Source: Desulfobacteraceae bacterium
GTDB lineage: Bacteria > Desulfobacterota > Desulfobacteria > Desulfobacterales > SKZT01
Direction of reading: 5' to 3'
DNA: 64,000 nucleotides
Assembly: GCA_011389745.1 (NCBI GenBank)
Contig: JAABTQ010000001.1
Span: forward strand, 16,497-80,496
The notes under the pieces: generated by a model
Told to the model about the DNA's origin: nothing
Seen by the model: only the letters and a program-made list of their open reading frames with translations
Databases searched by the model: none
Made by a program: the position numbers and the translations under genes
Part shown: positions 1 through 64,000 of the stretch, piece by piece
Layout of the letters: each line of letters begins with the position of its first letter
Numbering within the stretch: the first letter of the stretch is position 1

Positions 1-1
1 G

Positions 2-148
2 GACATGAAATCCGGCGAAATGGTAATCGTTGCAAAATTGATCGTGGATGTTTTAAAAAATCCGGGCGATGACCAACTTATCCATATAACCCGTAAAAAG
101 GTGATAGAACTTTGCATGGCATTCCCGCTTTATGCGGACTTGGATTGA
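2..148 (+). CDS. glyA: serine hydroxymethyltransferase, C-terminal end (5' part outside window)
   Basis: Frame 2 reads ...[44 protein letters not shown] and stops at TGA 146-148. The tail pattern (regulatory-loop helix, ...FPLY near the end) matches SHMT C-termini. This is only a 48-aa fragment. Confidence 0.5.
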
Positions 149-638
149 ACATCTGAAAATGGAAACAAAATTGGATCGACCTTCCTGGGAAACTTATTTT
201 ATGGAAATAGCCTCGCTTGTGGCAAAACGTTCCACATGTATCCGTCGGGCTGTAGGCGCAATCCTGGTAAAAGACAAAAGGATCCTTGCCACCGGATACA
301 ACGGCGCCCCGTCAGGTATTCAACATTGTATTGATGCGGGATGCATGAGGGAACAACTTCATGTGGCTTCCGGACAGCGACATGAACTTTGCAGGGGGAT
401 TCATGCCGAACAAAACGCTATCATTCAAGCGGCCTATCATGGCGCCTCCATTAAAGGCGCCACTTTATTTTGCACCAACCTGCCATGCTCCATCTGCACC
501 AAAATGATTATCAATGCCGGAATAAAAAAAATCTATTATCAATCCGGTTATGCCGATGAATTAAGCACAAATTTGTTACAAGAAGCGCATATCGAGTGCC
601 TGAAATTCAAACCCGATGACCATGGAGAAGGATCATGA
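132..638 (+). CDS. dCMP (deoxycytidylate) deaminase, ComEB family
   Basis: 168-aa ORF with the cytidine/dCMP deaminase zinc motifs HAEQNAI and [16 protein letters not shown]. An alternative start at ATG 159 ([14 protein letters not shown]...) would avoid overlap with glyA. Confidence 0.85.
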
Positions 639-1096
639 AATGTCCTTATTGCGGTGAGATAGACAACAAGGTTATGGATTCCAGACTTAGCAAAGATGGC
701 ACTGTCATTCGCAGGCGAAGGGAATGCATCGATTGCAACCGGCGATTTACAACCTACGAACATGTGGAAGAAATTCCCATCATGATTATTAAAAAGGATG
801 ACCGCCGGGAAGTTTTCAACCGTGAAAAGGTGCGCCAGGGAATGGCCAGAGCCTGCGAAAAACGAAATATCAGTGTGGAAATCATCGAGGAATTTATCGA
901 CAACCTGGAAAGAGACTTAAAGGAAATCGAAGATAAAGAAATCCCTTCCGCAATCGTTGGTGAAAAGATAATGGCCAAACTTCATGAACTCGATGACGTG
1001 GCCTATGTGCGTTTTGCTTCCGTATACCGTGAATTTAAAGATGTCAATGATTTCTTTTCGGAGCTTAAAAAACTTTTAAGTGAAGATAAAAATTAG
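635..1096 (+). CDS. nrdR: transcriptional repressor NrdR
   Basis: N-terminal zinc ribbon MKCPYCG...[12 protein letters not shown] followed by an ATP-cone. ATGA overlap with the upstream gene. Confidence 0.9.
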
Positions 1097-1124
1097 GTCG
1101 AATCTAAACAATGGATCTGTGAAA

Positions 1125-2231
1125 ATGGCCAACAGCATTGACAAGTTTTTCATGAATATGGCCTTAGAACTGGCTGAGAGGGGCAAAGGATTTACATCCC
1201 CCAATCCCATGGTGGGAGCCGTGGTGGTACAAAACTCAGATGTGATTGGAACCGGATATCATAAATGTGCCGGGGGTCCTCATGCAGAAGTCAACGCTTT
1301 AAATGATGCCGGTGAATTGGCCAAAGGCGCTACCATTTATGTTACACTGGAACCTTGCAATCATACGGGCAGAACTCCTCCCTGTACCCAAAAAATCATG
1401 GATTCCGGCATTGCGCGTGTTGTTGTGGCCATGAAAGACCCCAACCCCGATGTTACCGGAGGGGGTATCGAGTTTTTACGTGAAAAAGGCATACAGGTGG
1501 ATGTGGGCATAGAGGAAACTCAAGCCGCACGCTTAAATGAGGTTTTTGCGAAATACATTCAAACCCAAAGACCTTTTGTCATTTTAAAGACAGCAGCCAC
1601 TCTGGACGGACGAATCGCCACCCGCACCGGAGATTCCAAATGGGTTACGGGGCCGTCGGCAAGAAATTTTGTCCACACTGTCCGTCATTCTGTAGATGGC
1701 ATCATGGTGGGTATCGGAACGGTTAAACAAGATAACCCCAGTTTAACAACCCGCATGGAAGGGCTTAAAACTAAAGACCCTATTAGAATTGTCCTGGATA
1801 CTCACCTGTCCATTTCTGAAAATGCCCGATTGTTAAACATCAAATCGGATGCCAAAACCTTGCTGGTAACCAAAAGAGATGCCCCGCTCGAGAAAAAACA
1901 CCGATTGGAAAAACAAGGTGTGACAATCATTGAATCCCAATTGAAAGGTCGATTTATAGACCTGGACGAATTAATGTATCGTTTAGGCGCAATGAAAATT
2001 ACAAGTCTGCTTATCGAAGGTGGAGGACGTGTGGCCGCATCGGCGCTGGCCTGCCGAATTGTGGACAAGATATTATTTTTCTATGCGCCGAAAATTCTGG
2101 GCGGTGATGACGGCGTGCCCATTTGTCAGGGACCAGGACCTGATCAGATGAGCGATTGCATTCACCTACGCGATATTTTGGTTCATCGATTTGATGATGA
2201 TATTATGATTGAGGGATATATAAGGAAATAA
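1125..2231 (+). CDS. ribD: bifunctional riboflavin biosynthesis protein RibD (pyrimidine deaminase / uracil reductase)
   Basis: Deaminase motifs HAEVNAL and PCNHTGRTPPC, followed by a reductase domain. I chose ATG 1125 (MANSIDKFFMNMALELA) rather than the ORF-track start 1080, which overlaps nrdR. Confidence 0.9.
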   Translation: MANSIDKFFMNMALELAERGKGFTSPNPMVGAVVVQNSDVIGTGYHKCAGGPHAEVNALNDAGELAKGATIYVTLEPCNHTGRTPPCTQKIMDSGIARVVVAMKDPNPDVTGGGIEFLREKGIQVDVGIEETQAARLNEVFAKYIQTQRPFVILKTAATLDGRIATRTGDSKWVTGPSARNFVHTVRHSVDGIMVGIGTVKQDNPSLTTRMEGLKTKDPIRIVLDTHLSISENARLLNIKSDAKTLLVTKRDAPLEKKHRLEKQGVTIIESQLKGRFIDLDELMYRLGAMKITSLLIEGGGRVAASALACRIVDKILFFYAPKILGGDDGVPICQGPGPDQMSDCIHLRDILVHRFDDDIMIEGYIRK

Positions 2232-2236
2232 GGGAA

Positions 2237-2908
2237 ATGTTTACGGGAATCATAGAAGGCTTGGGCAACATTTACGCCTTACAACCATCAGGGGAAGGTA
2301 AAAAGCTGACCATTGAGGCTGACTTTGTTCTGGAGGGAGCAAAGGAGGGGGATAGTATTTCGGTAAGCGGCGCTTGTTTGACAGCAGTAGCTATCAGCGA
2401 CAGAAGGTTCACGGTGGATGTTTCCCCGGAGACATTGGCCCGTTCGACTTTCGCACAGGCAAAAACAGGAGACCGGGTTAATATTGAGCGTGCCATGCGC
2501 CTGTCGGATCGACTCGACGGACATCTGGTATCCGGACATATCGATGGTGTCGGTACGATTGTTCACCGGAAAATAAAGTCAAATGCTATCCTGATTACAA
2601 TTGGTGCCCCGGAATCTCTTTGCAGGTTCATGATTGAAAAGGGTTCCGTTGCAGTGGACGGTATCAGCCTGACAATCAACGGATGCACGCAAAACAGCTT
2701 TGAAATAAGTATTATTCCCTATACGTCAAAATTGACAACTATCGGCCTTAAAAATATTGGAACCTATGTGAATATTGAAACCGATATGATCGGAAAATAT
2801 GTCGAAAAATTTTTATCCGGCAGGCAAAACAATGATAAAGACTTTCGAAAATCTGATATCAGCAAGGATTTTCTTGCCAAAGCCGGTTTCTTAAATACAC
2901 AATATTAA
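2237..2908 (+). CDS. ribE: riboflavin synthase
   Basis: [11 protein letters not shown]-terminus and internally duplicated lumazine-binding halves (SVSGACLT / AVDGISLT). Confidence 0.9.
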
Positions 2909-2932
2909 ACAACAAAGGAGTTAGAAAAAAAT

Positions 2933-4147
2933 ATGCCGCTTTTAACGATCGAAGAGGCGATTCGGGAAATAAGACTCGGCCGGATGGTTATTCTTGTGGA
3001 TGATGAAGACCGGGAAAATGAAGGTGACCTGTGCATGGCAGCCGAAAAAGTCACACCCGAGTCCATCAATTTTATGGCAAAATACGGACGGGGACTCATT
3101 TGTCTTTCACTAACCGAGGAAAAAATAAAGGCGTTGGATCTTCCTATGATGGTAGATGATAATACGTCTCCCTTTAAAACAGGATTTACTGTGTCAATCG
3201 AGGCTCGAAAAGGTGTGACCACCGGCATTTCAGCTTTCGACCGGGCGACCACCATATTGACCGCAGTAGCTGATAATGCCAAACCCCATGACCTGGTTCG
3301 CCCCGGACATGTTTTTCCGTTGCGGGCCAAAAAAGGGGGGGTGATGGTGCGAAGCGGCCAGACCGAGGGTTCAGTCGATTTGGCACGTCTGGCAGGACTC
3401 AAACCTTCGGCAGTGATTTGTGAAATCATGGATGAAGACGGCAGCATGGCCAGAATGCCTGCATTGGAAAAAATCAGGGAGGAACATGGTGTTGGTATCT
3501 GTACCATTGCCGATTTGATTGAATATCGAATGAGGACCGAGTCTTTTGTGCACCGTGCCGTTGAGGCAGTGGTTCCCACCGCTCATACCGGAATGTTCAA
3601 GGCTGTTGTTTATGAAAACGATGTTGAAAATCTTCAGCATGTGGCCCTGATCAAGGGGGATATCGACCCATCCAAACCGGTTCTTGTCCGTGTCCATTCG
3701 GAATGCATCACAGGTGATATTTTCGGATCTTTAAGATGTGATTGTGGTGAACAACTTCGCAAAGCCATGGAGATGATCGATAAAGAGGGTTGTGGCGTAC
3801 TCCTTTACATCCGTCAGGAAGGTCGGGGAATTGGTTTGCTCAACAAGCTCAAAGCCTACAATTTACAGGATAAGGGAATGGATCCATTTGAGGCCGGCAC
3901 CGACGCAGGCTTTATGCCGGATCTCAGACATTACGGCATAGGGGCCCAGGTGCTTGTTAACCTAGGTGTTAAAAAAATGAAAGTTTTGACCAACAATCCC
4001 AAAAAGATGGTGGGACTCCAAGGTTATGGTCTCGAGGTTGTGGAACAGGTCCCCATAGAAGTGGAACCTAACGAGTTTAATCGTTGTTATCTGGAATGTA
4101 AAAAACTGAAAATGGGACACTTGCTCAATATTGATGCGAATCCCTGA
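2933..4147 (+). CDS. ribBA: bifunctional 3,4-dihydroxy-2-butanone-4-phosphate synthase / GTP cyclohydrolase II
   Basis: DHBPS motifs [10 protein letters not shown] and RAGHTEG-like ([11 protein letters not shown]), followed by the GCHII zinc site HSECITGD...CDCG. Confidence 0.9.
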
Positions 4148-4229
4148 TGTTAAAATTTGAAATGAAAAAAAGATTTACATCAAACCATTATTATCGTATT
4201 CAATAAAATTTTGCCGGGAGGTATTTTTT

Positions 4230-4706
4230 ATGGCTAAAACTATAGAAGGAAACCTGATTGCAGAAGGAAAAAAATTTGCAATCGTAGTAGCCCGTTTTAA
4301 CGATTTTATCGGGGACAGGCTTACGGGCGGAGCCTTGGATGCCCTCACGCGATGCGGTGCCAGATCAGAAGATATCGATTTGGTTAAGGTGCCGGGCGCT
4401 TTTGAAATTCCTCTCATTGCCAAAAAAATGGCGATGGTAAAGAAATATAATGCCGTCATCTGTCTCGGAGCAGTCATAAGGGGTGCAACATCCCATTTCG
4501 ATTATGTGAGTGCGGAAGTTTCTAAAGGAATCGCCCAGGTTAGTATTGAGTCTGAAATCCCCGTCATTTTCGGGGTTCTCACCACCGATACCATTGAACA
4601 AGCCATCGAAAGAGCCGGCACAAAGGCAGGCAACAAAGGTTGGGATGCCGCCATGGCGGCTGTAGAAATGGCAAACTTGATGGAGATGGTCGTTCAGGCC
4701 AATTAG
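4230..4706 (+). CDS. ribH: 6,7-dimethyl-8-ribityllumazine synthase
   Basis: 158 aa with [31 protein letters not shown] and [10 protein letters not shown], all typical RibH blocks. Confidence 0.9.
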
Positions 4707-4707
4707 A

Positions 4708-5169
4708 ATGGGAAATCGTCGCAAGGCACGGGAAATGTCCATGCAGGCTCTTTTTTTTATGGACATCAGCAAAGATGTTTCGGTTTCACAACTAGACCTT
4801 TTTTGCCGATGCTATCAACCGTCGAAAAATATCGATTTTTTTTTCCAGCAGCTGACCAGGGGAATCCTTGAACGGTGGCCCTACATTAATGATGTCATTG
4901 AAAGGTTTTCCAGTAACTGGAAAATTAACCGTATGGCCTGTGTTGACCGGAATATTATCAGAATTGCCGTATATGAAATTCTTTTTTGCGAGGACATTCC
5001 TCCTAGAGTAGCCATTAATGAAGCTATCGATATCGGTAAAAAATACGGGACGGATGGATCCGGAGCATTTATTAACGGCATTTTAGACAGCATTCACACA
5101 GCAATGACAAAAGGGGAAATCAACATCAAACCTATTTCTTTTCAGACCAATGAAAAAAACAGTAATTAA
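4708..5169 (+). CDS. nusB: transcription antitermination factor NusB
   Basis: RRKAREMSMQALF start and INEAIDIGKKYG block. It sits directly after ribH, as in many bacteria. Confidence 0.85.
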   Translation: MGNRRKAREMSMQALFFMDISKDVSVSQLDLFCRCYQPSKNIDFFFQQLTRGILERWPYINDVIERFSSNWKINRMACVDRNIIRIAVYEILFCEDIPPRVAINEAIDIGKKYGTDGSGAFINGILDSIHTAMTKGEINIKPISFQTNEKNSN

Positions 5170-5178
5170 GGAGGAGTC

Positions 5179-6555
5179 ATGCAGGTCAGAAATATTCTTT
5201 TAAAGCAGGATGAAATGCCTCGCCAGTGGTATAACATCCTTGCAGACATCAAACTGAATCCACCTCTGGGGCCGGATGGTAACCCTGTTAAACCCGAAGA
5301 CCTGGCACCGGTTTTCCCAATGAATCTCATCGAGCAAGAGGTCAGCTCAGAACGCTGGATCGATATTCCCGAAGAGGTTTTAAACATTTATGCCATCTGG
5401 CGTCCATCTCCTCTGGTCAGGGCATACGGTCTTGAGAAAGCTCTCGGAACTCCCGCTAAAATTTACTATAAAAATGAAAGTGTCAGCCCCCCGGGTAGTC
5501 ACAAACCTAACACATCCGTACCTCAGGCTTATTACAACAAGGTTTTTGGTATCAAAAAAATTACCACTGAAACCGGGGCCGGCCAGTGGGGAAGCGCGCT
5601 TTCTTTTGCCTGCGCTCAGTTCGGCATTGAATGTAAAGTATTTATGGTTCGGGTTAGTTTCGATCAGAAACCATACCGCAAATCAATGATGGAAATGTGG
5701 GGCGGAAAATGTGTGGCAAGTCCGAGTACCGAGACCAAAGCGGGTCGGGATGCTTTAGCCCGAGATCCGGATACTCCCGGAAGCCTTGGCATTGCCATCA
5801 GTGAAGCCATTGAAGCAGCGGTCTCGGATCAGACCGGACAAACCCGCTATTCCCTCGGAAGCGTTTTAAACCATGTAATGCTCCATCAGACAATTATCGG
5901 ACTTGAAGCGAAAAAACAACTGGAAATGGTTGGTGACTATCCGGATATCATCATCGGATGCGCCGGCGGCGGAAGCAATTTCGCAGGGCTTGCGTTTCCC
6001 TTTGTGCTTGATAAAATGAACGGAAAACAAATCGAGATCTATCCGGTGGAACCTGCGGCCTGTCCTACCTTAACTCGCGCACCCTTTGTGTACGATCATG
6101 GTGATACCGCCGGATACACCCCGTTGCTTCCAATGCATAGCCTTGGGCATGCGTTTGTTCCTCCCCCAATCCACACAGGAGGACTTCGTTACCATGGCAT
6201 GAGCCCAACCGTCAGTCAGTTGGTGGCGGAAGGACTTTTCGAACCCAAATCTGTAAGCCAACTGGATGCCCTTAAAACAGGTATTACCGTCGCCAGGACG
6301 GAGGGAATCATACCTGCTCCCGAAACTACCCATGCCCTGGCCTATGTTATCCAGGAGGCCGAAAAAGCCAAACAGGAAAGCAAGGAAAAAGTGATTTTGT
6401 TCAACTGGAGCGGGCACGGACTTCTAGACCTAGGTTCTTATGATAAATATTTTACGGGTTCGCTTGAAAATTACATACTATCCGATGATGTGCTTGCGGA
6501 ATCGGAAAAAATATTTGCAAATTATCCTAAACCGCAATTGCTAAAAAGCCGTTAA
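5179..6555 (+). CDS. TrpB-like PLP-dependent enzyme (type-2 tryptophan synthase beta, TrpB2 family)
   Basis: 458 aa. Long TrpB2-type N-terminal extension (PRQWYNI...), a PLP-lysine region [13 protein letters not shown], and [11 protein letters not shown]. No other trp genes are nearby. Confidence 0.75.
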
Positions 6556-6569
6556 AAAATCAGTATCAC

Positions 6570-6839
6570 ATGAAAAAAAAACCTGATCAACTCCAGCGCC
6601 GTTGCCCGAGACTGGGAGGACCTGTTGAATTTTCTTATTGCAGGACCTGCGAAATTCAAAACCAGCCGTGTTTTAAAATTTTTGACTGCTGGTGGGAATT
6701 TTTCGATGTCGTCACTTATATGAAAGAACACCTGCCCGAGGAGCAATTTAATAAGCTGGCTCAAAAAAAGACCAAACCAAAAGTCGTAAGCATTGTAGAA
6801 ATGATTCGTGAAATTCAACAATGCGGGAGAAATAAATAA
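6570..6839 (+). CDS. small Cys-rich hypothetical protein
   Basis: 89-aa ORF with spaced cysteines (CPRLGG...YCRTC...PCFKIFDCWW). No family recognised. The antisense ORF 6552-6848 competes for the same DNA. Confidence 0.4.
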   Translation: MKKKPDQLQRRCPRLGGPVEFSYCRTCEIQNQPCFKIFDCWWEFFDVVTYMKEHLPEEQFNKLAQKKTKPKVVSIVEMIREIQQCGRNK

Positions 6840-6895
6840 AAGCGTCACTAGGAGTCTTCAGTTCAGACCCTTAACATATTGAATAGGAGGTACAA

Positions 6896-7522
6896 TTGAT
6901 TATTGAATTTATGCCGGTCGGACCAATCATGGCCAACTGTTATATTGTCGGATGTAAAGAAACCCATGAAGCTATAGTTATTGACCCGGGTGATGATGCC
7001 GACATGATTTTGTCGAAACTGGCTGAGTTGAAGCTTAAAGTCAAATATATTATCAATACTCACGGCCATTTCGACCATGTAGGCGCCAACAGGAAAATGA
7101 AAGAAGCCACCGGAGCAGAGGTTTTAATTCATGCAGATGATGCTCCCATGCTTGGTTTCCTCTCACAGGCCGCAGCATCTTTCGGTTTAAATTCTGAAAA
7201 CTCCCCTCCCCCGGATAAAACAATCGATGATGGAGACATCATCACATTTGGAAAAATCTCTTTGAAAGTAATCCATACCCCCGGACATTCACCCGGTGGC
7301 ATTTCACTTTATACCGACGGATACCTGTTTGTGGGAGACACGCTCTTTCAAGGTTCCATCGGCAGAACGGATCTTCCCGGAGGAAATTTCAATACCTTAA
7401 AATCGAGTATCCAGGATAAATTGTTTCCTCTGGGTGATAATACTCGAGTGTTTACCGGACATGGTCCGGAAACCTCCATAGGGAAAGAAAAACGATACAA
7501 CCCGTTTGTCGGGATTGGTTAA
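6896..7522 (+). CDS. MBL-fold metallo-hydrolase (glyoxalase II-like)
   Basis: HGHFDHVG motif, later HTPGHSPG and TGHG. AGGAGG lies 6 nt upstream of the TTG start at 6896. Confidence 0.8.
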   Translation: MIIEFMPVGPIMANCYIVGCKETHEAIVIDPGDDADMILSKLAELKLKVKYIINTHGHFDHVGANRKMKEATGAEVLIHADDAPMLGFLSQAAASFGLNSENSPPPDKTIDDGDIITFGKISLKVIHTPGHSPGGISLYTDGYLFVGDTLFQGSIGRTDLPGGNFNTLKSSIQDKLFPLGDNTRVFTGHGPETSIGKEKRYNPFVGIG

Positions 7523-7551
7523 AATAGTTCTTTATTTAATCCGGAATTGAC

Positions 7552-7959
7552 ATGGAAAAAGAATCTAAACTAAATGACATTTTCTCAAAAGACGTGCTGA
7601 GGAAAATTTTTCCGAATGAGAAGGCAGACCAGTTTTTTGAGCTGCTATATGGCGATGCAGATGAAGGGGCCTATGATATCGAGTTATCCTATAATGGGTA
7701 TTCTTCAGGGCAACTGGAATTTATATTTAATCTGATACGCAGGCCGGGAAAATGCCTGGCCTGCAACCTGACTTACGGACTTCCTAATGTTTTTTCACGT
7801 CATCCAACCCTTGATATCGAGGGTCTGGTTCAAAATTTCCGCAAAATCATGGACGGAACATCTGAAATCACTCATTGGCAACTGGGTGATACCCGGGAAA
7901 TCTCCCGGGATCTGCACATCATTCCCCTGAGAGTATTTGTTCGGGAAAATCGTCAATGA
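7552..7959 (+). CDS. hypothetical protein
   Basis: 135-aa ORF with coding-like composition and no competing ORF. No motif recognised. Confidence 0.45.
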   Translation: MEKESKLNDIFSKDVLRKIFPNEKADQFFELLYGDADEGAYDIELSYNGYSSGQLEFIFNLIRRPGKCLACNLTYGLPNVFSRHPTLDIEGLVQNFRKIMDGTSEITHWQLGDTREISRDLHIIPLRVFVRENRQ

Positions 7960-7963
7960 ATTT

Positions 7964-10900
7964 TTAAGACCTGGCTTTTATCATTTTTTTATGAAGCCTT
8001 TGAGCGCGGAGACAAAATGTCTCCAGTTTAGCATTAATTAACTGCGGAAAGGGCGATCCATCGCTTTCAATTGCCAGAAAAGGCAACTGCTCAACCTCGG
8101 TCAGCAAGGCTTTTAACGGTTGATTTTTCGGGTCTGATGCCAGTTTATTATCACGGTCCATGATTTCGGTTAAAATGGATTCCGACATGCGATTGGGCAT
8201 ACACCCGAAAGGTCCGATGGCTATCACACCACAAGCATGGGATGCCACTTCGGACAGGGAACTTCCCACTGTTAAAATCGCCTCTCCTGTCAGATGCTCT
8301 GAAATATAAGGTTTTGCAGTTTTGACAATCGATTTGACATTAAAGGGTTCCGCATGGACCAGGCCGGATGCTGAAAGGGCCCGTTTGAGCCTTCGCTCAT
8401 ACCCCACCACGAACAACCTTTTAATATAAAATTTGAGACGTTTTTTTAGTGTCAGCCGGCCTTCACTTAACCCCTTATCCAAAAGAAAATCACAATAATG
8501 TACCCATTCGGCTATGGGTGAGCAAATTGTGGCAAATCCCTTTTCGGCCAGTTTTTCCGTCAGGTTCTGGCGGGAAAGGCTATCCCTGCGCACATAAATT
8601 TCACCTGTTATAGCAACAATCGGGACTTGTTCCGATGGAAGTTTTAAACGAATTTTACGAAGATTTTCACTGGTTTTAACTGCCTGATTTTCAAGACTCT
8701 TAAAATCTCCTTTCTCAAGCTCATGAAGAATCTTGTTCCATTCCTGCTCGAAAATACGAATTCCTTGTTCAGTATCCGATGCATTGGCCAGGATCATGGA
8801 ACGAATATCTTCCATTACATCCGATACGATAACAGCCCACCATGCACGCTTTTCGAAGTGCTTGTCCATGCCCTCGTATGAATCTTCCGATGACAACGCG
8901 AACATAGCTACATCAGAAATTTTCAGCCTCTTGAGCAGGTCTTCCATAAAAATATAATACTGTCCGAAACGGCAGGGTCCGGAACCCGTAGCCATAAAAT
9001 AGACAACTACTTCATCGGGACGCTTTTTGTTGCGAATATAATTTAAAAGTGATCCGGTGGTTAAAATCAGCGGCAGACACTCTTTGCAGGATGTATTTGC
9101 ACGCCCTATCTTTAAGATAGATTCATCCGCGGGAGGAAGGGCTACCGCCTGAACACCCGACTGGCAAAATACAGCAGCCAGGGCTTCCGTTCCCAATCTG
9201 CCCATAGAGGGAATAAGAAGGGTGACCCGCGGGTGGTTCAGCCGAAGCATTTCTCCCGAAGATGTCATCACCCTGACATTTCCCTGATCAACCTGAACAT
9301 TGGCCGGCCTGAAAGATTCTTTTTTCTCAGCAATGATCTTTTGTGATGTCAATTGGCGGTAAGCCAAAACAATATCCAGGAAAGCTTCAATTCTCGTTTC
9401 CAAACCGGCATCAGCGGTATGGCTGTCAAGTTCAAGAGTCAAGGATGGTTTCCGTCCCATGAGTTCCCTGAAATAACCCAAAAGAAAGGAATCCGGCCCA
9501 CACGAAAAGTTGGTGATATAAGTGCCGAAAAGCCGCGGATTTTCCTTAACCACCCTGGCAGCCATCATAATTAACTGTCCCATACCCCAATACATGTGTC
9601 TGCGGGCCTTTACACCTTCGACTGGTAAAAAATCCATGGGAATAACCATCACACCACGTGAAGCCAACTTTCGGGGAATCCCCATATGGGCTTCTTCCAC
9701 AAAACCGCTGTATGGCCTGGAAAAGATTACTACACCAATTTTTTGCGGGTCATTTTTCAGGGCCTCCAAGGATAGTTTTCCAATCGCTTTCATTTCTTCA
9801 ATGCAGGCATTCTGCTTTTCAAGGGCTTTGGAAAATGCTTTTTCAGCGTCAATTCGACTTTCTCCGGCGGTAACAACCATGTCGACCATGGGATTTTTGG
9901 CTGCTTCCAACCCCTGCGTCAAATCAAGTACCGGTGTAAAAAGTTGTATACCGCGTGTTTTCAACTGATCAATACTTTCACGGTAGGTCGCTTGCAGATA
10001 GTAAGTTTCTCCCTGAACAAAAGGGCACACCAATGAGCTGACATTTCCGTTTAACTGAGGAACTGCTTTAAAATGGGGCATAAATAAAAAGTCCGGCGGA
10101 TTTTCCATCCGGATAAGGGAATAAAAGAAACCATGGGCCAGTTCCACGGGAAAACAAAACGCTGCATTTCTCTGATCAATACCCTCCCGGGAAGGATCAT
10201 CCGGGATAATTGATTGCCATCCCAGTTCGTCAAAAAAAGTCGAATAAAGCGGATAATAGGTGTTAACGAGAAAACTACGATTGATACCGATTCTTTTTTT
10301 GTAAGGTTTTTCGGCAATTTTGTGTGGATCAATGCCGTATTTTTGGTAAACCAGTCTTTGACGAACACTGACCAGATCCAGCGAATTGACATCATATTTG
10401 ACATTATGCCGGAGATTATAGTATCGGTTGCAAGCACCACCAAAGGGATATTTTTTACCCTCTACATGAATTACGGCAACCTCGCACCGACGATCACATT
10501 TTTCTTTTCCTCCGCCGCAGATAAATGATTTCCCGTACCCAACTTCACGATTGGCCAGGACTTCAAGATCAAATTTATTTTTCTCCATTAATCCCTGGTC
10601 GATTCGATTTTTTACTTCCAGGGCTACACCGTAAGCGCCCATCAATCCCGGTTCCGGTGGTACGATTATGGGTTTATCCACGAGAGCGGCCATAGCATAA
10701 GGAACCGCCCTGTTGTAACATACCCCGCCCTGCATAAAGACCTTTTCCCCTACCGGACGGTTTCCTTTCACACGGTTGGAATAATTCATGCAAATGGAAT
10801 ATACAAGACCTGCTACGATATCCTCATGGCCAACACCTTCGTGAATGGCGTTTTTAATGTCTGATGCAATAAAGGCTGCACACTGGTCATTGAAATTCGG

Positions 10901-12358
10901 CGGAAACTTGCCTTTCATGGCCACATCGGCAATATCTTCCATTTTAACTCCCAGAGTTTCATAAGCCGATTCTTCCAAAAAAGACCCGGTGCCCGCGGAA
11001 CAGGCTTCATTCATGGCGTAATCGGAGGGCACGGAATTGGTGATATAGGTGTATTTGGCATCTTGCCCGCCAATTTCAAAAATGGTGTCCACCTGACTGT
11101 CAAAATAGACCGCTGCGGTGGCATGGGCAATGATTTCATTAATTACTCCGTTTGTCATGGCATGAAGCCCGGCAATTTGACGTCCTGAACCGCAAACACC
11201 CAAACCTTCGATAACAATATCATCCGGGTTCACCAGGTCTTTGACCTGGGAAAGAATATTTCGGTAACAATCCCGCGATGCCCCCACCGGATCGCCGTTG
11301 GTGCGGAGGTAAACCGAAGCCAAAAGAGCGTTGTCCTTATTTCGAATCAAGGTGGCTTTGGTAGTGGTTGAACCCACGTCGAGTCCAAGAACACAAACAT
11401 CTCCGGACCTCACTTCCGCCATCTGTATTGTTTTAAACTCCACGCGGTTTTCAAAATTGAAAAGGGGTGGTAAGGTATCAAAAGATCCCATATCGGAGGA
11501 GAACAGATTGGAAAAACCCGAAAAATGGGCAGTCTCATTTTCCATTGCCCACAAGGCTGCACCCAGTGCCTCAAAATACGGTGCTTGATCAGGGACAATG
11601 AGTTCTTCAGTTTCCTGGGCAAGATATTCCACCATCATGCGATTTTGAGAGGCTCCTCCCGTAAGCATGAGGTGTTTTCGCTCCACTTTCTTTAATAATT
11701 CCAGGATTTTATTGGCCATCATTTTGCAAAGACCAGCAGTCACTTTTTTTTTCGGCACCCCTTTGTTGGTAGCGTGAGTGCAGTCGGATTTGCAAAACAC
11801 CGAACATCGGCCGGATACATGATAAGGCTTTTCTTCGGCTGCCCAAGTGAAAGCTTCATCCAGAGAAACATTCATCCTTCGAAGCTGCTGGAGCAAAAAT
11901 TCACCGGTTCCGGAAGCACACTTATTTCCGGTCATCACATTAGCAATACGTCCATTTTTGTCCAGAACATAAACCATAAATGTTTCACCCCCGGCGGAAA
12001 TCACCGCAGGACATGAAACCCCATCGGGTTTAACATATTTATAGGCATATTCAACAGCTTCAGGCTCTGAAATAGACGACAGGTTTACAAAATGGCGAAA
12101 TCGTCTTCCGGTGGCGGCAATACGATCAAATTGACTCAAATCAAAGAGTTCAAGAGCTTTTAAGAGAGTCTTTTTGGGATCTCCCTCATGAGCGTGAAGC
12201 GAAAAATCAATAACTTCCGGCCGCCCGTTTTGGTTTTTTTGCATTTCCATATGGACCACGGAAACCGTGGAAGCTCCTAAACAAATGCCTAAAACTTTTA
12301 ATGTATCTGAAAACTCATTGCTGAGTCTTTTTTTATTTATGACGCAATCTTCTTTCAT
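7964..12358 (-). CDS. BcrAD/BadFG/HgdC-type activase (two ATPase modules) fused to 2-hydroxyacyl-CoA-dehydratase-like domains
   Basis: 1464 aa. It has two actin-fold phosphate-1 motifs (LGICLGASTVSVV; LGLDVGSTTTKATLI). Each is followed by a cluster-ligand-type motif: NKCASGTGEF for the first and NEACSAGTGSF for the second. The long C-terminal half has conserved Cys, as in dehydratase D-component/DUF2229 fusions. Confidence 0.75.
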   Translation of the reverse strand: MKEDCVINKKRLSNEFSDTLKVLGICLGASTVSVVHMEMQKNQNGRPEVIDFSLHAHEGDPKKTLLKALELFDLSQFDRIAATGRRFRHFVNLSSISEPEAVEYAYKYVKPDGVSCPAVISAGGETFMVYVLDKNGRIANVMTGNKCASGTGEFLLQQLRRMNVSLDEAFTWAAEEKPYHVSGRCSVFCKSDCTHATNKGVPKKKVTAGLCKMMANKILELLKKVERKHLMLTGGASQNRMMVEYLAQETEELIVPDQAPYFEALGAALWAMENETAHFSGFSNLFSSDMGSFDTLPPLFNFENRVEFKTIQMAEVRSGDVCVLGLDVGSTTTKATLIRNKDNALLASVYLRTNGDPVGASRDCYRNILSQVKDLVNPDDIVIEGLGVCGSGRQIAGLHAMTNGVINEIIAHATAAVYFDSQVDTIFEIGGQDAKYTYITNSVPSDYAMNEACSAGTGSFLEESAYETLGVKMEDIADVAMKGKFPPNFNDQCAAFIASDIKNAIHEGVGHEDIVAGLVYSICMNYSNRVKGNRPVGEKVFMQGGVCYNRAVPYAMAALVDKPIIVPPEPGLMGAYGVALEVKNRIDQGLMEKNKFDLEVLANREVGYGKSFICGGGKEKCDRRCEVAVIHVEGKKYPFGGACNRYYNLRHNVKYDVNSLDLVSVRQRLVYQKYGIDPHKIAEKPYKKRIGINRSFLVNTYYPLYSTFFDELGWQSIIPDDPSREGIDQRNAAFCFPVELAHGFFYSLIRMENPPDFLFMPHFKAVPQLNGNVSSLVCPFVQGETYYLQATYRESIDQLKTRGIQLFTPVLDLTQGLEAAKNPMVDMVVTAGESRIDAEKAFSKALEKQNACIEEMKAIGKLSLEALKNDPQKIGVVIFSRPYSGFVEEAHMGIPRKLASRGVMVIPMDFLPVEGVKARRHMYWGMGQLIMMAARVVKENPRLFGTYITNFSCGPDSFLLGYFRELMGRKPSLTLELDSHTADAGLETRIEAFLDIVLAYRQLTSQKIIAEKKESFRPANVQVDQGNVRVMTSSGEMLRLNHPRVTLLIPSMGRLGTEALAAVFCQSGVQAVALPPADESILKIGRANTSCKECLPLILTTGSLLNYIRNKKRPDEVVVYFMATGSGPCRFGQYYIFMEDLLKRLKISDVAMFALSSEDSYEGMDKHFEKRAWWAVIVSDVMEDIRSMILANASDTEQGIRIFEQEWNKILHELEKGDFKSLENQAVKTSENLRKIRLKLPSEQVPIVAITGEIYVRRDSLSRQNLTEKLAEKGFATICSPIAEWVHYCDFLLDKGLSEGRLTLKKRLKFYIKRLFVVGYERRLKRALSASGLVHAEPFNVKSIVKTAKPYISEHLTGEAILTVGSSLSEVASHACGVIAIGPFGCMPNRMSESILTEIMDRDNKLASDPKNQPLKALLTEVEQLPFLAIESDGSPFPQLINAKLETFCLRAQRLHKKMIKARS

Positions 12359-12388
12359 AGGTCTTAGCCAATTTATTTTTCTTAAAGT

Positions 12389-13810
12389 CTATACAGGTTC
12401 TTCATTACCAAAAGGGCTGTCATTGCGAATCGTGGACAACTCACTCAGTGCTTCCCGAATTTCTCTGGCTCCCTCATCGTAAATCTGTCGTACGGCTGCA
12501 TGTTCCTGTTTAATGTCCTTAAGGGAAAAACGCCCCCTGGTCCTTTCAAGAAATGATAAGACATATTTGCGGACCGCCTCCCATACATCCCGGCGAGTTT
12601 GATTTTCCAAAGGTGTTAATTCATCAATCAGGTTGATTTGTTTCCGGTGAAAAGCGGTCCTGAAAAATTGTTGGATAAAAGTTACCCAACCTACAAGCGC
12701 ACCCACAGCAATAACACCTCCTATACCCAGAAGAACGACCGGTCCCTGACCGGCAAAAAAGGGTACCATTGCCAATCCAAGGCCTGAAGCTGCTCCCACA
12801 AGAAGAGCAACAAAAACTCCCACCGCCCAAAACTTGAATTTAAATACCCGAAGTTTTTTCCGGTAACTGATCAAAGCCTCCAATAGATGGGCAAGCCTCT
12901 CACTATGGTTTTCAACAAATGTGGCCAAGTGATCAAGATGTCGCTGGGGCGTTTGTTGAATCGCTTTTTTGATTTCTTCCCTTTGGTTTTGGAGGGAATT
13001 CAAAAAACCTGTCTCACAGTTATCTCCATTTACAATTCCCGGTGATGCATTGGGGGAGTAAGTCAGATGAATCATGGGAATATCTTTTCTTCCGGTAATC
13101 TGGGAAAGGTTCCAACACAACGTACCGTAAACACGCAACAGATCGGTCAGCGAAGAACACTCATCGATACGGTTTAAAATATATAGCACACGGTCTTCAA
13201 AAGTTTTGGCCGGAAGAGTTTCTCTGAGGCTCTTGTGAGCTTCACGAACCGTACCAGCCTTGTGCGGATCGAAAAGAACCAGCACAAGATCAACAATCTG
13301 GGCCAGATCTCCGACCACCTCCTGATAATCATAGCCTCGGTCCCGTTCAGTGATGCTGTCGAGCATACCCGGAGTATCAATAATCGCCAGATTTTTTAAA
13401 AATGGCGCATTAATTTTTTTCAGGCGAAAGTGCGAAGCAAACCGCTGTCCGTGCTTCTTCAATACTTCAAAAGGATATTCGGGATCGTTTAATAAAAATT
13501 TACCATCCCGCTCTTCGGTCACAATAACAGGGCTTCCCTCAGGGGAAGAATCATCGTAGGTTAATATTGTAAAAGAATCATCCGTGGGCGCTTGTCCGGT
13601 AGCCTGGATATTGGCTCCTATAAATTCATTGATCAATGTTGATTTCCCGGATGAATAATTCCCTATTACCAAAACCTGCGGTCGCCATTTGATATTGGCC
13701 TCCAGGGGGACTTCACTATAACCATACTTGAGGGCCACCGGAGTCAAGTGATCGGCCACCATGCCAACAAGTTCCATCCGTAGCGAATTAATATAATTTT
13801 CACGATTCAT
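12389..13810 (-). CDS. dynamin-family GTPase with C-terminal membrane hairpin
   Basis: G1 GNYSSGKST, G3 DTPG, G4 NRID. A hydrophobic stretch FWAVGVFVALLVGAASGLGLAMVPFF...GGVIAVGALVGWVTFI lies near the C-terminus. Confidence 0.75.
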   Translation of the reverse strand: MNRENYINSLRMELVGMVADHLTPVALKYGYSEVPLEANIKWRPQVLVIGNYSSGKSTLINEFIGANIQATGQAPTDDSFTILTYDDSSPEGSPVIVTEERDGKFLLNDPEYPFEVLKKHGQRFASHFRLKKINAPFLKNLAIIDTPGMLDSITERDRGYDYQEVVGDLAQIVDLVLVLFDPHKAGTVREAHKSLRETLPAKTFEDRVLYILNRIDECSSLTDLLRVYGTLCWNLSQITGRKDIPMIHLTYSPNASPGIVNGDNCETGFLNSLQNQREEIKKAIQQTPQRHLDHLATFVENHSERLAHLLEALISYRKKLRVFKFKFWAVGVFVALLVGAASGLGLAMVPFFAGQGPVVLLGIGGVIAVGALVGWVTFIQQFFRTAFHRKQINLIDELTPLENQTRRDVWEAVRKYVLSFLERTRGRFSLKDIKQEHAAVRQIYDEGAREIREALSELSTIRNDSPFGNEEPV

Positions 13811-14088
13811 GAATTTCTCCAGTTCAAATTGACTTGGGAAAAAATATTCGATTGCAGCTGTATCGTTTTAAACACTTTAGTTACTGAGAATATGAATTCC
13901 GGGCACGTTGACACTTGTATGTGTCCCTGATACGGTGCCGCTGTCTTTATTGATTTGTTCAAATTAAATTTAATTTTGATTCTGTCCTTTTAAAGAAGTT
14001 ATTTGAAGTATAGACAAAAAATTATAAAGAAATCATACTTGCAAGTCAAGAGAGTTGTCCTTATTAAACATTCTATCGCAAATATTAT

Positions 14089-15666
14089 ATGAACACCGGA
14101 CTTTATAAAAAAATCGGCATCGCATCGGCCATTATGATGGCCTCTGTATTTTTAAGTCGTATGATTGGCCTTGTTCGAGAAATGGTCATCGCTTATATGG
14201 CCGGAGCCGGAGCTGAAGTGGATGCTTATCAGGTGGCATTTATCATCCCGGATATTTTAAATCATGTGGCCGCCAGCGGATTTCTTTCCGTCACATTCAT
14301 TCCGATTTTTTCAAATTACCTGGCAGCCGAAAAAAGAGATGATGGCTGGCAGGTGGTTTCGACTATTCTGACATGCTTCGGAAGCCTTCTTGCCATCGGT
14401 ATTGGTATTGCTTTTGTTTTTACACCTCGCTTGATTTCAATATTGGCTCCTGGTTTAGATAATCCCGCCATGATTTCAAATGCGGTCTACATGACCCGTA
14501 TTATCCTCCCTGCCCAATTTTTTTTCTTTGCAGGCGGACTGTTCATGGCGATTCAGTTTTCATTGGAACGTTTTGCTATTCCGGCAATGGCTCCATTGAT
14601 TTACAATCTTGGAATCATTCTGGGGGGTTTATTGCTGGGCCCATGGTTGGGAGTGGCCGGTTTTTCCTATGGCGTTCTGGCGGGTGCATTAGTCGGAAAT
14701 TTTGCCCTTCAATTCTGGGGAGCAAAAAGGGCTGGGATGAAACTTCGGCTCCGTATGGATTTTTTTCACCCGGACTTAAAACGATACGTCTTACTCACCT
14801 TACCCTTGATGGTTGGACTATCCATGACTTTTTCCGCAGAGTTTTTTCTGAAGTTTTTCGGTTCTTTCCTTCCCGAAGGAAGTATCGCTGCTTTAAATTA
14901 CGGCCTCAGGATAACGTTGATGCTTGTAGGTTTCTTCGGTCAGGCCGTGGGAACCGCATCATTTCCCTTTATGGCAAGGCTTGCCGCGGAAAACAAAATC
15001 TCTGAAATGAACCAGCTTTTAAATGACACACTCAGATATTTGTCCCTGGTGATCCCGATTTCCGTCCTGGTAATGGTTTTAAGAAAAGAAGTGGTTCAAA
15101 TTCTTTTTGAACGCGGACGTTTTGATGCTTCAGCAACAGAACTGACCTCATCGGCTCTGGTATTTCTTTTAATAGGTGCCTTTGCCTTCGCCTCTCAGAC
15201 CGTTGTGGTCAGGGGTTATTATGCAATGCAAAACACCCTTTTTCCAGCCATTTTCGGAACATTGGCGGTTGCCGCCGGTATTCCCGTATATTTTATCGGT
15301 ATGCACTTTATGGGTACCAACGGCGTAGGTTTTGCCATTTCAATATCGGCCATCTTACAGTTGATGATCCTATTTATGCTTTGGAACCGCAGGACAGCGA
15401 ATATCGGAAGTCAAAAAGTCTATGGTGCTTATGCCAAAATGATTTTAATAAGTATTCCCATAGGGCTTATCCTCAATTGGACAGGGAGCGGGATTTATCC
15501 TCAGGCATGGAAAGACACCTTAGCCGGAAACATAGTTATTTGCGCTAGTACCGGCACTTTATTTGCCGTTTTAATTATCATGTCCGGCTATCTTTTTAAG
15601 ATCACGGAAATACAGGAGGTAATTAACCGCATCTTTAGAAAATTTTTTGCGGCAAAATCTCAATAG
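14089..15666 (+). CDS. murJ: lipid II flippase MurJ (MviN)
   Basis: 525-aa polytopic membrane protein with the MurJ N-terminal signature SRMIGLVREMVIAYMAGAGAEVDAYQVAFIIPD. Confidence 0.85.
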   Translation: MNTGLYKKIGIASAIMMASVFLSRMIGLVREMVIAYMAGAGAEVDAYQVAFIIPDILNHVAASGFLSVTFIPIFSNYLAAEKRDDGWQVVSTILTCFGSLLAIGIGIAFVFTPRLISILAPGLDNPAMISNAVYMTRIILPAQFFFFAGGLFMAIQFSLERFAIPAMAPLIYNLGIILGGLLLGPWLGVAGFSYGVLAGALVGNFALQFWGAKRAGMKLRLRMDFFHPDLKRYVLLTLPLMVGLSMTFSAEFFLKFFGSFLPEGSIAALNYGLRITLMLVGFFGQAVGTASFPFMARLAAENKISEMNQLLNDTLRYLSLVIPISVLVMVLRKEVVQILFERGRFDASATELTSSALVFLLIGAFAFASQTVVVRGYYAMQNTLFPAIFGTLAVAAGIPVYFIGMHFMGTNGVGFAISISAILQLMILFMLWNRRTANIGSQKVYGAYAKMILISIPIGLILNWTGSGIYPQAWKDTLAGNIVICASTGTLFAVLIIMSGYLFKITEIQEVINRIFRKFFAAKSQ

Positions 15667-15714
15667 TATAAGAGAATAAACAAATGACAGCAATAAGGTA
15701 AATGATAAAATCAG

Positions 15715-16797
15715 CTATCTTTCCGGTTCCATCCGCTCGAAAACAGCCTTGATCAAAATCGGCAAAACTGTTGTGGCATCGGCATACACCTCGGCATATT
15801 TTCCTCCTTTGGCTTCAGGTATGAATTTTCCCCAGGAAATGCCCTCCTTATAGGTACACCCGGATAATCCGCCCCAGTGGGCCGGTTCAGGACAAATACG
15901 CACCCCTAAACTAAAAAAACATGGATCAACCGGAAAGCCTTGCTGAGACATAATGTCAATCAGCGGTGCAACCTGTTGTCCCCAGTTTCTTGGAACTCCA
16001 CCGCCTATGGTAAAAATAGCCAGACGTCCCTTGTGGTTGTGTATGCGGTGAGAAAAATCCATCAGGTCAACATAGGGATTATACGGAAGCACAGGACCAT
16101 TTATAAAGGGTTCTTTTTGAAAACCGTTTGTTCTATGAATATAGCGAACCGCCAGATCAACTCCCATTTCACAATCCGTAAATGCGGGAATATAGACAGG
16201 AACCCCTTTTTTGCAGGCTGAGGTTAGAATATTGCGATCATTTGGAAATTTTTTTTCCATCAGTAAACCAAAACGCCTGCAAAAATCCGCGGAACCCGCC
16301 GGAGGTGTTTTCCCGTCGATAGCAGGTATAAGTTCATCCAGATGATCTCCCAGCAAAGATTCAAGATCCTGGAATGAGCTTTCCAACTCAATCGTGTCGT
16401 ATACACGATTGTATCCTTTTTTAAAATACGAGCTATCATCAACATTGCGGCACTGATAATGCTTGATTCCCATGCCTTCAATCAAGCCATGAGTCAGAAG
16501 CGCCCCGGTCGATATCAATATATTGACGCAACCCCGATCGATAAGGTCTCCGATGATCAGACCCTGTTTGGCAACCGTCATGGCACCACTCAAGGTCAGC
16601 ACCACAAGAGTGTCCGGGTCCGTAAAACATTCATATAAAATATAAAACGCTTTTCCAAGCTGCCGTCCTGAAAAGGAGGTCTTTTCCATGGCCTCCAAAA
16701 GATCGGTAAAAGAGTGAATTTTTCCAAGATCAACAGGCTCCAAAGGAACCAGGTCATCTCCCATCTTAAAATCCGTAGGCTGTCTTTCCCATGTCAT
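15715..16797 (-). CDS. deoxyhypusine synthase-like protein
   Basis: 360 aa. LTLSGAMTVAKQG...ILISTGALLTHG and IFTIGGGVPRNW blocks resemble the DHS/homospermidine-synthase-like family. Confidence 0.65.
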   Translation of the reverse strand: MTWERQPTDFKMGDDLVPLEPVDLGKIHSFTDLLEAMEKTSFSGRQLGKAFYILYECFTDPDTLVVLTLSGAMTVAKQGLIIGDLIDRGCVNILISTGALLTHGLIEGMGIKHYQCRNVDDSSYFKKGYNRVYDTIELESSFQDLESLLGDHLDELIPAIDGKTPPAGSADFCRRFGLLMEKKFPNDRNILTSACKKGVPVYIPAFTDCEMGVDLAVRYIHRTNGFQKEPFINGPVLPYNPYVDLMDFSHRIHNHKGRLAIFTIGGGVPRNWGQQVAPLIDIMSQQGFPVDPCFFSLGVRICPEPAHWGGLSGCTYKEGISWGKFIPEAKGGKYAEVYADATTVLPILIKAVFERMEPER

Positions 16798-17142
16798 TTG
16801 AAACTATCCCTTTATGAAGTTTCCACGTTTGCTTCAATTAATTCAGGCTGAACACGATAAAATTAAAAACCATCCAAGGCATATATTTCATGTTGACCAC
16901 GACTCATATCAACAAACTCTTGAAATATATGATAATAAATTTCTTGTAAAGAAAATTTCGGGATTGTTGTATTTAGAGTTTGAACGAAAACCCCCACCCT
17001 GACCCCGCCGCTGGGAGAAGGAATAATGGACTTTTCTTTCAGGCACTATTTAGTCATTTCTTGAATGATGACAAGATCAATGTTATATTAGAAATTATTT
17101 TGAAAAATCTCGATCTTTCGATTTGCTTTCCGGGTATCATAA

Positions 17143-17673
17143 ATGAACAAAAAACAGATTACTGTATTGGGTGTCGGCAATATTTTGTTATCGGACGAGG
17201 GTTTCGGCGTTAAAGTAGTTCTTAAAATGATGCAAAATTATCAATTTCCCGAAAACGTATGCCTCGTTGACGGAAATGTGCAAGGCTTGAGTCTTTTGGG
17301 AACTATCTCCGATACCGATTATTTAATTGTGGTGGATGCAATAAAAGACAACGGTAAGCCAGGGACGATTTACCGTTTAAATTCAAAAGACATACCCAAT
17401 AGGGTTCGGGCTAAAAACTCACTTCACCAGGTAGACTTTTTAGAGGCCCTTACCCTTTGCCGGGCATTGGACCATGTACCGGAAACTGTTATTTTCGGCG
17501 TAGAACCCAGGGATATTGAAACGGTGCAGGACAAATTGACCCCTGAAATTAAAGCCCAAATAAACCCCGTCATTGATTTGGTTCTGGCGGAACTGACAAA
17601 AATCGGGATTTCATATCAAAAAGGAGTGAATAATCATGTGCCTCGCTATCCCTTCCAGGATTGTGAAAATTGA
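17143..17673 (+). CDS. hydrogenase maturation endopeptidase (HyaD/HybD family)
   Basis: VLGVGNILLSDEGFG N-terminus, VDA and H metal ligands. It precedes hypCFDE. Confidence 0.8.
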   Translation: MNKKQITVLGVGNILLSDEGFGVKVVLKMMQNYQFPENVCLVDGNVQGLSLLGTISDTDYLIVVDAIKDNGKPGTIYRLNSKDIPNRVRAKNSLHQVDFLEALTLCRALDHVPETVIFGVEPRDIETVQDKLTPEIKAQINPVIDLVLAELTKIGISYQKGVNNHVPRYPFQDCEN

Positions 17674-17869
17674 CAACGAAATGGCCACGATCGATGTGGA
17701 TGGGGTTCAAAGAGAGGCCAGCCTGCTTTTACTTGAAGAACCTGCAGTAGGCGATTGGGTGATTGTTCATGCGGGTTTTGCCATTCACAAAATCGATGAG
17801 GCTGTTGCGCAAGAGACCTTGCAAATTCTTCGTGACGCTGCATCGATCATGGACCAGATTGATAAATGA
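17636..17869 (+). CDS. hypC: hydrogenase assembly chaperone HypC
   Basis: Begins MCLAIP, the essential N-terminal Cys after Met. 77 aa. Confidence 0.85.
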   Translation: MCLAIPSRIVKIDNEMATIDVDGVQREASLLLLEEPAVGDWVIVHAGFAIHKIDEAVAQETLQILRDAASIMDQIDK

Positions 17870-20184
17870 TGGATATAGGCAATGACCATATAGCCCGAAA
17901 AGTCCAGGTCAACGGTATTGTTCAGGGTGTGGGGTTCAGACCGTTTATTTTTGGGCTTGCCGAGCGTTATCGACTCAGAGGAGAAGTGGCCAACACATCC
18001 GGCGGCGTCATGATTCACATCGAGGGGGCCCCGATAAAAATCAGCCTTTTTTTAAAGGAGCTATCTGCTAGCCCCCCTCCCCTTGCCCATATCACGGATA
18101 TTTTCGTTCACTATGAAGCAATAAAAGGATTCACTACATTTTCCATCGCACAAAGCAGGTCTCCGGAAAAAACATCGACTTTGATTTCACCGGACATGGC
18201 CGTCTGCGAAGACTGTCTTCGGGAACTTTTCGACCCTCATAACCGCCGTTTCGTGTATCCCTTTATCAATTGTACCAACTGCGGCCCCAGATATACGATC
18301 ATCGAAGATATTCCCTATGATCGTCCAAAAACATCCATGAAGCAATTCAAGATGTGCGGCCAATGCCAACAAGAGTATGACAATCCAAAGGATCGGCGGT
18401 TTCACGCTCAACCCAATGCGTGTTCCGTGTGCGGACCTCAAATTTTACTTTACAATAAATCCGGTAAGATCAGTGACGCTTCCCATGCCATTGAAAAGGC
18501 TGCTGAACTTGTTTTGGCCGGGAATATTATTGCGATCAAAGGACTGGGGGGTTTTCATCTTGCGGTCGATGCCCGAAATGATGCAGCCGTGACAAAACTT
18601 CGAAAGCGAAAGCACCGGGAAGAAAAGGCGTTTGCAATAATGGCCGGGGACATTAAAAACATTCAAGAATTTGCTTATGTCGAGTTGGAAGATGAAAAAC
18701 TTCTCAGACTAGCCCGGCGGCCTATTGTAATTCTCCGAAAAAAGGAGCCCAACAACATTTCCAAAGAGGTTTCTCCCCGAAACCGGTTTTTTGGGGTCAT
18801 ACTCCCTTACACCCCGCTTCACTATCTTCTCCTGCGCAAAGTCGGCGCCCCTATGGTGATGACCAGCGGCAATATTTCGGAAGAACCCATTGCCATTGAC
18901 AATGATGATGCATTTGCTCGATTATCCGGCATTGCCGATTATTTTCTGGCTCACAACCGTGACATTTATTTGAGAAGCGATGATTCCGTGGTGCGAAATA
19001 TGGCTGGTGAAACCCGTTTCTTTCGAAGATCCAGAGGCTATGCTCCCATGCCGGTATTTATAAACAAAAAAAATGTTCAGGTCCTGGCCTGCGGCGCGGA
19101 ACTGAAAAACACGGTTTGCCTGACCAAAGACAACAAGGCCTTCCTGAGCCAGCATATTGGTGATCTCGAGAATTTGCCAACGTATAATTTTTTTAAAATG
19201 ACCATCGAGCATATGAAAAGAATCAATGAAATTGAGCCTGAAGTCATTGCATGTGATCTTCATCCCAACTATTTCAGCACCCGGTATGCCCGTGAACAAA
19301 AAGAACTTCCGGTGATTCAGGTCCAGCACCATCATGCCCATATTGCCGCATGCATGGCCGAAAACCAAAACAAAGGGCCTGTCATCGGTCTGGCCTTTGA
19401 CGGCACCGGTTATGGTTCAGACAACACCATCTGGGGAAGCGAAATCCTTGTGGCTGATGAACAATCCTTTCATCGCGCGGCTCATCTATCTTGCATACCT
19501 ATGCCGGGAGGAACAGCATCCATTAAAGAACCCTGGCGAATGGCAGTCAGCTATCTTTATCATGCCTACGGAGATAAAATTTGGGATCTCGACATTCCTT
19601 TTGTCAGGAATATGGATAGAAACAAGATTGAAATCATGATCCAAATGATTCAAAAAAAAATCAATTCACCGGAAACGTCCAGCTTAGGCCGCCTTTTCGA
19701 TGGAATTGCCGCTTTGATCGGGATCAGAAATCAGACGGTTTTCGAGGGGCAGGCGGCCATGGAACTAGAAATGATCGCCAATTGGCCGGTCCGGCAAGGG
19801 TATGATTATGGTTGGACTTCCAGAGATCATCATATCCTTTCCCTGGAACCGATCATCACCGGCGTTGTGTCGGACATGGAAAAAGAGATATCACCGGCGG
19901 AAATTTCGGGAAAGTTTCACTACACATTGATTCACATGTTCTCAAAAATATGCTGCTTTATCCGCAAAGAAACAAATATCAACACCACTGCGCTGAGCGG
20001 TGGATCATTTCAGAACAATCTGCTTTTGGCAGGCCTGATCGAAGACCTTAATAAGTTTGGCTTTGAAGTGCTCAGCCATCGAATGGTTCCGCCCAACGAC
20101 GGAAATATATCCCTTGGCCAGGCCGTTGTGGCAGCGGCGCTTTTTCGTAAAGGGGAAAATACTCCAAGTTTTAACATCCATTAA
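17866..20184 (+). CDS. hypF: carbamoyltransferase HypF
   Basis: Acylphosphatase-like N-terminus, four CxxC zinc-finger pairs (CEDC...CTNCGPRYT...CGQC...CSVCGP), then YrdC-like and Kae1-like domains. Confidence 0.9.
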   Translation: MMDIGNDHIARKVQVNGIVQGVGFRPFIFGLAERYRLRGEVANTSGGVMIHIEGAPIKISLFLKELSASPPPLAHITDIFVHYEAIKGFTTFSIAQSRSPEKTSTLISPDMAVCEDCLRELFDPHNRRFVYPFINCTNCGPRYTIIEDIPYDRPKTSMKQFKMCGQCQQEYDNPKDRRFHAQPNACSVCGPQILLYNKSGKISDASHAIEKAAELVLAGNIIAIKGLGGFHLAVDARNDAAVTKLRKRKHREEKAFAIMAGDIKNIQEFAYVELEDEKLLRLARRPIVILRKKEPNNISKEVSPRNRFFGVILPYTPLHYLLLRKVGAPMVMTSGNISEEPIAIDNDDAFARLSGIADYFLAHNRDIYLRSDDSVVRNMAGETRFFRRSRGYAPMPVFINKKNVQVLACGAELKNTVCLTKDNKAFLSQHIGDLENLPTYNFFKMTIEHMKRINEIEPEVIACDLHPNYFSTRYAREQKELPVIQVQHHHAHIAACMAENQNKGPVIGLAFDGTGYGSDNTIWGSEILVADEQSFHRAAHLSCIPMPGGTASIKEPWRMAVSYLYHAYGDKIWDLDIPFVRNMDRNKIEIMIQMIQKKINSPETSSLGRLFDGIAALIGIRNQTVFEGQAAMELEMIANWPVRQGYDYGWTSRDHHILSLEPIITGVVSDMEKEISPAEISGKFHYTLIHMFSKICCFIRKETNINTTALSGGSFQNNLLLAGLIEDLNKFGFEVLSHRMVPPNDGNISLGQAVVAAALFRKGENTPSFNIH

Positions 20185-20194
20185 AAATAATGAC

Positions 20195-21292
20195 ATGGCA
20201 ATAAAACACACTCAAGAATACAGGGATCCGGAAATAGCCGCAATGCTGATCGGAAAAATTAAACAAACAAGCCGAAAACCTTTTAGACTCATGGAAGTTT
20301 GCGGCACCCATACCATGGCCATTTTCCGGCACGGGATCAGACAAATCATTCCCGAACATATCTCTCTGCTTTCCGGACCCGGGTGCCCGGTTTGTGTCAC
20401 CACCCAGAGAGAAATTGATACGTTTATTGCATTGAGCGGTATTGACAACACAATTGTGGCTACCTTCGGAGACCTTATGCGTGTGCCCGGCACTGAGTCT
20501 TCTCTTGAAAACGAGCGAGCCTGCGGAAAAGACATTCGAATGGTATACTCCACATATGATGCTTTAAATCTTGCCCGAAAAATACCGGATAAAAAAATAA
20601 TCTTTCTGGGTGTCGGCTTTGAAACCACCGCTCCCACTATTGCAGCATCCATTGTTTATGCCCGCCAACAGGGAATAAAAAATTATTTTGTCCATAGCTC
20701 GCACAAACGTGTCATACCTGCACTTTCCACTTTGATGGAAGATGAAGATGTCAATATTCACGGCCTGATACTGCCGGGGCACGTTTCGGTTATTATCGGC
20801 ATGGATGCCTACCGCCCTGTCTTTGATAAGTATCATTTACCTTGTGCTGTGGCAGGCTTTGAACCGGTGGATATCCTGAAAGGCATCTGTTCATTGGTCG
20901 ATCAGATTGAATCGGGGCATCCCATGCTCGAAAACACCTACCCAAGGGCTGTAACTGCTGAAGGTAATAAAAAAGCCGCATCTATAATGGAACATGTATT
21001 TGAAAATAAGGACACGGCATGGCGAGGGTTGGGAATGATCCCCCAGAGCGGTCTGAAACTCCGTGATACATTTGAAGCATTTGATGCGCAAAAGGTTTTT
21101 GCAGTCGAGGTTCCGAAATCCGAGGAACCCAGGGGATGCGCTTGCGGAAATGTATTGAAAGGCGCTGTCACACCCCCTGAATGTCCTTTGTACAATAAAA
21201 CCTGCTCTCCCACCTCACCTGTCGGCCCATGTATGGTTTCCAGCGAAGGCACTTGCTCAGCTTACTATCGATACCACAGCAACAGTTTATAG
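20195..21292 (+). CDS. hypD: hydrogenase formation protein HypD
   Basis: MAIKHTQEYRDPE start, GPGCPVCV motif and a C-terminal Cys cluster. The ORF-track start 20057 overlaps the hypF end, so ATG 20195 was chosen. Confidence 0.9.
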   Translation: MAIKHTQEYRDPEIAAMLIGKIKQTSRKPFRLMEVCGTHTMAIFRHGIRQIIPEHISLLSGPGCPVCVTTQREIDTFIALSGIDNTIVATFGDLMRVPGTESSLENERACGKDIRMVYSTYDALNLARKIPDKKIIFLGVGFETTAPTIAASIVYARQQGIKNYFVHSSHKRVIPALSTLMEDEDVNIHGLILPGHVSVIIGMDAYRPVFDKYHLPCAVAGFEPVDILKGICSLVDQIESGHPMLENTYPRAVTAEGNKKAASIMEHVFENKDTAWRGLGMIPQSGLKLRDTFEAFDAQKVFAVEVPKSEEPRGCACGNVLKGAVTPPECPLYNKTCSPTSPVGPCMVSSEGTCSAYYRYHSNSL

Positions 21293-21303
21293 AAAGCGTT
21301 TTT

Positions 21304-22314
21304 ATGAAATACAATAAAATTCTTTTAGATCACGGAAGCGGCGGAAAGGCTTCTCATCAACTTATTTCCGAAATACTTCTACCGTTGTTTGATAATGCCA
21401 TTCTTGCCGGTTTAGATGATGGGGCCATATTTGACATAGGAGGAAAACGTCTGGCTTTTTCGACCGACTCATTTGTAGTGGATCCCATCTTTTTTCCGGG
21501 GGGATGCATCGGTGATCTGGCAATAAACGGGACAGTCAATGATATTGCCATGTGCGGCGCCACTCCTATTTATTTGAGCGTAGGCCTCATTATCGAAGAA
21601 GGTTTTCCTGTTGAAGATCTGAACAGAATTTTATATGAAATGAAACGGGCCGCACAAAAAGCCGATATTCAAATTGTGACCGGCGATACCAAAGTTGTTT
21701 CAAAAGGAGCTGTGGATAAAATTTTTATAAATACCTCAGGTATCGGCATTGTCGATGACGGTATCCACATTTCCGGCCAAAACGCAAGGCCGGGAGACAA
21801 AGTGCTGATCAGCGGAGCAATTGCCGAGCACGGTATGACAATAATTTCGCATCGGGAGGGCCTCACATTCGAATCCTCACTTGCCAGCGATTCCGCCCCT
21901 TTAAACCATATGGTAAAAAAGATGCTGTCGGTATCAAAAAAGATCCATGTGCTTCGTGATCCCACCCGGGGCGGAGTCGGCACAACCCTGAATGAAATCG
22001 CACTCCAATCGAAAGTGGGAATTCAAATATATGAACATCTGGTTCCAATAAAACCGGATGTAGCCGCTATCTGTGAACTGCTGGGATTTGATCCCCTGTA
22101 TGTGGCAAACGAGGGCAAGCTTATCGCGGTCGTGCCCTTTGATGATGCTGAAAAAGTCCTTTCTACGGTCAGGGAAAATGAATTTGGTAAGGATGCCTGT
22201 TTTATCGGAGAGGTGGTGGATGAAAACCCGGAACAGGTTTTTATGATTACCAGAATCGGCGGTCATAGGATTGTGGATATGCTCGCGGGAGAACAGCTTC
22301 CAAGAATATGCTGA
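21304..22314 (+). CDS. hypE: hydrogenase expression/formation protein HypE
   Basis: PurM-like fold and the invariant C-terminal ...PRIC. Start ATG 21304 (MKYNKILLDHGSGG). Confidence 0.9.
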   Translation: MKYNKILLDHGSGGKASHQLISEILLPLFDNAILAGLDDGAIFDIGGKRLAFSTDSFVVDPIFFPGGCIGDLAINGTVNDIAMCGATPIYLSVGLIIEEGFPVEDLNRILYEMKRAAQKADIQIVTGDTKVVSKGAVDKIFINTSGIGIVDDGIHISGQNARPGDKVLISGAIAEHGMTIISHREGLTFESSLASDSAPLNHMVKKMLSVSKKIHVLRDPTRGGVGTTLNEIALQSKVGIQIYEHLVPIKPDVAAICELLGFDPLYVANEGKLIAVVPFDDAEKVLSTVRENEFGKDACFIGEVVDENPEQVFMITRIGGHRIVDMLAGEQLPRIC

Positions 22315-22332
22315 AAACATTCAAACCGTATC

Positions 22333-23367
22333 ATGACAAGAACGAATAATATGCTGAAAAAAATACCCTGTTTTTTAATTGTATGTCTTTTAATTTTACC
22401 CGTTTTTTCATTTGCCGGTATTCGGGAAGTCAAATTCACCGGAAAAACCATGGGAACTACCTATCACATCACTGTAATAGCCGATTCCGACCATACCATT
22501 GATGGACTTAAAGAAAAAATCGATCAAAAACTCGAAGACATCAATAAATCCATGTCGACTTATAGAATTGACAGTGAAATCTGCCGATTTAATGCTTTAA
22601 ACAAAGCCGATGAAAAATTTGCGATCTCAGAAGATTTCCTGGAAGTACTCTTAGTGTCCCGAACCGTGCATCAGATTACCGATGGCGCTTGGGATGGCAC
22701 AGTCAATCCTCTGGTGAGCCTCTGGGGTTTCATGTCGGAAAAACTTCCAACAAAAATCCCCGAGAAAAATGAGATCGATAGAATTCTTCCCCATATAGGC
22801 TTTGATAAGATCATTATTTCCACCGATGGCCATATTCTTAAAAAAGATTCTGAAATTAAACTGGATTTGGCCTCAATTGCCAAAGGACATGGCGTCGACA
22901 GGGTTTCTGAACTTCTTTTAAAAAACGGTTTTAAAAATTTCATTGTCGAAATTGGCGGAGAGGTATATGCCGCGGGAAACAACATTGAAAAAACTCCCTG
23001 GCGGGTCGGCATTAACACCCCCGATAAGAATGCCCCCTTTGACAAAGTCCACAAGGTTATAATACTTACTGACATGGCCATGGCAACCAGTGGAGATTAT
23101 CGAAATCTCATAGAAATTGACGGACAGCGCTATTCACACATTATAGACCCCAAAACCGGTTACCCGGTCCAAAAACACGTGGTCAGCGCGACAATTATCG
23201 CCCAAACCTGCACCTTTGCCGATGGCCTTGCCACAGCGGTCATGGTCATGGGACCTGAAAAAAGCCTGGATCTGATCAATCACCTTAAAAATGTAGAGGG
23301 TCTTATCGTTGTCCGTAACCCCGATGGTTCACTTACCGACCACTACTCACACGCATTGACCCCGTAA
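22333..23367 (+). CDS. apbE: FAD:protein FMN transferase (ApbE family), secreted/lipoprotein
   Basis: Signal peptide, then MGTTYHITV and MATSGDYRN motifs typical of ApbE. Confidence 0.8.
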   Translation: MTRTNNMLKKIPCFLIVCLLILPVFSFAGIREVKFTGKTMGTTYHITVIADSDHTIDGLKEKIDQKLEDINKSMSTYRIDSEICRFNALNKADEKFAISEDFLEVLLVSRTVHQITDGAWDGTVNPLVSLWGFMSEKLPTKIPEKNEIDRILPHIGFDKIIISTDGHILKKDSEIKLDLASIAKGHGVDRVSELLLKNGFKNFIVEIGGEVYAAGNNIEKTPWRVGINTPDKNAPFDKVHKVIILTDMAMATSGDYRNLIEIDGQRYSHIIDPKTGYPVQKHVVSATIIAQTCTFADGLATAVMVMGPEKSLDLINHLKNVEGLIVVRNPDGSLTDHYSHALTP

Positions 23368-23614
23368 TTATTGTTGACAATACCTTTCAATTACTGTATC
23401 TGATCAAAATTAGTCATTTTTTAATGCTGTATTTTAAGTGAGTTAGATATTTTTGAGGTACGATACATTACTAGTTTGGAGTTAATTACGGCCGGATTAT
23501 CGGTTTCAATGGGTTTCGAAATAATTTATAAACCGAGAGCAACATGCCAAATGCAGGGCAGAATATAGTCTTGCGGGGGTTCTTAAGTCCGGCATAAAAA
23601 GAAAGGGTGATAAA

Positions 23615-24397
23615 TTGGAAATCATTGTCTTGTTAAAGAGAGTGCCGGCAACCGAATCCATGATCGGAGTTGCCGACGATGGAAAGTCTATCAAGACTGA
23701 TGACTTGAAATGGGTAGTCAATCCTTACGATGAATTTGCTGTGGAAGAAGCCTTGAGGATAAAGCAAACCCATGGAGGAACGGTAACCGTCTTGTCCGTG
23801 GGATCGGATAAAACCGCGGAATCTATCCGTACTGCCCTGGCCATGGGTGCCGATAAAGGTATCCTGATCAATGACCCTGCGACCGTTAATTGTGATTCCC
23901 TTGGAACCGCCCGCGTTCTTGCCGCAACCATCAAAGCACTCCCCTATGATTTAATCATTTCGGGCATGAGGGCCGTGGATGACGATAATTACCAGGTTGG
24001 TCCTGCTGTGGCGGAATATCTGGGTATTCCTCATATCTCCATGGTGATCAAAGAAGAAATTTCGGATGGTATTATCAGATGCCACAGAACTGTGGAAGGC
24101 GGAACCTTTGTCGTGGAAGCATCCCTTCCAGCTCTTTTGACAACTCAGAGAGGTTTAAACGAACCCAGGTATGCATCGCTGCCGGGCATCATGAAAGCCA
24201 AAAAAAAGCCTCTGGAGATAAAGACCCTGGCAGACATCGGTTTAAGTACCGATGATACGGGCAACCCCAAAACAAGTATTGTCGGCATGAAATTTCCGCC
24301 GGAAAGAGCAGGAGGAAAAATCATTGAAGGCGAAAATGCCGGGGCCAAGGCGGCTTCACTGGTAAAGGCTCTGGTGGAAGAGGCCAGGATTTTATAG
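23615..24397 (+). CDS. etfB: electron transfer flavoprotein beta subunit
   Basis: TTG start, MEIIVLLKRV..., VNPYDEFAVEEALR block. It is followed by etfA. Confidence 0.85.
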   Translation: MEIIVLLKRVPATESMIGVADDGKSIKTDDLKWVVNPYDEFAVEEALRIKQTHGGTVTVLSVGSDKTAESIRTALAMGADKGILINDPATVNCDSLGTARVLAATIKALPYDLIISGMRAVDDDNYQVGPAVAEYLGIPHISMVIKEEISDGIIRCHRTVEGGTFVVEASLPALLTTQRGLNEPRYASLPGIMKAKKKPLEIKTLADIGLSTDDTGNPKTSIVGMKFPPERAGGKIIEGENAGAKAASLVKALVEEARIL

Positions 24398-24407
24398 GCT
24401 TTTGAAT

Positions 24408-24436
24408 CGTCATTCCGGCAAAGGCCGGAATCCAGG
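24408..24436 (+). repeat. REP-like hairpin element (GTCATTCC..GGAATCCAG family)
   Basis: The sequence is cgtcattccggcaaaggccggaatccagg, with stem attccgg/ccggaat. The same family recurs at 45410-45488; the copy at 45460-45488 is near-identical in reverse orientation. Confidence 0.7.
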
Positions 24437-24486
24437 AAAAGTTAACCATTTTATTGGTAAAATTCTCATGGTTAAGGAGAAATAAT

Positions 24487-25452
24487 ATGGCTGAAGGAGT
24501 GCTGGCAATCGCCGAGCAAATGGATGGTGTTTTTAAAAAGGCGGCTATCGAGGCTGTGAGCGAAGGCAAACGAATTGCGAAGAACCTGGGCACAACGCTG
24601 ACCGCCCTGGTTATGGGTTCAAATATTGAAGAAATGGCCAAAGATCTTGCCAAATATGGAGCTGATCGGATTGTCATTGCCGATGATCCCTTGTTGAAAA
24701 ATTTCCTGGTGGATATTTACACTGATACGGCAACTCAGATTGTGGAATCCGAACATCCCGCAGTAATCATTACCGGCGCTACATCCATTGGGAAAGATCT
24801 TTGCGCACGACTTTCCGCAAGACTTGATGCGGCTTTGGCAACAGATTGCGTGGCGATTCAAATTCAAAAAGATCAATGCAGGATCACACGCCCCATGTAT
24901 GGCGGAAAAATTCTTGCCGATGTGGTACTTGAAGGTTTTCCAAAAATTATCGGAATCCGGCCCAATGCCATGGGTATCAGTGAATCACCAGCGGAAGGAA
25001 TCATGGAAAGATTCACCCCAAAAATCCGGGAAGGCGCTATGAAATTTGTTGAAAAAACCATGGATACCGGAAAGGTGGAACTGACCGAGGCGGATGTCAT
25101 TGTTTCGGGTGGGCGGGGCATGGGGGGTCCCGACTATAAAATCATCGAAGAGTTGGCTTCTGTTTTGGGAGGGGCGGTTGGAGCTTCCAGATCGGCTGTG
25201 GATGAAGGCTGGAGACCCCACAGTGATCAGGTGGGGCAGACCGGGAAAACAGTTTCTCCCAACCTGTATATCGCTTGTGGCATTTCCGGTGCGATTCAGC
25301 ATCTGGCAGGCATGTCTTCTTCCAAAGTCATCGTGGCGATCAACAAAGACCCGGATGCTCCGATTTTTTCCAAAGCAGACTACGGTATTGTCGGAGACCT
25401 GTTTGAGGTCATTCCGGCGATTACCGCTGAAATAAAGAAAAACAGAGGGTAA
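24487..25452 (+). CDS. etfA: electron transfer flavoprotein alpha subunit
   Basis: AAGGAGA RBS before ATG 24487. C-terminal FAD-binding block SGGRGMGG...YIACGISGAIQHLAGM. Confidence 0.85.
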   Translation: MAEGVLAIAEQMDGVFKKAAIEAVSEGKRIAKNLGTTLTALVMGSNIEEMAKDLAKYGADRIVIADDPLLKNFLVDIYTDTATQIVESEHPAVIITGATSIGKDLCARLSARLDAALATDCVAIQIQKDQCRITRPMYGGKILADVVLEGFPKIIGIRPNAMGISESPAEGIMERFTPKIREGAMKFVEKTMDTGKVELTEADVIVSGGRGMGGPDYKIIEELASVLGGAVGASRSAVDEGWRPHSDQVGQTGKTVSPNLYIACGISGAIQHLAGMSSSKVIVAINKDPDAPIFSKADYGIVGDLFEVIPAITAEIKKNRG

Positions 25453-25461
25453 GATCCATCA

Positions 25462-26802
25462 GTGAAACTACATTTGGTAAGTCTTGGATGTGCCAGAAAC
25501 CAGGTGGACAGTGAACTTATGCTGGGGTTACTGGAAAGGGCCGGATGGAACATTACCGATGATCCGTCCGAAGCCGAAGTGATCGTGGTCAACACCTGTA
25601 GTTTCATCGAAGCAGCAGCCCAGGAATCTATCGATACCATATTGGAACTTGCAACGTTAAAAGTGGAAGGCGCTTGCCGAAAATTGATCGTGGCAGGGTG
25701 CCTTCCTGAAAGATATCGGGAAAAAATCTTTCATGAGTTGCCGGAAGTCGATTTTTTTCTGGGAACCGGCGCATATGAGCGGATTGTGGATGTGGTTGGG
25801 GAAAATATGGTTCCCAAAATCTGCCTGCTTCCTCCTCCGGAAAAACGACCCATGGATTCACCGGATGCGCCAAGACTTTCCACCTCTTTTTACTCTGCAT
25901 ATATCAAGGTTGCCGAAGGATGCAGCCGCAGATGCACCTATTGCATTATTCCAAAACTTCGTGGCCCCCAGCGAAGCCGTCCAATGGAAGATATTTTTAC
26001 TGAAGCACGAAGGCTCATTAAGGCGGGTGCAAAGGAATTAAATCTTGTGGCCCAGGACACCTCATCCTGGGGATATGATTTTGACCCGCCCGGGCATCCG
26101 GCTGAACTTTTAAAAGCACTGTCAGGACTTGACGGCAATCCATGGATTCGCATTCTCTACGGACACCCCGACAGATTTGATGACCGACTTATTCGTGCGA
26201 TGGGAAAAGAATCCGGCATCTGTTCTTATTTTGATATTCCGGTTCAGCATGTCAGCACTCGGATTTTAAAAAAAATGGGCCGCAATTACAGCCGTGAAAA
26301 CCTTTCCGTGCTTTTTCAGAAAATCCGGCACATGGTTCCTGACGCCGTCCTGAGAACCACCCTGATCGTGGGGTTTCCCGGTGAAACACAAAAGGACCTG
26401 GAGGAACTTTTAACCTTTATTGAAGAGGTCAGATTCGATCATCTGGGAGTATTTACTTACTCTGATGAAGGCGACCTTCCCAGCCACAACCTACCCGGCC
26501 ATGTCGCAAAAAAAACCGCCATGAAAAGATTTGACCGGATTATGAGTGCTCAGGCCCTTATATCCGAAAAAAACAATAAAAAATATATCGGATGCGAACT
26601 GGATGTGTTAGTGGAAGAAGCTCCTGATGATGGCGTGTTTATCGGAAGAACCTGGTTTCAGGCTCCGGATGTGGACGGAATCACCTATATCCGAACTTTT
26701 GACGAACAATTTTTAAAAACATTCGATGCTGATATCGGTTCAGTGGTGCGCGTAAAAATTACGGACACAATGGAATATGACCTTATAGGGGAGCCTTTAT
26801 GA
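25462..26802 (+). CDS. rimO: ribosomal protein S12 methylthiotransferase RimO
   Basis: UPF0004 N-domain (SLGCARNQVDSE), radical-SAM CSRRCTYC, C-terminal TRAM. GTG start. Confidence 0.85.
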   Translation: MKLHLVSLGCARNQVDSELMLGLLERAGWNITDDPSEAEVIVVNTCSFIEAAAQESIDTILELATLKVEGACRKLIVAGCLPERYREKIFHELPEVDFFLGTGAYERIVDVVGENMVPKICLLPPPEKRPMDSPDAPRLSTSFYSAYIKVAEGCSRRCTYCIIPKLRGPQRSRPMEDIFTEARRLIKAGAKELNLVAQDTSSWGYDFDPPGHPAELLKALSGLDGNPWIRILYGHPDRFDDRLIRAMGKESGICSYFDIPVQHVSTRILKKMGRNYSRENLSVLFQKIRHMVPDAVLRTTLIVGFPGETQKDLEELLTFIEEVRFDHLGVFTYSDEGDLPSHNLPGHVAKKTAMKRFDRIMSAQALISEKNNKKYIGCELDVLVEEAPDDGVFIGRTWFQAPDVDGITYIRTFDEQFLKTFDADIGSVVRVKITDTMEYDLIGEPL

Positions 26803-27779
26803 ACGATTTGAAGCTAAGGATTCTCTTTAAAGTCAAAGCGGATCTGGAAGAAATCGAAACAGCCCTGGCTCAAAATCTAAATCCATATCTTGACCTGGTA
26901 TCGGAAACAGCCCAACACATTCTCTTCAGTGGCGGAAAGCGTTTAAGACCCCTTTTAATGGTTCTGTCCGCCCGCCTGTGTGGTTATAACGGCAATCAAG
27001 ACAAATTCTACTCCACCATATTCGAATACCTTCACGCAGCCACTCTTCTTCATGACGATCTTGTGGACGGAGCTTCCATTCGACGGGGAAAACCGGTGGC
27101 TCATTCAATATTTGGCAACTCCACTGCTGTTCTGGTGGGAGATTTTTTGCTGGCCAGAGGTCTTTCCATTGCCGCCAAAACCAAAAATATAAAGGTCATC
27201 GAAATAATAGCAGGCATAACGGAGAACATGTCCCAGGGCGAAATTCACCAGTTATTAAAGAAAGAGCGTTTCGACCTGACTCAAAATGAATACATGGAAA
27301 TTATCCGCCGAAAAACGGCTGTTCTGATTCAGGGGGCCTGCCATGTAGGTGCTTTACTTGCAAATGCGCCCTTTGAGCATGAAAACGCCCTGTCCGAATA
27401 CGGATATAATGTGGGTATTGCTTTTCAAATGGCGGATGACCTTCTGGATTACACAGCTGATACAACCGTTTTGGGCAAAGCTGTTGGGGCCGATTTAAGA
27501 GAAGGCAAACTGACCCTTCCGGCTATCCATGCCATCGAAAATGCTCCAGCCGAAAGCCGTCAGAAGATTAAACAAATTATCCATAACAAGGATTTTTCAC
27601 CAGAAGAATTTCAAATCCTTTTAGAAATGCTGAAGCATTACGGAGGCATTGATTATACCCGCAAACAGGCAACTGAGTTTATTGAAAAAGCAAAAAATGC
27701 CATCAGAATATTTGAACCCACACAAACACGTGAAACACTCATGGATATCGCGGATTACGCCCTCAAGCGAAAGACATGA
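26799..27779 (+). CDS. polyprenyl diphosphate synthase (IspB-like)
   Basis: Both aspartate-rich motifs are present: LLHDDLVD and FQMADDLLD. Confidence 0.8.
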   Translation: MNDLKLRILFKVKADLEEIETALAQNLNPYLDLVSETAQHILFSGGKRLRPLLMVLSARLCGYNGNQDKFYSTIFEYLHAATLLHDDLVDGASIRRGKPVAHSIFGNSTAVLVGDFLLARGLSIAAKTKNIKVIEIIAGITENMSQGEIHQLLKKERFDLTQNEYMEIIRRKTAVLIQGACHVGALLANAPFEHENALSEYGYNVGIAFQMADDLLDYTADTTVLGKAVGADLREGKLTLPAIHAIENAPAESRQKIKQIIHNKDFSPEEFQILLEMLKHYGGIDYTRKQATEFIEKAKNAIRIFEPTQTRETLMDIADYALKRKT

Positions 27780-27844
27780 TATTGTTAAAACAATTGAATT
27801 TCTGAAAGTTATGGATCAATGGGCCTCTAAAAAAATCTGAAATT

Positions 27845-27910
27845 GTCACCCTGAACAAAGTGAAGAGTCTCATAAAATAAAACGAGAGTCTTCGCTCGCT
27901 CAAAATGATA
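27845..27910 (+). repeat. imperfect 66-nt hairpin element (GTCACCCTGAAC...TCAAAATGAT family)
   Basis: The arm gtcaccctgaacaaagtgaagagtctc is followed by a 12-nt spacer and the arm gagagtcttcgctcgctcaaaatgat. The arms are imperfect reverse complements. The element is intergenic, after the polyprenyl synthase. Confidence 0.55.
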
Positions 27911-27962
27911 AAATCTGCCTTTCAGAACCTATCATGAATTAAACCGGGAGGTAACCATAAAT

Positions 27963-29180
27963 ATGGCGTTTTTAAACCTTTTTAAGACAAAATTTTTCCT
28001 TTTTATTTTATTGCCGGCACTATTGCTTGGATTTTCAGACAATATAAAAGCTCAGGATACTGCCATGGTGGTTCAGTCAATCGGCACCGGCATTATCCGT
28101 GGTAAGGATGTTGCGGCTGCCCGGGAAGAAGCCATATCCAATGCCATGGTAACATCAGTGCAACGGGCCATGACCGATCTGATTCCGGCGGAAACCTTCA
28201 TTTCAAATTTTAAAAAACTTGATGAATCCATTTTTGCAAATGTCGGAGACTATATTCTCGAATACAAAATCCTTGCCGAAAATTCATCCGGCAAATCCTA
28301 TCGAATAATGGTTGAAACAACGCTCTTTGCAAAAAAAATCAGACAAATGCTATCCAGTCTGGAAACTGTTTCAGACAAAACGGAGCTTCCAAAAGTTCTT
28401 TTCTTTCTGGCGGAACAAAATGTCGGCGATATTTTGCCGTCTTTCTGGTGGGGAGAAGACCCCTCGTTCATAAAGAGTCATTCGGAAAAGGCTTTTGCAA
28501 ATTCGCTTGTTAAGCATGGTTTTTCCATCATTGACCATGAGGGAATGCTCCTGTATCAGTCCGGTACCACATACATCAACAATCCTTACCTGAGCAATAG
28601 GGAAGCCATTGAACTGGGAAAGCTCCTGAACGCGGATATCATTCTGGTCGGCACCGCCATTGCACAAGTCGAACCCGCTACAATGGGCGCAACTGTTCGC
28701 TCTTTCAAGGCTGAATTGTCGATCAGGGCCATCCGAACCGATACAGGAGAAGAAATTGCGTCCATGGATCAGCAATCGTTTGCAGTGAGTGGGAACAATG
28801 CATCCGGAGGACGAGATGCTCTGTCAAATGCAGGAACCGTTGCCGGAAAGTCTCTGGCACCACGGATAGCTCAAGCCTGGAAAAATGCCGAAACAACCTC
28901 CGGACAGATCCAAATTTTTGTTAACGGCACCAGCAATCTTGGAAGTTTTGTCAATCTACGAAAAAGTCTGGCACAGGTTCCGGGCGTCACTAATCTTCGG
29001 ATAAAAGAAACAATGGCCGACGAGGCATTAATATTGGTTAATTATACAGGATCTGCCGAGAATCTGGCCAAAGCACTTACCCAAAAATCCTTTGACAATT
29101 TCAACATTAATATTTTCGAAGTAGGCCACAAACACATTAGCATGGATTTAATTCCAGGCCAAGGTGATCCCCGACGCTGA
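27963..29180 (+). CDS. secreted hypothetical protein
   Basis: 405-aa ORF with an N-terminal signal peptide (FFLFILLPALLLGFSDNIKA/QD). No catalytic motif recognised. Confidence 0.5.
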   Translation: MAFLNLFKTKFFLFILLPALLLGFSDNIKAQDTAMVVQSIGTGIIRGKDVAAAREEAISNAMVTSVQRAMTDLIPAETFISNFKKLDESIFANVGDYILEYKILAENSSGKSYRIMVETTLFAKKIRQMLSSLETVSDKTELPKVLFFLAEQNVGDILPSFWWGEDPSFIKSHSEKAFANSLVKHGFSIIDHEGMLLYQSGTTYINNPYLSNREAIELGKLLNADIILVGTAIAQVEPATMGATVRSFKAELSIRAIRTDTGEEIASMDQQSFAVSGNNASGGRDALSNAGTVAGKSLAPRIAQAWKNAETTSGQIQIFVNGTSNLGSFVNLRKSLAQVPGVTNLRIKETMADEALILVNYTGSAENLAKALTQKSFDNFNINIFEVGHKHISMDLIPGQGDPRR

Positions 29181-29270
29181 TAAAGTTCGTAAGCCATCCC
29201 TCCTTTGAATACCAGTAGCATTTTACAGAATAATTTGTTAAAATCAGGCGTTAATTTCAGGAGAAATGTA

Positions 29271-29843
29271 ATGAGAATACCAAGTAAAAAAGACTGTTTT
29301 GTACTCATTTACAAAATGAAAATGCCCGAGCATATCATCAATCACTCAATCCAGGTCTCCCGGGTAGCCTTGTTTTTAACGGACCAATTAACCCATAAAA
29401 ATAAAACAGGCTTAAACCGTGATCTGATTTTGGCGGCAGCGCTTTTGCATGATATCACCAAAAATCGGAGTTTTGAAACCAAAGAAAACCATGCGGAAAC
29501 GGGCGGACAGTTGCTCAGGGATTTAGAGTATCCGGAAGTGGGCGACATTATTGCTCAGCATGTGCGATTGCAAAGGTATAATGGTTTTGACATGTTTCCC
29601 GATGAGGCGGAAATTGTCAATTATTCAGATAAGCGGATTCTCCACGATAAGATCGTATCCTTTTCCCAACGTATGGAATACATTCTCGAACGTTATGGAA
29701 AATTTCCGGAGCACCGTGAAAAAATCTCATGGCTTTGGAATAAATCCATTGAACTTGAAAAGAAAATATTCTCCTACTTATCCTTTGCCCCCGGTGAATT
29801 GACAGACAAGATCGTTGCTTGTCGGCCCATTGAAAATTTGTAG
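29271..29843 (+). CDS. HD-domain (HDIG-type) phosphohydrolase
   Basis: H...LLHDITK metal-binding motif. AGGAG RBS before ATG 29271. Confidence 0.7.
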   Translation: MRIPSKKDCFVLIYKMKMPEHIINHSIQVSRVALFLTDQLTHKNKTGLNRDLILAAALLHDITKNRSFETKENHAETGGQLLRDLEYPEVGDIIAQHVRLQRYNGFDMFPDEAEIVNYSDKRILHDKIVSFSQRMEYILERYGKFPEHREKISWLWNKSIELEKKIFSYLSFAPGELTDKIVACRPIENL

Positions 29844-29867
29844 ACACAATAACCTTAAGGAGATGTC

Positions 29868-30173
29868 ATGAACGAATTACCCTATGAAACCAGCCGAAAA
29901 CAGATTGCCATTAGATTTCTTTTCACCATTTTATTTCTGATTGTCTTCGAAATCGTAAAAACGATTATTCAGGTAGCGGTGCTTTTTCAATATGTCTATT
30001 TGTTTATAACAAAAAAACATAACGAGCCGGTCAGAAATTTTTCTAACAAGGTAACCATATATGCTTATAGGGTGCTGAGATATTTGACCTTAAATGAAAA
30101 CATCAAACCTTTTCCATTTACTGAGTTTCCAAAAGATATGGACAATCCTGATAGTGAAATCCGTTATCAGTAA
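29868..30173 (+). CDS. small membrane protein (DUF4389-like)
   Basis: 101 aa with two hydrophobic helices and a ...KPFPFTEFP tail resembling DUF4389. Assigned from memory only. Confidence 0.45.
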   Translation: MNELPYETSRKQIAIRFLFTILFLIVFEIVKTIIQVAVLFQYVYLFITKKHNEPVRNFSNKVTIYAYRVLRYLTLNENIKPFPFTEFPKDMDNPDSEIRYQ

Positions 30174-30212
30174 CTTTAAGACAAGATCTAATTCTTAATC
30201 CAAGCTTGAAAC

Positions 30213-31052
30213 ATGGGAGTAAAAATAACAAGAGGACATTGGTTTGATCAAAAAAACCGCAGGATAGAATGGGCAAGGCTTAAATCCGATGCTACCCGGG
30301 GATTGATACTTGCTCCACCGCTGATTGGTGGGAGCTTTGCCCAACAACTGAACCTGTTTCGATGGCTGGCCGGAAAGAATCTTGATCTTATTTCTTTTAA
30401 TTATTCCGGCCATGGAAAATCAACAGACAAGTTTTCCTTAAAAACAAGCATGGAGAACACACTGATCATGGTGTCCGAGGCTGGAAAGATATGTCGCAAT
30501 AAGGGAGTTCCTTTATTCGGCATTGCCGGCTGTTATTCGGCCATACCGCTTATTTATGCAGCACACAAGCTGTCCGAACCCTTTTCCCGGATTGTATTGA
30601 TCAATCCGCTCACCGACCTGAAACCCTTTGTTGTTATCAAATCTTTCTTTGCCTATTACCAAAAACTCGATCTGAAACATACCATGAAGAAAAAAATCAC
30701 CGAATCAATTCAAAAATATACGGAATTTCTTTTTCCCGATATTATCAAGGACAAGGATTCATTTGGTGTGCTCAAACGGGAAAGAACCCATTTGTGGGAT
30801 GTGTTTCTCGAGTTTTTTCTGTTCACGCCATTAAAAGGGACGATATTGCCTAAAACCCCTGTTTTGTGTTTGTATGCCAAAAAGGATCGGGTTATCAACA
30901 TTTATTCGGATCAAAATAAACAATATGAGGGCAACATCCGAAAAGTATGTCCGTTGAGCAGTTTTAAAGTCATTGATGGCGATCATTTCTTTCAACCGTT
31001 ATCTGCGCGACAGGATGCAAAAAAGACCATATCCATATTCCTTTCAACCTGA
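30213..31052 (+). CDS. alpha/beta-hydrolase-fold protein
   Basis: 279 aa. NYSGHGKS (oxyanion-region-like) and a nucleophile-elbow-like GIAGCYSA. Weak assignment. Confidence 0.45.
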   Translation: MGVKITRGHWFDQKNRRIEWARLKSDATRGLILAPPLIGGSFAQQLNLFRWLAGKNLDLISFNYSGHGKSTDKFSLKTSMENTLIMVSEAGKICRNKGVPLFGIAGCYSAIPLIYAAHKLSEPFSRIVLINPLTDLKPFVVIKSFFAYYQKLDLKHTMKKKITESIQKYTEFLFPDIIKDKDSFGVLKRERTHLWDVFLEFFLFTPLKGTILPKTPVLCLYAKKDRVINIYSDQNKQYEGNIRKVCPLSSFKVIDGDHFFQPLSARQDAKKTISIFLST

Positions 31053-31150
31053 CGGCGCCATGGGATTACACGTTAAATTTTAACAAAACCCGCCAGATTA
31101 TTCTTGACATATTTGATCTTTTACACTACTAGAACCCTTTATGTTGCTGA

Positions 31151-31226
31151 TCCCCAGTAGCTCAGTCGGTAGAGCAGATGGCTGTTAACCATCGAGTCCG
31201 CGGTTCGAGTCCGTGCTGGGGAGCCA
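31151..31226 (+). tRNA. tRNA-Asn (anticodon GTT), CCA encoded
   Basis: Cloverleaf folded by hand. Acceptor tccccag/ctgggga, D stem gctc/gagc, anticodon stem gatgg/ccatc with loop ctGTTaa, T stem cgcgg/ccgtg with loop ttcgagt, discriminator g, then cca. Confidence 0.95.
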
Positions 31227-31236
31227 AAAAATTCAA

Positions 31237-31267
31237 GGGGTTGGCTCGAAAAGCCAACCCTTTTTTA
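31237..31267. terminator. bidirectional rho-independent terminator
   Basis: ggggttggct-cgaa-aagccaaccc stem-loop, followed by a T run (tttttta) and preceded by an A run (aaaaaa). Confidence 0.7.
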
Positions 31268-31317
31268 TTCCGTTTGAGAATCTGTGTGAGAAATACATAT
31301 ATCCGGCTTCCTCTTCT

Positions 31318-31470
31318 TCACAAGGCATAAAAACCGCTTTGATTTTCGTAGTATTTAATCCATTTCCTCACCGCATTGTCGCTTACCCCGTATTTCTTGC
31401 CAGTGCCGACATATCCAAATTTTTCAACCTCGCGCTTAAGGACGTCGAATGGAGGACGGTTCGTTCCGCT
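31318..31470 (-). pseudogene. orphan helix-turn-helix ORF remnant
   Basis: A minus-strand frame reads ...PFDVLKREVEKFGYVGTGKKYGVSDNAVRKWIKYYENQSGFYAL*. The HTH-like GVSDNAVRKW is present, there is no start codon, and it overlaps the integrase relic in another frame. Confidence 0.3.
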
Positions 31471-31853
31471 TCACCGACTGAATGCAAATAAATTTCTGTC
31501 CTTTTCGCTTTTGATGACCCAGTATTCTTTGAATCGATCCTATCGGCACACCAAGGTCATCAAGGATTGACGCCTTTAGATGGCGCAATGCGTGGAAACG
31601 AAAATATTTTACATCCGCTTTTTTGCACAGACTTTTCATTATTTTTGTTTCTGTCGTCTTACAGACCTTCTATTTTCTTTGTTCTTTTCGAGACCAATAG
31701 GTGTGTCAAAATATCCAGTTTAGGTCGAGATTAAGTTTCTCTTGGCGAGATTTCATTGTGTCGTATAACTTTTGAACCATTGGAACATCGCAAGGTTCCA
31801 AAATAACATTCTTTCTCTTCCTTGTCCAAAGAGTTACATATAGTACTCCAACT
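31436..31853 (-). pseudogene. tyrosine recombinase (integrase) relic, 5' truncated and frameshifted
   Basis: The minus strand reads ...LWTRKRKNVILEPCDVPMVQKL..., then FHALRHLKASIL (HxxR box) and RILGHQKRK. The catalytic-Tyr block TEIYLH is only found after a 1-nt frame change near 31495. The relic abuts the IS left end at 31854. Confidence 0.6.
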
Positions 31854-33750
31854 TAGTGCCCGAACGAAAACCCATGATTTTGGATTTTTCATTCAAAAAT
31901 TTCAGCCGAAATTTTTGCCGACAAGGAAAATATTGAGTAAAATATAACCAATATCAATCAAAACCATATTGGTTATCAAAAAAATCTATTACCTTGGACC
32001 ATTTTAGGATTTTTATGCGCAACTATCCTGTCGAAGTCCTGAAAACCGGTTGATTACGCTGTTTTTAGCTGTTTTTTCTCCTGGCAGCGCAGCCTTTTGA
32101 TCTCTTTTTGCTGCAATATATGACCGAGAATCTGAATGTTGCGAGCCACAACGGCCAAAGCAACATATCGCTTAAAACCTTTAAGACCATGGTCCGGACA
32201 AACGGCCCAGTCCGTGGTTGCCGAGTGCGCTGATCGAGGACTCAACAGCCGAATGTTTTCGTCTGGCTTGCTTGAATTCTTCGGAATTTTCGATCTCTTT
32301 GTTTATAGCCGAAAGCCGTCCCTTTCTGGGAAGCACAACCTTGTCAAGCAGGTTTGCCAGTTCTTTCTGGTTGTACGGGCTGTGAAATCCCTTGTCAAAA
32401 CTGCATGTTTGAAATCAGGTAATCGACGCTGCGTTTCTTTGATCAGGGAAACGGCAATTTTATCATCGGTTTCATTGCGCATCACATGATGGTGCAAAAT
32501 AAATCCGTACTGATCTTTGACAATACAAATCTTTAAACCAAGCTCCACCGGAACACCGGCTTTGCCCTTGCTGATCCACTCCGTGTGTTGTTCAAAAAGC
32601 GAAAACACCTTTTCGTGATGCGCAATACTTTCCCCGTGGACAACTCTTCTGCGAATCTGATCGATCTGCCTTTCGGCATGAAAGATGTATGCCTTCACCT
32701 CTTCTATTTTCAACTGGGCTATGATGTCGGCTGTCGGAAGGCAAAGACAAGTTTGCCGGATTTTATCAACGTAACATTGAGCCAAATCGATATATTCATT
32801 GTGAGCGGCAATGATCAGTTGCTCTCTTTGGGCTTTTTTTGCCTCATCCTTTGATGAGGAGCGCTTTAACTGTTGAGCTCTCCGGTAAAAGCGTTTTGCC
32901 TTACGGATGTGGTGGTTGCCCTGACGCCAATCGGAAATACTTACGGAACAACAAATTCGCATGGTCAGAGTGATCATTTTGCGTATGGCATCAAAAAGCA
33001 GATTGATATCAGTTGGGAAATGCACATCGGTTTTGGTAACAAAAGAGTCACAACTTCCGGTTAATTTTTCCTCTTTTTTTTACCGACCACCTGATGGCCG
33101 TATTTGACGACAATCTGATTGATTTTGTCCAATACCTCCGGGGTAAACAATGATATATTGTCCTTGAGCGTTTGCAGACCATATTGATAATCATCATCCA
33201 TCATGCCATGGCCGAGCATTTGTCGGAGCTTTTTATGATTATTGGCAATATCATGGAGTTTATCATAATTCCAGTTGCAGATCAGCCTCAGGGTACCCAG
33301 CACAAATATTTTCCACAAATCCATGCCGTTGCGGCCATTTTGGGTATCAACATGAGGCGGGACAATCCCGGCTAAAACCTCAAACACCTGCTCGCGCAGT
33401 TTCCGGTCACAATATATGGCCTGAAGCCCCATAAGTAATTTTGGAGTTTCATCTCTTGAACGCAGATCGAACTTTATGTCAGCAATTGCTTTTTCGCCAA
33501 TTTTCATTTGCATATTGATAATTTTTCGCATATTTTTTCCCGAAGATTTTGTTTGGCCAGGTGGTTTTTGTATAAGCCCAAAATGAACAATTTATTTTTG
33601 CCGAATAATTTCGGGATATTATATCATAAGCTAATGATAAGTAAAGCAATAAATTGGGTATAGTAGTAATTTTTTTTTATAAATCTTCAATCGAAAATAA
33701 ACGCATAACCGCTTGTTATTTTATGCTATACTTGTTTTCGTTCAGGCACT
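31854..33750 (-). mobile_element. insertion sequence (about 1.9 kb) with 18-bp terminal inverted repeats
   Basis: IRL tagtgcccgaacgaaaac (31854-31871) and IRR gttttcgttcaggcacta (33733-33750) match 17/18. A DDE-type transposase is encoded inside on the minus strand. No clear target-site duplication was seen. Confidence 0.75.
32054..33531 (-). pseudogene. IS transposase (IS5/IS1182/ISNCY-like DDE family) split over three frames
   Basis: The three pieces are 33531-33061, 33058-32303 and about 32405-32054. Conserved blocks are CDSFVTKTDVHFPTDINLLFDA, SFDKGFHSPYNQ and RRKHSAVESSISALGNHGLGRCPDHGLKGF. Both junctions are -1 shifts. Confidence 0.7.
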
Positions 33751-33909
33751 ATATATATTAAAAGTTGAAGGATATACAGATCAGCACAGTAACTTGTTAG
33801 CGCTCGGCCGCTCGGACCTGGCATCAATTTGCCCATTGATTATAAAGGCGAAAAAGAATATAAAAGAGATAATATTCTTAGCATGATACTTTCTTACAGG
33901 AATCTATAA

Positions 33910-34622
33910 ATGGATAAATTACCTCTTTCTATAAATCCTTGCCCTATCATTGAAGCAATATTCGAGATTAGATTCGACCCTTCTTTTCCGGGAGATGCAA
34001 TTTTTGGAATTGTCTTCAATCAATTTAAGGACGAATTTCAGAACAATTGCCTATATTGCAGTTGCCTGCGGCGATAAGAAATCAAGATCCGAATTTGAAA
34101 TTCTCCCCACATTATAAAATAAAGAAGGATAACTTTATTATTCAGATTGGCCCAAATGTGTTTTCGTTAACGAACATTAAAGAATACTGCGGATGGAAAG
34201 GATTCTCGAAAAAAATATTTGACACATACAATAAAGTTTCAGAATTAGACTTGATAAAAAAACAATTTCGTACAGCTTTAAGATATATCAATATATTACC
34301 GGATATTAATGTCTTTGAGAAAAGCAATTTAGGTATCAAGCTTAATGATATAAGTCTTGGCGCAAACCAAATTAATTTCACGGCAGAAATTCCTTATAAA
34401 CATGGTGCCAGCAACTTAAAGTTAATAAATTTTGCCGAAGCAATTTTTGAAAATCAAGCCATAAAGGGATCAATTGTTGACATAGACACTCACGTACAAC
34501 AGGAAAAGTTTGATAACTTTAAAGACGCTGTTGAGTGCGCCCATACAACAGAAAAGGAATTATTCTTTAATTTGTTAGAACAAGAATTTCTTAATACACT
34601 GAATCCAGTCTACGAGGAATAA
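33910..34622 (+). pseudogene. TIGR04255-like protein, frameshifted
   Basis: ATG 33910 gives MDKLPLSINPCPIIEAIFEIRFDPSFPGDAIFGIVFNQFKDEFQN, a TIGR04255-type N-terminus, and stops at 34075-34077. The remainder continues in the -1 frame as ORF 34047-34622. Confidence 0.5.
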
Positions 34623-34626
34623 TGAC

Positions 34627-34926
34627 ATGCCATTATCTCAATTCAGAAATGTAGTTGGTAGTGTTACCACAGCTGCTGTTCTATGTTACTCCTATCTGGG
34701 GGCACCAGCCGCAAATCCTGTCGAATTTTATAGTCTAAATGTTCAACTTAAAGCACCAACAGAAATGAACTTTGACTATTATCAGTTAATTGACAAAGAC
34801 CAGGCTATTGCAATTGAGCAGATAGATGTGATCCACCAGTTTGCATCAAACATATTAGACAATATCAAAGACCTTGAACCTGAATTTTCTAAAACAGTAG
34901 ATGAGAATTTTTGGGATTTAATATGA
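34627..34926 (+). CDS. hypothetical protein
   Basis: 99-aa ORF starting 5 nt after the TIGR04255-like stop. Its stop overlaps the next start (ATGA). No motif recognised. Confidence 0.4.
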   Translation: MPLSQFRNVVGSVTTAAVLCYSYLGAPAANPVEFYSLNVQLKAPTEMNFDYYQLIDKDQAIAIEQIDVIHQFASNILDNIKDLEPEFSKTVDENFWDLI

Positions 34927-35360
34927 TTCCATTTGAAGAAGTCAAAAAATATCTTCCACAATATTTGTCTTCAACAGCTCAGAAAGAATTATTCAAAGAC
35001 TTAAGCCAATTTCCTCATAATATTGATCAGAGAATTTATACTTCACAATTGTCTGACCATGAAAATATTTTTCAAGGAGATGGTATACAAAACTTGCTCT
35101 ACATAAATTTACCGAGTACCGATATTGGTGAAGTACCCGGTATGATATTGTCAAATACTTGTGATATTGATCCTACCAATAAACGGTTTATGCCATTACG
35201 AATGGTATATACCCCTATTTTCAATCTTACCAAATACGAACAAACTTTGATAAAAACCCACGTTGAAACAGGAAAGAAAACAATTCAGTCAGTTAATTCT
35301 CACATCTCCGACATAAGGAAACAGTACGTCAGTCATATCTTCTATCTTCTGTTCCCATAG
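34923..35360 (+). CDS. hypothetical protein, probably 3' truncated
   Basis: MIPFEEVKKYL... with an ILSNTCDID block. The reading frame runs into the 3' end of an oppositely oriented ABC fragment at about 35330-35360. Confidence 0.35.
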   Translation: MIPFEEVKKYLPQYLSSTAQKELFKDLSQFPHNIDQRIYTSQLSDHENIFQGDGIQNLLYINLPSTDIGEVPGMILSNTCDIDPTNKRFMPLRMVYTPIFNLTKYEQTLIKTHVETGKKTIQSVNSHISDIRKQYVSHIFYLLFP

Positions 35361-35760
35361 CCAGCAGTTTTCCCTTGTGGATCAGTCCGAGACGGCTGCA
35401 TCGTTCAGCCTCATCCAGATAAGCGGTAGAGACAAAGATGGTGACTTTTTCAAGCAAAAGCTGGTATAGAATACGCCAGAAATCACGGCGGGACACCGGA
35501 TCCACACCGTTGGTCGGTTCATCCAGGAATAAAACTTCCGGAGTATGAATCAGCGCGCAGGCCAGTCCAAGCTTTTGTTTCATACCTCCCGAAAGGTTGC
35601 CGGCATAACGTTTCTTAAAAGGAGTCAGGTTGCTGAAAGATACCCGGGGACTCTCTTTTCCGACCCGCTCCATATTGTCCATTAATCGTCGCCTGAGCAA
35701 CTTCAGAATGGCATCAAGTATGTCATCCTCGCTCTTAATGAAAAAAAGCCTCACTGTCAA
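35329..35760 (-). pseudogene. ABC transporter ATP-binding protein fragment (Walker A half missing)
   Basis: Contains the signature LSGGMKQKL, Walker B LFLDEPTNGVD and an H-loop region, but no Walker A. The sequence upstream of the Q-loop region is not ABC-like. Confidence 0.7.
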
Positions 35761-35856
35761 GCCTAATTAGATTTCTAAATAGGGCCTGAATTTGCACTTG
35801 ACACCAAGAATCAGTCGTATCATATTAAATGTGACAATTGTAACAGGATATTTGCT

Positions 35857-36831
35857 ATGGAAAATATTATTTCTGGAAAATGGCTGCTTCTGGTTCATCA
35901 GATACCACCCAAACCCGATTCCTTCAGAATGAAAATATGGAGACGCTTACAACAGGTTGGAGCGGTGGCTATCAAACAATCGGTCTATGCCATGCCCTTT
36001 TCCGATCAGTCCCGTGAAGATCTGAGCTGGATTCTCAGGGAAATTATCGAAGGCGGCGGGGATGGTTCAATTATCGAGGCGCGCTTTGTGGAGGGGCTGA
36101 CGGATAAACAGGTTATCAGCCTGTTTCAAAACGCACGCAAGGCGGATTATGAAAAACTCATTCAGGATGCCGGTCTTTTGTTATCGAAGTGGTCCGCAAA
36201 GCATGACAATCCGGAAGAGCCTATGGTAAAAGGGCCGGCTCAACCGGCCAGATTGCAGCGAAGGCTGGATGAAATCGCGGCCATAGATTTTTTTAAGGCC
36301 CCGGAGCGGGGTACTGCTGAAATTCTGGTTAAAGATTTAACAGTACGTTTATCCGATGAACCATCCCTTGAGGCGGTTATTAAGGAAAGAATTGACCATA
36401 TGAAAGGAAAGATCTGGGTCACAAGGGAAAACCTTTTTGTGGACCGCATGGCCTGCGGCTGGCTTATCAGGCGCTTCGTGGACAGTGAGGCAGCTTTTAA
36501 ATTTGTCTCCGGCGCACACTATACGCCGGAAAAAGGGGAGGTCCGGTTTGATATGTTCGATGGAGAATTTACCCATGAAGGAGACCGCTGTACTTTTGAA
36601 GTCATGATTCAACGTTTTCAGCTTCAGGACAAAGCCCTGGTTACCCTGGCCGAAGTGGTACACGATATCGATTTAAAAGATGGCAAATTCGGCCGTGCTG
36701 AAACGGATGGTTTAAACGCCCTTTTGACCGGTCTGACGGCATCCCGGTCTGACGACAACCAGCGCATGGCGGAAGGCGCACAATTGTTTGAAAACCTTTA
36801 CGCATATTTTCAGCGGCACAGGGAAAGCTAA
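35857..36831 (+). CDS. chrB: chromate resistance regulator-like protein ChrB
   Basis: N-terminus WLLLVHQIPPKPDSFRMKIWRRLQQVGAVAIKQSVYAMP is the ChrB-N signature. A ChrB C-domain follows, and chrA lies downstream. Confidence 0.7.
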   Translation: MENIISGKWLLLVHQIPPKPDSFRMKIWRRLQQVGAVAIKQSVYAMPFSDQSREDLSWILREIIEGGGDGSIIEARFVEGLTDKQVISLFQNARKADYEKLIQDAGLLLSKWSAKHDNPEEPMVKGPAQPARLQRRLDEIAAIDFFKAPERGTAEILVKDLTVRLSDEPSLEAVIKERIDHMKGKIWVTRENLFVDRMACGWLIRRFVDSEAAFKFVSGAHYTPEKGEVRFDMFDGEFTHEGDRCTFEVMIQRFQLQDKALVTLAEVVHDIDLKDGKFGRAETDGLNALLTGLTASRSDDNQRMAEGAQLFENLYAYFQRHRES

Positions 36832-38100
36832 ATGAATACATCCAAAAGTATAAAGGCTCGTGCCTCCAGGCTTACCGGTTTTCTTGGACTCCAGCGAAGC
36901 ACTACCGGGCTATTGGCCATGGTGGTACTTTTAGGCATGGGCGAGCGTATGGCCGAGCGTTTCCTTCCCATTTATATGCTGGCCCTGGGCGGCGGTGTGC
37001 TGGCTATCGGTCTTCTGCAGGCCATGGACAATCTGCTGTCGGCACTCTATTCATTTCCCGGGGGTTACCTGTCTGACCGCATCGGTACCAAGAAATCGCT
37101 TTTAATTTTCAACCTGGTGGCCATGGCCGGTTTTGCCCTGGTAATTCTGATCCCCACATGGCAGGCGGTGCTGGCCGGAGCGGTGCTCTTTATTTCCTGG
37201 TCGGCCATCTCCCTGCCTGCCACCATGAGCCTGATTTACAAGGTGCTGCCCCAAAATAAGCGCACTATGGGGGTGACCATGCACTCACTGGTCAGGCGTA
37301 TCCCCATGGCGCTCGGTCCTTTGCTCGGCGGTTTATTTATCAGCCTGTGGGGTGAGCGCGATGGGGTCCGCCTGGCATTTGTCGCGGCCCTGGTCATGGC
37401 GGCAATGGCGCTGATTCTTCAGCAGATGATGATCGAAGACGACCCACGGAACAACAATGTTACATCCGATACCTGTCGTCTCACACCGGAGAAAAACCCG
37501 CTGAAGTTATTCGCATTGATGAATCCGTCCTTGAAAGGGCTGCTCGTGACCGATATTCTTATCCGGTTCTGCGAACAGATTCCCTATGCTTTTGTGGTTG
37601 TCTGGTGCATGAAGACCATTGCCGAACCTGTTTCTGCTATTCAATTCGGCATGCTGACCACTATCGAGATGGCCACGGCTGTGCTTGTGTATATTCCTGT
37701 GGCCTATCTGGCCGACCGCGGCACCAAGAAACCCTTTGTGCTCATGACCTTTGTTTTTTTCACGCTGTTTCCCCTGATGCTTCTCTACAGCCGTTCTCTC
37801 CAGTGGCTGATTGTGGCGTTTATGCTGAGAGGTCTGAAAGAATTCGGCGAGCCCACCCGGAAAGCTCTGATCATGGATTTGTCGCCCGATTCTTGCAAGG
37901 CAGGCATGTTCGGTTTGTACTACCTGATACGGGATGTCTTTGTTTCGGTCGCTGCTCTGGGTGGTGCGTTTTTATGGCAAATCAGCCCGGAAACAAATCT
38001 TGTCACCGCGTTTGTTTTCGGGGTTATCGGTACTGTGGGATTTGCAGTCTTTGGCCGCGAAATACCGGTAGCATCACCATTGCAAAAAGAAAAATCATAA
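36832..38100 (+). CDS. MFS transporter
   Basis: 422 aa, about 12 hydrophobic helices, MFS loop motif GYLSDRIGTKK between TM2 and TM3. Confidence 0.75.
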   Translation: MNTSKSIKARASRLTGFLGLQRSTTGLLAMVVLLGMGERMAERFLPIYMLALGGGVLAIGLLQAMDNLLSALYSFPGGYLSDRIGTKKSLLIFNLVAMAGFALVILIPTWQAVLAGAVLFISWSAISLPATMSLIYKVLPQNKRTMGVTMHSLVRRIPMALGPLLGGLFISLWGERDGVRLAFVAALVMAAMALILQQMMIEDDPRNNNVTSDTCRLTPEKNPLKLFALMNPSLKGLLVTDILIRFCEQIPYAFVVVWCMKTIAEPVSAIQFGMLTTIEMATAVLVYIPVAYLADRGTKKPFVLMTFVFFTLFPLMLLYSRSLQWLIVAFMLRGLKEFGEPTRKALIMDLSPDSCKAGMFGLYYLIRDVFVSVAALGGAFLWQISPETNLVTAFVFGVIGTVGFAVFGREIPVASPLQKEKS

Positions 38101-38153
38101 ATGAATCATTAATAAAACACATCGAAATCGAGCCCAAGGGAGGATGGAACACG

Positions 38154-39467
38154 ATGCGATCCAATTTGAAGCCGGTAATGACCGTGTCATTCAAGCAGGC
38201 TCTGAAATTTTGGACCAAGCTGGGTTTTATCAGTTTCGGAGGCCCTGCCGGCCAGATTGCCATCATGCACCATGAGGTGGTGGAACGACGTAAATGGATC
38301 GGTGAGAACCAATTTCTGCGGGCGCTCAACTTCTGCATGTTGCTACCCGGACCCGAAGCCCAGCAACTGGCCATCTATATCGGTTGGCGGTTGCACGGCA
38401 TATTGGGTGGTATCTCGGCCGGGGCACTTTTTGTTATCCCTTCGATATTTGTCATGCTGCTGTTAAGCTACCTGGCCGTGGCCCATATCGATATCCCGGC
38501 AGTGGCTGCGGCTTTTTACGGCATACAGCCGGTGGTCGTGGCCGTGGTGGTTGAAGCCGTGCTGCGTATCGGCAAAAAAGCGCTCAAATATTATGTGCTG
38601 TATGGATTTGCCGCTTTGGCGTTTGTCTCCATTTTCTTTTTCAAAATCCCGTTTCCCTATATTATTGTCGCAGCCGCCCTTGGAGGGTTATTCATGAGGC
38701 GCCGGCACCCCCATGCTTTTTGCAGGGGCGTTTTTGACCCACAAACCCGGGAATGCCGCATCGAAAAAGATCCAGCCAATAAAAAAAACAACACCCGTCC
38801 ATCTTTAGCCTATGTCGCACGGGTCTTTATTGTCTGTCTTGGCTTGTGGGCTGTTCCGGTTGGGGCATTATGGGCCTGGAATGGTTACCATGGCACACTG
38901 ACACAGATCGGTTTGTTCTTCACCAAGGCCGCTTTTATCACCTTTGGTGGTGCCTACGCCGTGCTCAGCTACATATCCGATGTGGCAGTGACAAGAGGTT
39001 GGCTTGCAATCGAGCAGATGCTCATCGGCCTGGGCCTTGCGGAATCGACCCCGGGTCCGCTGATCATGGTGACACAATATGTCGGTTTTCTCGGAGCCTG
39101 GAATCTGCCCGGAGAACTGAGCCCTCTGACATCGGGAATTATCGGTGCTTTAACCACGACCTATGTCACATTTTTACCCTGCTTTTTCTTTATATTCGCC
39201 GGAGCTCCCTTTATCGAAGCCATGGCCGGTAACCAGCGTCTGCAGGCTGCACTCACCGGTATCACTGCAGCGGTGGTGGGTGTGGTGCTCAACCTGGCGG
39301 TCTGGTTCGGGCACAAAGTTATTTTACCCAGTGGCAGCGTCGATTTTTTTGCCCTGACATCGGCCGTTATCTCGCTGATTCTGCTTTTGAGATTTCATTT
39401 GCCCATCCACTATCTGGTGCCAGTGGGTGCTATGACGGGAGTGATTTGGCAAACAATGATTCCATAA
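38154..39467 (+). CDS. chrA: chromate ion transporter ChrA (duplicated CHR domains)
   Basis: AAGGGAGGA RBS then ATG 38154. FISFGGPAGQIAIMH and a second-half ITFGGAYAVLSY motif. The ORF-track extension back to 37605 overlaps the MFS gene out of frame and is not credible. Confidence 0.85.
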   Translation: MRSNLKPVMTVSFKQALKFWTKLGFISFGGPAGQIAIMHHEVVERRKWIGENQFLRALNFCMLLPGPEAQQLAIYIGWRLHGILGGISAGALFVIPSIFVMLLLSYLAVAHIDIPAVAAAFYGIQPVVVAVVVEAVLRIGKKALKYYVLYGFAALAFVSIFFFKIPFPYIIVAAALGGLFMRRRHPHAFCRGVFDPQTRECRIEKDPANKKNNTRPSLAYVARVFIVCLGLWAVPVGALWAWNGYHGTLTQIGLFFTKAAFITFGGAYAVLSYISDVAVTRGWLAIEQMLIGLGLAESTPGPLIMVTQYVGFLGAWNLPGELSPLTSGIIGALTTTYVTFLPCFFFIFAGAPFIEAMAGNQRLQAALTGITAAVVGVVLNLAVWFGHKVILPSGSVDFFALTSAVISLILLLRFHLPIHYLVPVGAMTGVIWQTMIP

Positions 39468-39517
39468 ACATGTTTTGGAAAATTTTTACAAACCTTTCCC
39501 GGATACGGAAAAAATGA

Positions 39518-40798
39518 TTATTGTCGTGATACCTTTTTCATGTTTGCGGCAAGCTCTATGATTTCGGTTAAATCTTGCTGCATGGCACTCCATCCATACC
39601 ACAATGCATAATCAGGGTTGGCGTGAAAAGTCCCCTGAAAAGTTCTCATACGATGTTTTAAAAACATCAGGAAAAGCTTCTGTTCAATTACGGTGGGAGC
39701 GTCGTGAAATGCCAGAAGGTCCGGGAATGCGTAAGCATAATTTTCGGGTCTGGCCAAAATGCCTTCTTTATAAAGATCCGCCACAGTTTTGATGGCCTCC
39801 GCCATTAAACGGTCTGCGTTGCGAATCATCTCATCGCCTTTTTCCAACTCTCCTTTGACAAAGTTGATTGAATGACACTCATTGCAGATTTTAAGCATTT
39901 TATCCCGTTCAGCCTGCCAGTCTTCCTGGGTCAGACGGGCCATATCCGCTTGTTTGACAACTTCCAGCCGGGCGGTGGGATTGCCTTCCGGATCAAGCAC
40001 TCCAAGGGCTTGCAGAATCGTTGCCCGATCTGATGCCCACTGTTTGTCTTCGGGCATGGGAAGACGTACGGCAAGAAAGCCCCATGCGGTTCGGACCTCA
40101 TGATTGCCACTGCTCATGTGACAGGTCTGACATGTGGGTGCCGCAGCGTCCTCAGGCAGTTTGCCGATTTGTTTTAAAAGGAAGCGTACACCATGTTTGG
40201 ATGACTCATACATCTCCCATTGGGGGTGGTCAAAGCCCATATGGCAGGTCCGACAGGCCTGGGGCTGCCTGGCTTCTTCGCGGGAAAACAGGTGCCGTGT
40301 GTGGCATACATCGCAAGATGCCAATCCAAATCCCGGACTATCCTTTTTCAACTCCTGGATTTCTTCCTCGGTTTTAATTCCGTGTTTATGGCATCCGCCG
40401 CACCCTTTCATGCCTTCCGTGAGGGTCATCGGCTGCCAGTGAAATGTCGGCATGGCTTTCATGGCAGCCCATGCCAGCGCATGCTTCCCCTTTTTGAACT
40501 GATCAACCTGAGTCTCATGGCATGCAGCACAGGTTTCATGTGTGGCCAGCCTGGCATTTTGGGTGTCGTCATCGGACATGTGTTCTTTTCCATGGCAGGA
40601 AATGCAGGTCACATCGTTTTGGCTGTGGATGCTCAGTTTCCAGTCCGTGACGATCTGCGGTGTTTTCTGCAGGTGGCATTTCAGGCATTGCTCGCCGGCT
40701 GACATCTCATTTTCTGTAGCGGCAAACAGATTTTGAGTAAACCAAACGAGAAAGGCCGGTAAAACAAGAAACATCATGGCAAAACGACAAAATTTCAT
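39518..40798 (-). CDS. periplasmic octaheme c-type cytochrome (possibly HAO-like)
   Basis: Signal peptide MKFCRFAMMFLVLPAFLVWF...FAA, with GGAGGAGG upstream of ATG 40798. Eight CxxCH motifs: CLKCH, CISCH, CAACH, CGGCH, CDVCH, CRTCH, CQTCH, CNECH. Confidence 0.8.
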   Translation of the reverse strand: MKFCRFAMMFLVLPAFLVWFTQNLFAATENEMSAGEQCLKCHLQKTPQIVTDWKLSIHSQNDVTCISCHGKEHMSDDDTQNARLATHETCAACHETQVDQFKKGKHALAWAAMKAMPTFHWQPMTLTEGMKGCGGCHKHGIKTEEEIQELKKDSPGFGLASCDVCHTRHLFSREEARQPQACRTCHMGFDHPQWEMYESSKHGVRFLLKQIGKLPEDAAAPTCQTCHMSSGNHEVRTAWGFLAVRLPMPEDKQWASDRATILQALGVLDPEGNPTARLEVVKQADMARLTQEDWQAERDKMLKICNECHSINFVKGELEKGDEMIRNADRLMAEAIKTVADLYKEGILARPENYAYAFPDLLAFHDAPTVIEQKLFLMFLKHRMRTFQGTFHANPDYALWYGWSAMQQDLTEIIELAANMKKVSRQ

Positions 40799-40867
40799 GG
40801 CAGCCTCCTCCATCTTAAAAATTTGTTTCAAATACTACTTAGGCAAATCAATGTCAATCAAATGATC

Positions 40868-41941
40868 TTATAGACTGTCAAACGTTTCGCAGTTGCGGAA
40901 GATGTTATAGTTTTTTTCGTCCAGAGGATAATCCCAGGAGCCGGTCTGATGAACAATTTTACCACTAAAACCGGTTTTAAAACGATAGAGGCCGAAAAAG
41001 GGGTGTTCAGGGTCTTTAGAGGGTGAAACCGCCCCCAGATCATAGCTCAGACACCCTCTCAATCGTCCAAGTTGTATGGCCTTCCAGTGAATTGCGTAAG
41101 ATGCCATCAAATTCCTTTTTCGATTTGAAGAAGCTCCGAACAAATAGGTGGCTGTATGGCCGGAGATGGCAATAATAGCACCGGAGAGCAGATCATGATC
41201 ATGGCAGGCAAGAAGAAAGATAATTTCGCACGGTTTGGATGGCGAGGATAATGGCGAAAAAAGTGCGGAAAAGTGCCTGAATCCACAGAGATGAATATGG
41301 TTGCGTTTTGCCGTCTGCTGATACATGTCGTAGAAAGCCGGAAGTGAAGCAGGTGAAGCCTGGCATACCCTGACACCTTTTTTCAGAGCCAGACGAATAT
41401 TATACCGGGTTTTGGGTTTCATGTCCGACATAATTTTTACTTCCTCCCGGTCAATGTCCAGGATAACTTTGTCGGCGAAAGTATGATTCACCGCCGATTT
41501 TCTGAGATTCCAGGCTTTGGTGCCGAAATTCATACGCAGTTCCTGCAATCGAGCTTCAGGCCGCTGGAAGACCTGAGTCTGAGCTGAAGCATTGCATTGT
41601 TCAGCCGAATAGGGTGATTCCCAGGGAAGATCATACCGGATAAAGACGGTTCCCGTATCCAGATACTTGCTTATGGCCTCGGAAAGTGCTTCCAGGAAAA
41701 TACCGTACTGATCCGTTTCCGGACAAAATTCCGGCCCCTGCGGAACATAAGCCAACGAGAATCCGGATGGTGAGGTTTTTGTCAGTACAAGGACATCACC
41801 TTGCAATCCTGGGGAAGCCAGATCAAAAGCAAGTGACTCCCATCCAAGCCGAGATTTAACCGCGCTCCAGAACGCGGTCTGGAAAACAATATCTGTCGGA
41901 AATACTTCTCCTGCCTCCTTTTGTTTCAATGTTATCTTCAT
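40868..41941 (-). CDS. FemAB-family (peptidoglycan bridge aminoacyltransferase-like) protein
   Basis: 357 aa. N-terminal FQTAFWSAVKSRLGWES and a duplicated GNAT-like layout resemble the FemX/FemAB family. Assigned from pattern memory only. Confidence 0.5.
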   Translation of the reverse strand: MKITLKQKEAGEVFPTDIVFQTAFWSAVKSRLGWESLAFDLASPGLQGDVLVLTKTSPSGFSLAYVPQGPEFCPETDQYGIFLEALSEAISKYLDTGTVFIRYDLPWESPYSAEQCNASAQTQVFQRPEARLQELRMNFGTKAWNLRKSAVNHTFADKVILDIDREEVKIMSDMKPKTRYNIRLALKKGVRVCQASPASLPAFYDMYQQTAKRNHIHLCGFRHFSALFSPLSSPSKPCEIIFLLACHDHDLLSGAIIAISGHTATYLFGASSNRKRNLMASYAIHWKAIQLGRLRGCLSYDLGAVSPSKDPEHPFFGLYRFKTGFSGKIVHQTGSWDYPLDEKNYNIFRNCETFDSL

Positions 41942-42005
41942 TTTTCCCTCCTTATCAAACCAAATTTATTATTGCAGCACGAAAATAAAGAAATATAGGC
42001 ACTTT

Positions 42006-44684
42006 TCAAAACTTATTTCTCTTTGAGCGCTTGATTGTTTTTTCGATTTCTACCGCCCAAAATACTATCGAAGAAAGCAGTACTGTTAAAACCAGTTCCC
42101 CGGCAGTAAGCGGTGCGGTCTTGAATATCGGGTTCAGAAACGGCACATAAATGGTGGCCATCTGAAGGGCGATTGTCAGCAGGACTGCCCCAATAAGCGG
42201 TTTGTTGGACAAGGCCCCGCGCCTGAAAAAAGATTCCTCTTCTGATCGGATGGCCAGGACATGTCCCATCTGGCTTAAGCAAAGGACCGTAAAGACCATG
42301 GTTTGCCAGTGGGTCTGGCTTCCGTCGATAAACAAGGCCTGGGTTATGATGGAAACGGCACCCATGAGAAGTCCAACCCAGATGATGTGGGTACCAAGGC
42401 CGTGGGCGAAAATGCTTTCCTTAGGGTGTCTGGGGGGACGGTTCATGATGTTTTTTTCCCCGGGCTCGACAGCCAGAGCCAAACCTGGTACACCATCGGT
42501 CACCAGATTTATCCACAGAATATGGATCGGCAGCAGGGGAATCGGGAGGCCGAGAAAAGGCGCCAGAAAAATGGTGCAGATCTCGCCTGAATTGCTGGTC
42601 AGGGTGTATTTGATGAACTTGCGGATGTTGTCGAAGATGCGCCGTCCTTCCCGGACCGCCTTGACAATAGTGGCAAAGTCGTCGTTCAGCAGGATCATAT
42701 GGGATGCTTCCTTGGAAACATCGGTGCCGGTAATACCCATGGCTATCCCAATATCCGCTCTTTTCAAAGCCGGGGCATCATTGACGCCGTCCCCGGTCAT
42801 TGCCACAAAGTGACCTTTATCCTGCAGGGCACTGACAATCTTTAGCTTCTGCTCGGGAGCGACCCGGGCGTAAACCCTTATCTTTTCAACCTTGTATTCA
42901 AATTCCTTTAGCGGAAGCTTTGCCAGTTCCCGGCCTGTCATGACAGCCTTTCCATTATTCCGGATAATTCCAACCCGCCTGGCAATAACCTCGGCTGTCA
43001 GAGGGTGGTCTCCTGTGATCATTACCGGACGGATACCCGCAGAGCGGCACATGGCCACCGACTCTTTAGCCTCAGGTCTGGGCGGGTCCATCATGCCGAC
43101 GATCCCGATAAAGACCAACTCTGTTTCCGCTTTTTCCGTGCTCAGCGGATCAGGAATGGCCTCCCAGGTTCGCATTGCAAAACCCAACGTTCTCAAACCG
43201 TTTCCGGCGATATCTTCAGCAGTCTCCGTGATTTTTGAGCGGTTAATTTCTTCCTGGCCTTGATCAGTAAACATCTTTCCGGAACGTTCCAATATTTCTT
43301 CAACTGCCCCTTTTGTGAAAGAAACAATCCCCCCATTTTCCCATGGATGAAAAGTGGTCATGAGTTTTCGGCCTGAATCAAAGGGAATTTCGGCCAACCT
43401 GGGGTATTTCTTGTCAAGTCTCTCGCTGGGGTAGCCTTTCTCCCGGGCCAAATCGAACAGGGCCTTTTCGGTAGGATCACCGATCACCTCTCCTGAACCC
43501 TCCAGACGGGCATCAATGCAAAGGGCCATGCTTTTGATCAGTAAATCGAAAGGGTCACTGGCTGAAAGCTGACTATCCTCGGATTCCATTATATCCCTGG
43601 GAGACAGTTCCTCTGAGCTTTTCAACCGGCCACCTGCATAGAGTTGTTCCACGGTCATCCGATTCAAGGTCAGTGTCCCGGTCTTATCGGAGCAGATGTA
43701 GGTAACCGATCCCAGGGTCTCTACCGCCGGCAGTTTTCGGATCAATGCCTCTTGCTTGACAAGTTTTTTGGCACCCAGGGCTAATGAGATGGTAATGACT
43801 GCCGGCAAAGCCTCCGGAATGGCGGCCACCGCCAGAGATATTGCAGTAAGAAGCATCAAAAGCGGAGGTTCTCCACGAAGAAGACCGGACAGAAAAACAA
43901 TGGCACAAATGGCCAGGACAGCATAGGCAAGCTTCTGACCGAAAGAGCTAAGCCGTTTCTGAAGCGGTGTCCGTCCTTCATCCTGGTCCTGAATCAGTGA
44001 AGCAATTCGTCCGATTTCCGTTTTCATCCCGGTGGCTACAACAACTCCCTCTCCACGGCCATTGGTAACCAGGGTGGTTTTATAAGCCATGTTTTTCCGA
44101 TCCCCGATAGGCAGGTCCGTTTCTCTGAGTGCCTTGATGTCTTTTTCCACCGGCATGGATTCACCGGTCAAAGCCGCCTCATCGATTCTAAGCTGTACCG
44201 TTTCCGTCAGCCTCATGTCCGCCGGAATGACATTGCCGGCTTCAAGAATCACAAGATCTCCGGGAACAAGCCGCTGCGCACTGACCGACTCAGGGTGTCC
44301 ATCCCTAATGACGGTTGCCGAAGGAGCGGACAAATTTTTTAAAGCGTCCATTGCTTTTTCAGCGCGATATTCCTGAACGAACCCAAGCACGGCATTCAAT
44401 ATGACAATAACGGCGATGGCGATGGTATCCGTAGGCTCACCGATCACTCCGGCTACAACAGCGGCGGCGATCAGCACCAGAATCATAAAATCTCTGAACT
44501 GATCTATAAACATCATCCACAATGATTTACGTTTTTTCTCGACCAGTTCGTTGGAACCATATTGCTCAAAACGACTTTGGGCATCTTCAGAGGTCAACCC
44601 TCTGTCGGATGATTTCAGGTTTTCCAGAACTTCCTTTGGTTCAATCTGATGCCAGCTGACCTGACTGTTTTCCTTTTTATGCAT
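42006..44684 (-). CDS. cation-transporting P-type ATPase (type II, Ca2+/Mg2+-like)
   Basis: TGES, phosphorylation site CSDKTGTLT, MITGDH, MTGDGVNDAPALKRADIGIAMG, and about 10 TM helices. Confidence 0.9.
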   Translation of the reverse strand: MHKKENSQVSWHQIEPKEVLENLKSSDRGLTSEDAQSRFEQYGSNELVEKKRKSLWMMFIDQFRDFMILVLIAAAVVAGVIGEPTDTIAIAVIVILNAVLGFVQEYRAEKAMDALKNLSAPSATVIRDGHPESVSAQRLVPGDLVILEAGNVIPADMRLTETVQLRIDEAALTGESMPVEKDIKALRETDLPIGDRKNMAYKTTLVTNGRGEGVVVATGMKTEIGRIASLIQDQDEGRTPLQKRLSSFGQKLAYAVLAICAIVFLSGLLRGEPPLLMLLTAISLAVAAIPEALPAVITISLALGAKKLVKQEALIRKLPAVETLGSVTYICSDKTGTLTLNRMTVEQLYAGGRLKSSEELSPRDIMESEDSQLSASDPFDLLIKSMALCIDARLEGSGEVIGDPTEKALFDLAREKGYPSERLDKKYPRLAEIPFDSGRKLMTTFHPWENGGIVSFTKGAVEEILERSGKMFTDQGQEEINRSKITETAEDIAGNGLRTLGFAMRTWEAIPDPLSTEKAETELVFIGIVGMMDPPRPEAKESVAMCRSAGIRPVMITGDHPLTAEVIARRVGIIRNNGKAVMTGRELAKLPLKEFEYKVEKIRVYARVAPEQKLKIVSALQDKGHFVAMTGDGVNDAPALKRADIGIAMGITGTDVSKEASHMILLNDDFATIVKAVREGRRIFDNIRKFIKYTLTSNSGEICTIFLAPFLGLPIPLLPIHILWINLVTDGVPGLALAVEPGEKNIMNRPPRHPKESIFAHGLGTHIIWVGLLMGAVSIITQALFIDGSQTHWQTMVFTVLCLSQMGHVLAIRSEEESFFRRGALSNKPLIGAVLLTIALQMATIYVPFLNPIFKTAPLTAGELVLTVLLSSIVFWAVEIEKTIKRSKRNKF

Positions 44685-45409
44685 GATTTTTAATGCCTCT
44701 TTAAAATGGCCATAGGCCTATCAACCAAGCAATGTTTAATGGGTATTTATTGACGACTATAAACTTAAATCCGACTCACCGCAACCCTCATGATATCCAA
44801 AACATCAAATCCCGTTACATCTTTTGATCACTTTTTATTCCAGATTCCGGCCTTTACCACCCTTTTTATGAAGCCTTGCTCCCTGAGTGTTTTACTGCAA
44901 ATTTTTTCAGGTTCTGCCGGGATGCCTCCGGTTTGCATAAAGCCTATAAACCTCGGACAAATCTACAAGTTCTTGTATGTATCGCACTCTGGAAGACCTT
45001 CTTTTGCGCATCAATAACCAAGAAATCAAGATCCCTTAATAATTTTTCGTGAAGAGCATAACTTTCAGACATGATCCAAGGTGAGCGGGTGCGGTATTCA
45101 AAACCGCACCCGGAAACCGGTGGGCCGCTTTGAAGCGGAAAATTCAATAGGATGGATAAAGTAATTTACTTAAAGGTGCAGAAGATCGACTACAAAAGCA
45201 AATCCTCGCATTATCTAATCCGGAGGTTTGCTCTTAAGAAACAACAACAACAATCAGGAAATTTTTTGGCTTCCTTTGTAGACTTATATCGAAATCACAT
45301 GTTAGGCGCCAAAAAATTTAAAGAGTTCGTTTATCTGAGGTTATCCCAAAAGTCAAGATAAATTTTGGGAAATAAAAAATATATTGAACCAGACAGTCCA
45401 AGGTTCTTT

Positions 45410-45488
45410 GTCATGCCGGACTTGCTCGGGCATCCAGAAAAACCAGCTTCTTGAATCCACCTGGATTCCGGCCTCCGCTGGAATGACG
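45410..45488. repeat. pair of inverted REP-like hairpin elements
   Basis: The first copy is gtcatgccggacttgctcgggcatccag. A 23-nt spacer separates it from the second copy, ctggattccggcctccgctggaatgac(g). The second copy is the reverse orientation of the 24408-24436 element. Confidence 0.65.
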
Positions 45489-45493
45489 ATACA

Positions 45494-45616
45494 AAAAGAA
45501 GGATTTTCATGCAGGATTTCAATCAGTTGTTCGGCTTTTGGACGCAAACCGGCGGCGCATAGCTTTTTGGCGTCTCTTTGGGCCTGTTTTGTGAAAACGA
45601 CCTGCCACATTATCAA
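45494..45616 (-). pseudogene. Txe/YoeB-family toxin relic (N-terminal half only)
   Basis: MWQVVFTKQAQRDAKKLCAAGLRPKAEQLIEILHENPSF matches the N-terminal half of Txe/YoeB-type toxins as I recall them. The frame then runs into the hairpin repeat (translated ...VIPAEAGIQ...). No antitoxin gene fits upstream. Confidence 0.5.
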
Positions 45617-45774
45617 TCAAGTTCCCGGGTACCTCAAAAAAAATCATGCATGATCGACAACCTTTCTTGCACCCTTAGAGGGAATATGCGAACCTTATAA
45701 AAACAGGCTTCCAATTCGCTCGGAACCTCAAGTACCATCCTGGAGCACCAAATGATGATATCGGCAAATTTCCC

Positions 45775-48714
45775 ATGGGTATGACGATGGATTACAAGGA
45801 ATTACTCGAAAAATATAATATACTTTTGGAGGAAGCAGATCGCTTAACAAAAGAAAACATTCAATTGAAAGCACAACTTGGACTATCGAAATCAGAGCTT
45901 TCCCGAAATACTGCCTCTGCAATAAATTCAGAAAAATGTATACCTGACGATAAACCGACAGACAGAAACTGTTTTTCAGATGTGGACAGCCAATCGGATA
46001 CTATCTCCAAGATCGGTCTGTTCAAGTCACTTTTCAAAGGCCGTGATGATGTCTACGCGAAACGATGGGAAAATAAGAATAAGGGGACATCGGGTTATTC
46101 ACCTGTTTGTCTGAATCAGTGGCAAACAGGGATATGCGGCAAACCAAAAATGTCCTGTTCCAAATGCGAACACAAGTTGTATGCCGCTTTGGATAAAGAT
46201 GTCGTTGAGAATCACCTGAGAGGAAATATTGTTGTAGGCATCTATCCAATGCTTCCGGATGAAACGTGCTGTTTTTTGGCAATGGATTTTGACGAAGCAG
46301 ACTGGCAAAATGATATCGCTGTTTTCAGAAATGTTTGCATCGAGTTCAATATTCCTGTTGCTGTCGAACGGTCCCGGTCCGGAAAAGGCGGTCATGTTTG
46401 GTTTTTCTTTGAAAATTGGGTTTCGGCTGCTTTGGCACGCAAATTCGGCACTGCCCTGCTTACCTGTTCCATGAGCAGAAGACATGAAATCCGGTTTAAA
46501 TCATATGACAGGCTGTTTCCCAGTCAGGACACCATGCCCAGAGGTGGTTTAGGAAATTTGATTGCACTGCCCCTGCAAAAAGCGGCAAGAGAAAACGGTA
46601 ACAGCGAATTTACCGATGAAAAATTTCGATCCTATTCTGACCAATGGGCATTCTTGTCCACAATCCAGAAAATATCCGTAAACCGTCTTGAAAATCTCAT
46701 TATGGATCTTTGTCCTGGTCATGAACTGGGAGTTTTAAAAATCGACGAGGAAGAGGAAAAACCCTGGGTATCGAATAAAGAAAAAATCCCACTGCAAAAA
46801 ATTGATTTTCCGAAGCAACTGGACATTGTTAAAGCAAATATGCTTTTTATTCCAAAGGCAATGATTTCCCAAAGGGCGCTGAACAGGTTAAAACGGCTCG
46901 CGTCTTTTAAGAACCCGATGTTTTACAAACAGCAAGCCATGCGTTTACCGACTTATGGGCATTCAAGAGTCGTCTCCTGCGCAGATGAAACCAAAAATTA
47001 CCTGTGTGTGCCAAGAGGATGCGAGTCTGAATTGTCCCATGAACTTGAAGAACTCGGAATTGATATTCGGTTTATTGACAAAACTTATAGCGGGAAATGG
47101 ATTGATGTGGAATTCAACGGACAACTCAGAGATGAACAATCCTTGGCTCTCAGAGCCCTGATGCAGCATGATACCGGAATACTTTCAGGCACAACAGCCT
47201 TTGGTAAAACAATTGTGGCAATTAAGCTGATTGCCGAGAAAAAAGTAAATACCCTGATCCTGGTTGACAAGGTCACACTGCTGTCGCAATGGAAAGAAAA
47301 GCTGTCGGAATTTCTGGTTGTAAATGAACCATTGCCGGAACAGCCTGCTGCCAGAGGCAAGAAAAGGGGACGAAAGAGGGAAATAAGGGTTATCGGTCAA
47401 TTGGGCGCAGGTAAAAATGCGTTAAGCGGTATTGTGGATATTGCCGTAATGCAATCGCTGAGCCGAAAGGGAGAGGTCAAACAATGCGTTAAAAATTACG
47501 GCATGATCATTGCCGATGAATGTCATCATGCTTCAGCATTTACCTATGAACAAATTCTGAAAACCGCCCATGCGAAATATATCTATGGTCTGACCGCCAC
47601 ACCGACAAGGAAAGATGGGCATCATCCGATTCTGTTCATGCATTGCGGTCCCATTCGATATCGGGATAATCCCAAAAAACAAGCGGAGAAGAGACCCTTT
47701 GACCACTATATCGTTCCGCGATTTACCTCTTTAAGGGTTCCTGTGAACAGCGATGAAAATGATCTGTCTATCCAGGATTTATATACCGAAATCATGGATA
47801 ACGACTTCAGGAATCAACAAATTATCGAAGATGTGCTGAAAAATTATCATCAAGGCAGAAACTGCATTGTTCTATCGCTCAGAACCGCCCATGTTGAATT
47901 GCTTGCCAAGAAATTAAAGGAAGAAGTTCCGGATGTCATAACAATGATGGGCGGTATGGGAAAAAAAACAACGCAGGCGGTTTTTCAACACCTCACCGAT
48001 ATTCCTGATGACAAAAATATCATCCTGGTGGCTACCGGTCATTTTATCGGGGAAGGTTTTGACGAGCCACGCCTTGATACGCTGTTTTTAGCCATGCCGA
48101 TATCATGGAAAGGCACGCTGCAGCAATACGCCGGGAGGCTTCACCGGCTGTTCAAAACGAAAAAAGAAGTGCGAATCTATGACTATGTAGATATCCAGGT
48201 AAAGGTGATGGAAAAAATGTATCAAAAACGGTTAAATGGATATGCATCGATGGGATATAAAGCCAAAGGCGAGGAAAACATGAATTCGTCTTTGGATATC
48301 ATTTTTAATAAAGATAATTTTTTACCGATTTTCAATCAGGATATCCTTTCCGCTAAAAAAGAGATTGTCATCGTAAGCCCGTTTGTCAGGAAAAAACGCA
48401 CCCACCAAATGATGCAACACCTGAAAATCCAAACCGCCAAAAATATCCGCGTTATAGCCGTAACCCGGCCTAAAGAGGATTTTACACCGAAAGATCATGC
48501 CGCCTTGCAAAATACGCTGAACCTGCTGACAAGTAACGGAGTAAGTATCGTTTTTAAATCAAATATCCACCAGAAATTTGCAATCATGGATCAAACGGTT
48601 GTGTGGTATGGCAGCATCAATCTTTTAAGCTATGGAGGCGCACAGGAAAGCATCATGCGAATTGAAAGTTCCAATATTGCGAATGAATTAATGAAAAGCA
48701 TGGGAGGTGCATAA
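45775..48714 (+). CDS. fusion protein: coiled-coil + Cys cluster + AEP primase-polymerase + SF2 (DEAH, ResIII-like) helicase + PLD-family (HKD) nuclease
   Basis: AEP motifs LAMDFDEADW (DxD 46285-46293) and RSGKGGHVWFFF (46381-46401). Helicase Walker A GTTAFGKT (47188-47211), DECH (47515-47526), GLTATP and QQYAGRLHR. C-terminal HQKFAIMD...GSINL (HxKxxxxD 48568-48591). The true start may be ATG 45784 or 45790. Confidence 0.8.
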   Translation: MGMTMDYKELLEKYNILLEEADRLTKENIQLKAQLGLSKSELSRNTASAINSEKCIPDDKPTDRNCFSDVDSQSDTISKIGLFKSLFKGRDDVYAKRWENKNKGTSGYSPVCLNQWQTGICGKPKMSCSKCEHKLYAALDKDVVENHLRGNIVVGIYPMLPDETCCFLAMDFDEADWQNDIAVFRNVCIEFNIPVAVERSRSGKGGHVWFFFENWVSAALARKFGTALLTCSMSRRHEIRFKSYDRLFPSQDTMPRGGLGNLIALPLQKAARENGNSEFTDEKFRSYSDQWAFLSTIQKISVNRLENLIMDLCPGHELGVLKIDEEEEKPWVSNKEKIPLQKIDFPKQLDIVKANMLFIPKAMISQRALNRLKRLASFKNPMFYKQQAMRLPTYGHSRVVSCADETKNYLCVPRGCESELSHELEELGIDIRFIDKTYSGKWIDVEFNGQLRDEQSLALRALMQHDTGILSGTTAFGKTIVAIKLIAEKKVNTLILVDKVTLLSQWKEKLSEFLVVNEPLPEQPAARGKKRGRKREIRVIGQLGAGKNALSGIVDIAVMQSLSRKGEVKQCVKNYGMIIADECHHASAFTYEQILKTAHAKYIYGLTATPTRKDGHHPILFMHCGPIRYRDNPKKQAEKRPFDHYIVPRFTSLRVPVNSDENDLSIQDLYTEIMDNDFRNQQIIEDVLKNYHQGRNCIVLSLRTAHVELLAKKLKEEVPDVITMMGGMGKKTTQAVFQHLTDIPDDKNIILVATGHFIGEGFDEPRLDTLFLAMPISWKGTLQQYAGRLHRLFKTKKEVRIYDYVDIQVKVMEKMYQKRLNGYASMGYKAKGEENMNSSLDIIFNKDNFLPIFNQDILSAKKEIVIVSPFVRKKRTHQMMQHLKIQTAKNIRVIAVTRPKEDFTPKDHAALQNTLNLLTSNGVSIVFKSNIHQKFAIMDQTVVWYGSINLLSYGGAQESIMRIESSNIANELMKSMGGA

Positions 48715-48925
48715 CCTCGCATATGGGTCGTTAGTGTATGGAATTGGGATTGAATGTGGGAAGGAATTTGAATCATATTCGAAGTTATCCGATTGCGATA
48801 TATTAGAATAAAATTCATGTTATCCATGTGGAGAAATCAGAAATGATCAAGATATTTCTTGTGAATCTATTTTTTTTAAAGTAATTTATCAGAAACTTTA
48901 TAATAACTTGTTCGGCAAGCAAGAA

Positions 48926-49231
48926 ATGATCGAGTCTCGGAACTGGAAAGAAGAGAATCAGCGGATAGCTCAAGGTCTGCAGAAGGTTGCTCGGCCGCCT
49001 CGCTGGAGTGAGCGGGCATACTGCATTCTTGAGAGAGACCTCATGCTGAGCTCCTTTATGCTTTGGAGCCTTATCGAACTGCACAAGGTTTCGCGGCGAA
49101 CCAGTGACCAGATATTGTGCGTATTCTCATACAAGGTGGTTGGAAAGAACGTCAATCGACTGAACGGGCATCACATCTGGGATCTCTACGATATGGAGCA
49201 AGAACGACTAGAACAAAAGAAGCCTTTGTAG
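48926..49231 (+). CDS. hypothetical protein (possible cassette ORF)
   Basis: Longest ORF in this segment, with the same orientation as the downstream attC-like site. Antisense ORFs compete for the same DNA. No motif recognised. Confidence 0.25.
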   Translation: MIESRNWKEENQRIAQGLQKVARPPRWSERAYCILERDLMLSSFMLWSLIELHKVSRRTSDQILCVFSYKVVGKNVNRLNGHHIWDLYDMEQERLEQKKPL

Positions 49232-49283
49232 GTCGCATCAGTTTATTCATGCGTATACAAGTTTTTTTGAAAAAGACGAGAGC

Positions 49284-49457
49284 ATGAACTGGAGCGATGT
49301 TTTTGTGGTTGCGGATTTCGACAGAAAAGATTGCATCTGGCGCGTTCCCGTTGTGGAAATTCGTAGGTTGTTCCTGATGGCGGCAGGTGATTACCCGCAC
49401 GTAACCCGAATGGTGTTCAACGGAAAGAAGGGCGATTACGACATTGAGACGAACTGA
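49284..49457 (+). CDS. small hypothetical protein (57 aa)
   Basis: ATG-to-TGA ORF MNWSDVFVVADFDRKDCIWRVPVVEIRRLF..., ending 20 nt before the attC-like site. It is below the ORF-track length cutoff. Confidence 0.3.
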   Translation: MNWSDVFVVADFDRKDCIWRVPVVEIRRLFLMAAGDYPHVTRMVFNGKKGDYDIETN

Positions 49458-49476
49458 ATTGCGGTTGCGCAAGAAT

Positions 49477-49548
49477 GCCGAACAAAGCGCTCCAACCGAC
49501 CGCTCAACCGCTGCGCGGTCTCGCGTCGGCTGAGCGCTAGCGTTCGCC
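49477..49548 (+). other. attC-like integron recombination site (72 bp)
   Basis: The site reads GCCGAAC-aaagcgctccaaccgac...gtcggctgagcgct-agc-GTTCGCC. It is an imperfect palindrome with unpaired bases. The left end resembles the class-1 attC left arm (RYYYAAC...CAAGCCGAC), and the right end has a GTT core. Confidence 0.6.
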
Positions 49549-49569
49549 GGATTAAAAAGGTAAACTAAA

Positions 49570-49830
49570 ATGCCTGAGATCAGTAGGTTTTATGGTATAA
49601 TCATTGCTATGTTTTTCGATGATCACAACCCGCCGCATTTTCATGCACGGTATGGCGGGGAGAAGGTGGCAATAGAAATAGATTCACTTCGGATTCTGGA
49701 AGGTCATTTTTCGCCCCGTGCGTTAGGTCTTGTAATCGAATGGGCCGTTCAGCACAGGGATGAGCTTCGACAAAACTGGGAATTAGCGAAAATCAATCAG
49801 CCACCAAATAAAATTGAACCGTTGAAATAA
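49570..49830 (+). CDS. DUF4160 family protein
   Basis: MPEISRFYGIIIAMFFDDHNPPHFHARYG is the DUF4160 signature. Confidence 0.8.
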   Translation: MPEISRFYGIIIAMFFDDHNPPHFHARYGGEKVAIEIDSLRILEGHFSPRALGLVIEWAVQHRDELRQNWELAKINQPPNKIEPLK

Positions 49831-49842
49831 GGGAGGTGAGTC

Positions 49843-50154
49843 ATGCTAAGGGATGTAATCTCAGCAAATTATAAGGGCGAATATAAAATTGAAATAATAT
49901 TTGAGGATGGTGCCTCCGGGATTGTCGATTTCTCAAAATATTTACTTGAAGGCGGGGTATTTGATAAATTCAAGGATGTTGAATTTTTCAAGAACTTTAA
50001 AATTAATGAGGAACTCGGAGTACTGACCTGGGGAGATGAAATCGATATTGCACCGGAAACACTTTATTCTGAGGCAACGAACTCGCCTCTGCCTGAATGG
50101 ATGAATTCACAGCAAGGTTCGCTGGCGAACATGTCGCTTCAGCCGACCTCGTAA
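49843..50154 (+). CDS. DUF2442 family protein
   Basis: KIEIIFEDGASGIVDF...GVLTWGDEIDIAPETLY pattern of DUF2442. It is the usual partner of DUF4160. Confidence 0.8.
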   Translation: MLRDVISANYKGEYKIEIIFEDGASGIVDFSKYLLEGGVFDKFKDVEFFKNFKINEELGVLTWGDEIDIAPETLYSEATNSPLPEWMNSQQGSLANMSLQPTS

Positions 50155-50181
50155 ACTCGGCGGTTGAGCTTTTCGTTATGC
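50124..50181 (+). other. attC-like integron recombination site (58 bp)
   Basis: The site reads GGCGAAC-atgtcgcttcagccgacctcg-taaa-ctcggcggttgagc-ttttc-GTTATGC. It has the same architecture as 49477-49548 and overlaps the 3' end of the DUF2442 ORF. Confidence 0.55.
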
Positions 50182-50228
50182 GCTACTACTAAAGAAATGA
50201 TTCAGAATTTAGGAAAGGGAGTTCTACC

Positions 50229-50750
50229 ATGTTCATTGCTGAGCCGACACTGGATGTATTTCTCCGAGGGCTGGTCCTGACCTCACTTGCCATGGTCTGG
50301 GTTGTGATGCTTGTGCGCGTGAATGGGTTAAGGTCGTTTTCGAAAATGACGAATTTCGACTTTGTTATGACGGTGGCGGTGGGGTCTTTGCTTGCGGGCG
50401 CGAGCCAATCAACAAATTGGAATGCCTTCGCACAAACGCTTTCAGCCATGGCTACCTTGTTCCTCGTACAATATCTGTCCGCGCGGCTCCGCAAAGCTTC
50501 AAACACGTTCAAAACGCTTGTGCAAAACAGTCCAGTCGTGCTGATGCGCGACGGAGTGATAATCCACGAGGCGCTTACCAATACACGCGTCGCAAAAGAC
50601 GATCTGATCGCCAAGCTTCGCGAGGCAAACGTTCTTGACCTGTCTCAGGTTCGCGCGGTTATACTGGAAACGACTGGCGATGTTTCGGTGCTTCACGGGG
50701 ATGTGTGCTCAGAGGAATTGTTGCAGGGAACCAAGCGCATCGATCGGTAG
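50229..50750 (+). CDS. DUF421 (YetF-like) membrane protein
   Basis: Two to three N-terminal TM helices, then ...LVQNSPVVLMRDGVIIHEALTNTRVAKDDLIAKLREANV..., typical of YetF/DUF421. AAAGGGAG RBS. Confidence 0.7.
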   Translation: MFIAEPTLDVFLRGLVLTSLAMVWVVMLVRVNGLRSFSKMTNFDFVMTVAVGSLLAGASQSTNWNAFAQTLSAMATLFLVQYLSARLRKASNTFKTLVQNSPVVLMRDGVIIHEALTNTRVAKDDLIAKLREANVLDLSQVRAVILETTGDVSVLHGDVCSEELLQGTKRIDR

Positions 50751-51138
50751 ACAGCAAGTTCCGCCGATGTTCATTCTTCGTTCTTCCCTGCTTACCAGGC
50801 ACGTGCCCAAGCTGAAACAGACAACTTAATTGAGAGAGGCCGGCTACCAAGTCATATCCCAAATCAGCAAAAGACAATACGACATCTAACAATCTTGATA
50901 TCAACATCTCGGAAGGTGAATTCCGGTATTACCCGAAAGAAACAAATGAGTTTCTGAAACATCTGACTTCACATTCTGTTCAGGAACCGAAGATTTATCG
51001 TTGGAAAGTCTTCATAGCAAAACAGAAGATGGAAGGGTATAATGCCTTCGAATATACCGCTGAAGAAACAGGCTGGGTGTTTCTGGTAAATGCCGGCACA
51101 GGCCATGTCCGATAAAGGTAAGACCATAGGAGGAAATT

Positions 51139-52368
51139 ATGAAGCACAAAAAAACAAGGGCGAGGCACGTCATAGTTGCGGTCTTGTTGGTAGCAGCTTT
51201 TGTCGATTTCAACCTCGGCCGGTCAACCTCGGCGGAGGACAGCGAACTCCGGATAAACCCCACAGTGGTGATGTCGGGACTTAGCGACCCGTGGGATCTG
51301 GCGTTTGCGCCCGACGGAGCCATGCTGTTTACTGAAAAATGCCGTGGGCTGTCCGTGCGTACCTCTAACGGGACGGTCCGGCGTTTGTTCGGAACTGCCG
51401 GCGCCGCCCTGGAGGCGGACGACTTTTTCTGCCAGAGCCAAAGCGGCATGCTGGGCGTTGCGCTCGATCCGACGTTTGCCGAAAACCGTAGCGTATACGT
51501 CTATATGGCCTCAAATATGGGCAAGGCCAAAACCAACCGCGTCGTGCGCCTTACCGTTGATGAAGCCTACACCGCCGTTTCCAATCGTAAAGACATTGTC
51601 ACCGACATTGCGTTTAAACAATCCTCCAACCGATGGGGCGGCGCAGGTGCGCATAGCGGCGGCCGCATTCGCTTCAGCCCATTTGACGGTTACCTGTATG
51701 TCACCACCGGTGACAACCACAACGGGCCCCTTCCCCAGGACCTTTCCCGCCTGGGAGGCAAGATATTGCGGATCGACCGCAACGGCAAGGCCCCGAATGG
51801 CAACAATACACCGTCGGGAGGTGATCCTCGCATCTTTACCTATGGACATCGCAATGTGCAGGGCATTGCCTTTCACCCCGGCACCGGCCAACCGTTTGCC
51901 AGTGAACACGGCCCGGGCCATAATGATGAAGTTACGCCGCTTACAGCAGGAGGCAACGGCGGCTGGGACCCCGCACCCACAAAAGGGGTAACATGCCCGA
52001 GCGATTATTGCGGTTATACGTCCAATAAGCCCGACGGCTCACCGACGCCCATGACAGATCTATCCCGATTCCCCGACGCGCTCAAACCATCTTGGAACAA
52101 CCGCGGCGTTTCCGAAGGGATGGGGCCGTGTGTCTTTCTGGAAGGGTCACACTGGAAAGCCTGGGAGGGCCGTCTGGCGGTCGGATTTCTCCGTGGCGCG
52201 CGCATCGAGCTTTTGCAGATGGATGCGATCGGCATGACAACCAAAGCAACCACCGTCCCCGATCTGCCGGCGCAACGTATACGCTCTCTTGTTTTGGGTC
52301 CGGACGGCGCACTTTATGTCGCCACCGACGCCGGCGAAATCTGGCGACTCAAAAGCGCCGGAAAATAA
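51139..52368 (+). CDS. PQQ-dependent sugar (aldose/sorbosone) dehydrogenase, secreted
   Basis: Signal peptide, then beta-propeller motifs GMLGVALDP, TYGHRNVQGIAFHP and EHGPGHNDEV. Visibly G+C-rich. Confidence 0.8.
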   Translation: MKHKKTRARHVIVAVLLVAAFVDFNLGRSTSAEDSELRINPTVVMSGLSDPWDLAFAPDGAMLFTEKCRGLSVRTSNGTVRRLFGTAGAALEADDFFCQSQSGMLGVALDPTFAENRSVYVYMASNMGKAKTNRVVRLTVDEAYTAVSNRKDIVTDIAFKQSSNRWGGAGAHSGGRIRFSPFDGYLYVTTGDNHNGPLPQDLSRLGGKILRIDRNGKAPNGNNTPSGGDPRIFTYGHRNVQGIAFHPGTGQPFASEHGPGHNDEVTPLTAGGNGGWDPAPTKGVTCPSDYCGYTSNKPDGSPTPMTDLSRFPDALKPSWNNRGVSEGMGPCVFLEGSHWKAWEGRLAVGFLRGARIELLQMDAIGMTTKATTVPDLPAQRIRSLVLGPDGALYVATDAGEIWRLKSAGK

Positions 52369-52529
52369 GGAGAGAGTGACTACGAAGCCAACCCTTTTGA
52401 AGAAAGGAAAAAAGCTATCGAGGGTTGGAAAAATAATGCTATAATCGCCTATGCAAAGCATAGGGAACGCTGCGTCGCAACTAAAGGTGACGTGGATTGA
52501 GATTAACCTTTCAACAATGAGAGGCAGTC

Positions 52530-53429
52530 ATGCGGTGGAAAGACGGCAGACGAAGCAGTAATGTTGAAGACCGGAGGGGAATGTCCACTGGTCGGGTGGT
52601 TGGAAGCAGTATGGTATTCAGACTTCTTCCTATGTTGATCCGATCCAAGATAGGAAGATGGGTGCTGGTATTGGGCGTAGTCATTTTCTTTGGAGCCAAA
52701 ATGTTGGGTTTTGACCTGATGCCTTTGCTTACCGGCGGGCAGACCGGGCCAGGTACTATCCAGACCCAATCATTCTCTGCTGAAGAACAGGAACTGGCCG
52801 ATTTTGTTTCTGTTGTTCTGGCCGATACTGAAGAGACCTGGGAATCTGTATTTCACTCACTGGGACGGGATTATGAACACCCCGGACTAGTTCTGTTCAC
52901 GGACAGGGTCCAGTCAGCCTGTGGATCGGCCCACTCGGCCATGGGACCATTTTACTGCCCTGGTGACCGCAAAGTATATATCGATCTGTCATTTTATCAC
53001 GATCTGAAAAACCGTCATGGCGCTCCGGGGGATTTCGCGCAGGCATACGTTATTGCCCATGAGGTCGGCCACCATGTCCAGGCGTTGCTGGGAATATCCG
53101 GCAAGATACATGCTGCACGCAGCAAAGCTTCTGAAACAGAGGCCAACCAGTTGTCAGTCATGCAGGAATTACAGGCGGACTGTTTTGCCGGGCTCTGGGG
53201 TTATCACGCGCATACCAATCGACAATTGCTCGACTCCGGAGATTTTGAGGAAGCTCTTACAGCGGCCTCTGCGATCGGTGATGACCGTCTGCAAAGGCAA
53301 TCCCAGGGAACGGTTACCCCGGATAGTTTTACCCATGGCAGTTCAGCGCAACGAGTAAGGTGGTTCAAACGCGGCTTTGAATCAGGCAAAATCAGTGAAT
53401 GCGATACATTCAACACGGATTCACTTTGA
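52530..53429 (+). CDS. YpfJ-family neutral zinc metallopeptidase
   Basis: MRWKDGRRSSNVEDRRG start, one TM helix, HExxH (IAHEVGHHVQ). Confidence 0.8.
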   Translation: MRWKDGRRSSNVEDRRGMSTGRVVGSSMVFRLLPMLIRSKIGRWVLVLGVVIFFGAKMLGFDLMPLLTGGQTGPGTIQTQSFSAEEQELADFVSVVLADTEETWESVFHSLGRDYEHPGLVLFTDRVQSACGSAHSAMGPFYCPGDRKVYIDLSFYHDLKNRHGAPGDFAQAYVIAHEVGHHVQALLGISGKIHAARSKASETEANQLSVMQELQADCFAGLWGYHAHTNRQLLDSGDFEEALTAASAIGDDRLQRQSQGTVTPDSFTHGSSAQRVRWFKRGFESGKISECDTFNTDSL

Positions 53430-53490
53430 TAGATCCAATATGTAATGTTATGCCGCTAGCCTGTACAATTTATTCCACACAAAGCATTAA

Positions 53491-54255
53491 ATGACAGCAA
53501 TGTGGATTGAAACTGAAAACATACGAATCATTTTTGATACAGGGCAAGGAATTGCGTTAGAAAACAACGCCCTGACACTTGGCATCGACCCGGCCGAGGC
53601 CAATATTCTGGTTTTAAGCCATGGCCATTACGATCACACCGGCGGCATTATTCAAGTCCTTCAACAGGCACAGAAAACCGATGTTTATTGCAATCCGGGG
53701 ATTGTATACCCTCGTTATACCATTATCAATGGAACGGCGAAACCGATTCAAATACCTTCCGATTCCATGGAGGCAATTGAGAAATTGTCTGTGGAACATC
53801 TCCACTGGGTACAGCAACCGACTTGGGTGCCTGATAAGATCGGTATAACCGGTCCTATTCCCCGTATGATAAACTGGGAGGACCCGGGGGGACCGTTCTA
53901 TCTCGATCCGGAAGGAAAACGCGCTGACCCGATTGACGATGACCAGGCTCTTTGGGTCCGCACCAACGATGGATTTATTGTTTGTGTTGGCTGCTCCCAT
54001 GCGGGCTTGGTGAACACCTTAAACTACGTTCGGAGCATTAATCATGGATTCAGGCTTTGAGCCATTATTGGGGGCTTTCACTTGATCAACGCAGACCGTG
54101 AACGTCTGGAGAAGACCATGACCGCGTTGCATCTGTTTGAACCGGATATGGTAATTCCTTGCCATTGCACAGGTGAACTTGCTGTTGCGATGCTTCGGGA
54201 TACTTTGGGTGAACGTGTATCGCCGGCCTCTGCCGGGATGACATATTGCTTCTGA
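53491..54255 (+). pseudogene. MBL-fold hydrolase, N-terminally short and interrupted by an in-frame TGA
   Basis: SHGHYDHTGG motif. The frame reads ...SINHGFRL-TGA(54058-54060)-AIIGGFHLINADRERL...PCHCTGE... and continues in the same frame to the stop at 54253-54255. Confidence 0.65.
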
Positions 54256-54461
54256 GTCAGATCTTTCTATTTGAGGGAACGATGGCTTTTGCTGGTTTTG
54301 GTATACTTGGTATGGACCGCTTTGTATCAAATTAAAAGATCCCGTTGATAAAACTACCGGACCCCGGGTTCACCGGAATCCGGCTATGGCCGGTTGTTTA
54401 AAACAACCGTAACTTTTCGAGATGTTATAGGATGTAACATCTAGTGAATAGGGGATAATTT

Positions 54462-54776
54462 TTATTCAAGGTATTCCTTAACCTCGCAGGAAGGCCCTAG
54501 TCCAGTCAAAGTTACCACCTTTTTTATTTTTATCACCGCCTTGATCGGAGCCCCCTTTACCTTATACTCATCTTTAATATTTGGAATTTCGAAATATTCG
54601 TTCTGATCTGTTACCAGAACATAAAAAGTACCATCATTATCGATAATTTTCATTGTTCCGCTCACGGTCAGTTCCTGGCCCTCGGTATATTTAGGTTTTT
54701 CGGAACCGCCACAGGCCCCCAGATTGAGCAACATTCCCGCCATCAGAATCATCAATAAAATCCAACTTTTTTTCAT
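54462..54776 (-). CDS. small lipoprotein
   Basis: Signal peptide with lipobox LNLGAC. 104 aa. Confidence 0.5.
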   Translation of the reverse strand: MKKSWILLMILMAGMLLNLGACGGSEKPKYTEGQELTVSGTMKIIDNDGTFYVLVTDQNEYFEIPNIKDEYKVKGAPIKAVIKIKKVVTLTGLGPSCEVKEYLE

Positions 54777-54957
54777 ACCCTCTCCTTTTCATTCCTTAAT
54801 TGTCTACAGGTTTATTAAATTGCAATTTCAGCCATTTTTTTAGCAGATTAAAAAGATTCGATCGGGAATCAGAATATTCTGACTCTGCCAAAAACGATCT
54901 CATATACTGGAAGCAGTGGCAGGTTGTCAAGCGATTCAAATTTAACAAAAAGTATGA

Positions 54958-55200
54958 TACAATCGGATCAAAGCAAAAATTCTGATCTGCCACGGAGCTG
55001 AAGATGCCTTTATCTCCACGGATGAAATCAAGGCTTTCCATGATGCATCGCGGCTTGCCGAGGCGGACTGGCAGATGATTTATTTCGGAGGGGCGGTGCA
55101 TTCATTTACAAATCCTGCAGCGGACCAGGCAGGTCTTCAGGGAATAGCATATCATCGCAAAGCAGATGAACGTTCATGGAAATATATGCAGTTATTTTAA
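54958..55200 (+). pseudogene. dienelactone-hydrolase-family C-terminal fragment
   Basis: The stop-to-stop frame reads ...AKILICHGAEDAFISTDEIKAFH...WQMIYFGGAVHSFTNP...ADERSWKYMQLF*, the DLH C-terminal third including the catalytic His region. No N-terminal part and no start codon. Confidence 0.55.
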
Positions 55201-55277
55201 AGAAATTTTTTCCCGCTAAATTTGATTTTATTTAAGCGAATAGTCAAAGGTTGGGCACCAGGAATTTAAATTGTCAC

Positions 55278-55322
55278 TTGACACAAATGGCAAATTGTTA
55301 TTATATGATAATCATTATCATA
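55278..55322 (+). promoter_or_regulatory. sigma70-like promoter overlapped by a perfect Fur-box palindrome
   Basis: TTGACA at 55278-55283, and a -10-like ttatat about 17 nt downstream. The perfect 19-bp palindrome tatgataatcattatcata (55304-55322) contains the 7-1-7 Fur box TGATAATnATTATCA. Confidence 0.6.
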
Positions 55323-55360
55323 TAGGATATATTGTTAACAAATTATCAGGGTTTATATTT

Positions 55361-55807
55361 ATGGCGGATTTCGAAGAAAGGTTCCATTCGATTGTTGAAA
55401 AGCTCAAGGAGAACAATCATAAGATCACGCCGCAACGTTTGGCTGTAGCAAAAATTCTGGCTCTCAGCAAAGGGCACCCGAGCGTGGAAGAAATTTATGA
55501 GCAGCTTCAGAAAGATTTTCCAACGATGAGTCTGGCGACAGTGTATCGCAATGTCATCTTGATAAAATCGCTGGGGGAGGTGTTGGAATTGGGGTTTCCG
55601 GACGGCAGGAACCGCTATGACGGCAACAAGCCGTATTCACATCCTCACGTTGTATGCGTCAGGTGTAAAAAAATTTTGGATTGGGATTTTTCAAATCTGA
55701 AAGATATGGCCAAAAGAATTACCGATGAAACCGGCTTTAAGATTCTAAGCCACAGACTCGATTTTTTCGGTATATGCCAGGATTGTCTGGGAAAAAATGC
55801 CGTTTAA
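55361..55807 (+). CDS. Fur-family transcriptional regulator (PerR/Fur-like)
   Basis: ITPQRLAVAKIL winged-helix region and a structural Zn site CVRC...CQDC. It sits directly upstream of the catalase. ATG 55361 was chosen over the ORF-track start 55271, which overlaps the operator. Confidence 0.8.
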   Translation: MADFEERFHSIVEKLKENNHKITPQRLAVAKILALSKGHPSVEEIYEQLQKDFPTMSLATVYRNVILIKSLGEVLELGFPDGRNRYDGNKPYSHPHVVCVRCKKILDWDFSNLKDMAKRITDETGFKILSHRLDFFGICQDCLGKNAV

Positions 55808-55841
55808 TAGATAAATCTGATTTAAAAAAGGAGGTATTTGT

Positions 55842-57296
55842 ATGAAAGACAGCGAGCGAAAACCCACCACCAACGACGCCGGGAACCCCGTATCCAGCGA
55901 CGAGTTTTCCCTTACCGTGGGACCCGACGGCCCCATCCTGCTCCAAGACCACTACCTCATGGAGCAGATGGCCAATTTCAACCGGGAGATGATTCCGGAC
56001 CGCCAGCCCCATGCGAAGGGCTCTGGAGCCTTCGGACACTTCGAGGTGACCCGGGACGTCAGCGCCTACACTAAAGCGGTCTTGTTCCAACCGGACACAA
56101 AGACCGAGGTGCTTGCCCGTTTCTCCACGGTGGCCGGCGAGGCCGGCAGCCCCGACACCTGGCGGGACGTGCGCGGCTTTGCGCTCAAGTTCTACACCAC
56201 CGAGGGCAACTACGACATGGTGGGGAACAATACACCGGTGTTTTTCGTGCGCGATCCCATGAAGTTCCAGCACTTCATTCATACGCAGAAGCGCCGGGCA
56301 GACAACGGCCTGCGCGACCACGACATGCAGTGGGATTTCTGGTCTCTGTCTCCCGAAACGGCCCATCAGGTCACCATCCTGATGAGCGATCGTGGCGTCC
56401 CCAAGAGCTATCGGCATATGAACGGCTACACGAGCCATACCTACATGTGGGTCAATGCCAAAGGCGAGCACTTCTGGGTCAAGTACCACTTCAAGACCGA
56501 CCAGGGCATCGATTTCCTCACCCAGGAAGAGGCCGACCGGATTGCCGGCGAGGACGCCGACTACCACCGCCGGGACCTTTCCGATGCGATCAAGCGGGGG
56601 GACTATCCCAGCTGGACGCTCAAAGTGCAGATTATGCCCTTTAAAGAGGCCGAGAACTACCGGTTCAACCCGTTTGATCTGACCAAGGTCTGGCCCCACG
56701 GCGACTACCCGCCGCAGGAGGTCGGGCGGCTCACCCTGAACCGCAATCCAAGCGATTTTCACACCGAGATCGAGCAGGCAGCCTTCGAGCCGAACAGTTT
56801 CGTGCCCGGGATCGGCCCGAGCCCGGACAAGATGCTGCTGGCCCGTCTGCTTTCCTACGCCGATGCCCACCGGGCACGCCTGGGGGTCAACTACAAGCAG
56901 ATCCCGGTCAACCGGCCGAAGAGCCCGGTGCACAGCTACAGCAAGGGTGGTACGATGCGGATGGAAAACGTCTCCGATCCGGTCTACGCGCCCAACTCCA
57001 AGGGCGGCCCGAAGGCCGACCCTGAGCGGTATCCCGAGAATGCCATCTGGAGTGCCGGCGGCGAGTTCACCCGTGCGGCCTATACCAAGCGTAAAGACGA
57101 TGACGACTGGGGGCAGCCGGGCACCCTGGTGCGGGAGGTCATGGATGACTCCCAGCGCGACCGCCTGGTGTCCAACGTGGTCGGGCACCTGAAGAATAGC
57201 GTGTCCGAACCAGTGCTGGAGCGTGCGTTCGAATACTGGAGAAACATCGACGCGGAGATCGGCGATCGCATTGCCAAGAGCGTAAAAGGAGGCTGA
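55842..57296 (+). CDS. monofunctional heme catalase
   Basis: 484 aa. [38 protein letters not shown], and proximal Tyr region [14 protein letters not shown]. Confidence 0.95.
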
Positions 57297-57904
57297 TCTC
57301 AGCATACTTGTAAGAGATTTCAAGAAATAAAAGCCATCACCTAACACATCACACATAAGGGTTGATCTGACCGGATGATAAAAAGTATCAAATCGACACC
57401 GGTATTTGCCGGTCAGAATCAAACCCGGATTTAACCATCACTTCAGAGCCTTGCAAACCGATTTCTCATAAAAAATTTTGCCTTGATTTTTATTCAGAAT
57501 TATAATAAAAATATAGTTTATTGTTAAATCAATTTATAAGATGATTATTTTTTATAATGATGGGTGCAAAAGCGGTCTTATTCCGTTTTTTGTTGTCCGA
57601 TTGATAAGGGCGGAAAAATATCGATCAAAATGCGTCGAGTCAGGAAGGCAAATGACATTCGCCCGGTTAGGCAAAGTTTAATGCAAGAAGATGGCGAAAT
57701 AAGGACGACAGCTCTGGAAAAAACATGCGATTTTTTATTAACCTTAATGGCATCTTGCAATAATAGCGGCAGGGTGCCTTTTTTGTTTTAAAAGTTCGGA
57801 CTGATTCATTGAAAATAAACCGAAAATCATTTCGCCCTGCGGGTATTTTCGGATAGTCAGACTGAACCAACGTTAGCGGTATAGTAAGGGTGAAGGAGTA
57901 AAAA

Positions 57905-58807
57905 ATGAACCAAATTGAATTTGAAGTCGGCGGCAAGTATGAAAACATGAAGGGAACCTATGAAGTACTTTCCATAAATGATGAGACCATGCAAATCCGT
58001 TGGGAAACCGGGGAAGAAGCTGAAACGGATATTGATTTTCAGCGGCGAATCATTGAGCGTATGGAATTTGAGCAACAAAGGCTCATTGAAAAGAAAGCCA
58101 AAAAGGCTAAAAAAGCAGCCGGAGGCGCACGTGTTAAATTTGAAGGATTGAAGGAAAGTGATTTCTCCAAAAAGGTATCAGGAACAATTTGGCGACGCCG
58201 CTCATGTCTTGGGGGAGCTGTCAAAGTTTTTTCGGATTCTGGTCGCTTGGATTCTGATCACCTTGATATCAAATCCTGGTCCATTGCTCGCAAACCCATG
58301 ATTCAATGGGCCGATGTTCGGCATCGAAATCCCGATATTTTTAGTTATCAGGGAAAGTTTTTTGTTCGTTTAAATGAGGATAAACTTTACTGTGGCTACT
58401 GCATTGAACGCTCTAAAAAAGCTGAAAAGAACCTGGGAGATTGGGATGTTTTTTTAGCATGGCTTGCAGACAATGAGAACGAACAACATCTCAAGGACAT
58501 AGCTTTCGACCGAAATCTGTGCATTTATCAGTTTAATAAAGATGGTGATATCGCCTGGAAAATTGATTCAAGCGGTGACGAATGGCGACTGGATAAAAAG
58601 GGACAGGAAAAACCTCTTGATTCTCTTGCCGATTTTTTAAAAAAGTTGTCAGAAGGATCTCGCCGCATAGATTTGCAAATCGCCAAAACCATGGACAAAA
58701 AGCAAGTTGTTGAGAAAGGCATTAATGTCGCCGATGATATCTCAGGGATATTTGAAAGCTTGTTCCCAATTTATAAAGCATCAGCCATCAATGGATTTTC
58801 CGCATAA
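57905..58807 (+). CDS. hypothetical protein
   Basis: 300-aa ORF with a GGAG RBS. Small N-terminal domain, Lys/Ala-rich linker (EKKAKKAKKAAGG), and a C-terminal domain of unknown family. Confidence 0.5.
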   Translation: MNQIEFEVGGKYENMKGTYEVLSINDETMQIRWETGEEAETDIDFQRRIIERMEFEQQRLIEKKAKKAKKAAGGARVKFEGLKESDFSKKVSGTIWRRRSCLGGAVKVFSDSGRLDSDHLDIKSWSIARKPMIQWADVRHRNPDIFSYQGKFFVRLNEDKLYCGYCIERSKKAEKNLGDWDVFLAWLADNENEQHLKDIAFDRNLCIYQFNKDGDIAWKIDSSGDEWRLDKKGQEKPLDSLADFLKKLSEGSRRIDLQIAKTMDKKQVVEKGINVADDISGIFESLFPIYKASAINGFSA

Positions 58808-58932
58808 TTTTTTTGTATTTTTCATTCTTCACAAATGCATTTGTTTCAACGTTCCAAGGCAGGGCCAAAATACAAGCCCTGCCTTTTTGGGTTCAAAATT
58901 TTCAGAAAATGAATTTTTTGGGAGAATATTGC

Positions 58933-59883
58933 ATGGGGGATAAAATCAAGATTGGCGTGAGTGCATGCCTTTTGGGGCATAAGGTCCGTTTTGATGGAGG
59001 ACATAAACATGACCGTTTTATTACGGATACTTTAGGGCAACATATGGATTTTTTCCCGGTATGTCCGGAGGTGGAAGTCGGCTTTCCGGTTCCGAGAGAA
59101 TCCTTACGCCTGGTAGGTAATCCTGAAAACCCCCGGCTCAAGACTACAAAAACCGATGAAGACCATACCGAAGGGATGCTTAACTGGGCCCATACAAGAG
59201 TCAGGGAACTCGAAAAAGAGAAATTGTGCGGGTTTATTTTCAAGAGCAAATCCCCCAGCAGTGGCATGGAAAGGGTTAAAGTCTATTCGGAAAAGGGTAT
59301 GCCACAAAAAATCGGGGTCGGTATATTTGCCCGTGCGTTTATGGATCATTTCCCGCTTATCCCGGTTGAGGAAGAAGGAAGGCTTCATGATCCCAAACTT
59401 CGAGAAAATTTTATCGAATCCATTTTTGCGTTGAAAAAATGGCGTGAAACCACAGAGAAAGACCAAAGTTTAGGCAGCCTAGTGGATTTTCACACCCGGC
59501 AAAAACTTCTTTTGCTCTCTCACAGCCCAGTCCACTACAGAAATATGGGAAAACTTGTGGCCGAAGGGAAAAAATACTCCCGGGATGAACTCTTTTCCCG
59601 GTATGAAACCCAATTGTTGGAAACGCTTAAGTTGAAAACAACCTTAAAAAAGAATATAAATGTACTTCAACACATTCTCGGGTATTTTAAAACACAACTC
59701 TCTGCTGATGAAAAACAGGAAGTATTGGAAATCATCGGGCAATACCGAATCGGCAACGTTCCATTGATAGTCCCGATAACACTTTTAAATCATTTTGTGA
59801 GAAAATACCAGGAACCTTATCTCATGAAACAAACCTATCTTAACCCTCATCCGGTGGATTTGAAGCTTCGAAACCACGTATAG
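58933..59883 (+). CDS. YbgA-like protein (DUF523/TudS-like + DUF1722)
   Basis: IGVSACLLGHKVRFDGGHK (DUF523 Cys motif) followed by a helical DUF1722-type C-terminal half. ATG 58933 was chosen. Confidence 0.75.
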   Translation: MGDKIKIGVSACLLGHKVRFDGGHKHDRFITDTLGQHMDFFPVCPEVEVGFPVPRESLRLVGNPENPRLKTTKTDEDHTEGMLNWAHTRVRELEKEKLCGFIFKSKSPSSGMERVKVYSEKGMPQKIGVGIFARAFMDHFPLIPVEEEGRLHDPKLRENFIESIFALKKWRETTEKDQSLGSLVDFHTRQKLLLLSHSPVHYRNMGKLVAEGKKYSRDELFSRYETQLLETLKLKTTLKKNINVLQHILGYFKTQLSADEKQEVLEIIGQYRIGNVPLIVPITLLNHFVRKYQEPYLMKQTYLNPHPVDLKLRNHV

Positions 59884-59919
59884 CAAAAAAATCTGCTGGG
59901 ATGGGGTCAGAAACTCTAA

Positions 59920-62772
59920 TTAACTTGCCTTGTTTGCCTTGTCCTGTATCTCTCGGACCAATCGGATAAAATGGTTAAGAACGGGGTCTTGGGATTCCTT
60001 TTCGAGCAAGTCAATATGAATTAAGTCATATATATTGAACCAGTCATCTTGAATCGCAATCTGTAGATTTGGATTGATAATGTAGCGGCCTCTTTCAATC
60101 CGGACAAAAAGTTTTCGGTTATAGGGATCTTGACGATTGATTTCGTTTTTAGAAAGAATGGCGGACAGATATGGCCGTTTTTTACGATATTCCGCTATGA
60201 CGTGATTTGGAAAATACTGAAGGGCTGAAAGAAAAGTGGCGGTTTCAAAAGAAGGGGTTTTCCAACGGGTCTCGTTCCGCAAAAGATCTTGCAACTGGGC
60301 AAGCATTGAATTCAACAGAAAAAATTCCATGAGTTTATTGTCGATTTTGATCATTTTCTTTTCCACTTTTACCTTGATGCTGGAAGGTGAAAGATCGGCA
60401 TAAATCCGTCCGATACTATCCCTGGCAAAAAAGTCATATCGATATGCCTGACGCAAAGCGATCTGAAGGGGGGTTCGTCCCCAGTTATCAGTCAGTTTGC
60501 AATTGGCCCCGTTGCCGATAAGCCATTTCACAAGCTCCTCCATGCCTAATTGAGCAGCTATCATCAAGGGTGTTTGATTGAAAGGATTGCGGAAATTCAC
60601 GCCGTAGGTTTCGACTTTTTTCTTGATCTCCGTCAGCTTTTTACCCTGATAATCCAAATGATACTTGTTTTCGATGGAGGCCCTGAATTTTTCAGGATCT
60701 TTTGCGGGATTGAACTTCAATGCTGCCAGGGATTCGAAAAGTTCAGGAACCTGATGCAACACCGCAAAATCAAAAAGGAGTTGCTTGGCTTTACGATTAT
60801 AATGTTTCGGATCAAGGGCCTCTTTTTTCAGCGAATCAATGTTTTGAGGTGTCATGATTTTCCACGGCACCTCTTTTTGGGCTAGTATGGTTCTGCGAAT
60901 TTCTTCAGCCTGTTCGTTTTTACCCTGTAATTCGAGCCGATGAGCTTCCTCTTGCCATTCTCCGGAAGTGGACACCTGAGAAACAACTTTGATATCGCCG
61001 GACCTGGTGGTAAGCCCCATAAGGGAAAACAGGCGGTGGTTCGGGTTGTTTTCGATTATGTAAACATTGGTGATACCCCGTGTAATGGCTACATAAAGGG
61101 CGTTGATAAAAAATTTATAGGCTTCCAGAGATTTGTCTTCCTTGTCTCTAGCCCGGGCGTATTTAAGTTCATGCGTGAGATCTCCGGAGTTGACACCTTC
61201 AATGATGGCATTGAATTCAAGAGTGTGACTTGAAACAAAATTAAGCAAAATAATGTTATCATATTCCAACCCCTTAACTTCATGGATGGCAAACAAAAGC
61301 GGTGTTTTGAAAAATGCGCGCGCCACCTTTTTATCTTCAGAGCGCATAACAATTACCGCTGTTCGGGCGGAACGACCGGTTTTTGAATTAAGCTCCTGCT
61401 TGGTCTTGTCCTTATCTGCCAGAAAATCGATGTCTCCTTTTGTTTCAGAAACACATCGCACCAGATAGTTGCTCTCCCGGTCAATGGATCCAAAACGAGC
61501 GTTTTTGATCAACAGCAAACGATTGGCAAGATCAGTTACGGATAATGAGTTGCGGTAATTGGCGTTTAGAACCCTGATGATTTCTCTGTACCTGTCACCT
61601 CCTTTTTCAGATCCACCTTTGGCACGCTGCTCATAAAACATCGATTTTACGGACGACCAGGAAAAGAAATTGGGATGCACAATCTGGTTGGCATCACCAC
61701 AGAGCACATAATTATTTCTGAATCTCAACATCGTTAGAATCAGCTGGATTTGTATATTTGTAAGATCCTGGACTTCATCAGCCACCACAAAATCATATTT
61801 CGGACGGCACAATCGGACATAATCGTAAGAAACCATGTTAGGTGAATAAAACTTGTTATTTTTTAAAAAATCGAGATATTTTTCAAAAATATCATAAACC
61901 GCCTCACGATCACTGTGTAAAAAAATCGACCTTCGCACACCAAGATTCAGATAGTCAGAGCGACCAAGAATGGCACGATCCACGGGATAGCCTGTCAACA
62001 CCCCGTTAAATTCTTCGTAAAGCTGATGGGTATTTTTAATGGGAGCATGATGCTTATAGCGCTCAAACCACCGTTCAAATTCCATGTAGTTGATTTCACG
62101 GCCTTCAGGTACTCGAATTGTTTCCAAAAGCTCTTTGAAGGAGAGAAAATCGATACTCTGGCGATCATTTTCGTAGTCATTGGAATAATAAAGACTTCGC
62201 GCGTTTTCAGCCAGGTAAGGCGAAAGGGTGACATACAAGATATCGCCTGCCAGGTGTTTCAGTTTTTCCAGGGTAAGCACTGTTTTGCCACTGCCAGCCG
62301 ATCCAATCACAATCAGTGGAGGACTGAGATTGAAAATCTCATGCTGAATATCATCAAATGAGATAATTTTGTCCAAAAGGTGAAAATCGGATCGCTCCGG
62401 ATTCCTGTAAACCAAAGGGGTTAGATCCCCAGTGGGTATTTGTGCGGTAGAAAAATTAAAATCAATCTTGTCTTCATCGATTTGGGCACCTCTAAGAAAC
62501 CGTGATTTTTCATAAGCATGATTTTTGATTATTTCCAACAAAAGGATGCAGCAGGACTCATTATAGCGTCCAAGGGTAAAAAGCAGACGATCCCTGCTGC
62601 TAAGTTTTGCTCTGTAATAACGGGTGCCTTTAAGTTTTTTTACATCAGCGGCACTGAAGTCGCCGGCTTGAAGCAGGCCCACAACCTTATCCAACTGTTT
62701 TGAAAGTCCCTTGGGATCCATTTCATTATATCTAAGAATTTCCATTAAATTTGTCATTTCTTTATTTTCCAA
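59920..62772 (-). CDS. SF1 (UvrD/AAA_30-like) helicase with RelE/ParE-like N-terminal domain and C-terminal ankyrin repeats
   Basis: N-terminus VKKLKGTRYYRAKLSSRDRLLFTL...CILLLEIIKNHAYEK. Walker A GSAGSGKT (62281-62304), Walker B FVVADEVQDL, LCGDANQ, NYRNS, HEVKGLEYDNIILL and LYVAITRG. Ankyrin-type repeats ...TPLMIAAQLGMEELVKWLIGNGANCKLTDNWGRTPLQIAL. Confidence 0.75.
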   Translation of the reverse strand: MENKEMTNLMEILRYNEMDPKGLSKQLDKVVGLLQAGDFSAADVKKLKGTRYYRAKLSSRDRLLFTLGRYNESCCILLLEIIKNHAYEKSRFLRGAQIDEDKIDFNFSTAQIPTGDLTPLVYRNPERSDFHLLDKIISFDDIQHEIFNLSPPLIVIGSAGSGKTVLTLEKLKHLAGDILYVTLSPYLAENARSLYYSNDYENDRQSIDFLSFKELLETIRVPEGREINYMEFERWFERYKHHAPIKNTHQLYEEFNGVLTGYPVDRAILGRSDYLNLGVRRSIFLHSDREAVYDIFEKYLDFLKNNKFYSPNMVSYDYVRLCRPKYDFVVADEVQDLTNIQIQLILTMLRFRNNYVLCGDANQIVHPNFFSWSSVKSMFYEQRAKGGSEKGGDRYREIIRVLNANYRNSLSVTDLANRLLLIKNARFGSIDRESNYLVRCVSETKGDIDFLADKDKTKQELNSKTGRSARTAVIVMRSEDKKVARAFFKTPLLFAIHEVKGLEYDNIILLNFVSSHTLEFNAIIEGVNSGDLTHELKYARARDKEDKSLEAYKFFINALYVAITRGITNVYIIENNPNHRLFSLMGLTTRSGDIKVVSQVSTSGEWQEEAHRLELQGKNEQAEEIRRTILAQKEVPWKIMTPQNIDSLKKEALDPKHYNRKAKQLLFDFAVLHQVPELFESLAALKFNPAKDPEKFRASIENKYHLDYQGKKLTEIKKKVETYGVNFRNPFNQTPLMIAAQLGMEELVKWLIGNGANCKLTDNWGRTPLQIALRQAYRYDFFARDSIGRIYADLSPSSIKVKVEKKMIKIDNKLMEFFLLNSMLAQLQDLLRNETRWKTPSFETATFLSALQYFPNHVIAEYRKKRPYLSAILSKNEINRQDPYNRKLFVRIERGRYIINPNLQIAIQDDWFNIYDLIHIDLLEKESQDPVLNHFIRLVREIQDKANKAS

Positions 62773-62794
62773 CTATCGATTCAGCTTAAAAATA

Positions 62795-64000
62795 TTACTT
62801 ATGTAGTGCCTGGATGAAAGCCAAAGCGTCCTGTTTATTCCTAAACATTCCGGAATCCTGTGCCTCTCTTGTTTTTTTTAAAATTTTTCCCATGTCCGGA
62901 CCCGGTAACACGCCCAAATTGATAAGATCCTCTCCATTAATCCAATTCTTTCTTTCAATCTGTTTTTTGATGGAAATGAAATATTCGGCGATAATTTTCC
63001 TGCACCAGTCCAGGTGTGCTTTTTTTTCTGATTCTATTGCCGATGGACCCATTTTGCTTTGGGTGTCCGCCATGCTTAAAATGATCGACATGATGGCATC
63101 ATCTCCCAAATTCCTAAAAAAACGAATGATAGTGCTTTTTTTAACCCCAATTTCAGAAAGGTTAACTACATGGAGATGTTCGGCCGCGAGCATTTCAAGA
63201 AACATCCGGCTTCTTTTGGACATCTTCAGTCGAACAGCCATATCGGATAACATAGCCTTTCCTTTGGCATCGTGACCGTAAAAACTAATCCGGCCCGATT
63301 CAGGTTTGATCTTCCGGGTGTGCGGCTTTCCGATATCGTGAAAAAGTCCGGCCATTTTTAATAGCGGAAGTCGGTCGTTTTTCCCGAGACAATCTAATAC
63401 AAAACAACTTTGATCACCAAAATAACTTTCAGGAACATTTAAAATGGTTTCACAGTTTTCCAATACACTCATGCTATGATTCCAAACATCCTGGTGATGG
63501 AATGAGTTCTGGGAGCAGGTTTTCATGGGTTGAATCTCTGGAAAAACAACCTCCAAAAGACCCAGTCGATCCATTTTTCGAATATAGGGAGTAGAGTTCG
63601 ATACAGAGAAAATTCGGATCATCTCGGACATAATCCTTTCAGTCGCTGATTCTTTAAGCCTGAAAGTTTGTTTACTAATAGAAACCGCCGTATCATGTTC
63701 AATAGTAAATTTCAATTCCGCCGAAAACCTGATTGCCCGAAGCATCCTCAACGGATCATCTTTAATGGCATGATCCGAACATAACCTGATTAACCGCTGC
63801 TCCAGATCATTTTGCCCACCCAATGGGTCGATCAGGGTCGTTGAAACACCTTTTGGGGTGATTTCCATAGCAATAGCATTGATACTGAAGTCACGACATT
63901 TGAGATCTTCATTGATATTGTCTCCCCGCATTTCTGAGAGGTCTATGACAAAGTCTTTGTTATCCCGATCAATTATCCGATAGCATGGCTCATCAGCTTT
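62795..64000 (-). CDS. CCA-adding enzyme / poly(A) polymerase-family nucleotidyltransferase with HD domain (5' end beyond window)
   Basis: RDFSINAIA head-domain motif, RAIRF and HD motif LFHDIGKP. The frame stays open upstream of the first Met to position 64000. Confidence 0.75.
   Translation of the reverse strand, partial: KADEPCYRIIDRDNKDFVIDLSEMRGDNINEDLKCRDFSINAIAMEITPKGVSTTLIDPLGGQNDLEQRLIRLCSDHAIKDDPLRMLRAIRFSAELKFTIEHDTAVSISKQTFRLKESATERIMSEMIRIFSVSNSTPYIRKMDRLGLLEVVFPEIQPMKTCSQNSFHHQDVWNHSMSVLENCETILNVPESYFGDQSCFVLDCLGKNDRLPLLKMAGLFHDIGKPHTRKIKPESGRISFYGHDAKGKAMLSDMAVRLKMSKRSRMFLEMLAAEHLHVVNLSEIGVKKSTIIRFFRNLGDDAIMSIILSMADTQSKMGPSAIESEKKAHLDWCRKIIAEYFISIKKQIERKNWINGEDLINLGVLPGPDMGKILKKTREAQDSGMFRNKQDALAFIQALHK

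Follow-up and report, generated by a model that had tools for sequence, protein, structure and literature searches.

Proteins in which an archaeo-eukaryotic primase (AEP, or Prim-Pol) domain is combined with a helicase belong to a large family that is already catalogued, with a dedicated Pfam model (PF22548, AEP-TOTE), a RefSeq product name and a published description of the CAPP proteins. The TOTE conflict system is defined as TPR, OB, TBP and Effector, and Aravind et al. 2022 reportedly gave its original description. [quoted passage not shown] 2021, PMC8211822). DRT7 (PPRT), a Prim-Pol joined to a reverse transcriptase, is a validated defence protein whose CAPP-like Prim-Pol requires its DxD motif for anti-phage activity; by analogy, it shows that the CAPP-like type of AEP can serve immunity through DNA synthesis. 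We describe here an AEP–helicase–PLD protein encoded in a 64,000-nucleotide stretch of a Desulfobacteraceae contig, referred to below as the window. While the Prim-Pol of DRT7 is partnered by a reverse transcriptase and a large C-terminal region, that of the window protein is partnered by a helicase and a nuclease. Our literature search found no experimental study of any member with this architecture, and the first-pass annotation of the locus had known of none.

Helicases and nucleases are also paired in systems that lack a Prim-Pol. XPB–Bax1 follows the same logic, although its nuclease is the separate Bax1 protein while the window protein has a fused PLD domain and an added Prim-Pol; the phage UvsW and T5 D10-type helicases also resemble the motor. 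The C-terminal nuclease region of Mokosh type II MkoC matches the PLD region (aa 833–969, E = 8.6e-13), and the helicase matches the type IV restriction entries mREase_IV of PADLOC (5.8e-12) and PDB 7clg (1e-5). The last of these has the database label “Putative helicase” and is presumably SauUSI. By analogy, MkoC and the type IV enzymes, which are single-polypeptide defence enzymes, may be likened to the window protein in that a motor powered by ATP is joined to a single-HKD nuclease that dimerises; unlike them, the window protein has no modification-reading domain, and no other member of those systems is known to have an AEP polymerase. Membership of Mokosh type II was rejected because the PLD region alone matches MkoC, the helicase coming from other families. 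The resemblance to DISARM that had been suggested for the locus is weak and membership was likewise rejected, with E = 8.4e-4 for DrmC, 6.4e-3 and 0.1 for DrmD and no DISARM genes among the neighbours; the PLD domain is nearer to MkoC, and the helicase nearer to type IV mREase and XPB.

Architecture and family of the protein

A single ORF encodes, one after another, a coiled coil, an AEP Prim-Pol that contains a Cys4 cluster, an SF2 helicase of XPB/UvsW-like type and a PLD domain with one HKD motif. This five-element arrangement is as the first-pass annotation had read it, each motif falling where it was originally placed, and the catalytic residues are intact throughout the AEP, helicase and PLD domains when motif positions are recomputed. 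The features are:

45775–48714 (+): whole gene, AEP–helicase–PLD fusion, 979 aa (ORF list)
45793–45906 (+): long N-terminal helix, aa 7–44, coiled-coil-like (AF2 helix H7–44, weak HALZ leucine-zipper match)
46009–46695 (+): AEP (Prim-Pol) domain of AEP-TOTE/CAPP_A type, aa 79–307 (PF22548, E = 8.1e-101)
46108–46167 (+): Cys4 cluster CLNQWQTGICGKPKMSCSKC (C112, C121, C128, C131) inside the AEP domain (conservation in relatives)
46285–46293 (+): AEP motif I, DFD, D171/D173 (recomputed position)
46375–46410 (+): AEP motif II stretch RSGKGGHVWFFF, containing H207 at 46393–46395
46501–46521 (+): AEP motif III, SYDRLFP, with D245 at 46507–46509
46810–47115 (+): middle alpha/beta domain, aa ~346–447, between AEP and helicase core (AF2 fold, pLDDT about 91–97)
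47116–48252 (+): XPB/UvsW-like SF2 helicase core, aa ~448–826 (ResIII, DEAD and Helicase_C matches)
47188–47211 (+): Walker A, GTTAFGKT (recomputed position)
47515–47526 (+): DECH (recomputed position)
47593–47604 (+): TATP (recomputed position)
47608–47616 (+): R612-K613-D614, following motif III where XPB has its “RED” motif (R and D nearly invariant)
48124–48147 (+): motif VI, QYAGRLHR (recomputed position)
48298–48699 (+): C-terminal PLD-fold domain, aa ~842–975, with one intact HKD motif (PLDc_2, E = 3.6e-11)
48568–48591 (+): HQKFAIMD, H932-x-K934-x4-D939 (recomputed position)
48610–48624 (+): GSINL, G946-S-x-N949 (recomputed position)

The true start is probably M5, at position 45787, because this methionine does not vary across the aligned sequences and many loci begin to resemble the window DNA at the same position. 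The whole gene has a dN/dS of 0.11, purifying selection acts on each of the three enzymatic domains (0.08–0.12; helicase core 0.076, PLD domain 0.118), and this 979-residue bacterial protein is real and apparently functional. The AlphaFold model, a monomer built on a diverse alignment, has a mean pLDDT of 89.6, and its compactness together with a pTM of 0.83 suggests an integrated machine. The N-terminal helix is the least constrained region (dN/dS 0.32); pLDDT is 82–93 over aa 10–30 and below 50 over aa 38–66, and a disordered linker follows at aa 45–75. We consider the helix a candidate dimerisation element.

The profile searches and structure prediction that had been proposed as a check bear out both outer enzymatic domains. 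PF22548 matches the AEP domain with 336.9 bits against a cut-off of 27, covering profile positions 2–229 of 230, PADLOC PrimPol PDLC01465 matches it at E = 2.1e-93, and PLDc_2 matches aa 855–975 with 43.5 bits, also against a cut-off of 27, over a region of alternating beta and alpha elements in the AF2 model. The Prim-Pol of Marinitoga CAPP is homologous (PDB 7nqd, E = 3e-10, TM about 0.8; Foldseek gives 0.78–0.80 on CAPP). Both proteins have the DxD, sxH and GGLGNLIxxPL motifs, and motifs I (DxD), II (sxH) and III (D) line up residue by residue with the CAPP active site in 7nqd/7nqf. The match to the NCBIfam CAPP A1 equivalog NF040561 (E = 1.3e-26) reaches 93 bits against a cut-off of 200, and the Cys4 insert, N-terminal coil and C-terminal PLD domain of the window protein are absent from the CAPP-Helicase description in PMC8211822. 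In the alignment the insert occupies a stretch without counterpart in CAPP; each of its cysteines is kept in 52 of 57 diverse relatives, and the cluster is a probable zinc-binding element. An association with CRISPR was rejected, as the 64 kb contain neither tandem nor CRISPR-like repeats and the annotated neighbours include no cas families.

The orthologue from Desulfosarcina alkanivorans P0109, 76% identical and of the same full architecture and length, is named by RefSeq [quoted passage not shown]. E. coli WP_000233452, of the same RefSeq/Pfam family, has the AEP and helicase core in common with the window protein at about 44% identity, while the E. coli and plasmid forms of the family are without the PLD domain. 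The window protein, whose family had been left unconfirmed by the first-pass annotation, is best explained as a full-length member of this AEP-TOTE/CAPP_A-helicase family and, at about 110 kDa, as an enzyme that stands alone.

The TOTE-derived name of the Pfam model, which RefSeq uses too, would also suit one component of a canonical multi-gene TOTE system with its partners encoded nearby, and the PF22548 match gives the window protein the TOTE-type AEP domain expected of the Effector. However, no TPR, CSD/OB or TBP family lies within ±10 kb in the window, no TPR, cold-shock/OB or TBP family is among the 25 commonest families of 290 proteins neighbouring close homologues, and the annotated contexts on plasmids and in E. 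coli contain no TPR, OB or TBP family. From gene content, a canonical TOTE component at this locus seems largely refuted already, and we regard this reading as extremely improbable. That the gene has no obvious partners had been noted before, and it holds in the window for TOTE, CRISPR and replication genes alike.

The motor domain was identified by both sequence and structure. Pfam places ResIII at aa 450–612 (E = 2.4e-21) and Helicase_C at aa 683–792 (E = 6.7e-06), the sequence matches XPBII at E = 3e-19, and the best Foldseek matches are XPB, UvsW and RadD. K478, D581 and E582 are kept in 125 of 129 relatives, and a basic loop of low confidence lies at aa ~521–548. Assignment as XPB at equivalog level was rejected, with 54 bits for NF045503 against a cut-off of 610 and R-K-D at the RED position. 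Pfam gave no match to the middle domain (aa ~346–447); matches to phrog_16 DNA helicase and to phage helicases start at aa ~405–409, and the domain is possibly equivalent to the N-terminal accessory (damage-recognition) domain of XPB/UvsW.

In structure and sequence the motor matches the repair helicases XPB (including XPB–Bax1 complexes), UvsW and RadD best, which raises DNA repair or damage tolerance as the role; in that case an XPB–Bax1-like helicase–nuclease would act with a repriming, translesion or end-joining Prim-Pol, as in LigD/PrimPol or Pol theta. The strong purifying selection (dN/dS 0.11) would fit, as would the behaviour of AgaPP, a related mobile-element Prim-Pol that carries out both translesion synthesis and microhomology-mediated end joining and helps survival after damage. 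PPRT (PrimPol-RT) reportedly takes part in an oxidative-damage response as well as in defence. Several features of distribution argue the other way. The gene is patchy and accessory, with varying contexts and disrupted copies; it has TA/Abi and transposase genes for neighbours, not repair operons, with no ligase or Ku gene among the frequent neighbours of close homologues; and a (PLD-less) relative is present in only 16% of E. coli genomes, always in islands. We judge a repair role to be distinctly unlikely.

The locus and its flanks

The gene lies in a patch with a GC content of 0.43, compared with about 0.48–0.53 in the flanks, and has TA-type genes on both sides, in agreement with the accessory location first assigned to it. 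The surrounding features are:

45353–45616 (−): truncated toxin relic upstream, first ~40 aa like Txe/YoeB or RelE (TIGR02116, E = 0.025, profile positions 1–34 of 80)
48740–51114 (no strand): variable downstream segment with small ORFs, missing from a 97%-identical relative
49478–49545 (no strand): hairpin in the downstream segment (z = −3.0)
49570–49830 and 49843–50154 (no strand): DhiT/DhiA-like TA pair (NCBIfam DhiT/DhiA; Pfam DUF4160, DUF2442)
50229–50750 (no strand): YetF-like gene (Pfam)

The first-pass annotation had placed the gene between a YoeB-like toxin relic and attC-like cassettes. The relic does resemble the N-terminal third of Txe/YoeB, weakly, and Pfam gave no match for the whole ORF; the cassettes did not hold up, with one hairpin and no attC series. 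An integron cassette was rejected, since folding of the 116 nt after the stop codon does not exceed that of shuffles (z = +0.98); the one significant downstream hairpin lies about 760 nt past the stop codon.

DNA similarity to 57 loci is restricted to positions 45773–48717; even where identity reaches 84% the flanks are unrelated. The 97%-identical relative matches window positions 45657–48739 and then 51115–52133. Similarity that ends at the ORF would be explained by a self-mobilising single-gene selfish element, which copies or moves its own gene by means of the encoded nuclease, helicase and polymerase; several copies or fragments in some genomes and the varying contexts among close relatives point the same way. 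Such a limit to similarity is, however, normal for any conserved gene at 70–85% identity, and a search for terminal repeats, inverted or direct, and for a target-site duplication gave nothing. The 97%-identical relative also has the gene at the same place and, if a separate indel is set aside, beside the same downstream gene, and an active nuclease is missing in most of the family. The selfish element is scarcely credible on this evidence.

Close homologues are found in tiny chromosomal islets beside TA/Abi genes, with housekeeping genes in the distal flanks. Their frequent neighbour families include AbiEi/AbiEii, a DUF4143 ATPase (PADLOC candidate PDC-S01), PIN, Fic and DDE transposases, and no Rep, partition, integrase or relaxase families. 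Some genomes have second copies or fragments of the gene, and some copies are structurally disrupted. The best explanation is that the gene sits in a small, horizontally exchanged accessory islet. AbiEi–AbiEii is directly upstream in 8 of 42 loci, where AbiEii abuts or overlaps the AEP start, and a second AbiE lineage occurs in one locus (L048). Divergence of AbiEii and AEP is correlated (Spearman 0.75, for only 6 loci and non-independent pairs), and as far as sequence comparison goes the AbiEi–AbiEii pair is co-inherited with the AEP gene.

Decay of the PLD domain and relatives in mobile elements

Among 25 close orthologues of the window protein the HKD residues do not vary. Of 57 diverse relatives from the wider family, only 9 retain H932 and 15 retain K934, and across 129 diverse relatives the HxK motif is intact in 8 and degenerate in 77, the domain being missing from the other 44. 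Over the same 129 the AEP and helicase catalytic residues are near-invariant, with the DDHD tetrad present in 121, and judging by this conservation the core of the family is the Prim-Pol plus helicase. Since the PLD residues or the whole domain have been lost in most of the family, DNA cutting cannot be its core activity. The earlier view of the nuclease as the mark of a degrading effector is weakened accordingly, the PLD His and Lys being lost in most members and the domain missing in a third.

The PLD-less relatives occur in 201 plasmid records, 96 of them conjugative plasmids, where relaxase/TraG genes are among their neighbours. On pSinB the gene is near traA/traC/traD/traG, DUF736, an ArdC-like zincin and a ParB-like gene, on pSMR4r-1 it adjoins strawberry-notch helicases and integrases, and in E. 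coli O157:H7 it comes after int, HTH, DUF3987/YfjI and an inovirus-type Gp2 protein. Full-length homologues of the Bacteroidales type are in elements with integrases and MobA relaxase, other PLD-less relatives are inside integrative mobilisable elements, and a Pantoea copy adjoins IncFII RepA. Phage genomes match the helicase part only.

These settings suit a factor for the establishment or replication of mobile elements, with the core job of priming and unwinding element DNA, for example in making the complementary strand on transferred ssDNA or in origin-independent restart. The window copy would then be cargo or a stranded remnant and the PLD domain an accessory binding, dimerising or nicking module. 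A Prim-Pol–helicase core with a nuclease dispensable in most lineages, the conjugative plasmids, the contexts on pSinB and pSMR4r-1, the island position at the integrase end in O157:H7, the Bacteroidales elements and the typical mobile-element location of non-CRISPR CAPP relatives (PMC8211822) all favour it. Close homologues, the window gene included, nevertheless have no integrase, relaxase, T4SS, Rep or partition genes within ±10 kb, and the HKD nuclease is intact and invariant in the clade of the window protein. The carrier elements have Rep proteins of their own, such as the IncFII RepA by the Pantoea copy, and XPB/UvsW-type SF2 motors are non-replicative helicases, which also counts against this function. 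We think the mobile-element factor somewhat unlikely. A replicative primase–helicase was rejected, as no Rep, origin or partition functions are among the frequent neighbours of close homologues or in the window. The first-pass annotation had set homologues in replication modules against a conflict role; close homologues are not so placed, while distant PLD-less relatives on conjugative plasmids and in islands partly are.

Proposed role in nucleic-acid conflict

Our leading reading, held tentatively and a little short of even confidence, is a role in nucleic-acid conflict, in which the protein would most likely defend the host against foreign DNA that invades or replicates. The earlier conflict interpretation agrees with the curated name of the AEP domain and with the TA/Abi neighbours of close homologues. 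TA/Abi neighbours mark any variable islet too, so they are no specific evidence for defence. Other points on the side of defence are the RefSeq conflict-system name, DRT7, the MkoC-like PLD domain and the type IV restriction helicase match; on the opposite side are the absence of TOTE partners and the PLD-less relatives near transfer genes, which fit an element-side function.

In the defence reading, the protein would dimerise through its N-terminal helix, its PLD domain or both; a dimer is proposed because a single-HKD PLD domain requires two copies for one active site. The XPB-like motor would load on duplex or branched DNA and open or track it, and the Prim-Pol would prime and extend on the single strand thereby exposed, an activity that MpCAPP shows with dNTPs. 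In the clade of the window protein, the PLD dimer would cut the DNA under processing. The protein would work alone in this genome, while in about a fifth of close relatives it may act in a three-gene AbiEi–AbiEii–AEP module.

The protein is a good target for experiments rather than a new kind of system. A stronger proposal, which we put forward as speculative and consider unlikely, is that it is a self-contained immune effector that would “unwind, copy, cut”, with Prim-Pol synthesis as part of the mechanism, and that in the AbiE-linked loci AbiEi–AbiEii with this protein would form an undescribed three-gene defence module. If this is true, the repeated decay of the PLD active site elsewhere in the family would mark a switch from immunity by degradation to immunity by synthesis or DNA remodelling.

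Domains and catalytic motifs of the AEP gene

The AEP (archaeo-eukaryotic primase, Prim-Pol) gene is a single uninterrupted reading frame of 979 codons (45775-48714, + strand, ORF listing), as the first-pass annotation had claimed, and on recomputation the motifs it named were all found at their positions. The annotated ATG is one of three close ATGs, of which that of M5 (45787) is the conserved one.

Motifs of the AEP gene
46108-46167, +, Cys cluster (recomputed)
46285-46293, +, AEP motif DFD (DxD) (recomputed)
46375-46410, +, AEP motif RSGKGGHVWFFF (recomputed)
46501-46521, +, third AEP motif, SYDRLFP (D245)
47188-47211, +, helicase motif GTTAFGKT (recomputed)
47515-47526, +, helicase motif DECH (recomputed)
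47593-47604, +, helicase motif TATP (recomputed)
48124-48147, +, helicase motif QYAGRLHR (recomputed)
48568-48591, +, PLD motif HQKFAIMD (recomputed)
48610-48624, +, PLD motif GSINL (recomputed)

In profile searches all three enzymatic domains exceed curated thresholds, with matches to AEP-TOTE (PF22548, E=8.1e-101), ResIII (E=2.4e-21), Helicase_C (E=6.7e-06) and PLDc_2 (E=3.6e-11). The structure prediction, made with 57 diverse homologues as input, is confident (mean pLDDT 89.6, pTM 0.83) and places along the chain a long N-terminal helix (aa 7-44), then a disordered linker and the AEP domain, and after these a middle domain, two RecA-like lobes and a C-terminal PLD fold; the middle alpha/beta domain (aa ~346-447) has no profile match. 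The high pTM suggests that the modelled domains pack as one body. The whole AEP-helicase-PLD architecture was not found in the PDB or the viral structure library. A Lys/Arg-rich loop in the first helicase lobe (AARGKKRGRKREIRV, 47335-47418, aa ~521-548) is modelled at low confidence; it includes the invariant G532 and R533 and may contact DNA.

The solved Prim-Pol domain of MpCAPP, the CRISPR-associated Prim-Pol (CAPP) from Marinitoga, aligns residue by residue with the AEP domain, with DxD, sxH and GGLGNLIxxPL motifs in common and a Foldseek TM of ~0.8. CAPP is without the insert that carries the Cys4 cluster in the AEP protein. MpCAPP is a DNA-dependent DNA primase-polymerase, and its DxD mutant is inactive. 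The helicase is like XPB/UvsW both by sequence (XPBII, E=3e-19) and by structure, with R-K-D where XPB has its RED motif. A role in DNA repair is suggested by the resemblance to XPB/UvsW/RadD and by the repair activities described for the related Prim-Pols AgaPP and PPRT; such a role is however a poor fit to the patchy distribution of the gene and we consider it improbable. In profile matches the PLD domain is similar to that of Mokosh and the helicase to that of type IV restriction proteins, but the gene belongs neither to Mokosh nor to DISARM. The protein compactly fuses an active-looking Prim-Pol to an XPB-type motor and a PLD domain with a single HKD motif; its working would most resemble that of helicase-nuclease machines of the XPB-Bax1, SauUSI or MkoC type, with a Prim-Pol added.

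Family membership and fate of the PLD active site

The first-pass annotation could not place the family, but the databases do: the AEP domain has a Pfam model of its own, whose name refers to the "TOTE conflict system". RefSeq applies the TOTE-family name to a 76%-identical orthologue from Desulfosarcina alkanivorans and to relatives in E. coli. The AEP gene belongs to the AEP-TOTE domain family and has the architecture of the named RefSeq orthologues, and is therefore a member of a known, computationally catalogued family. TOTE stands for TPR, OB, TBP, Effector (Aravind, Iyer and Burroughs 2022, as cited in PMC12458937). Near the AEP gene the window contains no TPR, OB/cold-shock or TBP gene, and because these partners are absent the gene does not constitute a TOTE system in the strict sense; that it belongs to a canonical multi-gene TOTE system is thus very unlikely. 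A PADLOC Prim-Pol profile labelled CRISPR-associated also matches the protein (E=2.1e-93). The CRISPR link hinted at by this label was rejected, as no arrays are present in the window and no cas genes were found, and the gene is not a CRISPR-associated CAPP. A "CAPP-Helicase" type has been defined, and the non-CRISPR relatives of CAPP, which are typically in mobile elements, most often combine a Prim-Pol with a helicase (PMC8211822). No experimental study of the family was found in the literature searched.

A word-indexed search returned 7,888 clusters (90% identity) at E<=1e-10, the best 120 of which all share the architecture of the AEP gene, are mostly from Desulfobacterales and are 73-97% identical to it. 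An exhaustive search of 50%-identity representatives returned 2,468 at E<=1e-30; scores are 532 bits or more for the best 150, the majority of which match over both AEP and helicase. The family is found in many phyla, on conjugative plasmids and in E. coli including O157:H7, and has two main forms, one of ~970 aa that reaches the PLD domain and one of ~790 aa that ends after the helicase.

Conservation was counted in 129 representatives, each 740 aa or longer. Of these, 121 have an intact AEP tetrad (D-D-H-D) and 125 intact helicase K/D/E residues, whereas the PLD motif (H, K and D) is intact in only 8; a further 77 have a PLD fold with substituted His/Lys and 44 have no such domain. The core of the family is therefore priming/polymerisation together with ATP-driven DNA remodelling, and the predicted DNA cleavage is a clade-specific addition that the window's gene retains. 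By neighbour-joining the PLD-intact forms are interspersed among degenerate ones, for which repeated loss of the active site would be the simplest reading. Within the window's clade H932, K934, D939 and N949 are kept without exception in the protein and 24 close orthologues. Comparing codons with those of 30 intact homologues gave an overall dN/dS of 0.11; the value is 0.09 in AEP, 0.076 in the helicase and 0.118 in PLD, and 0.32 in the N-terminal helix, so that all three enzymes are maintained by selection in this clade. Each Cys of the Cys4 cluster is kept in 52 of 57 relatives.

Genomic setting of the gene and its relatives

The AEP gene occupies a low-GC patch (0.43 vs roughly 0.48-0.53) flanked on one side by a P-type ATPase, a FemAB-like gene, a multihaem cytochrome and chromate-resistance genes, and on the other by a glucose/sorbosone dehydrogenase, a zinc peptidase and a catalase. 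Small ORFs without matches, a hairpin, a DUF4160/DUF2442 pair and a YetF-like gene lie 3' of it.

Features around the AEP gene
45353-45616, -, truncated toxin relic directly upstream of the AEP gene; first third of Txe/YoeB, weak (E=0.025)
49478-49545, imperfect GC-rich palindrome/hairpin; z=-3.0 against shuffles as single-stranded DNA
49570-49830 and 49843-50154, DhiT/DhiA-like toxin-antitoxin pair; DUF4160/DUF2442
48740-51114, 2.4-kb segment absent from the 97%-identical relative L145; contains small ORFs, the hairpin, the DhiT/DhiA-like pair and the YetF-like gene

The toxin-relic ORF starts with ~40 residues like Txe/YoeB or RelE and continues in unrelated sequence, within which lies a GC-rich inverted repeat (~45453-45481) that occurs once in the window. 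The toxin-antitoxin pair matches DhiT (E=6.6e-22) and DhiA (6.1e-07), both under the equivalog cut-offs. An earlier remark that attC-like cassettes adjoin the gene is supported solely by the hairpin at 49478-49545; another candidate (50120-50200) folds no better than background. An integron cassette was rejected: no attC-like structure follows the AEP stop codon and the one hairpin is further downstream.

The match of L145 to the window covers 45657-48739 and resumes at 51115. Since L145 joins 48739 directly to 51115, the 2.4 kb is an indel of its own, and the position of the AEP gene is shared by the two strains. The junctions of the segment carry no clear repeats, and a search for mobile-element ends found no terminal inverted or direct repeats or target duplications around either the gene or the indel; that the gene mobilises itself is highly improbable. 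A tRNA insertion site was dismissed (the sole tRNA is ~14 kb off), as was an RNA partner, an Rfam scan of the islet giving one sub-threshold chance match inside the coding region. Promoter and terminator scans gave counts at background level. The AEP gene is an accessory gene in an exchangeable location without partner genes.

Elsewhere in the window, four ORFs of 149-240 aa without Pfam match (32303-35360) have its lowest GC (0.37-0.41) and may be another accessory patch, near tRNA-Asn at 31151. A chromate-resistance module (35857-39467; ChrB regulator, MFS transporter, ChrA-type chromate transporter) lies upstream of the multihaem cytochrome gene. A 950-aa protein (59920-62772, -) pairs UvrD/PhoH-like helicase signatures with ankyrin repeats, which is unusual for a bacterium.

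In 57 genome loci of homologues (mostly Desulfobacterales MAGs, 58-84% identity) DNA similarity stops at the ORF boundaries. The neighbour survey took in 150 proteins encoded no more than three genes away from the AEP gene, plus 140 at greater distance. Close to the gene, the families met most often are AbiEii (8), AbiEi (7), a DUF4143 AAA ATPase (5), which we take to be the PADLOC candidate PDC-S01, DDE transposases (5), PIN (4) and Fic (3), and the distal flanks hold diverse housekeeping genes. Integrase, relaxase, T4SS, Rep and partition families are absent from the frequent neighbours among these proteins. In 8 of the 42 loci with enough upstream sequence, AbiEii is the gene immediately upstream and abuts or overlaps the AEP start; the window has no AbiE remnants upstream of its copy. 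Divergences of AbiEii and AEP correlate (Spearman 0.75 for six full-gene loci, a small sample of non-independent pairs), with identities of, for example, 92/95, 91/90 and 73/73%, while locus L048 carries a different AbiE lineage (40-46% identity). This suggests a recurrent association and a heritable AbiEi-AbiEii-AEP module, within the limits of few and non-independent pairs.

Six loci (L033, L046, L049, L052, L054 and L057) have real structural disruptions by deletion, insertion or truncation, not counting split ORFs in long-read MAGs, which could be sequencing frameshifts. The ~1.3-kb insert in the PLD region of the L033 homologue (12528-13871) has a 344-aa ORF on the opposite strand. Three genomes have a second copy or fragment of the gene. 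On the Desulfosarcina variabilis chromosome a full copy and a 5' fragment (aa 1-476) lie ~22 kb apart (L031 and L046), each preceded by the same 230-aa ORF, suggesting a segmental duplication; the other two pairs are L038/L053 and L044/L055. Contigs end inside the gene in ~14 of the 57 loci, which we set aside as a sign of repetitiveness because short metagenomic contigs give a like pattern anyway.

More distant relatives are found on mobile backbones. Full-length homologues of 42% identity, which by gene content are probably from Bacteroidales, are carried by a conserved element that also encodes tyrosine integrases, a MobA/VirD2 relaxase, DUF3408 and an excisionase-type HTH. On the IMG/VR contigs carrying this mobilisable element (L062-L069) the gene is always preceded by a same-strand pair, an HTH/sigma-70 region 4-like protein and a DUF3307 membrane protein, which could be a lineage-specific partner module. 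PLD-less relatives, with AEP and helicase only, occur in 201 plasmid records (96 conjugative) and in 876 of 5,426 complete E. coli genomes (16%). That of pSinB is near traA/traC/traD/traG with DUF736, zincin-like and ParB-like proteins, and that of pSMR4r-1 adjoins strawberry-notch helicases and integrases; conjugative elements typically carry such genes in their early-entering establishment region. The PLD-less relative of E. coli O157:H7 lies at an island edge, after an integrase, an HTH regulator, DUF3987/YfjI and an inovirus-type Gp2 protein. In strain MB41-1 (L141, 3411797-3438163) this edge is the integrase end of an island that also holds urease genes. A conserved small upstream partner of the PLD-less forms was rejected: the ORF upstream of the Massilia form is unrelated to the Gp2-like protein of E. 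coli. In phage genomes only the helicase part is matched.

Function and significance

The main rival to defence is a role on the side of the element, in its establishment or replication. This explains the conserved Prim-Pol and helicase core and the plasmid and island contexts better than defence does, and for the window's gene we judge it a serious but rather unlikely reading. We rank first a host-side conflict (defence) role, held tentatively and at a little under an even chance, because the close homologues lie in TA/Abi-rich mini-islets without a surrounding mobile-element backbone, some of them linked to AbiE, because the nuclease is intact, because the PLD domain resembles that of Mokosh and the helicase that of type IV restriction proteins, and because validated defence proteins have CAPP-like Prim-Pol domains, as in DRT7. 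The protein would be expected to dimerise, since a single-HKD active site needs a dimer; the motor would open or track DNA, the Prim-Pol could, by analogy with MpCAPP, prime and extend on the exposed strand, and the PLD dimer would cleave.

Three points were not found stated in the literature searched: that the PLD active site is decayed or missing in much of the family yet retained in the window's clade, that AbiEi-AbiEii is linked and co-inherited in part of that clade, and that close homologues occupy chromosomal mini-islets but PLD-less forms plasmid or island backbones. The window's copy is among the minority with all three active sites intact and is therefore suited to separating the activities by point mutation. 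The family is large, present in tractable hosts and known by a computational label only. Deciding between host defence, establishment of mobile DNA and DNA repair would give a function to thousands of genes annotated "DEAD/DEAH box helicase" and add to the few immune or mobile-element mechanisms that depend on DNA synthesis.

Follow-up and report, generated by a model that had tools for sequence, protein, structure and literature searches.

Integron cassettes are gene units, promoter-less or self-contained, that terminate in an attC site. Folded from its bottom strand, attC forms an imperfect hairpin; the tyrosine recombinase IntI recognises it and cuts between the G and the TT of the R' core. 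Cassettes leave as circles and then re-insert; because IntI cuts at this position, cassette boundaries lie between G and TT. Sedentary chromosomal integrons such as the Vibrio superintegron contain self-expressed toxin-antitoxin cassettes, which are thought to stabilise neighbouring cassettes. [quoted passage not shown] For 95% of them, no recognisable intI pseudogene is found nearby (PMC4889954), and integrase loss and rearrangement are among their listed origins (Cury et al., PMC4889954). Furthermore, integrases were shown to place cassettes at GWT (attG) sites, and SALINs and small CALINs were proposed to originate in this way; two-cassette CALINs numbered 1362 of 2961 (Loot et al., bioRxiv 10.1101/2022.09.11.507474).

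The window analysed here is a 64-kb stretch (64,000 nucleotides) of DNA from a Desulfobacteraceae bacterium. Its segment from position 48911 to about 50770 is very probably a small integron cassette array with no integrase nearby, i.e. a CALIN. The original prediction, a small cassette array or its remnant, is supported, and none of the tests proposed for its refutation, as far as they could be run, went against it. CALINs are a well-known kind of element, of which this array is a small, partly decayed example. Its features are compiled in Table 1.

Table 1. Features of the cassette array and its borders (positions in the 64-kb window).
Feature	Position	Strand	Basis or remark
Segment absent from close relative L094, ~2.35 kb	48766-51097		breakpoints approximate
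Promoter-like site into first cassette	48875-48904	+	TTTAAA, 18 nt spacer, TATAAT; consensus 10/12, pattern match only
Left junction of array	48892-48912	+	GAAACTTTATAATAACTTG, then TT; motif ends at crossover G 48910
Cassette A	48911-49542	+	from TT after G48910 through G49542
Pseudogene, 177-aa hypothetical protein family	48926-49457	+	remnants are ORFs 48926-49231 and 49284-49457
attC site 1, of cassette A	49477-49548, 72 bp	+	R'' GCCGAAC 49477-49483; R' GTTCGCC 49542-49548
Cassette B, DhiT/DhiA-like toxin-antitoxin	49543-50175	+	cross-genome homology breakpoints
DUF4160 gene (DhiT-like toxin, predicted)	49570-49830	+	Pfam PF13711 80.4 bits
DUF2442 gene (DhiA-like antitoxin, predicted)	49843-50154	+	Pfam PF10387 59.5 bits
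attC site 2, of cassette B	50124-50181, 58 bp	+	R'' GGCGAAC 50124-50130; R' GTTATGC 50175-50181
Probable cassette C, YetF/DUF421 gene 50229-50750	50176-50773	+	homology to L092, L093; degenerate attC-like end
Weak attC-like sequence over yetF stop	50725-50786	+	R1 10.6 bits, E 0.6 over 14 kb
Start-less ORF fragment, 93 codons, right end of inserted segment	50834-51115	+	six-frame translation

A covariance model of attC (R1) was built and trained on seven attC sites of unrelated cassettes from other genomes. All attC scores given here stem from R1 and not from attC_4.cm of IntegronFinder; R1 is the less sensitive of the two. A home-made scan for AAC...GTT palindromes served for harvesting training sites only; it found site 1 and missed site 2, and most of its matches on GC-rich loci were coding-sequence artefacts. 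Applied to the 64 kb, R1 yielded only two significant matches. Both are full-length, lie on the plus strand, and have the same end points as the two palindromes of shared architecture from which the original prediction started. The score is 37 bits (E 1e-7) for site 2 and 22.7 bits (E 1e-3 over 64 kb) for site 1, which places both above threshold in this independent model. As a positive control, a class 1 integron was scanned; the attC sites of dfrA17 (19.8 bits) and aadA5 (29.9 bits) were located at the right positions, and two of four class 1 attC sites were missed. The negative control, 544 kb of unrelated Desulfobacterales-type loci, gave two marginal matches. In 1.02 Mb of loci picked via a cassette protein, 50 matches were found, 47 of them on the cassette strand, and these cluster as arrays of two to six. 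The attC sites that were to be expected in relatives do exist there as arrays, one of which (locus L027) includes an integron integrase. Homologues of site 2 in other genomes scored 20-46 bits.

Both sites are located on the same strand at the 3' ends of co-oriented ORFs, 576 bp apart; site 1 opens 20 bp past the stop of the pseudogene. Their lengths fit the known attC range of about 55-140 bp. As the original prediction stated, the left arm resembles that of class 1 cassettes (..AACA..CGCTYCARCCGAC versus ..AAC..CGTTCAAGCGGAC of attC_aadA5). The cores are complementary at six of seven positions in site 1 and at four of seven in site 2. AAC and GTT are retained in 46-48 of the 49 members of the attC family. 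GTTCGCC and GTTATGC depart from the textbook GTTRRRY, and the purine/pyrimidine pattern of the consensus RYYYAAC ... GTTRRRY is followed in part at the other four positions. Across the family, the L-box helix is 90% paired, with compensatory changes in eight of ten pairs and two conserved unpaired positions; its covariation score is 0.356, compared to 0.035-0.073 with the partners slid.

Folding of the bottom strands, which had been suggested as a check, set site 1, but not site 2 by itself, apart from shuffled sequences. Among all AAC...GTT-bounded palindromes of the 64 kb, site 1 ranks far ahead as the best. Its bottom strand folds with -26.5 kcal/mol (z = -4.0), a value equalled by none of 200 shuffles, and G, G and T bulge from the 3' arm. 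Site 2 folds no better than shuffled sequences (z = -0.3) and adopts the canonical fold only if AAC/GTT pairing is forced (-5.9 kcal/mol; bulged A and T, one mismatch). At one position its extrahelical base is an A where a G is expected. Most homologous copies read GGCGGCTGAGC where site 2 has GGCGGTTGAGC, a C-to-T exchange that breaks one stem pair. By the covariance model and the cross-genome comparison, sites 1 and 2 are genuine integron attC recombination sites. They are putative substrates of IntI, to which the diverged copy of cassette B with its attC beside intI in L027 points indirectly.

The cluster had been described as having no visible integrase. By means of tblastn with IntI1 (query sequence verified, 100% correct) and the IntI of L027, no match at E <= 1e-3 was found in the 64-kb window. 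A tyrosine recombinase fragment at about 31.5 kb was considered as a lost intI and rejected: it is a 34-aa generic C-terminal box II beside a tRNA-Asn and is located 17 kb off. No intI pseudogene fragment was recognised in or near the segment. Upstream, the array is bordered by a TOTE primase-helicase-PLD gene and not by intI, in agreement with the primase-helicase-nuclease gene next to which the array had been placed. A complete integron, with intI and attI beside the array, was not found within the window. Because the 64-kb window holds no integrase, "CALIN or its remnant" is therefore the correct label.

For cassette B, the assignment of its two ORFs to DUF4160 and DUF2442 was reproduced by Pfam. 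The best NCBIfam matches are toxin_DhiT with 77.9 bits (cutoff 100) and the antitoxin DhiA with 30 bits (cutoff 200); since both are below the cutoffs, the pair is regarded as distant relatives of DhiT/DhiA and not as equivalogs. The final ten codons and the stop of the DUF2442 gene fall inside site 2 (31 nt overlap). The overlap with the stop had been noted before; the stop codon, 50152-50154, sits in the loop of the site.

At least 12 further contigs contain the two-gene unit, with nucleotide identities of 84-99% and different neighbours each time, and the identical DUF2442 protein is encoded on metagenome contigs with other surroundings. Across at least 12 loci, the homology with cassette B opens at 49538-49542 (G of GTTCGCC) and closes at 50175-50182 (GTTATGC); the end breakpoint falls between G and TT in 14 contexts. 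The recurrence of the cassettes in different surroundings, which the original prediction had named as a check, was observed for cassette B, and the breakpoints lie exactly at the GTT cores. Conservation of the palindromes solely within flanking coding sequences, named there as a refuting condition, was not borne out. Carriers of 84-99% identical copies belong to Desulfobacterales, Syntrophales (Smithella), Desulfobulbales, and Zhuqueibacterota; more diverged copies were found in Methylomirabilis, Firmicutes, Planctomycetota, and a Bathyarchaeia-labelled bin. L027 carries a complete integron: downstream of its integron integrase (TIGR02249, 381 bits with a cutoff of 265) come a HicAB cassette and then a diverged DUF4160/DUF2442 cassette, whose attC scored 45.7 bits.

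The ORF upstream of site 1 lies on the same strand, as predicted, but is not intact. It is a pseudogene in two pieces, with a TAG nonsense codon at 49229-49231 and, shortly downstream, a 2-nt deletion that shifts the frame. The length of 177 aa is that of 52 of the 58 homologues listed, and no matching family was found in Pfam, NCBIfam, or PADLOC. Homology to Methylohalobius crimeensis (L083) extends from exactly 48910 (GTTCGGCAAG) to 49500 with 82% identity and includes the left arm of site 1. The core in L083 that matches 48910 closes a bona fide attC (31.6 bits). The GTTCGGC core pointed out at 48910-48916 is therefore present as a real cassette boundary, at which the homology starts. Elsewhere, the 177-aa gene adjoins a helicase or Mrr gene. 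A function of its product as a partner of the neighbouring defence genes was considered and rejected, as PADLOC gave no match and the attC in L083 parts the gene from the helicase. Because attC stands between the two, the 177-aa gene is a cassette of its own.

The YetF block is 93.8% identical to L092 (window 50175-50773) and L093 (50174-50755), which represent unrelated contexts. It opens with GTTA(T/C)GC in the window, L092, and L093, and its right ends differ. The attC-like sequence over the yetF stop stays below significance in R1 and folds no better than shuffled sequences. From these alignments, a third cassette carrying YetF/DUF421 is probable. The starts of cassette A, cassette B, and the YetF block (48910, 49538-49542, and 50174-50175) place the apparent crossover between G and TT of R' in all three. 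Judged by the comparison across genomes, cassettes A and B are demonstrably mobile.

Further downstream, the 93-codon ORF fragment has no Pfam family and no relatives among the metagenome contigs. A recurrence of GTTATGC had been noted at 53447-53453; the letters are present, but nothing around them is attC-like. This candidate core was rejected, as R1 remained silent with filters off and the fold was unremarkable (z = -1.0). Likewise, the GSDH, Zn-peptidase, and MBL genes were rejected as added cassettes: no attC accompanies them, and in L094 the GSDH gene follows TOTE directly. By this comparison, the genes from 51139 on (GSDH and further) are conserved neighbours and not cassettes.

Upstream of the left junction, no attC left arm was found, and R1 does not detect the junction. 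Its 21-nt motif, GAAACT-W-T-NN-AATAACTTGTT, recurs at cassette junctions of L041 and, twice, of L030. In 1.79 Mb, AATAACTTGTT was observed six times compared to 0.86 expected, each time directly before an R'-type core. The two other genomes with the motif at cassette junctions are a Nitrospinae MAG and a delta-proteobacterial MAG; written with the crossover, it reads GAAACT-W-T-NN-AATAACTTG followed by TT. A scan of viral contigs gave chance-like AT-rich matches only. Written as a search string, the left-junction motif reads GAAACTWTNNAATAACTTGTT. Promoter-like sites, one of which leads into the first cassette, are no more numerous in the region than expected from shuffled sequences. It is an improbable but conceivable idea that the motif marks an integron recombination site of a class not described before. 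This could be a minimal attC of atypical form, or an AT-rich half-site next to a hairpin that serves as an attI-like dock with no integrase linked to it. If this were true, arrays could start at new loci or arrive there as blocks, for instance in the defence-gene neighbourhood found here.

The close relative L094, whose TOTE gene is 97% identical, aligns to 45657-48739 and then straight to 51115-52133, with about 23 nt unaligned in between. The segment missing in L094 extends past the cassettes at either end, by about 144 bp (left) and about 320 bp (right). Because the indel is larger than the cassettes, an insertion at this locus by integrase only does not account for it. Downstream of TOTE in 75 scanned loci, no attC was found; a general cassette hotspot at this place was therefore rejected.

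How the palindromes and the segment arose can be explained in several ways. That the palindromes are intrinsic terminators, REP-like repeats, or operator palindromes of the toxin-antitoxin pair, and not recombination sites, is hardly credible. This reading would agree with their position at ORF 3' ends and with the unremarkable folding energy of site 2. However, no T-tract or terminator-like pattern follows either site, a statement of the original prediction that was confirmed by a terminator-pattern scan, and an Rfam search of the region matched no family. The 14-mer CGCTYCARCCGACC common to both sites has no other mismatch-free copy in the 64-kb window; with two occurrences only, it is not a dispersed repeat. 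Moreover, the exact coincidence of homology breakpoints with the GTT cores in a dozen genomes, the recovery of class 1 attC sites by R1, and the diverged copy in the intI-linked array of L027 all argue against it.

If the sites are attC sites, the array may have been built in place. An integrase from elsewhere would have put the first cassette at a plain GWT (attG) site downstream of TOTE, which we consider possible though unlikely; that more cassettes were then added by attC x attC recombination, yielding a de novo CALIN of two or three cassettes, is doubtful to the same degree. The junction ...AACTTG/TTCGGC (slash, crossover), which has no upstream attC or integrase, is consistent with such a capture, as are the GWT insertions and the prevalence of two-cassette CALINs reported by Loot et al. 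The sequences preceding cassette B in L002/L011, L003, and L012, and the YetF unit in L092, do not look attC-like either. On the other hand, L094 also lacks the flanks of about 144 bp and 320 bp, so that removal of the cassettes alone would not yield its empty site. It is also unlikely that a random GWT site would share the 21-nt motif with two other genomes. That motif, common to the arrays in L030 and L041, rather suggests a relic or translocated piece of a larger integron array, which deletion, rearrangement, or block transfer would have parted from the integrase. We regard this as a somewhat probable origin. With a comparable degree of confidence, its left end would then be either the right arm of an AT-rich attC of atypical form or a half-site resembling attI, and its right end a truncated gene. 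The truncated or non-cassette ends with the start-less ORF fragment point in this direction, as do the signs of decay (cassette A pseudogene, weakened site 2, degenerate third attC) and the entire 2.35 kb block being the unit of polymorphism relative to L094. Integrase loss and rearrangement are named as CALIN sources by Cury et al. (PMC4889954). Opposed to this are the absence of an intI pseudogene fragment in or near the segment, of any IS or transposase flank within 48.7-51.1 kb, and of a visible mechanism for moving or trimming the block.

The most likely course is that the whole segment, non-cassette ends included, arrived as a fragment of a larger array and not by cassette-by-cassette capture in place. 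The gene of cassette A is dead by nonsense mutation and frameshift, cassette B carries a predicted DhiT/DhiA-type pair that has spread among several bacterial phyla, and the YetF/DUF421 unit has presumably lost most of its attC. The array would now be a decaying relic, movable again only with an integrase from elsewhere in the genome, and the toxin-antitoxin pair may contribute to the retention of the segment. General knowledge of integrons is unchanged by this array. The region can be confidently annotated as a cluster of cassettes whose boundaries are known to the base, and it offers a clean natural case of one toxin-antitoxin cassette moving between lineages at 84-99% nucleotide identity. 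The strain-level presence/absence polymorphism bears on the current question of whether small integrase-less clusters are integron relics or insertions outside integrons.

With the CALINs described in 2016 (PMC4889954), the array shares two same-strand attC sites, co-oriented ORFs, and the absence of intI within 4 kb, and here within 64 kb. It differs in its very small size, with two firm sites plus a degenerate one, and in having one pseudogene cassette and a conserved motif at its left end. The order R''(..AAC), spacer, L'', loop, L', spacer, R'(GTT..) is that of the class 1 attC sites of aadA5 and dfrA17 (E. coli plasmid NZ_CP116988.1), and one model, R1, recognises both kinds (class 1, 20-30 bits; window sites, 23-37 bits). 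In contrast to class 1 integrons, there is no resistance cargo and no intI1, attI1, or 3' conserved segment, the R' cores are off GTTRRRY, and the host is an environmental Desulfobacterales genome. As in SALINs and attG insertions (Loot et al.), the cassettes lie off an integron platform, behind a G/TT junction without a recognised upstream attC or attI, and cassette families of the array also occur alone elsewhere (L011, L092); different are the indel, which is larger than the cassettes, and the 21-nt motif, which is not predicted by the short GWT consensus. Like the Vibrio superintegron, the array includes a toxin-antitoxin pair as one of its cassettes. It is tiny in comparison and lacks an integrase in the window, and a stabilising role of its toxin-antitoxin pair is conjectural. 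Like DhiT/DhiA of Dickeya dadantii 3937 (PMC8198452), this pair is a DUF4160/DUF2442 two-gene operon with the toxin first; its antitoxin, however, comprises 103 aa compared to 160 model positions, and the two genes together form an integron cassette.

Cassette B, which encodes the DUF4160/DUF2442 pair (80 and 59.5 bits), was found in many contexts. Nucleotide homologues (84-94% identity) that start at 49538-49542 and end at 50175-50182 occur in at least 12 of the 80 genome loci compared. Carriers include Desulfobacterium sp. N47, Smithella, Desulfonema limicola, Desulfosudis oleivorans, Desulfopila aestuarii, several Desulfobacterales MAGs, and one Zhuqueibacterota MAG. The sequence 5' of GTTCGCC differs in each locus and is often a clear attC of another cassette; downstream of the site 2 junction ...TTTTCG↓TT, 14 different sequences follow. 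Moreover, an identical DUF2442 protein is encoded on two metagenome contigs with different surroundings: L001 is 99% identical as far as ...TTTTCGTTA, beyond which it departs and continues with an EamA gene on the opposite strand, and L002 diverges upstream of GTTCGC. Due to these breakpoints and differing flanks, cassette B is a cassette in the strict sense, with the G↓TT crossover of site 1 as its left and that of site 2 as its right boundary. The original prediction had proposed to look for the same cassette in different contexts, and breakpoints indeed lie at both GTT cores. This mobility and these breakpoints constitute the strongest evidence for the cassette reading. The recombinase IntI acts on the folded bottom strand of attC and cleaves at G↓TT, which leads to cassette excision or insertion; the breakpoints show that such events happened to these cassettes.

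Features of the cassette region and its surroundings (positions in the window)
Feature	Position	Strand	Remark
tRNA-Asn gene	31151-31226		adjoins the recombinase fragment
Tyrosine recombinase fragment	~31400-31700	-	short, generic phage-type C-terminal fragment
Transposase-like ORFs	32303-33531		low-GC stretch (33-41% GC, 29-36 kb)
Small ORF	45353-45616	-	87 aa; gap between P-type ATPase and TOTE genes
TOTE-type conflict gene	45775-48714		979 aa; archaeo-eukaryotic primase, SF2 helicase, PLD nuclease
Cassette A	48911-49542
Pseudogene pieces in cassette A	48926-49231; 49284-49457
Site 1	49477-49548	+	72 bp; GCCGAAC-AAAGC-GCTCCAACCGACCGC...GCGTCGGCTGAGC-GCTAGC-GTTCGCC
Cassette B	49543-50175		DUF4160/DUF2442
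Site 2	50124-50181	+	58 bp; GGCGAAC-ATGTC-GCTTCAGCCGACC...GGCGGTTGAGC-TTTTC-GTTATGC
YetF/DUF421 block	from 50176		probable cassette C
attC-like signal, right end of YetF block	50725-50786		10.6 bits
Segment aligned to L094, glucose/sorbosone dehydrogenase (GSDH) gene	51115-52133
Metallo-beta-lactamase-fold gene	53491-54060; 54082-54255		two ORFs in different frames
Long antisense ORF	55737-57422		probably an artefact of high GC
Catalase-like ORF	55842-57296		484 aa

The two palindromes were confirmed in the sequence where the original prediction had placed them. They have the 14-mer CGCTYCARCCGACC in common, which has no exact copy elsewhere in the window. Of all AAC...GTT-bounded intervals on both strands of the 64 kb, none forms a palindrome nearly as stable as site 1. 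The bottom strand of site 1 folds with -26.5 kcal/mol (z = -4.0; none of 200 shuffled sequences was equally good) and leaves G, G and T unpaired on the 3' arm, at the place of the extrahelical bases in attC. For site 2 taken alone, the folding energy does not beat that of shuffled sequences (z = -0.3). Site 2 contains a stem-breaking C-to-T change absent from most copies; the stop codon of the DUF2442 gene lies within its loop, in agreement with the overlap predicted earlier. A terminator pattern scan detected neither a terminator pattern nor a T-run after either site, as anticipated for structures that are not ordinary terminators.

Rfam holds no attC model, and the covariance model R1 was built without the window sequence. 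Its sources were 80 loci from species-representative genomes, retrieved with the DUF2442 protein; they contain obvious attC-type palindromes of unrelated cassettes upstream of the DUF2442 cassette and elsewhere in the flanks. Seven palindromes (three from locus L005, one each from L021, L023, L006, and L004) formed the training alignment, and the architecture comprises an R-box helix, an L-box helix, and two unpaired positions. In the window, R1 yielded exactly two significant matches, both full-length, on the plus strand and with the predicted end points: site 2 with 37 bits (E 1e-7) and site 1 with 22.7 bits (E 1e-3). No further match above 11 bits was found at 44-58 kb with filters off. Applied to a class 1 integron from E. 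coli (intI1-dfrA17-aadA5-qacEdelta1), R1 detected both attC sites (19.8 and 29.9 bits) at the correct intergenic positions and on the correct strand. In a second class 1 control integron, the arr-3 and aac(6')-Ib4 sites were missed; R1 is therefore specific but only moderately sensitive. Only two marginal matches resulted from 544 kb of loci picked via the unrelated TOTE gene, compared to 50 from 1.02 Mb picked via the cassette protein. Forty-seven of these 50 lie on the cassette strand, in arrays of up to six (L005, L004, L021, L030, L024, L026, L041). Over the 50 sites, AAC and GTT are near-invariant, the L helix is 90% paired with compensatory changes in eight of ten pairs, and the covariation score is 0.356 versus 0.035-0.073 with slid partners. 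As far as can be deduced from sequence, both sites display every testable defining feature of attC.

Cassette A contains two ORFs, which are pieces of a single gene; its homologues have a length of 177 aa in 52 of 58 cases among the matches listed. Compared to an intact copy from Methylohalobius crimeensis, the window gene has a TAC-to-TAG nonsense change and a 2-nt deletion. The 177-aa protein matched nothing in Pfam, NCBIfam or PADLOC. The alignment to the Methylohalobius copy starts exactly at 48910 (GTTCGGCAAG) and extends into the left arm of site 1. On its left, cassette A is therefore bounded by the GTTCGGC core at 48910, already pointed out in the original prediction, and site 1 is its attC. 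In Methylohalobius, this GTTCGGC forms the R' end of a good attC site (31.6 bits) in a three-site array. The attC that belongs to the 177-aa gene is truncated there after GCCGAACAATGCGCTCCAGCCGAC, adjoining transposase genes (rve fragment, IS110 family). This array of at least three attC sites (ATXB01000001, 3042-10620) also has an inter-attC interval of ~6 kb, which encodes a DUF4011 protein together with a helicase of 1445 aa (AAA_11/AAA_12/DUF3320); for a cassette it is unusually large, and it is defence-like.

The YetF/DUF421 block recurs with 93.8% identity in two NCBI assemblies, in unrelated contexts. In all three it starts at GTTA(T/C)GC, which corresponds to the R' core of site 2, and the right end varies (50773 vs 50755). 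The attC-like signal at its right end is weak in R1 and its fold is unremarkable. The block probably represents a third cassette whose attC has degenerated. GSDH and the genes beyond were rejected as cassettes; they are native neighbours, as the TOTE alignment of the related contig L094 continues directly into GSDH. Neither R1 nor folding revealed attC features around GTTATGC at 53447, so that it has to be dismissed as an attC core. The truncated gene reported next to it is the metallo-beta-lactamase-fold gene, probably a pseudogene because it appears to be split between different frames; several such gene fragments lie at 50.8-55.2 kb. The ORF that appears catalase-like by eye lies in a 1 kb bin of 61% GC, compared to ~43% around it, which suggests a separate horizontal acquisition.

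The primase-helicase-nuclease gene said to adjoin the array is a TOTE-type gene directly upstream. Its closest relatives (75-97%) stem from many Desulfobacterales genomes, including Desulfosarcina, and metagenomes, so that the host probably belongs to this order; none of 75 related loci has attC sites after this gene. In the gap preceding it, the N-terminal half of the 87-aa ORF is small-toxin-like and the C-terminal half reads as translated repeat DNA (..IPAEAGIQ..); no Pfam family was matched at E <= 1. L094, whose TOTE gene is 97% identical, aligns to 45657-48739 and then, after ~23 unaligned nt, to 51115-52133. The window therefore carries ~2.35 kb absent from this relative: ~144 bp of AT-rich DNA, cassettes A and B, the YetF block, and ~320 bp at the right end with a start-less ORF fragment of 93 codons. 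In line with the predicted lack of a visible integrase, tblastn found no intI in the whole 64-kb window. The only tyrosine recombinase trace is the fragment next to tRNA-Asn; this region resembles what is left of an integrated element that has no relation to the cassettes.

The left junction, GAAACTTTATAATAACTTG↓TT at 48892-48912, matches GAAACTATAGAATAACTTG↓TT in L030, where two copies (99-118 and 2924-2943) lie inside an array and identity ends at the GTT core. It also matches GAAACTATTCAATAACTTG↓TT at ~6462-6484 (minus) of L041, where the motif heads a cluster of three attC sites. For the 11-mer AATAACTTGTT, 1.79 Mb of sequence contain six copies (0.86 expected), in all cases directly before a cassette-type core. 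The consensus GAAACT-W-T-NN-AATAACTTG↓TT directly precedes the base at which cassettes begin in three genomes that are unrelated to each other, and in every copy GAAACT forms part of the loop of a small hairpin. The motif escapes detection by R1, and no integrase was found near its copies; possible interpretations are an atypical attC arm and a half-site resembling attI.

Two origins of the array were considered. It is somewhat probable that it is a fragment or relic of a larger integron array, a route to CALINs described by Cury et al. (PMC4889954). Capture of cassettes at a genomic attG site (Loot et al., bioRxiv 10.1101/2022.09.11.507474) is compatible with lone, SALIN-like copies of cassette B in L011 (Desulfopila aestuarii) and L002, and of the YetF unit in L092 (GCA_011390335.1), all behind ordinary genes and with no recognisable attC upstream. 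This route appears rather unlikely here: the fragment of a larger array is favoured because the polymorphic block exceeds the cassettes in size and the left junction is not anonymous but shares a motif. As it stands now, the array appears inert or in decay; the gene of cassette A is a pseudogene, site 2 has a weakened stem, the attC of the third unit has degenerated, and there is no integrase in the vicinity.

In L027 (Firmicutes bacterium UBA5766), an integron integrase (TIGR02249, 381 bits, cutoff 265; 50% identical to IntI1) is followed first by a HicAB cassette and then by a more diverged copy of cassette B (67%), whose attC reaches 45.7 bits with R1. A 7.5 kb contig binned as Bathyarchaeia (L025) contains two identical, diverged (70%) DUF4160/DUF2442 cassettes (831-1448 and 2700-3317), each with its own attC (25.3 bits), which is either cross-domain carriage or a binning error; integrons in Archaea have been reported (PMC9668308). 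Cassette B is a putative toxin-antitoxin cassette with a wide cross-phylum spread. The same domain pair constitutes the DhiTA toxin-antitoxin system validated in Dickeya (PMC8198452); the cassette B pair scores below the cutoffs of the DhiTA NCBIfam models. The pair may have a stabilising, addictive role. The notion of a small integrase-less cassette array or remnant was correct in substance. The array does not qualify as a complete integron; it corresponds to the definition of a CALIN, an already well-known kind, to which it adds base-exact cassette boundaries, a strain-level indel, and the junction motif.

Follow-up and report, generated by a model that had tools for sequence, protein, structure and literature searches.

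A solitary, horizontally mobile family of SF1 helicases with ankyrin repeats and a predicted RelE/ParE-fold N-terminal domain

Nhi and type II Mokosh are single-protein nuclease-helicase defences. Fusions of an SF1 helicase with a RelE-like domain are also already known, namely ArmD of ARMADA type II and CnuH of CoCoNuT. ArmD (reference E. coli protein WP_000218177.1; bioRxiv 10.1101/2025.09.15.676423, PMC12458937) combines a RelE-like domain with a GajB-like UvrD helicase and is essential for anti-phage defence. Its gene is almost always the fourth of the armABCD operon; in the ARMADA cluster tested, defence required all four (PMC12458937). In the case of CnuH, the SF1 helicase is fused with a RelE/colicin D-like 'RNase toxin-like' domain, which was recognised by structure prediction only and has no sequence similarity to characterised toxins (PMC11090510). 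Here, we describe a helicase family that is distinct from both in being solitary, in its ankyrin repeats and in an additional C-terminal domain.

The gene lies on the minus strand of a 64,000-nucleotide stretch of a Desulfobacteraceae genome (the window), where the ORF list contains the 950-aa ORF that had been noted in a first-pass annotation (59920..62772, with the stop codon at 59920-59922). Besides TTG 62772, ATG 62757 is an alternative start codon. In the family alignment, homologues begin at the tenth residue of the ORF ('MEILRYNEMD', window 62745) and share the start pattern 'M-x-[IV]-L-x-Y'; because they start there, the product probably has 941 aa (59920..62745). An identical protein in the database is annotated with 945 aa. 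Four parts can be told apart in the 941-950 aa protein (~105 kDa): the N-terminal domain is followed by an intact SF1 helicase core, roughly two ankyrin repeats and, last, a conserved domain at the C-terminus. All domains are conserved over the full length across thousands of homologues.

The N-terminal domain (residues 1-88, 941-aa numbering; 62482..62745, minus strand) had been likened to RelE/ParE toxins from its sequence pattern, and structure prediction points the same way. Its AlphaFold2 model (pLDDT 81, pTM 0.78) has a strand-helix-strand-strand-strand (b-a-b-b-b) topology, and its Foldseek matches in the PDB are almost all RelE/ParE-superfamily toxins, with YoeB, RelK, YafQ, HigB and ParE at the top (best match E 5e-4; TM 0.6-0.68 on target length). 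In the viral library BFVD, the top match was a ParE-like toxin domain, a weak one at E ~1e-2, and there were none at E <= 1e-3. Sequence profiles, in contrast, gave nothing significant: the first 137 aa scanned alone had no Pfam family match, a PDB sequence search with the domain returned no match, hhalign against RelE, YoeB and ParE gave probabilities <= 10%, at which 'YYRAKLSSRDRLLF' is placed onto YoeB 'YWSRRIDETNRLVY', and Pfam ParE_like was matched weakly in 3 of 41 family members (best E 0.05). We therefore assign the RelE/ParE fold, including its strand order, on the predicted structure. In a residue-conservation set of 203 sequences, K37, R45, R53, E71, H76, Y78 and S81 are invariant in 202/202 (42-100% identity), and positions 47 and 82 are conserved as K/R47 and R/K82. 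R45 and K47 belong to strand 2, R53 opens strand 3, and H76, Y78 and R82 come directly past strand 4, so that, mapped by secondary-structure position rather than by superposition, these conserved basic, His and Tyr residues would occupy what we take to be the active-site positions of RelE (K52/K54, R61, R81/Y87) and YoeB (R65, H83/Y84). A profile of the domain found it solely at the N-terminus of members of this family; its short matches continue into the linker before the helicase and resemble truncated gene calls.

A linker that the conservation map shows to be conserved (residues 89-140; 62326..62481, minus strand, as for all parts of the protein), and which is modelled at lower pLDDT (51-81), ends immediately before Walker A in an 'LDKIxSFDDxQ' stretch that can be read as a Q-motif region. 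The core that follows (residues 141-580; 61006..62325) is an intact ATP-binding SF1A motor of the UvrD/PcrA/Rep type, with Walker A GSAGSGKT (lysine K154), Walker B DEVQD, GDANQ, NYRN, KGLEY and YVAxTR. All motifs from which an SF1 helicase had initially been recognised (GSAGSGKT, DEVQD, GDANQ, NYRNS, KGLEYD, YVAITRG) are present in the translation and coincide with columns that are invariant in an alignment of 43 homologues. As for the suggested UvrD profiles, UvrD-helicase (33 bits), AAA_19 and PhoH score above the Pfam gathering thresholds, whereas UvrD_C and UvrD_C_2 stay below theirs. In Foldseek, the full model is nearest to PcrA, UvrD and Rep (E 1e-12 to 1e-9), followed by HelD and Upf1-like proteins. 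A conserved helical region (residues 581-704; 60634..61005), all helices in the AlphaFold2 model with pLDDT mostly > 80, has the pattern 'EW..EA..LELQGK.EQAE.IR' and no family match. The ankyrin region (residues 705-785; 60391..60633) comprises about two canonical repeats and flanking helices: Ank_2 (1.9e-9), Ank_4, Ank_5 and Ank exceed the Pfam gathering scores at residues 723-775 of the 950-aa numbering (60448-60606), bearing out the repeats noticed earlier near 60440-60600, a PDB profile search returned ankyrins and DARPins, and the AlphaFold2 model shows helix pairs. The C-terminal alpha/beta domain (residues 786-941; 59923..60390), modelled as two beta-hairpins and helices with pLDDT mostly 85-92, carries the motif 'YRKKRxY..S.L.KNE...LF.R..RG.Y..NP' with invariant residues; it matched neither PDB sequences nor Pfam, and might, as a guess, be a winged-helix-like nucleic-acid-binding module.

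This layout had been likened to that of anti-phage helicase systems, a comparison for which ArmD (PMC12458937) and CnuH (PMC11090510) provide direct precedents. In ArmD, as in the window protein, a UvrD/GajB-like SF1 helicase follows an N-terminal RelE-like domain, the N-terminal halves of the two helicases are homologous (BLASTP E 1e-5, 22% identity; hhalign probability 95.9%), and both heads have, by eye, a similar 'R...R...H..AY' pattern; an alignment of the two N-terminal domains was not significant. However, ArmD has 704 aa and no helical/ankyrin/C-terminal module, its Walker A lysine is K266 rather than K154, it scores 85 bits against Pfam UvrD-helicase as opposed to 33, and it is an operon member, whereas the ankyrin-helicase family is solitary. 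CnuH of type II/III-A CoCoNuT is likewise an SF1 helicase bearing a RelE-like domain, but it is UPF1-like (SF1B), contains OB-fold and coiled-coil inserts, and is encoded with McrBC-type CnuB/C partners, in contrast to the partnerless window gene with its PcrA/UvrD/Rep-like core. With GajB of Gabija the family shares a UvrD-like SF1 motor of the kind that serves immunity, and GajB-type helicase profiles were the best PADLOC matches (E 3.6e-9), yet these matches were weak and partial, and a search of the surroundings gave no GajA-type partner. Nothing else in the PADLOC scan fitted: up to E = 1, it gave just C3a187, RTasHel and PDC-M72A besides GajB, with no Nhi model among them. Nhi and type II Mokosh resemble the window protein in the concept of a helicase and a nuclease in one polypeptide; the effector fold here is RelE-like, not PD-(D/E)xK or PLD. 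Finally, Cami1, a CARF-RelE fusion, also holds a RelE-fold domain within a larger regulated protein, in its case one that binds the ribosome (its structure, PDB 8phj, is a weak Foldseek match of the N-terminal domain, E 0.36), but it is regulated by cyclic-oligoadenylate binding to CARF within type III CRISPR and has no helicase.

The helicase gene is solitary, with no conservation of neighbours in 80 genomes: the commonest neighbour family occurs at no more than 4 of 80 loci, 121 flanking proteins fall into 125 Pfam families, none of them found at more than 3 loci, and most flanking genes have metabolic or housekeeping roles rather than belonging to defence islands. In the window, the upstream neighbour (62795..>64000, minus strand; the last 401 of 468 codons, the ORF being cut by the window end) encodes a class-II CCA-adding/poly(A)-polymerase-family nucleotidyltransferase (NTase), identified by Pfam (PolyA_pol, PolyA_pol_RNAbd, HD) and NCBIfam. 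The 22-bp gap originally reported holds for the first possible helicase start (TTG 62772) but widens to 49 bp for the conserved one. No NTase was found within 6 kb of the helicase at any of the 80 homologous loci, so that the pairing is not conserved and a functional link between the two genes is not supported. An 83%-identical helicase homologue (P0009) sits after gatB instead, two at 61% identity (P0014, P0013) have other neighbours, and the same aspS-gatA-gatB-cca block recurs with NTase orthologues of 82% and 69% identity but no helicase. Because this block occurs with or without the helicase, the NTase is most likely the housekeeping Cca, an ordinary CCA-adding enzyme outside the helicase system; its homologues, named CCA tRNA nucleotidyltransferase in the database, fall off smoothly in identity within Desulfobacterales-type genomes.

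The family is large, uncharacterised and horizontally mobile. More than 4,500 sequences are conserved full-length, with 42-60% identity between phyla spanning > 900 aa, and outside its own clade the Desulfobacterales-type protein has its closest relatives in the PVC group (~60%). Copies were found on 139 plasmids, of which 101 are Shigella and 13 Escherichia records. The Shigella copies include ones on virulence plasmids: in the one Shigella dysenteriae record that was examined, the gene adjoins virK, ospG and ipaH9.8 in a pINV-type context. It occurs in 115 of 5,426 E. coli genomes (~2%; homologue WP_000686652.1), an IS-rich island enclosing it at both chromosomal loci examined (n=2), and close relatives have or lack it at one syntenic locus. 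The family is thus accessory and mobile, not uniformly housekeeping. Among 50,697 phage genomes there is no copy, and IMG/VR has almost none.

With moderate confidence, we read the protein as a solitary, accessory RelE-like/helicase fusion, a single-gene, ATP-driven helicase of the conflict type whose head is an RNase or binds RNA. Against a defence role stand the metabolic and housekeeping flanks and the absence from phage genomes; the conservation between phyla is also unusually strong for an arms-race gene, and is just as compatible with a conserved cellular target or with a role outside defence. This conservation and these flanks, together with the missing antitoxin and the absence of significant sequence similarity to active RelE-family toxins, suit a second, more doubtful reading, in which the head is catalytically dead and only docks (on the ribosome, on gyrase as in ParE, or on RNA) or binds nucleic acid, and the protein remodels nucleic acids for maintenance, such as RNA or ribosome quality control or plasmid or island upkeep, rather than acting as an immune effector. 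The structural matches include HelD, a UvrD-like protein whose N-terminal probe domain serves to recycle stalled RNA polymerase, and in the Desulfobacterales-type clade the gene comes after the tRNA-related aspS-gatA-gatB(-cca). Such a role is harder to reconcile with the patchy distribution on plasmids and islands, the presence or absence at one locus in close relatives, the invariant basic, His and Tyr residues mapped onto RelE/YoeB catalytic positions, and the membership of ArmD and CnuH, the characterised relatives of the architecture, in defence systems. It is very improbable that the protein is a classical type II toxin enlarged by fusion and neutralised by a separately encoded antitoxin: the head has the predicted fold, and some copies sit on plasmids that also bear toxin-antitoxin modules such as ccdAB, but type II toxins are free ~90-aa proteins, no conserved small ORF was found up- or downstream at 80 loci, the upstream gap in the window is just 22-49 bp, and the domain profile is confined to this family. 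A dedicated two-gene system, in which the NTase would, for example, tag or repair RNA ends that the helicase makes or binds, is hardly credible, since the shared strand, the short gap without a terminator-like site and the NTase-then-helicase order here and in at least one relative are outweighed by the unpaired loci described above and by a spacing of ~670 bp in L093.

For the conflict-type enzyme that we favour, defensive or addiction-like, the protein would work alone. The helicase and the ankyrin/C-terminal module may recognise, or load onto, a nucleic-acid or protein cue, and ATP-driven translocation would position or unmask the RelE-like head, which would then bind and probably cleave RNA, either on the ribosome, like RelE and YoeB, or in transcripts directly. 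As there is no antitoxin gene, the head would be held in check within its own polypeptide.

The helicase gene occupies window positions 59920-62772 on the minus strand as an uninterrupted reading frame of 950 codons, and the frame itself, its quoted motifs, the ankyrin repeats and the 22-bp spacing from the upstream nucleotidyltransferase (NTase) gene, all described in the first-pass annotation, were confirmed in the sequence. All aligned homologues start at the tenth residue of this frame ('MEILRYNEMD', window 62745), which makes 941 aa, rather than 950 aa, the probable length of the product; an identical database protein is called at 945 aa. Counted from the NTase stop codon, the distance is 22 bp to the earliest helicase start codon that could be used and 49 bp to the conserved one, with no terminator-like site between the two genes. 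On the other side, a DUF523/DUF1722 gene is convergent with the helicase gene, leaving 36 bp between the stops (window 59884-59919). A mobile-cassette signature was rejected for this gene, which is without flanking repeats and has the same GC content as its neighbours. Elsewhere in the window, a TOTE-type conflict-system protein of 979 aa is encoded about 11 kb from the helicase gene (45775-48714, plus strand), in which the archaeo-eukaryotic primase domain of TOTE conflict systems (PF22548, E 8e-101) is combined with a ResIII/DEAD helicase and, at the C-terminus, a PLD nuclease domain. The catalase gene (55842-57296, plus strand), located beside a Fur/PerR-type regulator gene (55271-55807), has a GC content of ~0.60 versus ~0.41 around it, which suggests acquisition from a higher-GC donor; the catalase-Fur pair is also present in a relative (L091). 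In addition, a chromate-resistance cluster (ChrB, an MFS transporter and a ChrA-type chromate transporter; 35857-39467, plus strand) with a GC content of ~0.50, higher than its surroundings, lies downstream of the only tRNA gene of the window, tRNA-Asn (31151-31226), and might be a tRNA-associated island.

The motor of the protein is a predicted, divergent SF1A helicase of the UvrD/PcrA/Rep type, an assignment that combines motifs and modelled fold and bears out the SF1 helicase proposed from the sequence at first reading. The motifs GSAGSGKT, DEVQD, GDANQ, NYRN, KGLEY and YVAxTR all fall on columns that are invariant in 43 diverse homologues, and the full-length model (pLDDT 83.7, pTM 0.84) has PcrA, UvrD and Rep as its best Foldseek matches in the PDB (E 1e-12 to 1e-9), followed by HelD, Upf1-like helicases and nsp13. 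Pfam scores on the core are modest, with 33 bits for UvrD-helicase (cut-off 23) and 29 bits for AAA_19 (cut-off 25), and PhoH is matched as well. Similarity to solved helicases is very low at the sequence level and a core-only PDB search was nearly empty, so the core is considered a divergent branch. Behind the motor, the protein continues with a conserved helical segment (residues 581-704), an ankyrin region (residues 705-785), modelled as about two canonical repeats plus flanking helices, and a C-terminal alpha/beta domain (residues 786-941). The ankyrin repeats, likewise noted at first reading, are recognized between residues 723 and 775 of the 950-aa frame (window 60448-60606) by Ank-clan models that exceed their gathering scores, with Ank_2 at 38.4 bits (cut-off 27.3) and Ank_4, Ank_5, Ank and Ank_3 also matching; a PDB search with the full family profile was swamped by ankyrin proteins. 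The C-terminal domain is well predicted and has invariant residues of its own, with no match in Pfam or among PDB sequences; judging by its secondary structure and one motif, it might be winged-helix-like.

The N-terminal head had been assigned a RelE/ParE fold over its first ~95 aa, and this part of the annotation holds for the predicted structure but finds no counterpart in sequence profiles. An AlphaFold2 model built on a 131-residue alignment (pLDDT 81, pTM 0.78) has the strand order strand-helix-strand-strand-strand, and 24 of its 26 top Foldseek matches in the PDB are YoeB, RelK, YafQ, HP0892/HP0894 and HigB or HigB2, while ParE ranks lower in the list. The best E value is 4.9e-4, and the TM scores, normalized to target length, are 0.60-0.68 at an rmsd of 2.4-3.7 A. 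In the BFVD viral library, the top match is a 'ParE-like toxin domain', which is weak (E about 1e-2), and no match reached E 1e-3. At the sequence level, Pfam recognized no family in the first 137 aa, a profile of 41 homologues retrieved no toxin from the PDB sequences, and Pfam ParE_like (PF24732) matched only 3 of the 41 family members, at E about 0.05 or worse. Alignments with hhalign were insignificant for E. coli RelE (probability 0.2%; the sequence used was verified as identical to PDB 4V7K) as well as for a YoeB homologue and a YoeB family profile (probability at most 10%), although the latter test had little power because the fetched sequences were all 83-96% identical. The short segment aligned between the head and YoeB is nevertheless the expected strand 2-strand 3 hairpin, with 'YYRAKLSSRDRLLF' placed on 'YWSRRIDETNRLVY'. 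The YoeB homologue was taken from a YefM-like/YoeB toxin-antitoxin pair located directly downstream of a helicase homologue in an uncultured Nitrosomonas sp. (L031, 4572-5101), a one-off neighbour. No RelE, YoeB or ParE profile thus placed the head in the superfamily by sequence, and since these routes are insignificant, it is the predicted structure that argues for the fold, at which level we accept membership in the RelE/ParE toxin superfamily. Among 203 family members (42-100% identity), there is no variation at K37, R45, R53, E71, H76, Y78, S81 and F83; position 47 carries K or R in 202 of them (E in the remaining one), and position 82 carries R or K. Judged by secondary-structure position and without superposition, these residues would sit at the catalytic positions of RelE and YoeB, which we take to be K52/K54/R61/R81/Y87 and R65/H83/Y84, respectively.

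At a cut-off of E 1e-5, a protein search returned 4,504 relatives, of which the best 120 are 928-1423 aa long, with at least 97% query coverage and 52-100% identity. A scan of one genome per species gave at least 479 loci with a helicase homologue, spanning the PVC group, Bacteroidota, many Gammaproteobacteria, Nitrospirae, Desulfovibrionales, Chloroflexota and others, and the N-terminal profile alone identified 756 representatives of 50%-identity clusters, in which the head is always N-terminal. One sub-branch (P0088, P0092, P0093, P0096, P0101-P0103 and others) consists of proteins of ~1,340-1,420 aa with a C-terminal extension of DUF1186 and SEC-C motifs, the latter being zinc-binding tails known from SecA, and one representative, P0448, reaches 1,580 aa. 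Family members are currently labelled 'hypothetical', 'AAA family ATPase' or 'ankyrin repeat protein', and the copies in Shigella and E. coli go under 'UvrD-helicase domain-containing', 'hypothetical' or 'Ankyrin repeat protein'. The family is accessory and mobile. Full-length homologues with 42-44% identity were found by tblastn on 139 plasmids, 101 of them from Shigella, 13 from Escherichia and 10 from Piscirickettsia salmonis, with Methylosinus pOB3b2 and others also represented; plasmids of the Shigella/EIEC virulence type are among the carriers. In Shigella dysenteriae plasmid NZ_CP024469.1, the full-length homologue (L086; 147591-150503) adjoins a polysaccharide deacetylase gene, presumably shf, as well as capU, virK and lpxM, with ospG and ipaH9.8 near, a gene content that points to a pINV virulence-plasmid context. 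The E. coli/Shigella version is present in 115 of 5,426 complete E. coli genomes and is chromosomal in 106 of 116 places; both chromosomal E. coli loci examined lie in an island with Ag43, a YeeP-like GTPase, IS elements and Afa/Dr adhesin genes. A hypothetical 177-aa ORF with no Pfam match is located 94 bp upstream of the helicase homologue at the E. coli loci. A phage origin was rejected, as none of the 50,697 phage genomes in INPHARED gave a match and only two family members were detected among the 2.9 million IMG/VR contigs.

We propose, with about an even chance of being right, that the protein is an autoinhibited helicase with a candidate RelE-like RNase head that is gated by motor and tail. 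In this model, the tail and the motor would sense a cue or load on it, ATP-driven movement would position or release the head, and the head would bind and probably cut RNA, either at the ribosome in the manner of RelE/YoeB or by acting on transcripts directly, with autoinhibition in cis taking the place of an antitoxin. The main rival, which we consider less likely, is a non-catalytic head that serves for docking, the helicase itself being engaged in maintenance or quality control; it is favoured by the strong conservation of the family and by its housekeeping flanks. In 80 genomic loci examined with 6-kb flanks, all-against-all clustering of the flanking ORFs gave no family in more than four loci, and the 121 immediate neighbours, distributed over 125 Pfam families of which none recurs in more than three loci, are mostly metabolic enzymes or regulators, with few matching defence models.

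A defence-type reading is plausible by analogy, and the likeness to anti-phage helicase architectures suggested at first reading has two precedents. [quoted passage not shown] The CnuH helicases of type II/III-A CoCoNuT systems are UPF1-like and carry a RelE/colicin D-like 'RNase toxin-like' domain that is detected only by structure (PMC11090510). ArmD (WP_000218177.1), recovered from an O157:H7 genome via a published primer sequence, has the same domain order, a RelE-like N-terminal domain followed by a GajB/UvrD-like helicase, and the N-terminal half of its helicase is related to the window family (BLASTP E 1e-5 at 22% identity; hhalign probability 95.9%). In contrast to the window protein, ArmD is only 704 aa long and lacks the ankyrin and C-terminal modules, Pfam UvrD models score far better on it, and no significant hhalign alignment was obtained between the two heads. 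ArmD is encoded by the last gene in an armA (Snf2/BrxHII-like)-armB (PglX-like methyltransferase)-armC (YprA-like helicase)-armD operon, a setting different from that of the window gene. The lack of conserved neighbours across the 80 loci, together with the NTase and DUF523/DUF1722 flanks, shows that the protein is not ArmD, and a place in ARMADA was rejected. Gabija GajB was likewise rejected, as the best GajB profile covers only about 100 residues (E 3.6e-9) and no GajA-type (ATPase-TOPRIM) family is listed among the neighbour families; PADLOC 2.0 has no model for the protein beyond partial GajB matches. No description of this exact architecture or of the Shigella gene was found in the literature, and the window protein is a new, separate and solitary branch of the recently recognized ArmD/CnuH design. 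More tentatively, it may constitute a new single-gene immune or abortive-infection system: on detection of foreign nucleic acid or protein, translation would be shut down by a RelE-like endoribonuclease that cuts in the ribosomal A site or attacks transcripts directly, under the control of the UvrD-like motor and of a sensor formed by the ankyrin and C-terminal parts. If so, a defence gene carried by Shigella virulence plasmids and E. coli islands would have gone unnoticed so far. In a more radical version, the protein might be the bacterial equivalent of Upf1-type mRNA surveillance, with a RelE-like head that would probe stalled ribosomes and a helicase that would strip off the message.

A classical toxin-antitoxin module is very improbable and largely excluded: the helicase has no adjacent antitoxin gene of the type II kind, no conserved ORF of 30-120 aa is present within 700 bp on either side in the 80 loci, and in the window only 22-49 bp separate the helicase from the gene before it. 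With no shared neighbour or small ORF at these loci, a conserved partner or antitoxin gene was rejected. The NTase (62795-64000, minus strand), which runs off the window end, has a PolyA_pol head, RNA-binding and HD domains, and the NCBIfam model that fits it best is tRNA_CCA_actino, whose 180 bits fall short of the 439-bit cut-off and so below equivalog level; no second cca gene is present within the 64-kb window. Orthologues at 82% and 69% identity are located in a block of aspS-gatA-gatB-cca, EVE and DUF523/DUF1722 genes without the helicase, the helicase follows cca at a distance of about 670 bp in the case of an orthologue at 71% (L093), and a helicase homologue of 83% identity directly follows gatB with no cca between. 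An EVE-domain gene lies between cca (or the helicase) and DUF523/DUF1722 in four relatives (L091, L092, L093 and L083) and is missing in the window, implying at least two independent gains or losses at this locus. Because its orthologues keep the block with or without the helicase, the identity of its homologues falls off gradually across Desulfobacterales-type genomes and several of these homologues carry the name CCA tRNA nucleotidyltransferase, the NTase is best read as the housekeeping CCA-adding enzyme, next to which the helicase is a variable insertion. A dedicated NTase-helicase pair, the partnership raised in the first-pass annotation, is the least probable reading and largely excluded, as tblastn found no NTase within the 6-kb flanks of the 80 loci other than on the window organism's own contig, and the adjacency is not conserved among close relatives either; the NTase is an incidental neighbour.

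For annotation, the suggested NTase partner is thus corrected and the family flagged as a coherent architecture. Fusions of a RelE fold with an SF1 helicase have only just been recognized, in the multi-gene defence systems of ArmD and CnuH, and in the window family one gene alone combines the two, which makes for a simpler test case; the sequence clusters of the family number in the hundreds and span many phyla, and its candidate active-site residues are strictly invariant. Tractable natural copies are available in the E. coli island gene WP_000686652.1, encoded for example in strain uk_P46212 at NZ_CP013658.1 3224992-3227841, and the Shigella pINV gene WP_023636847.1. Being widespread and present in well-studied pathogens, the family is moderately interesting and easy to test, and it allows the question of whether RelE-like heads are ATP-gated RNases to be addressed directly.
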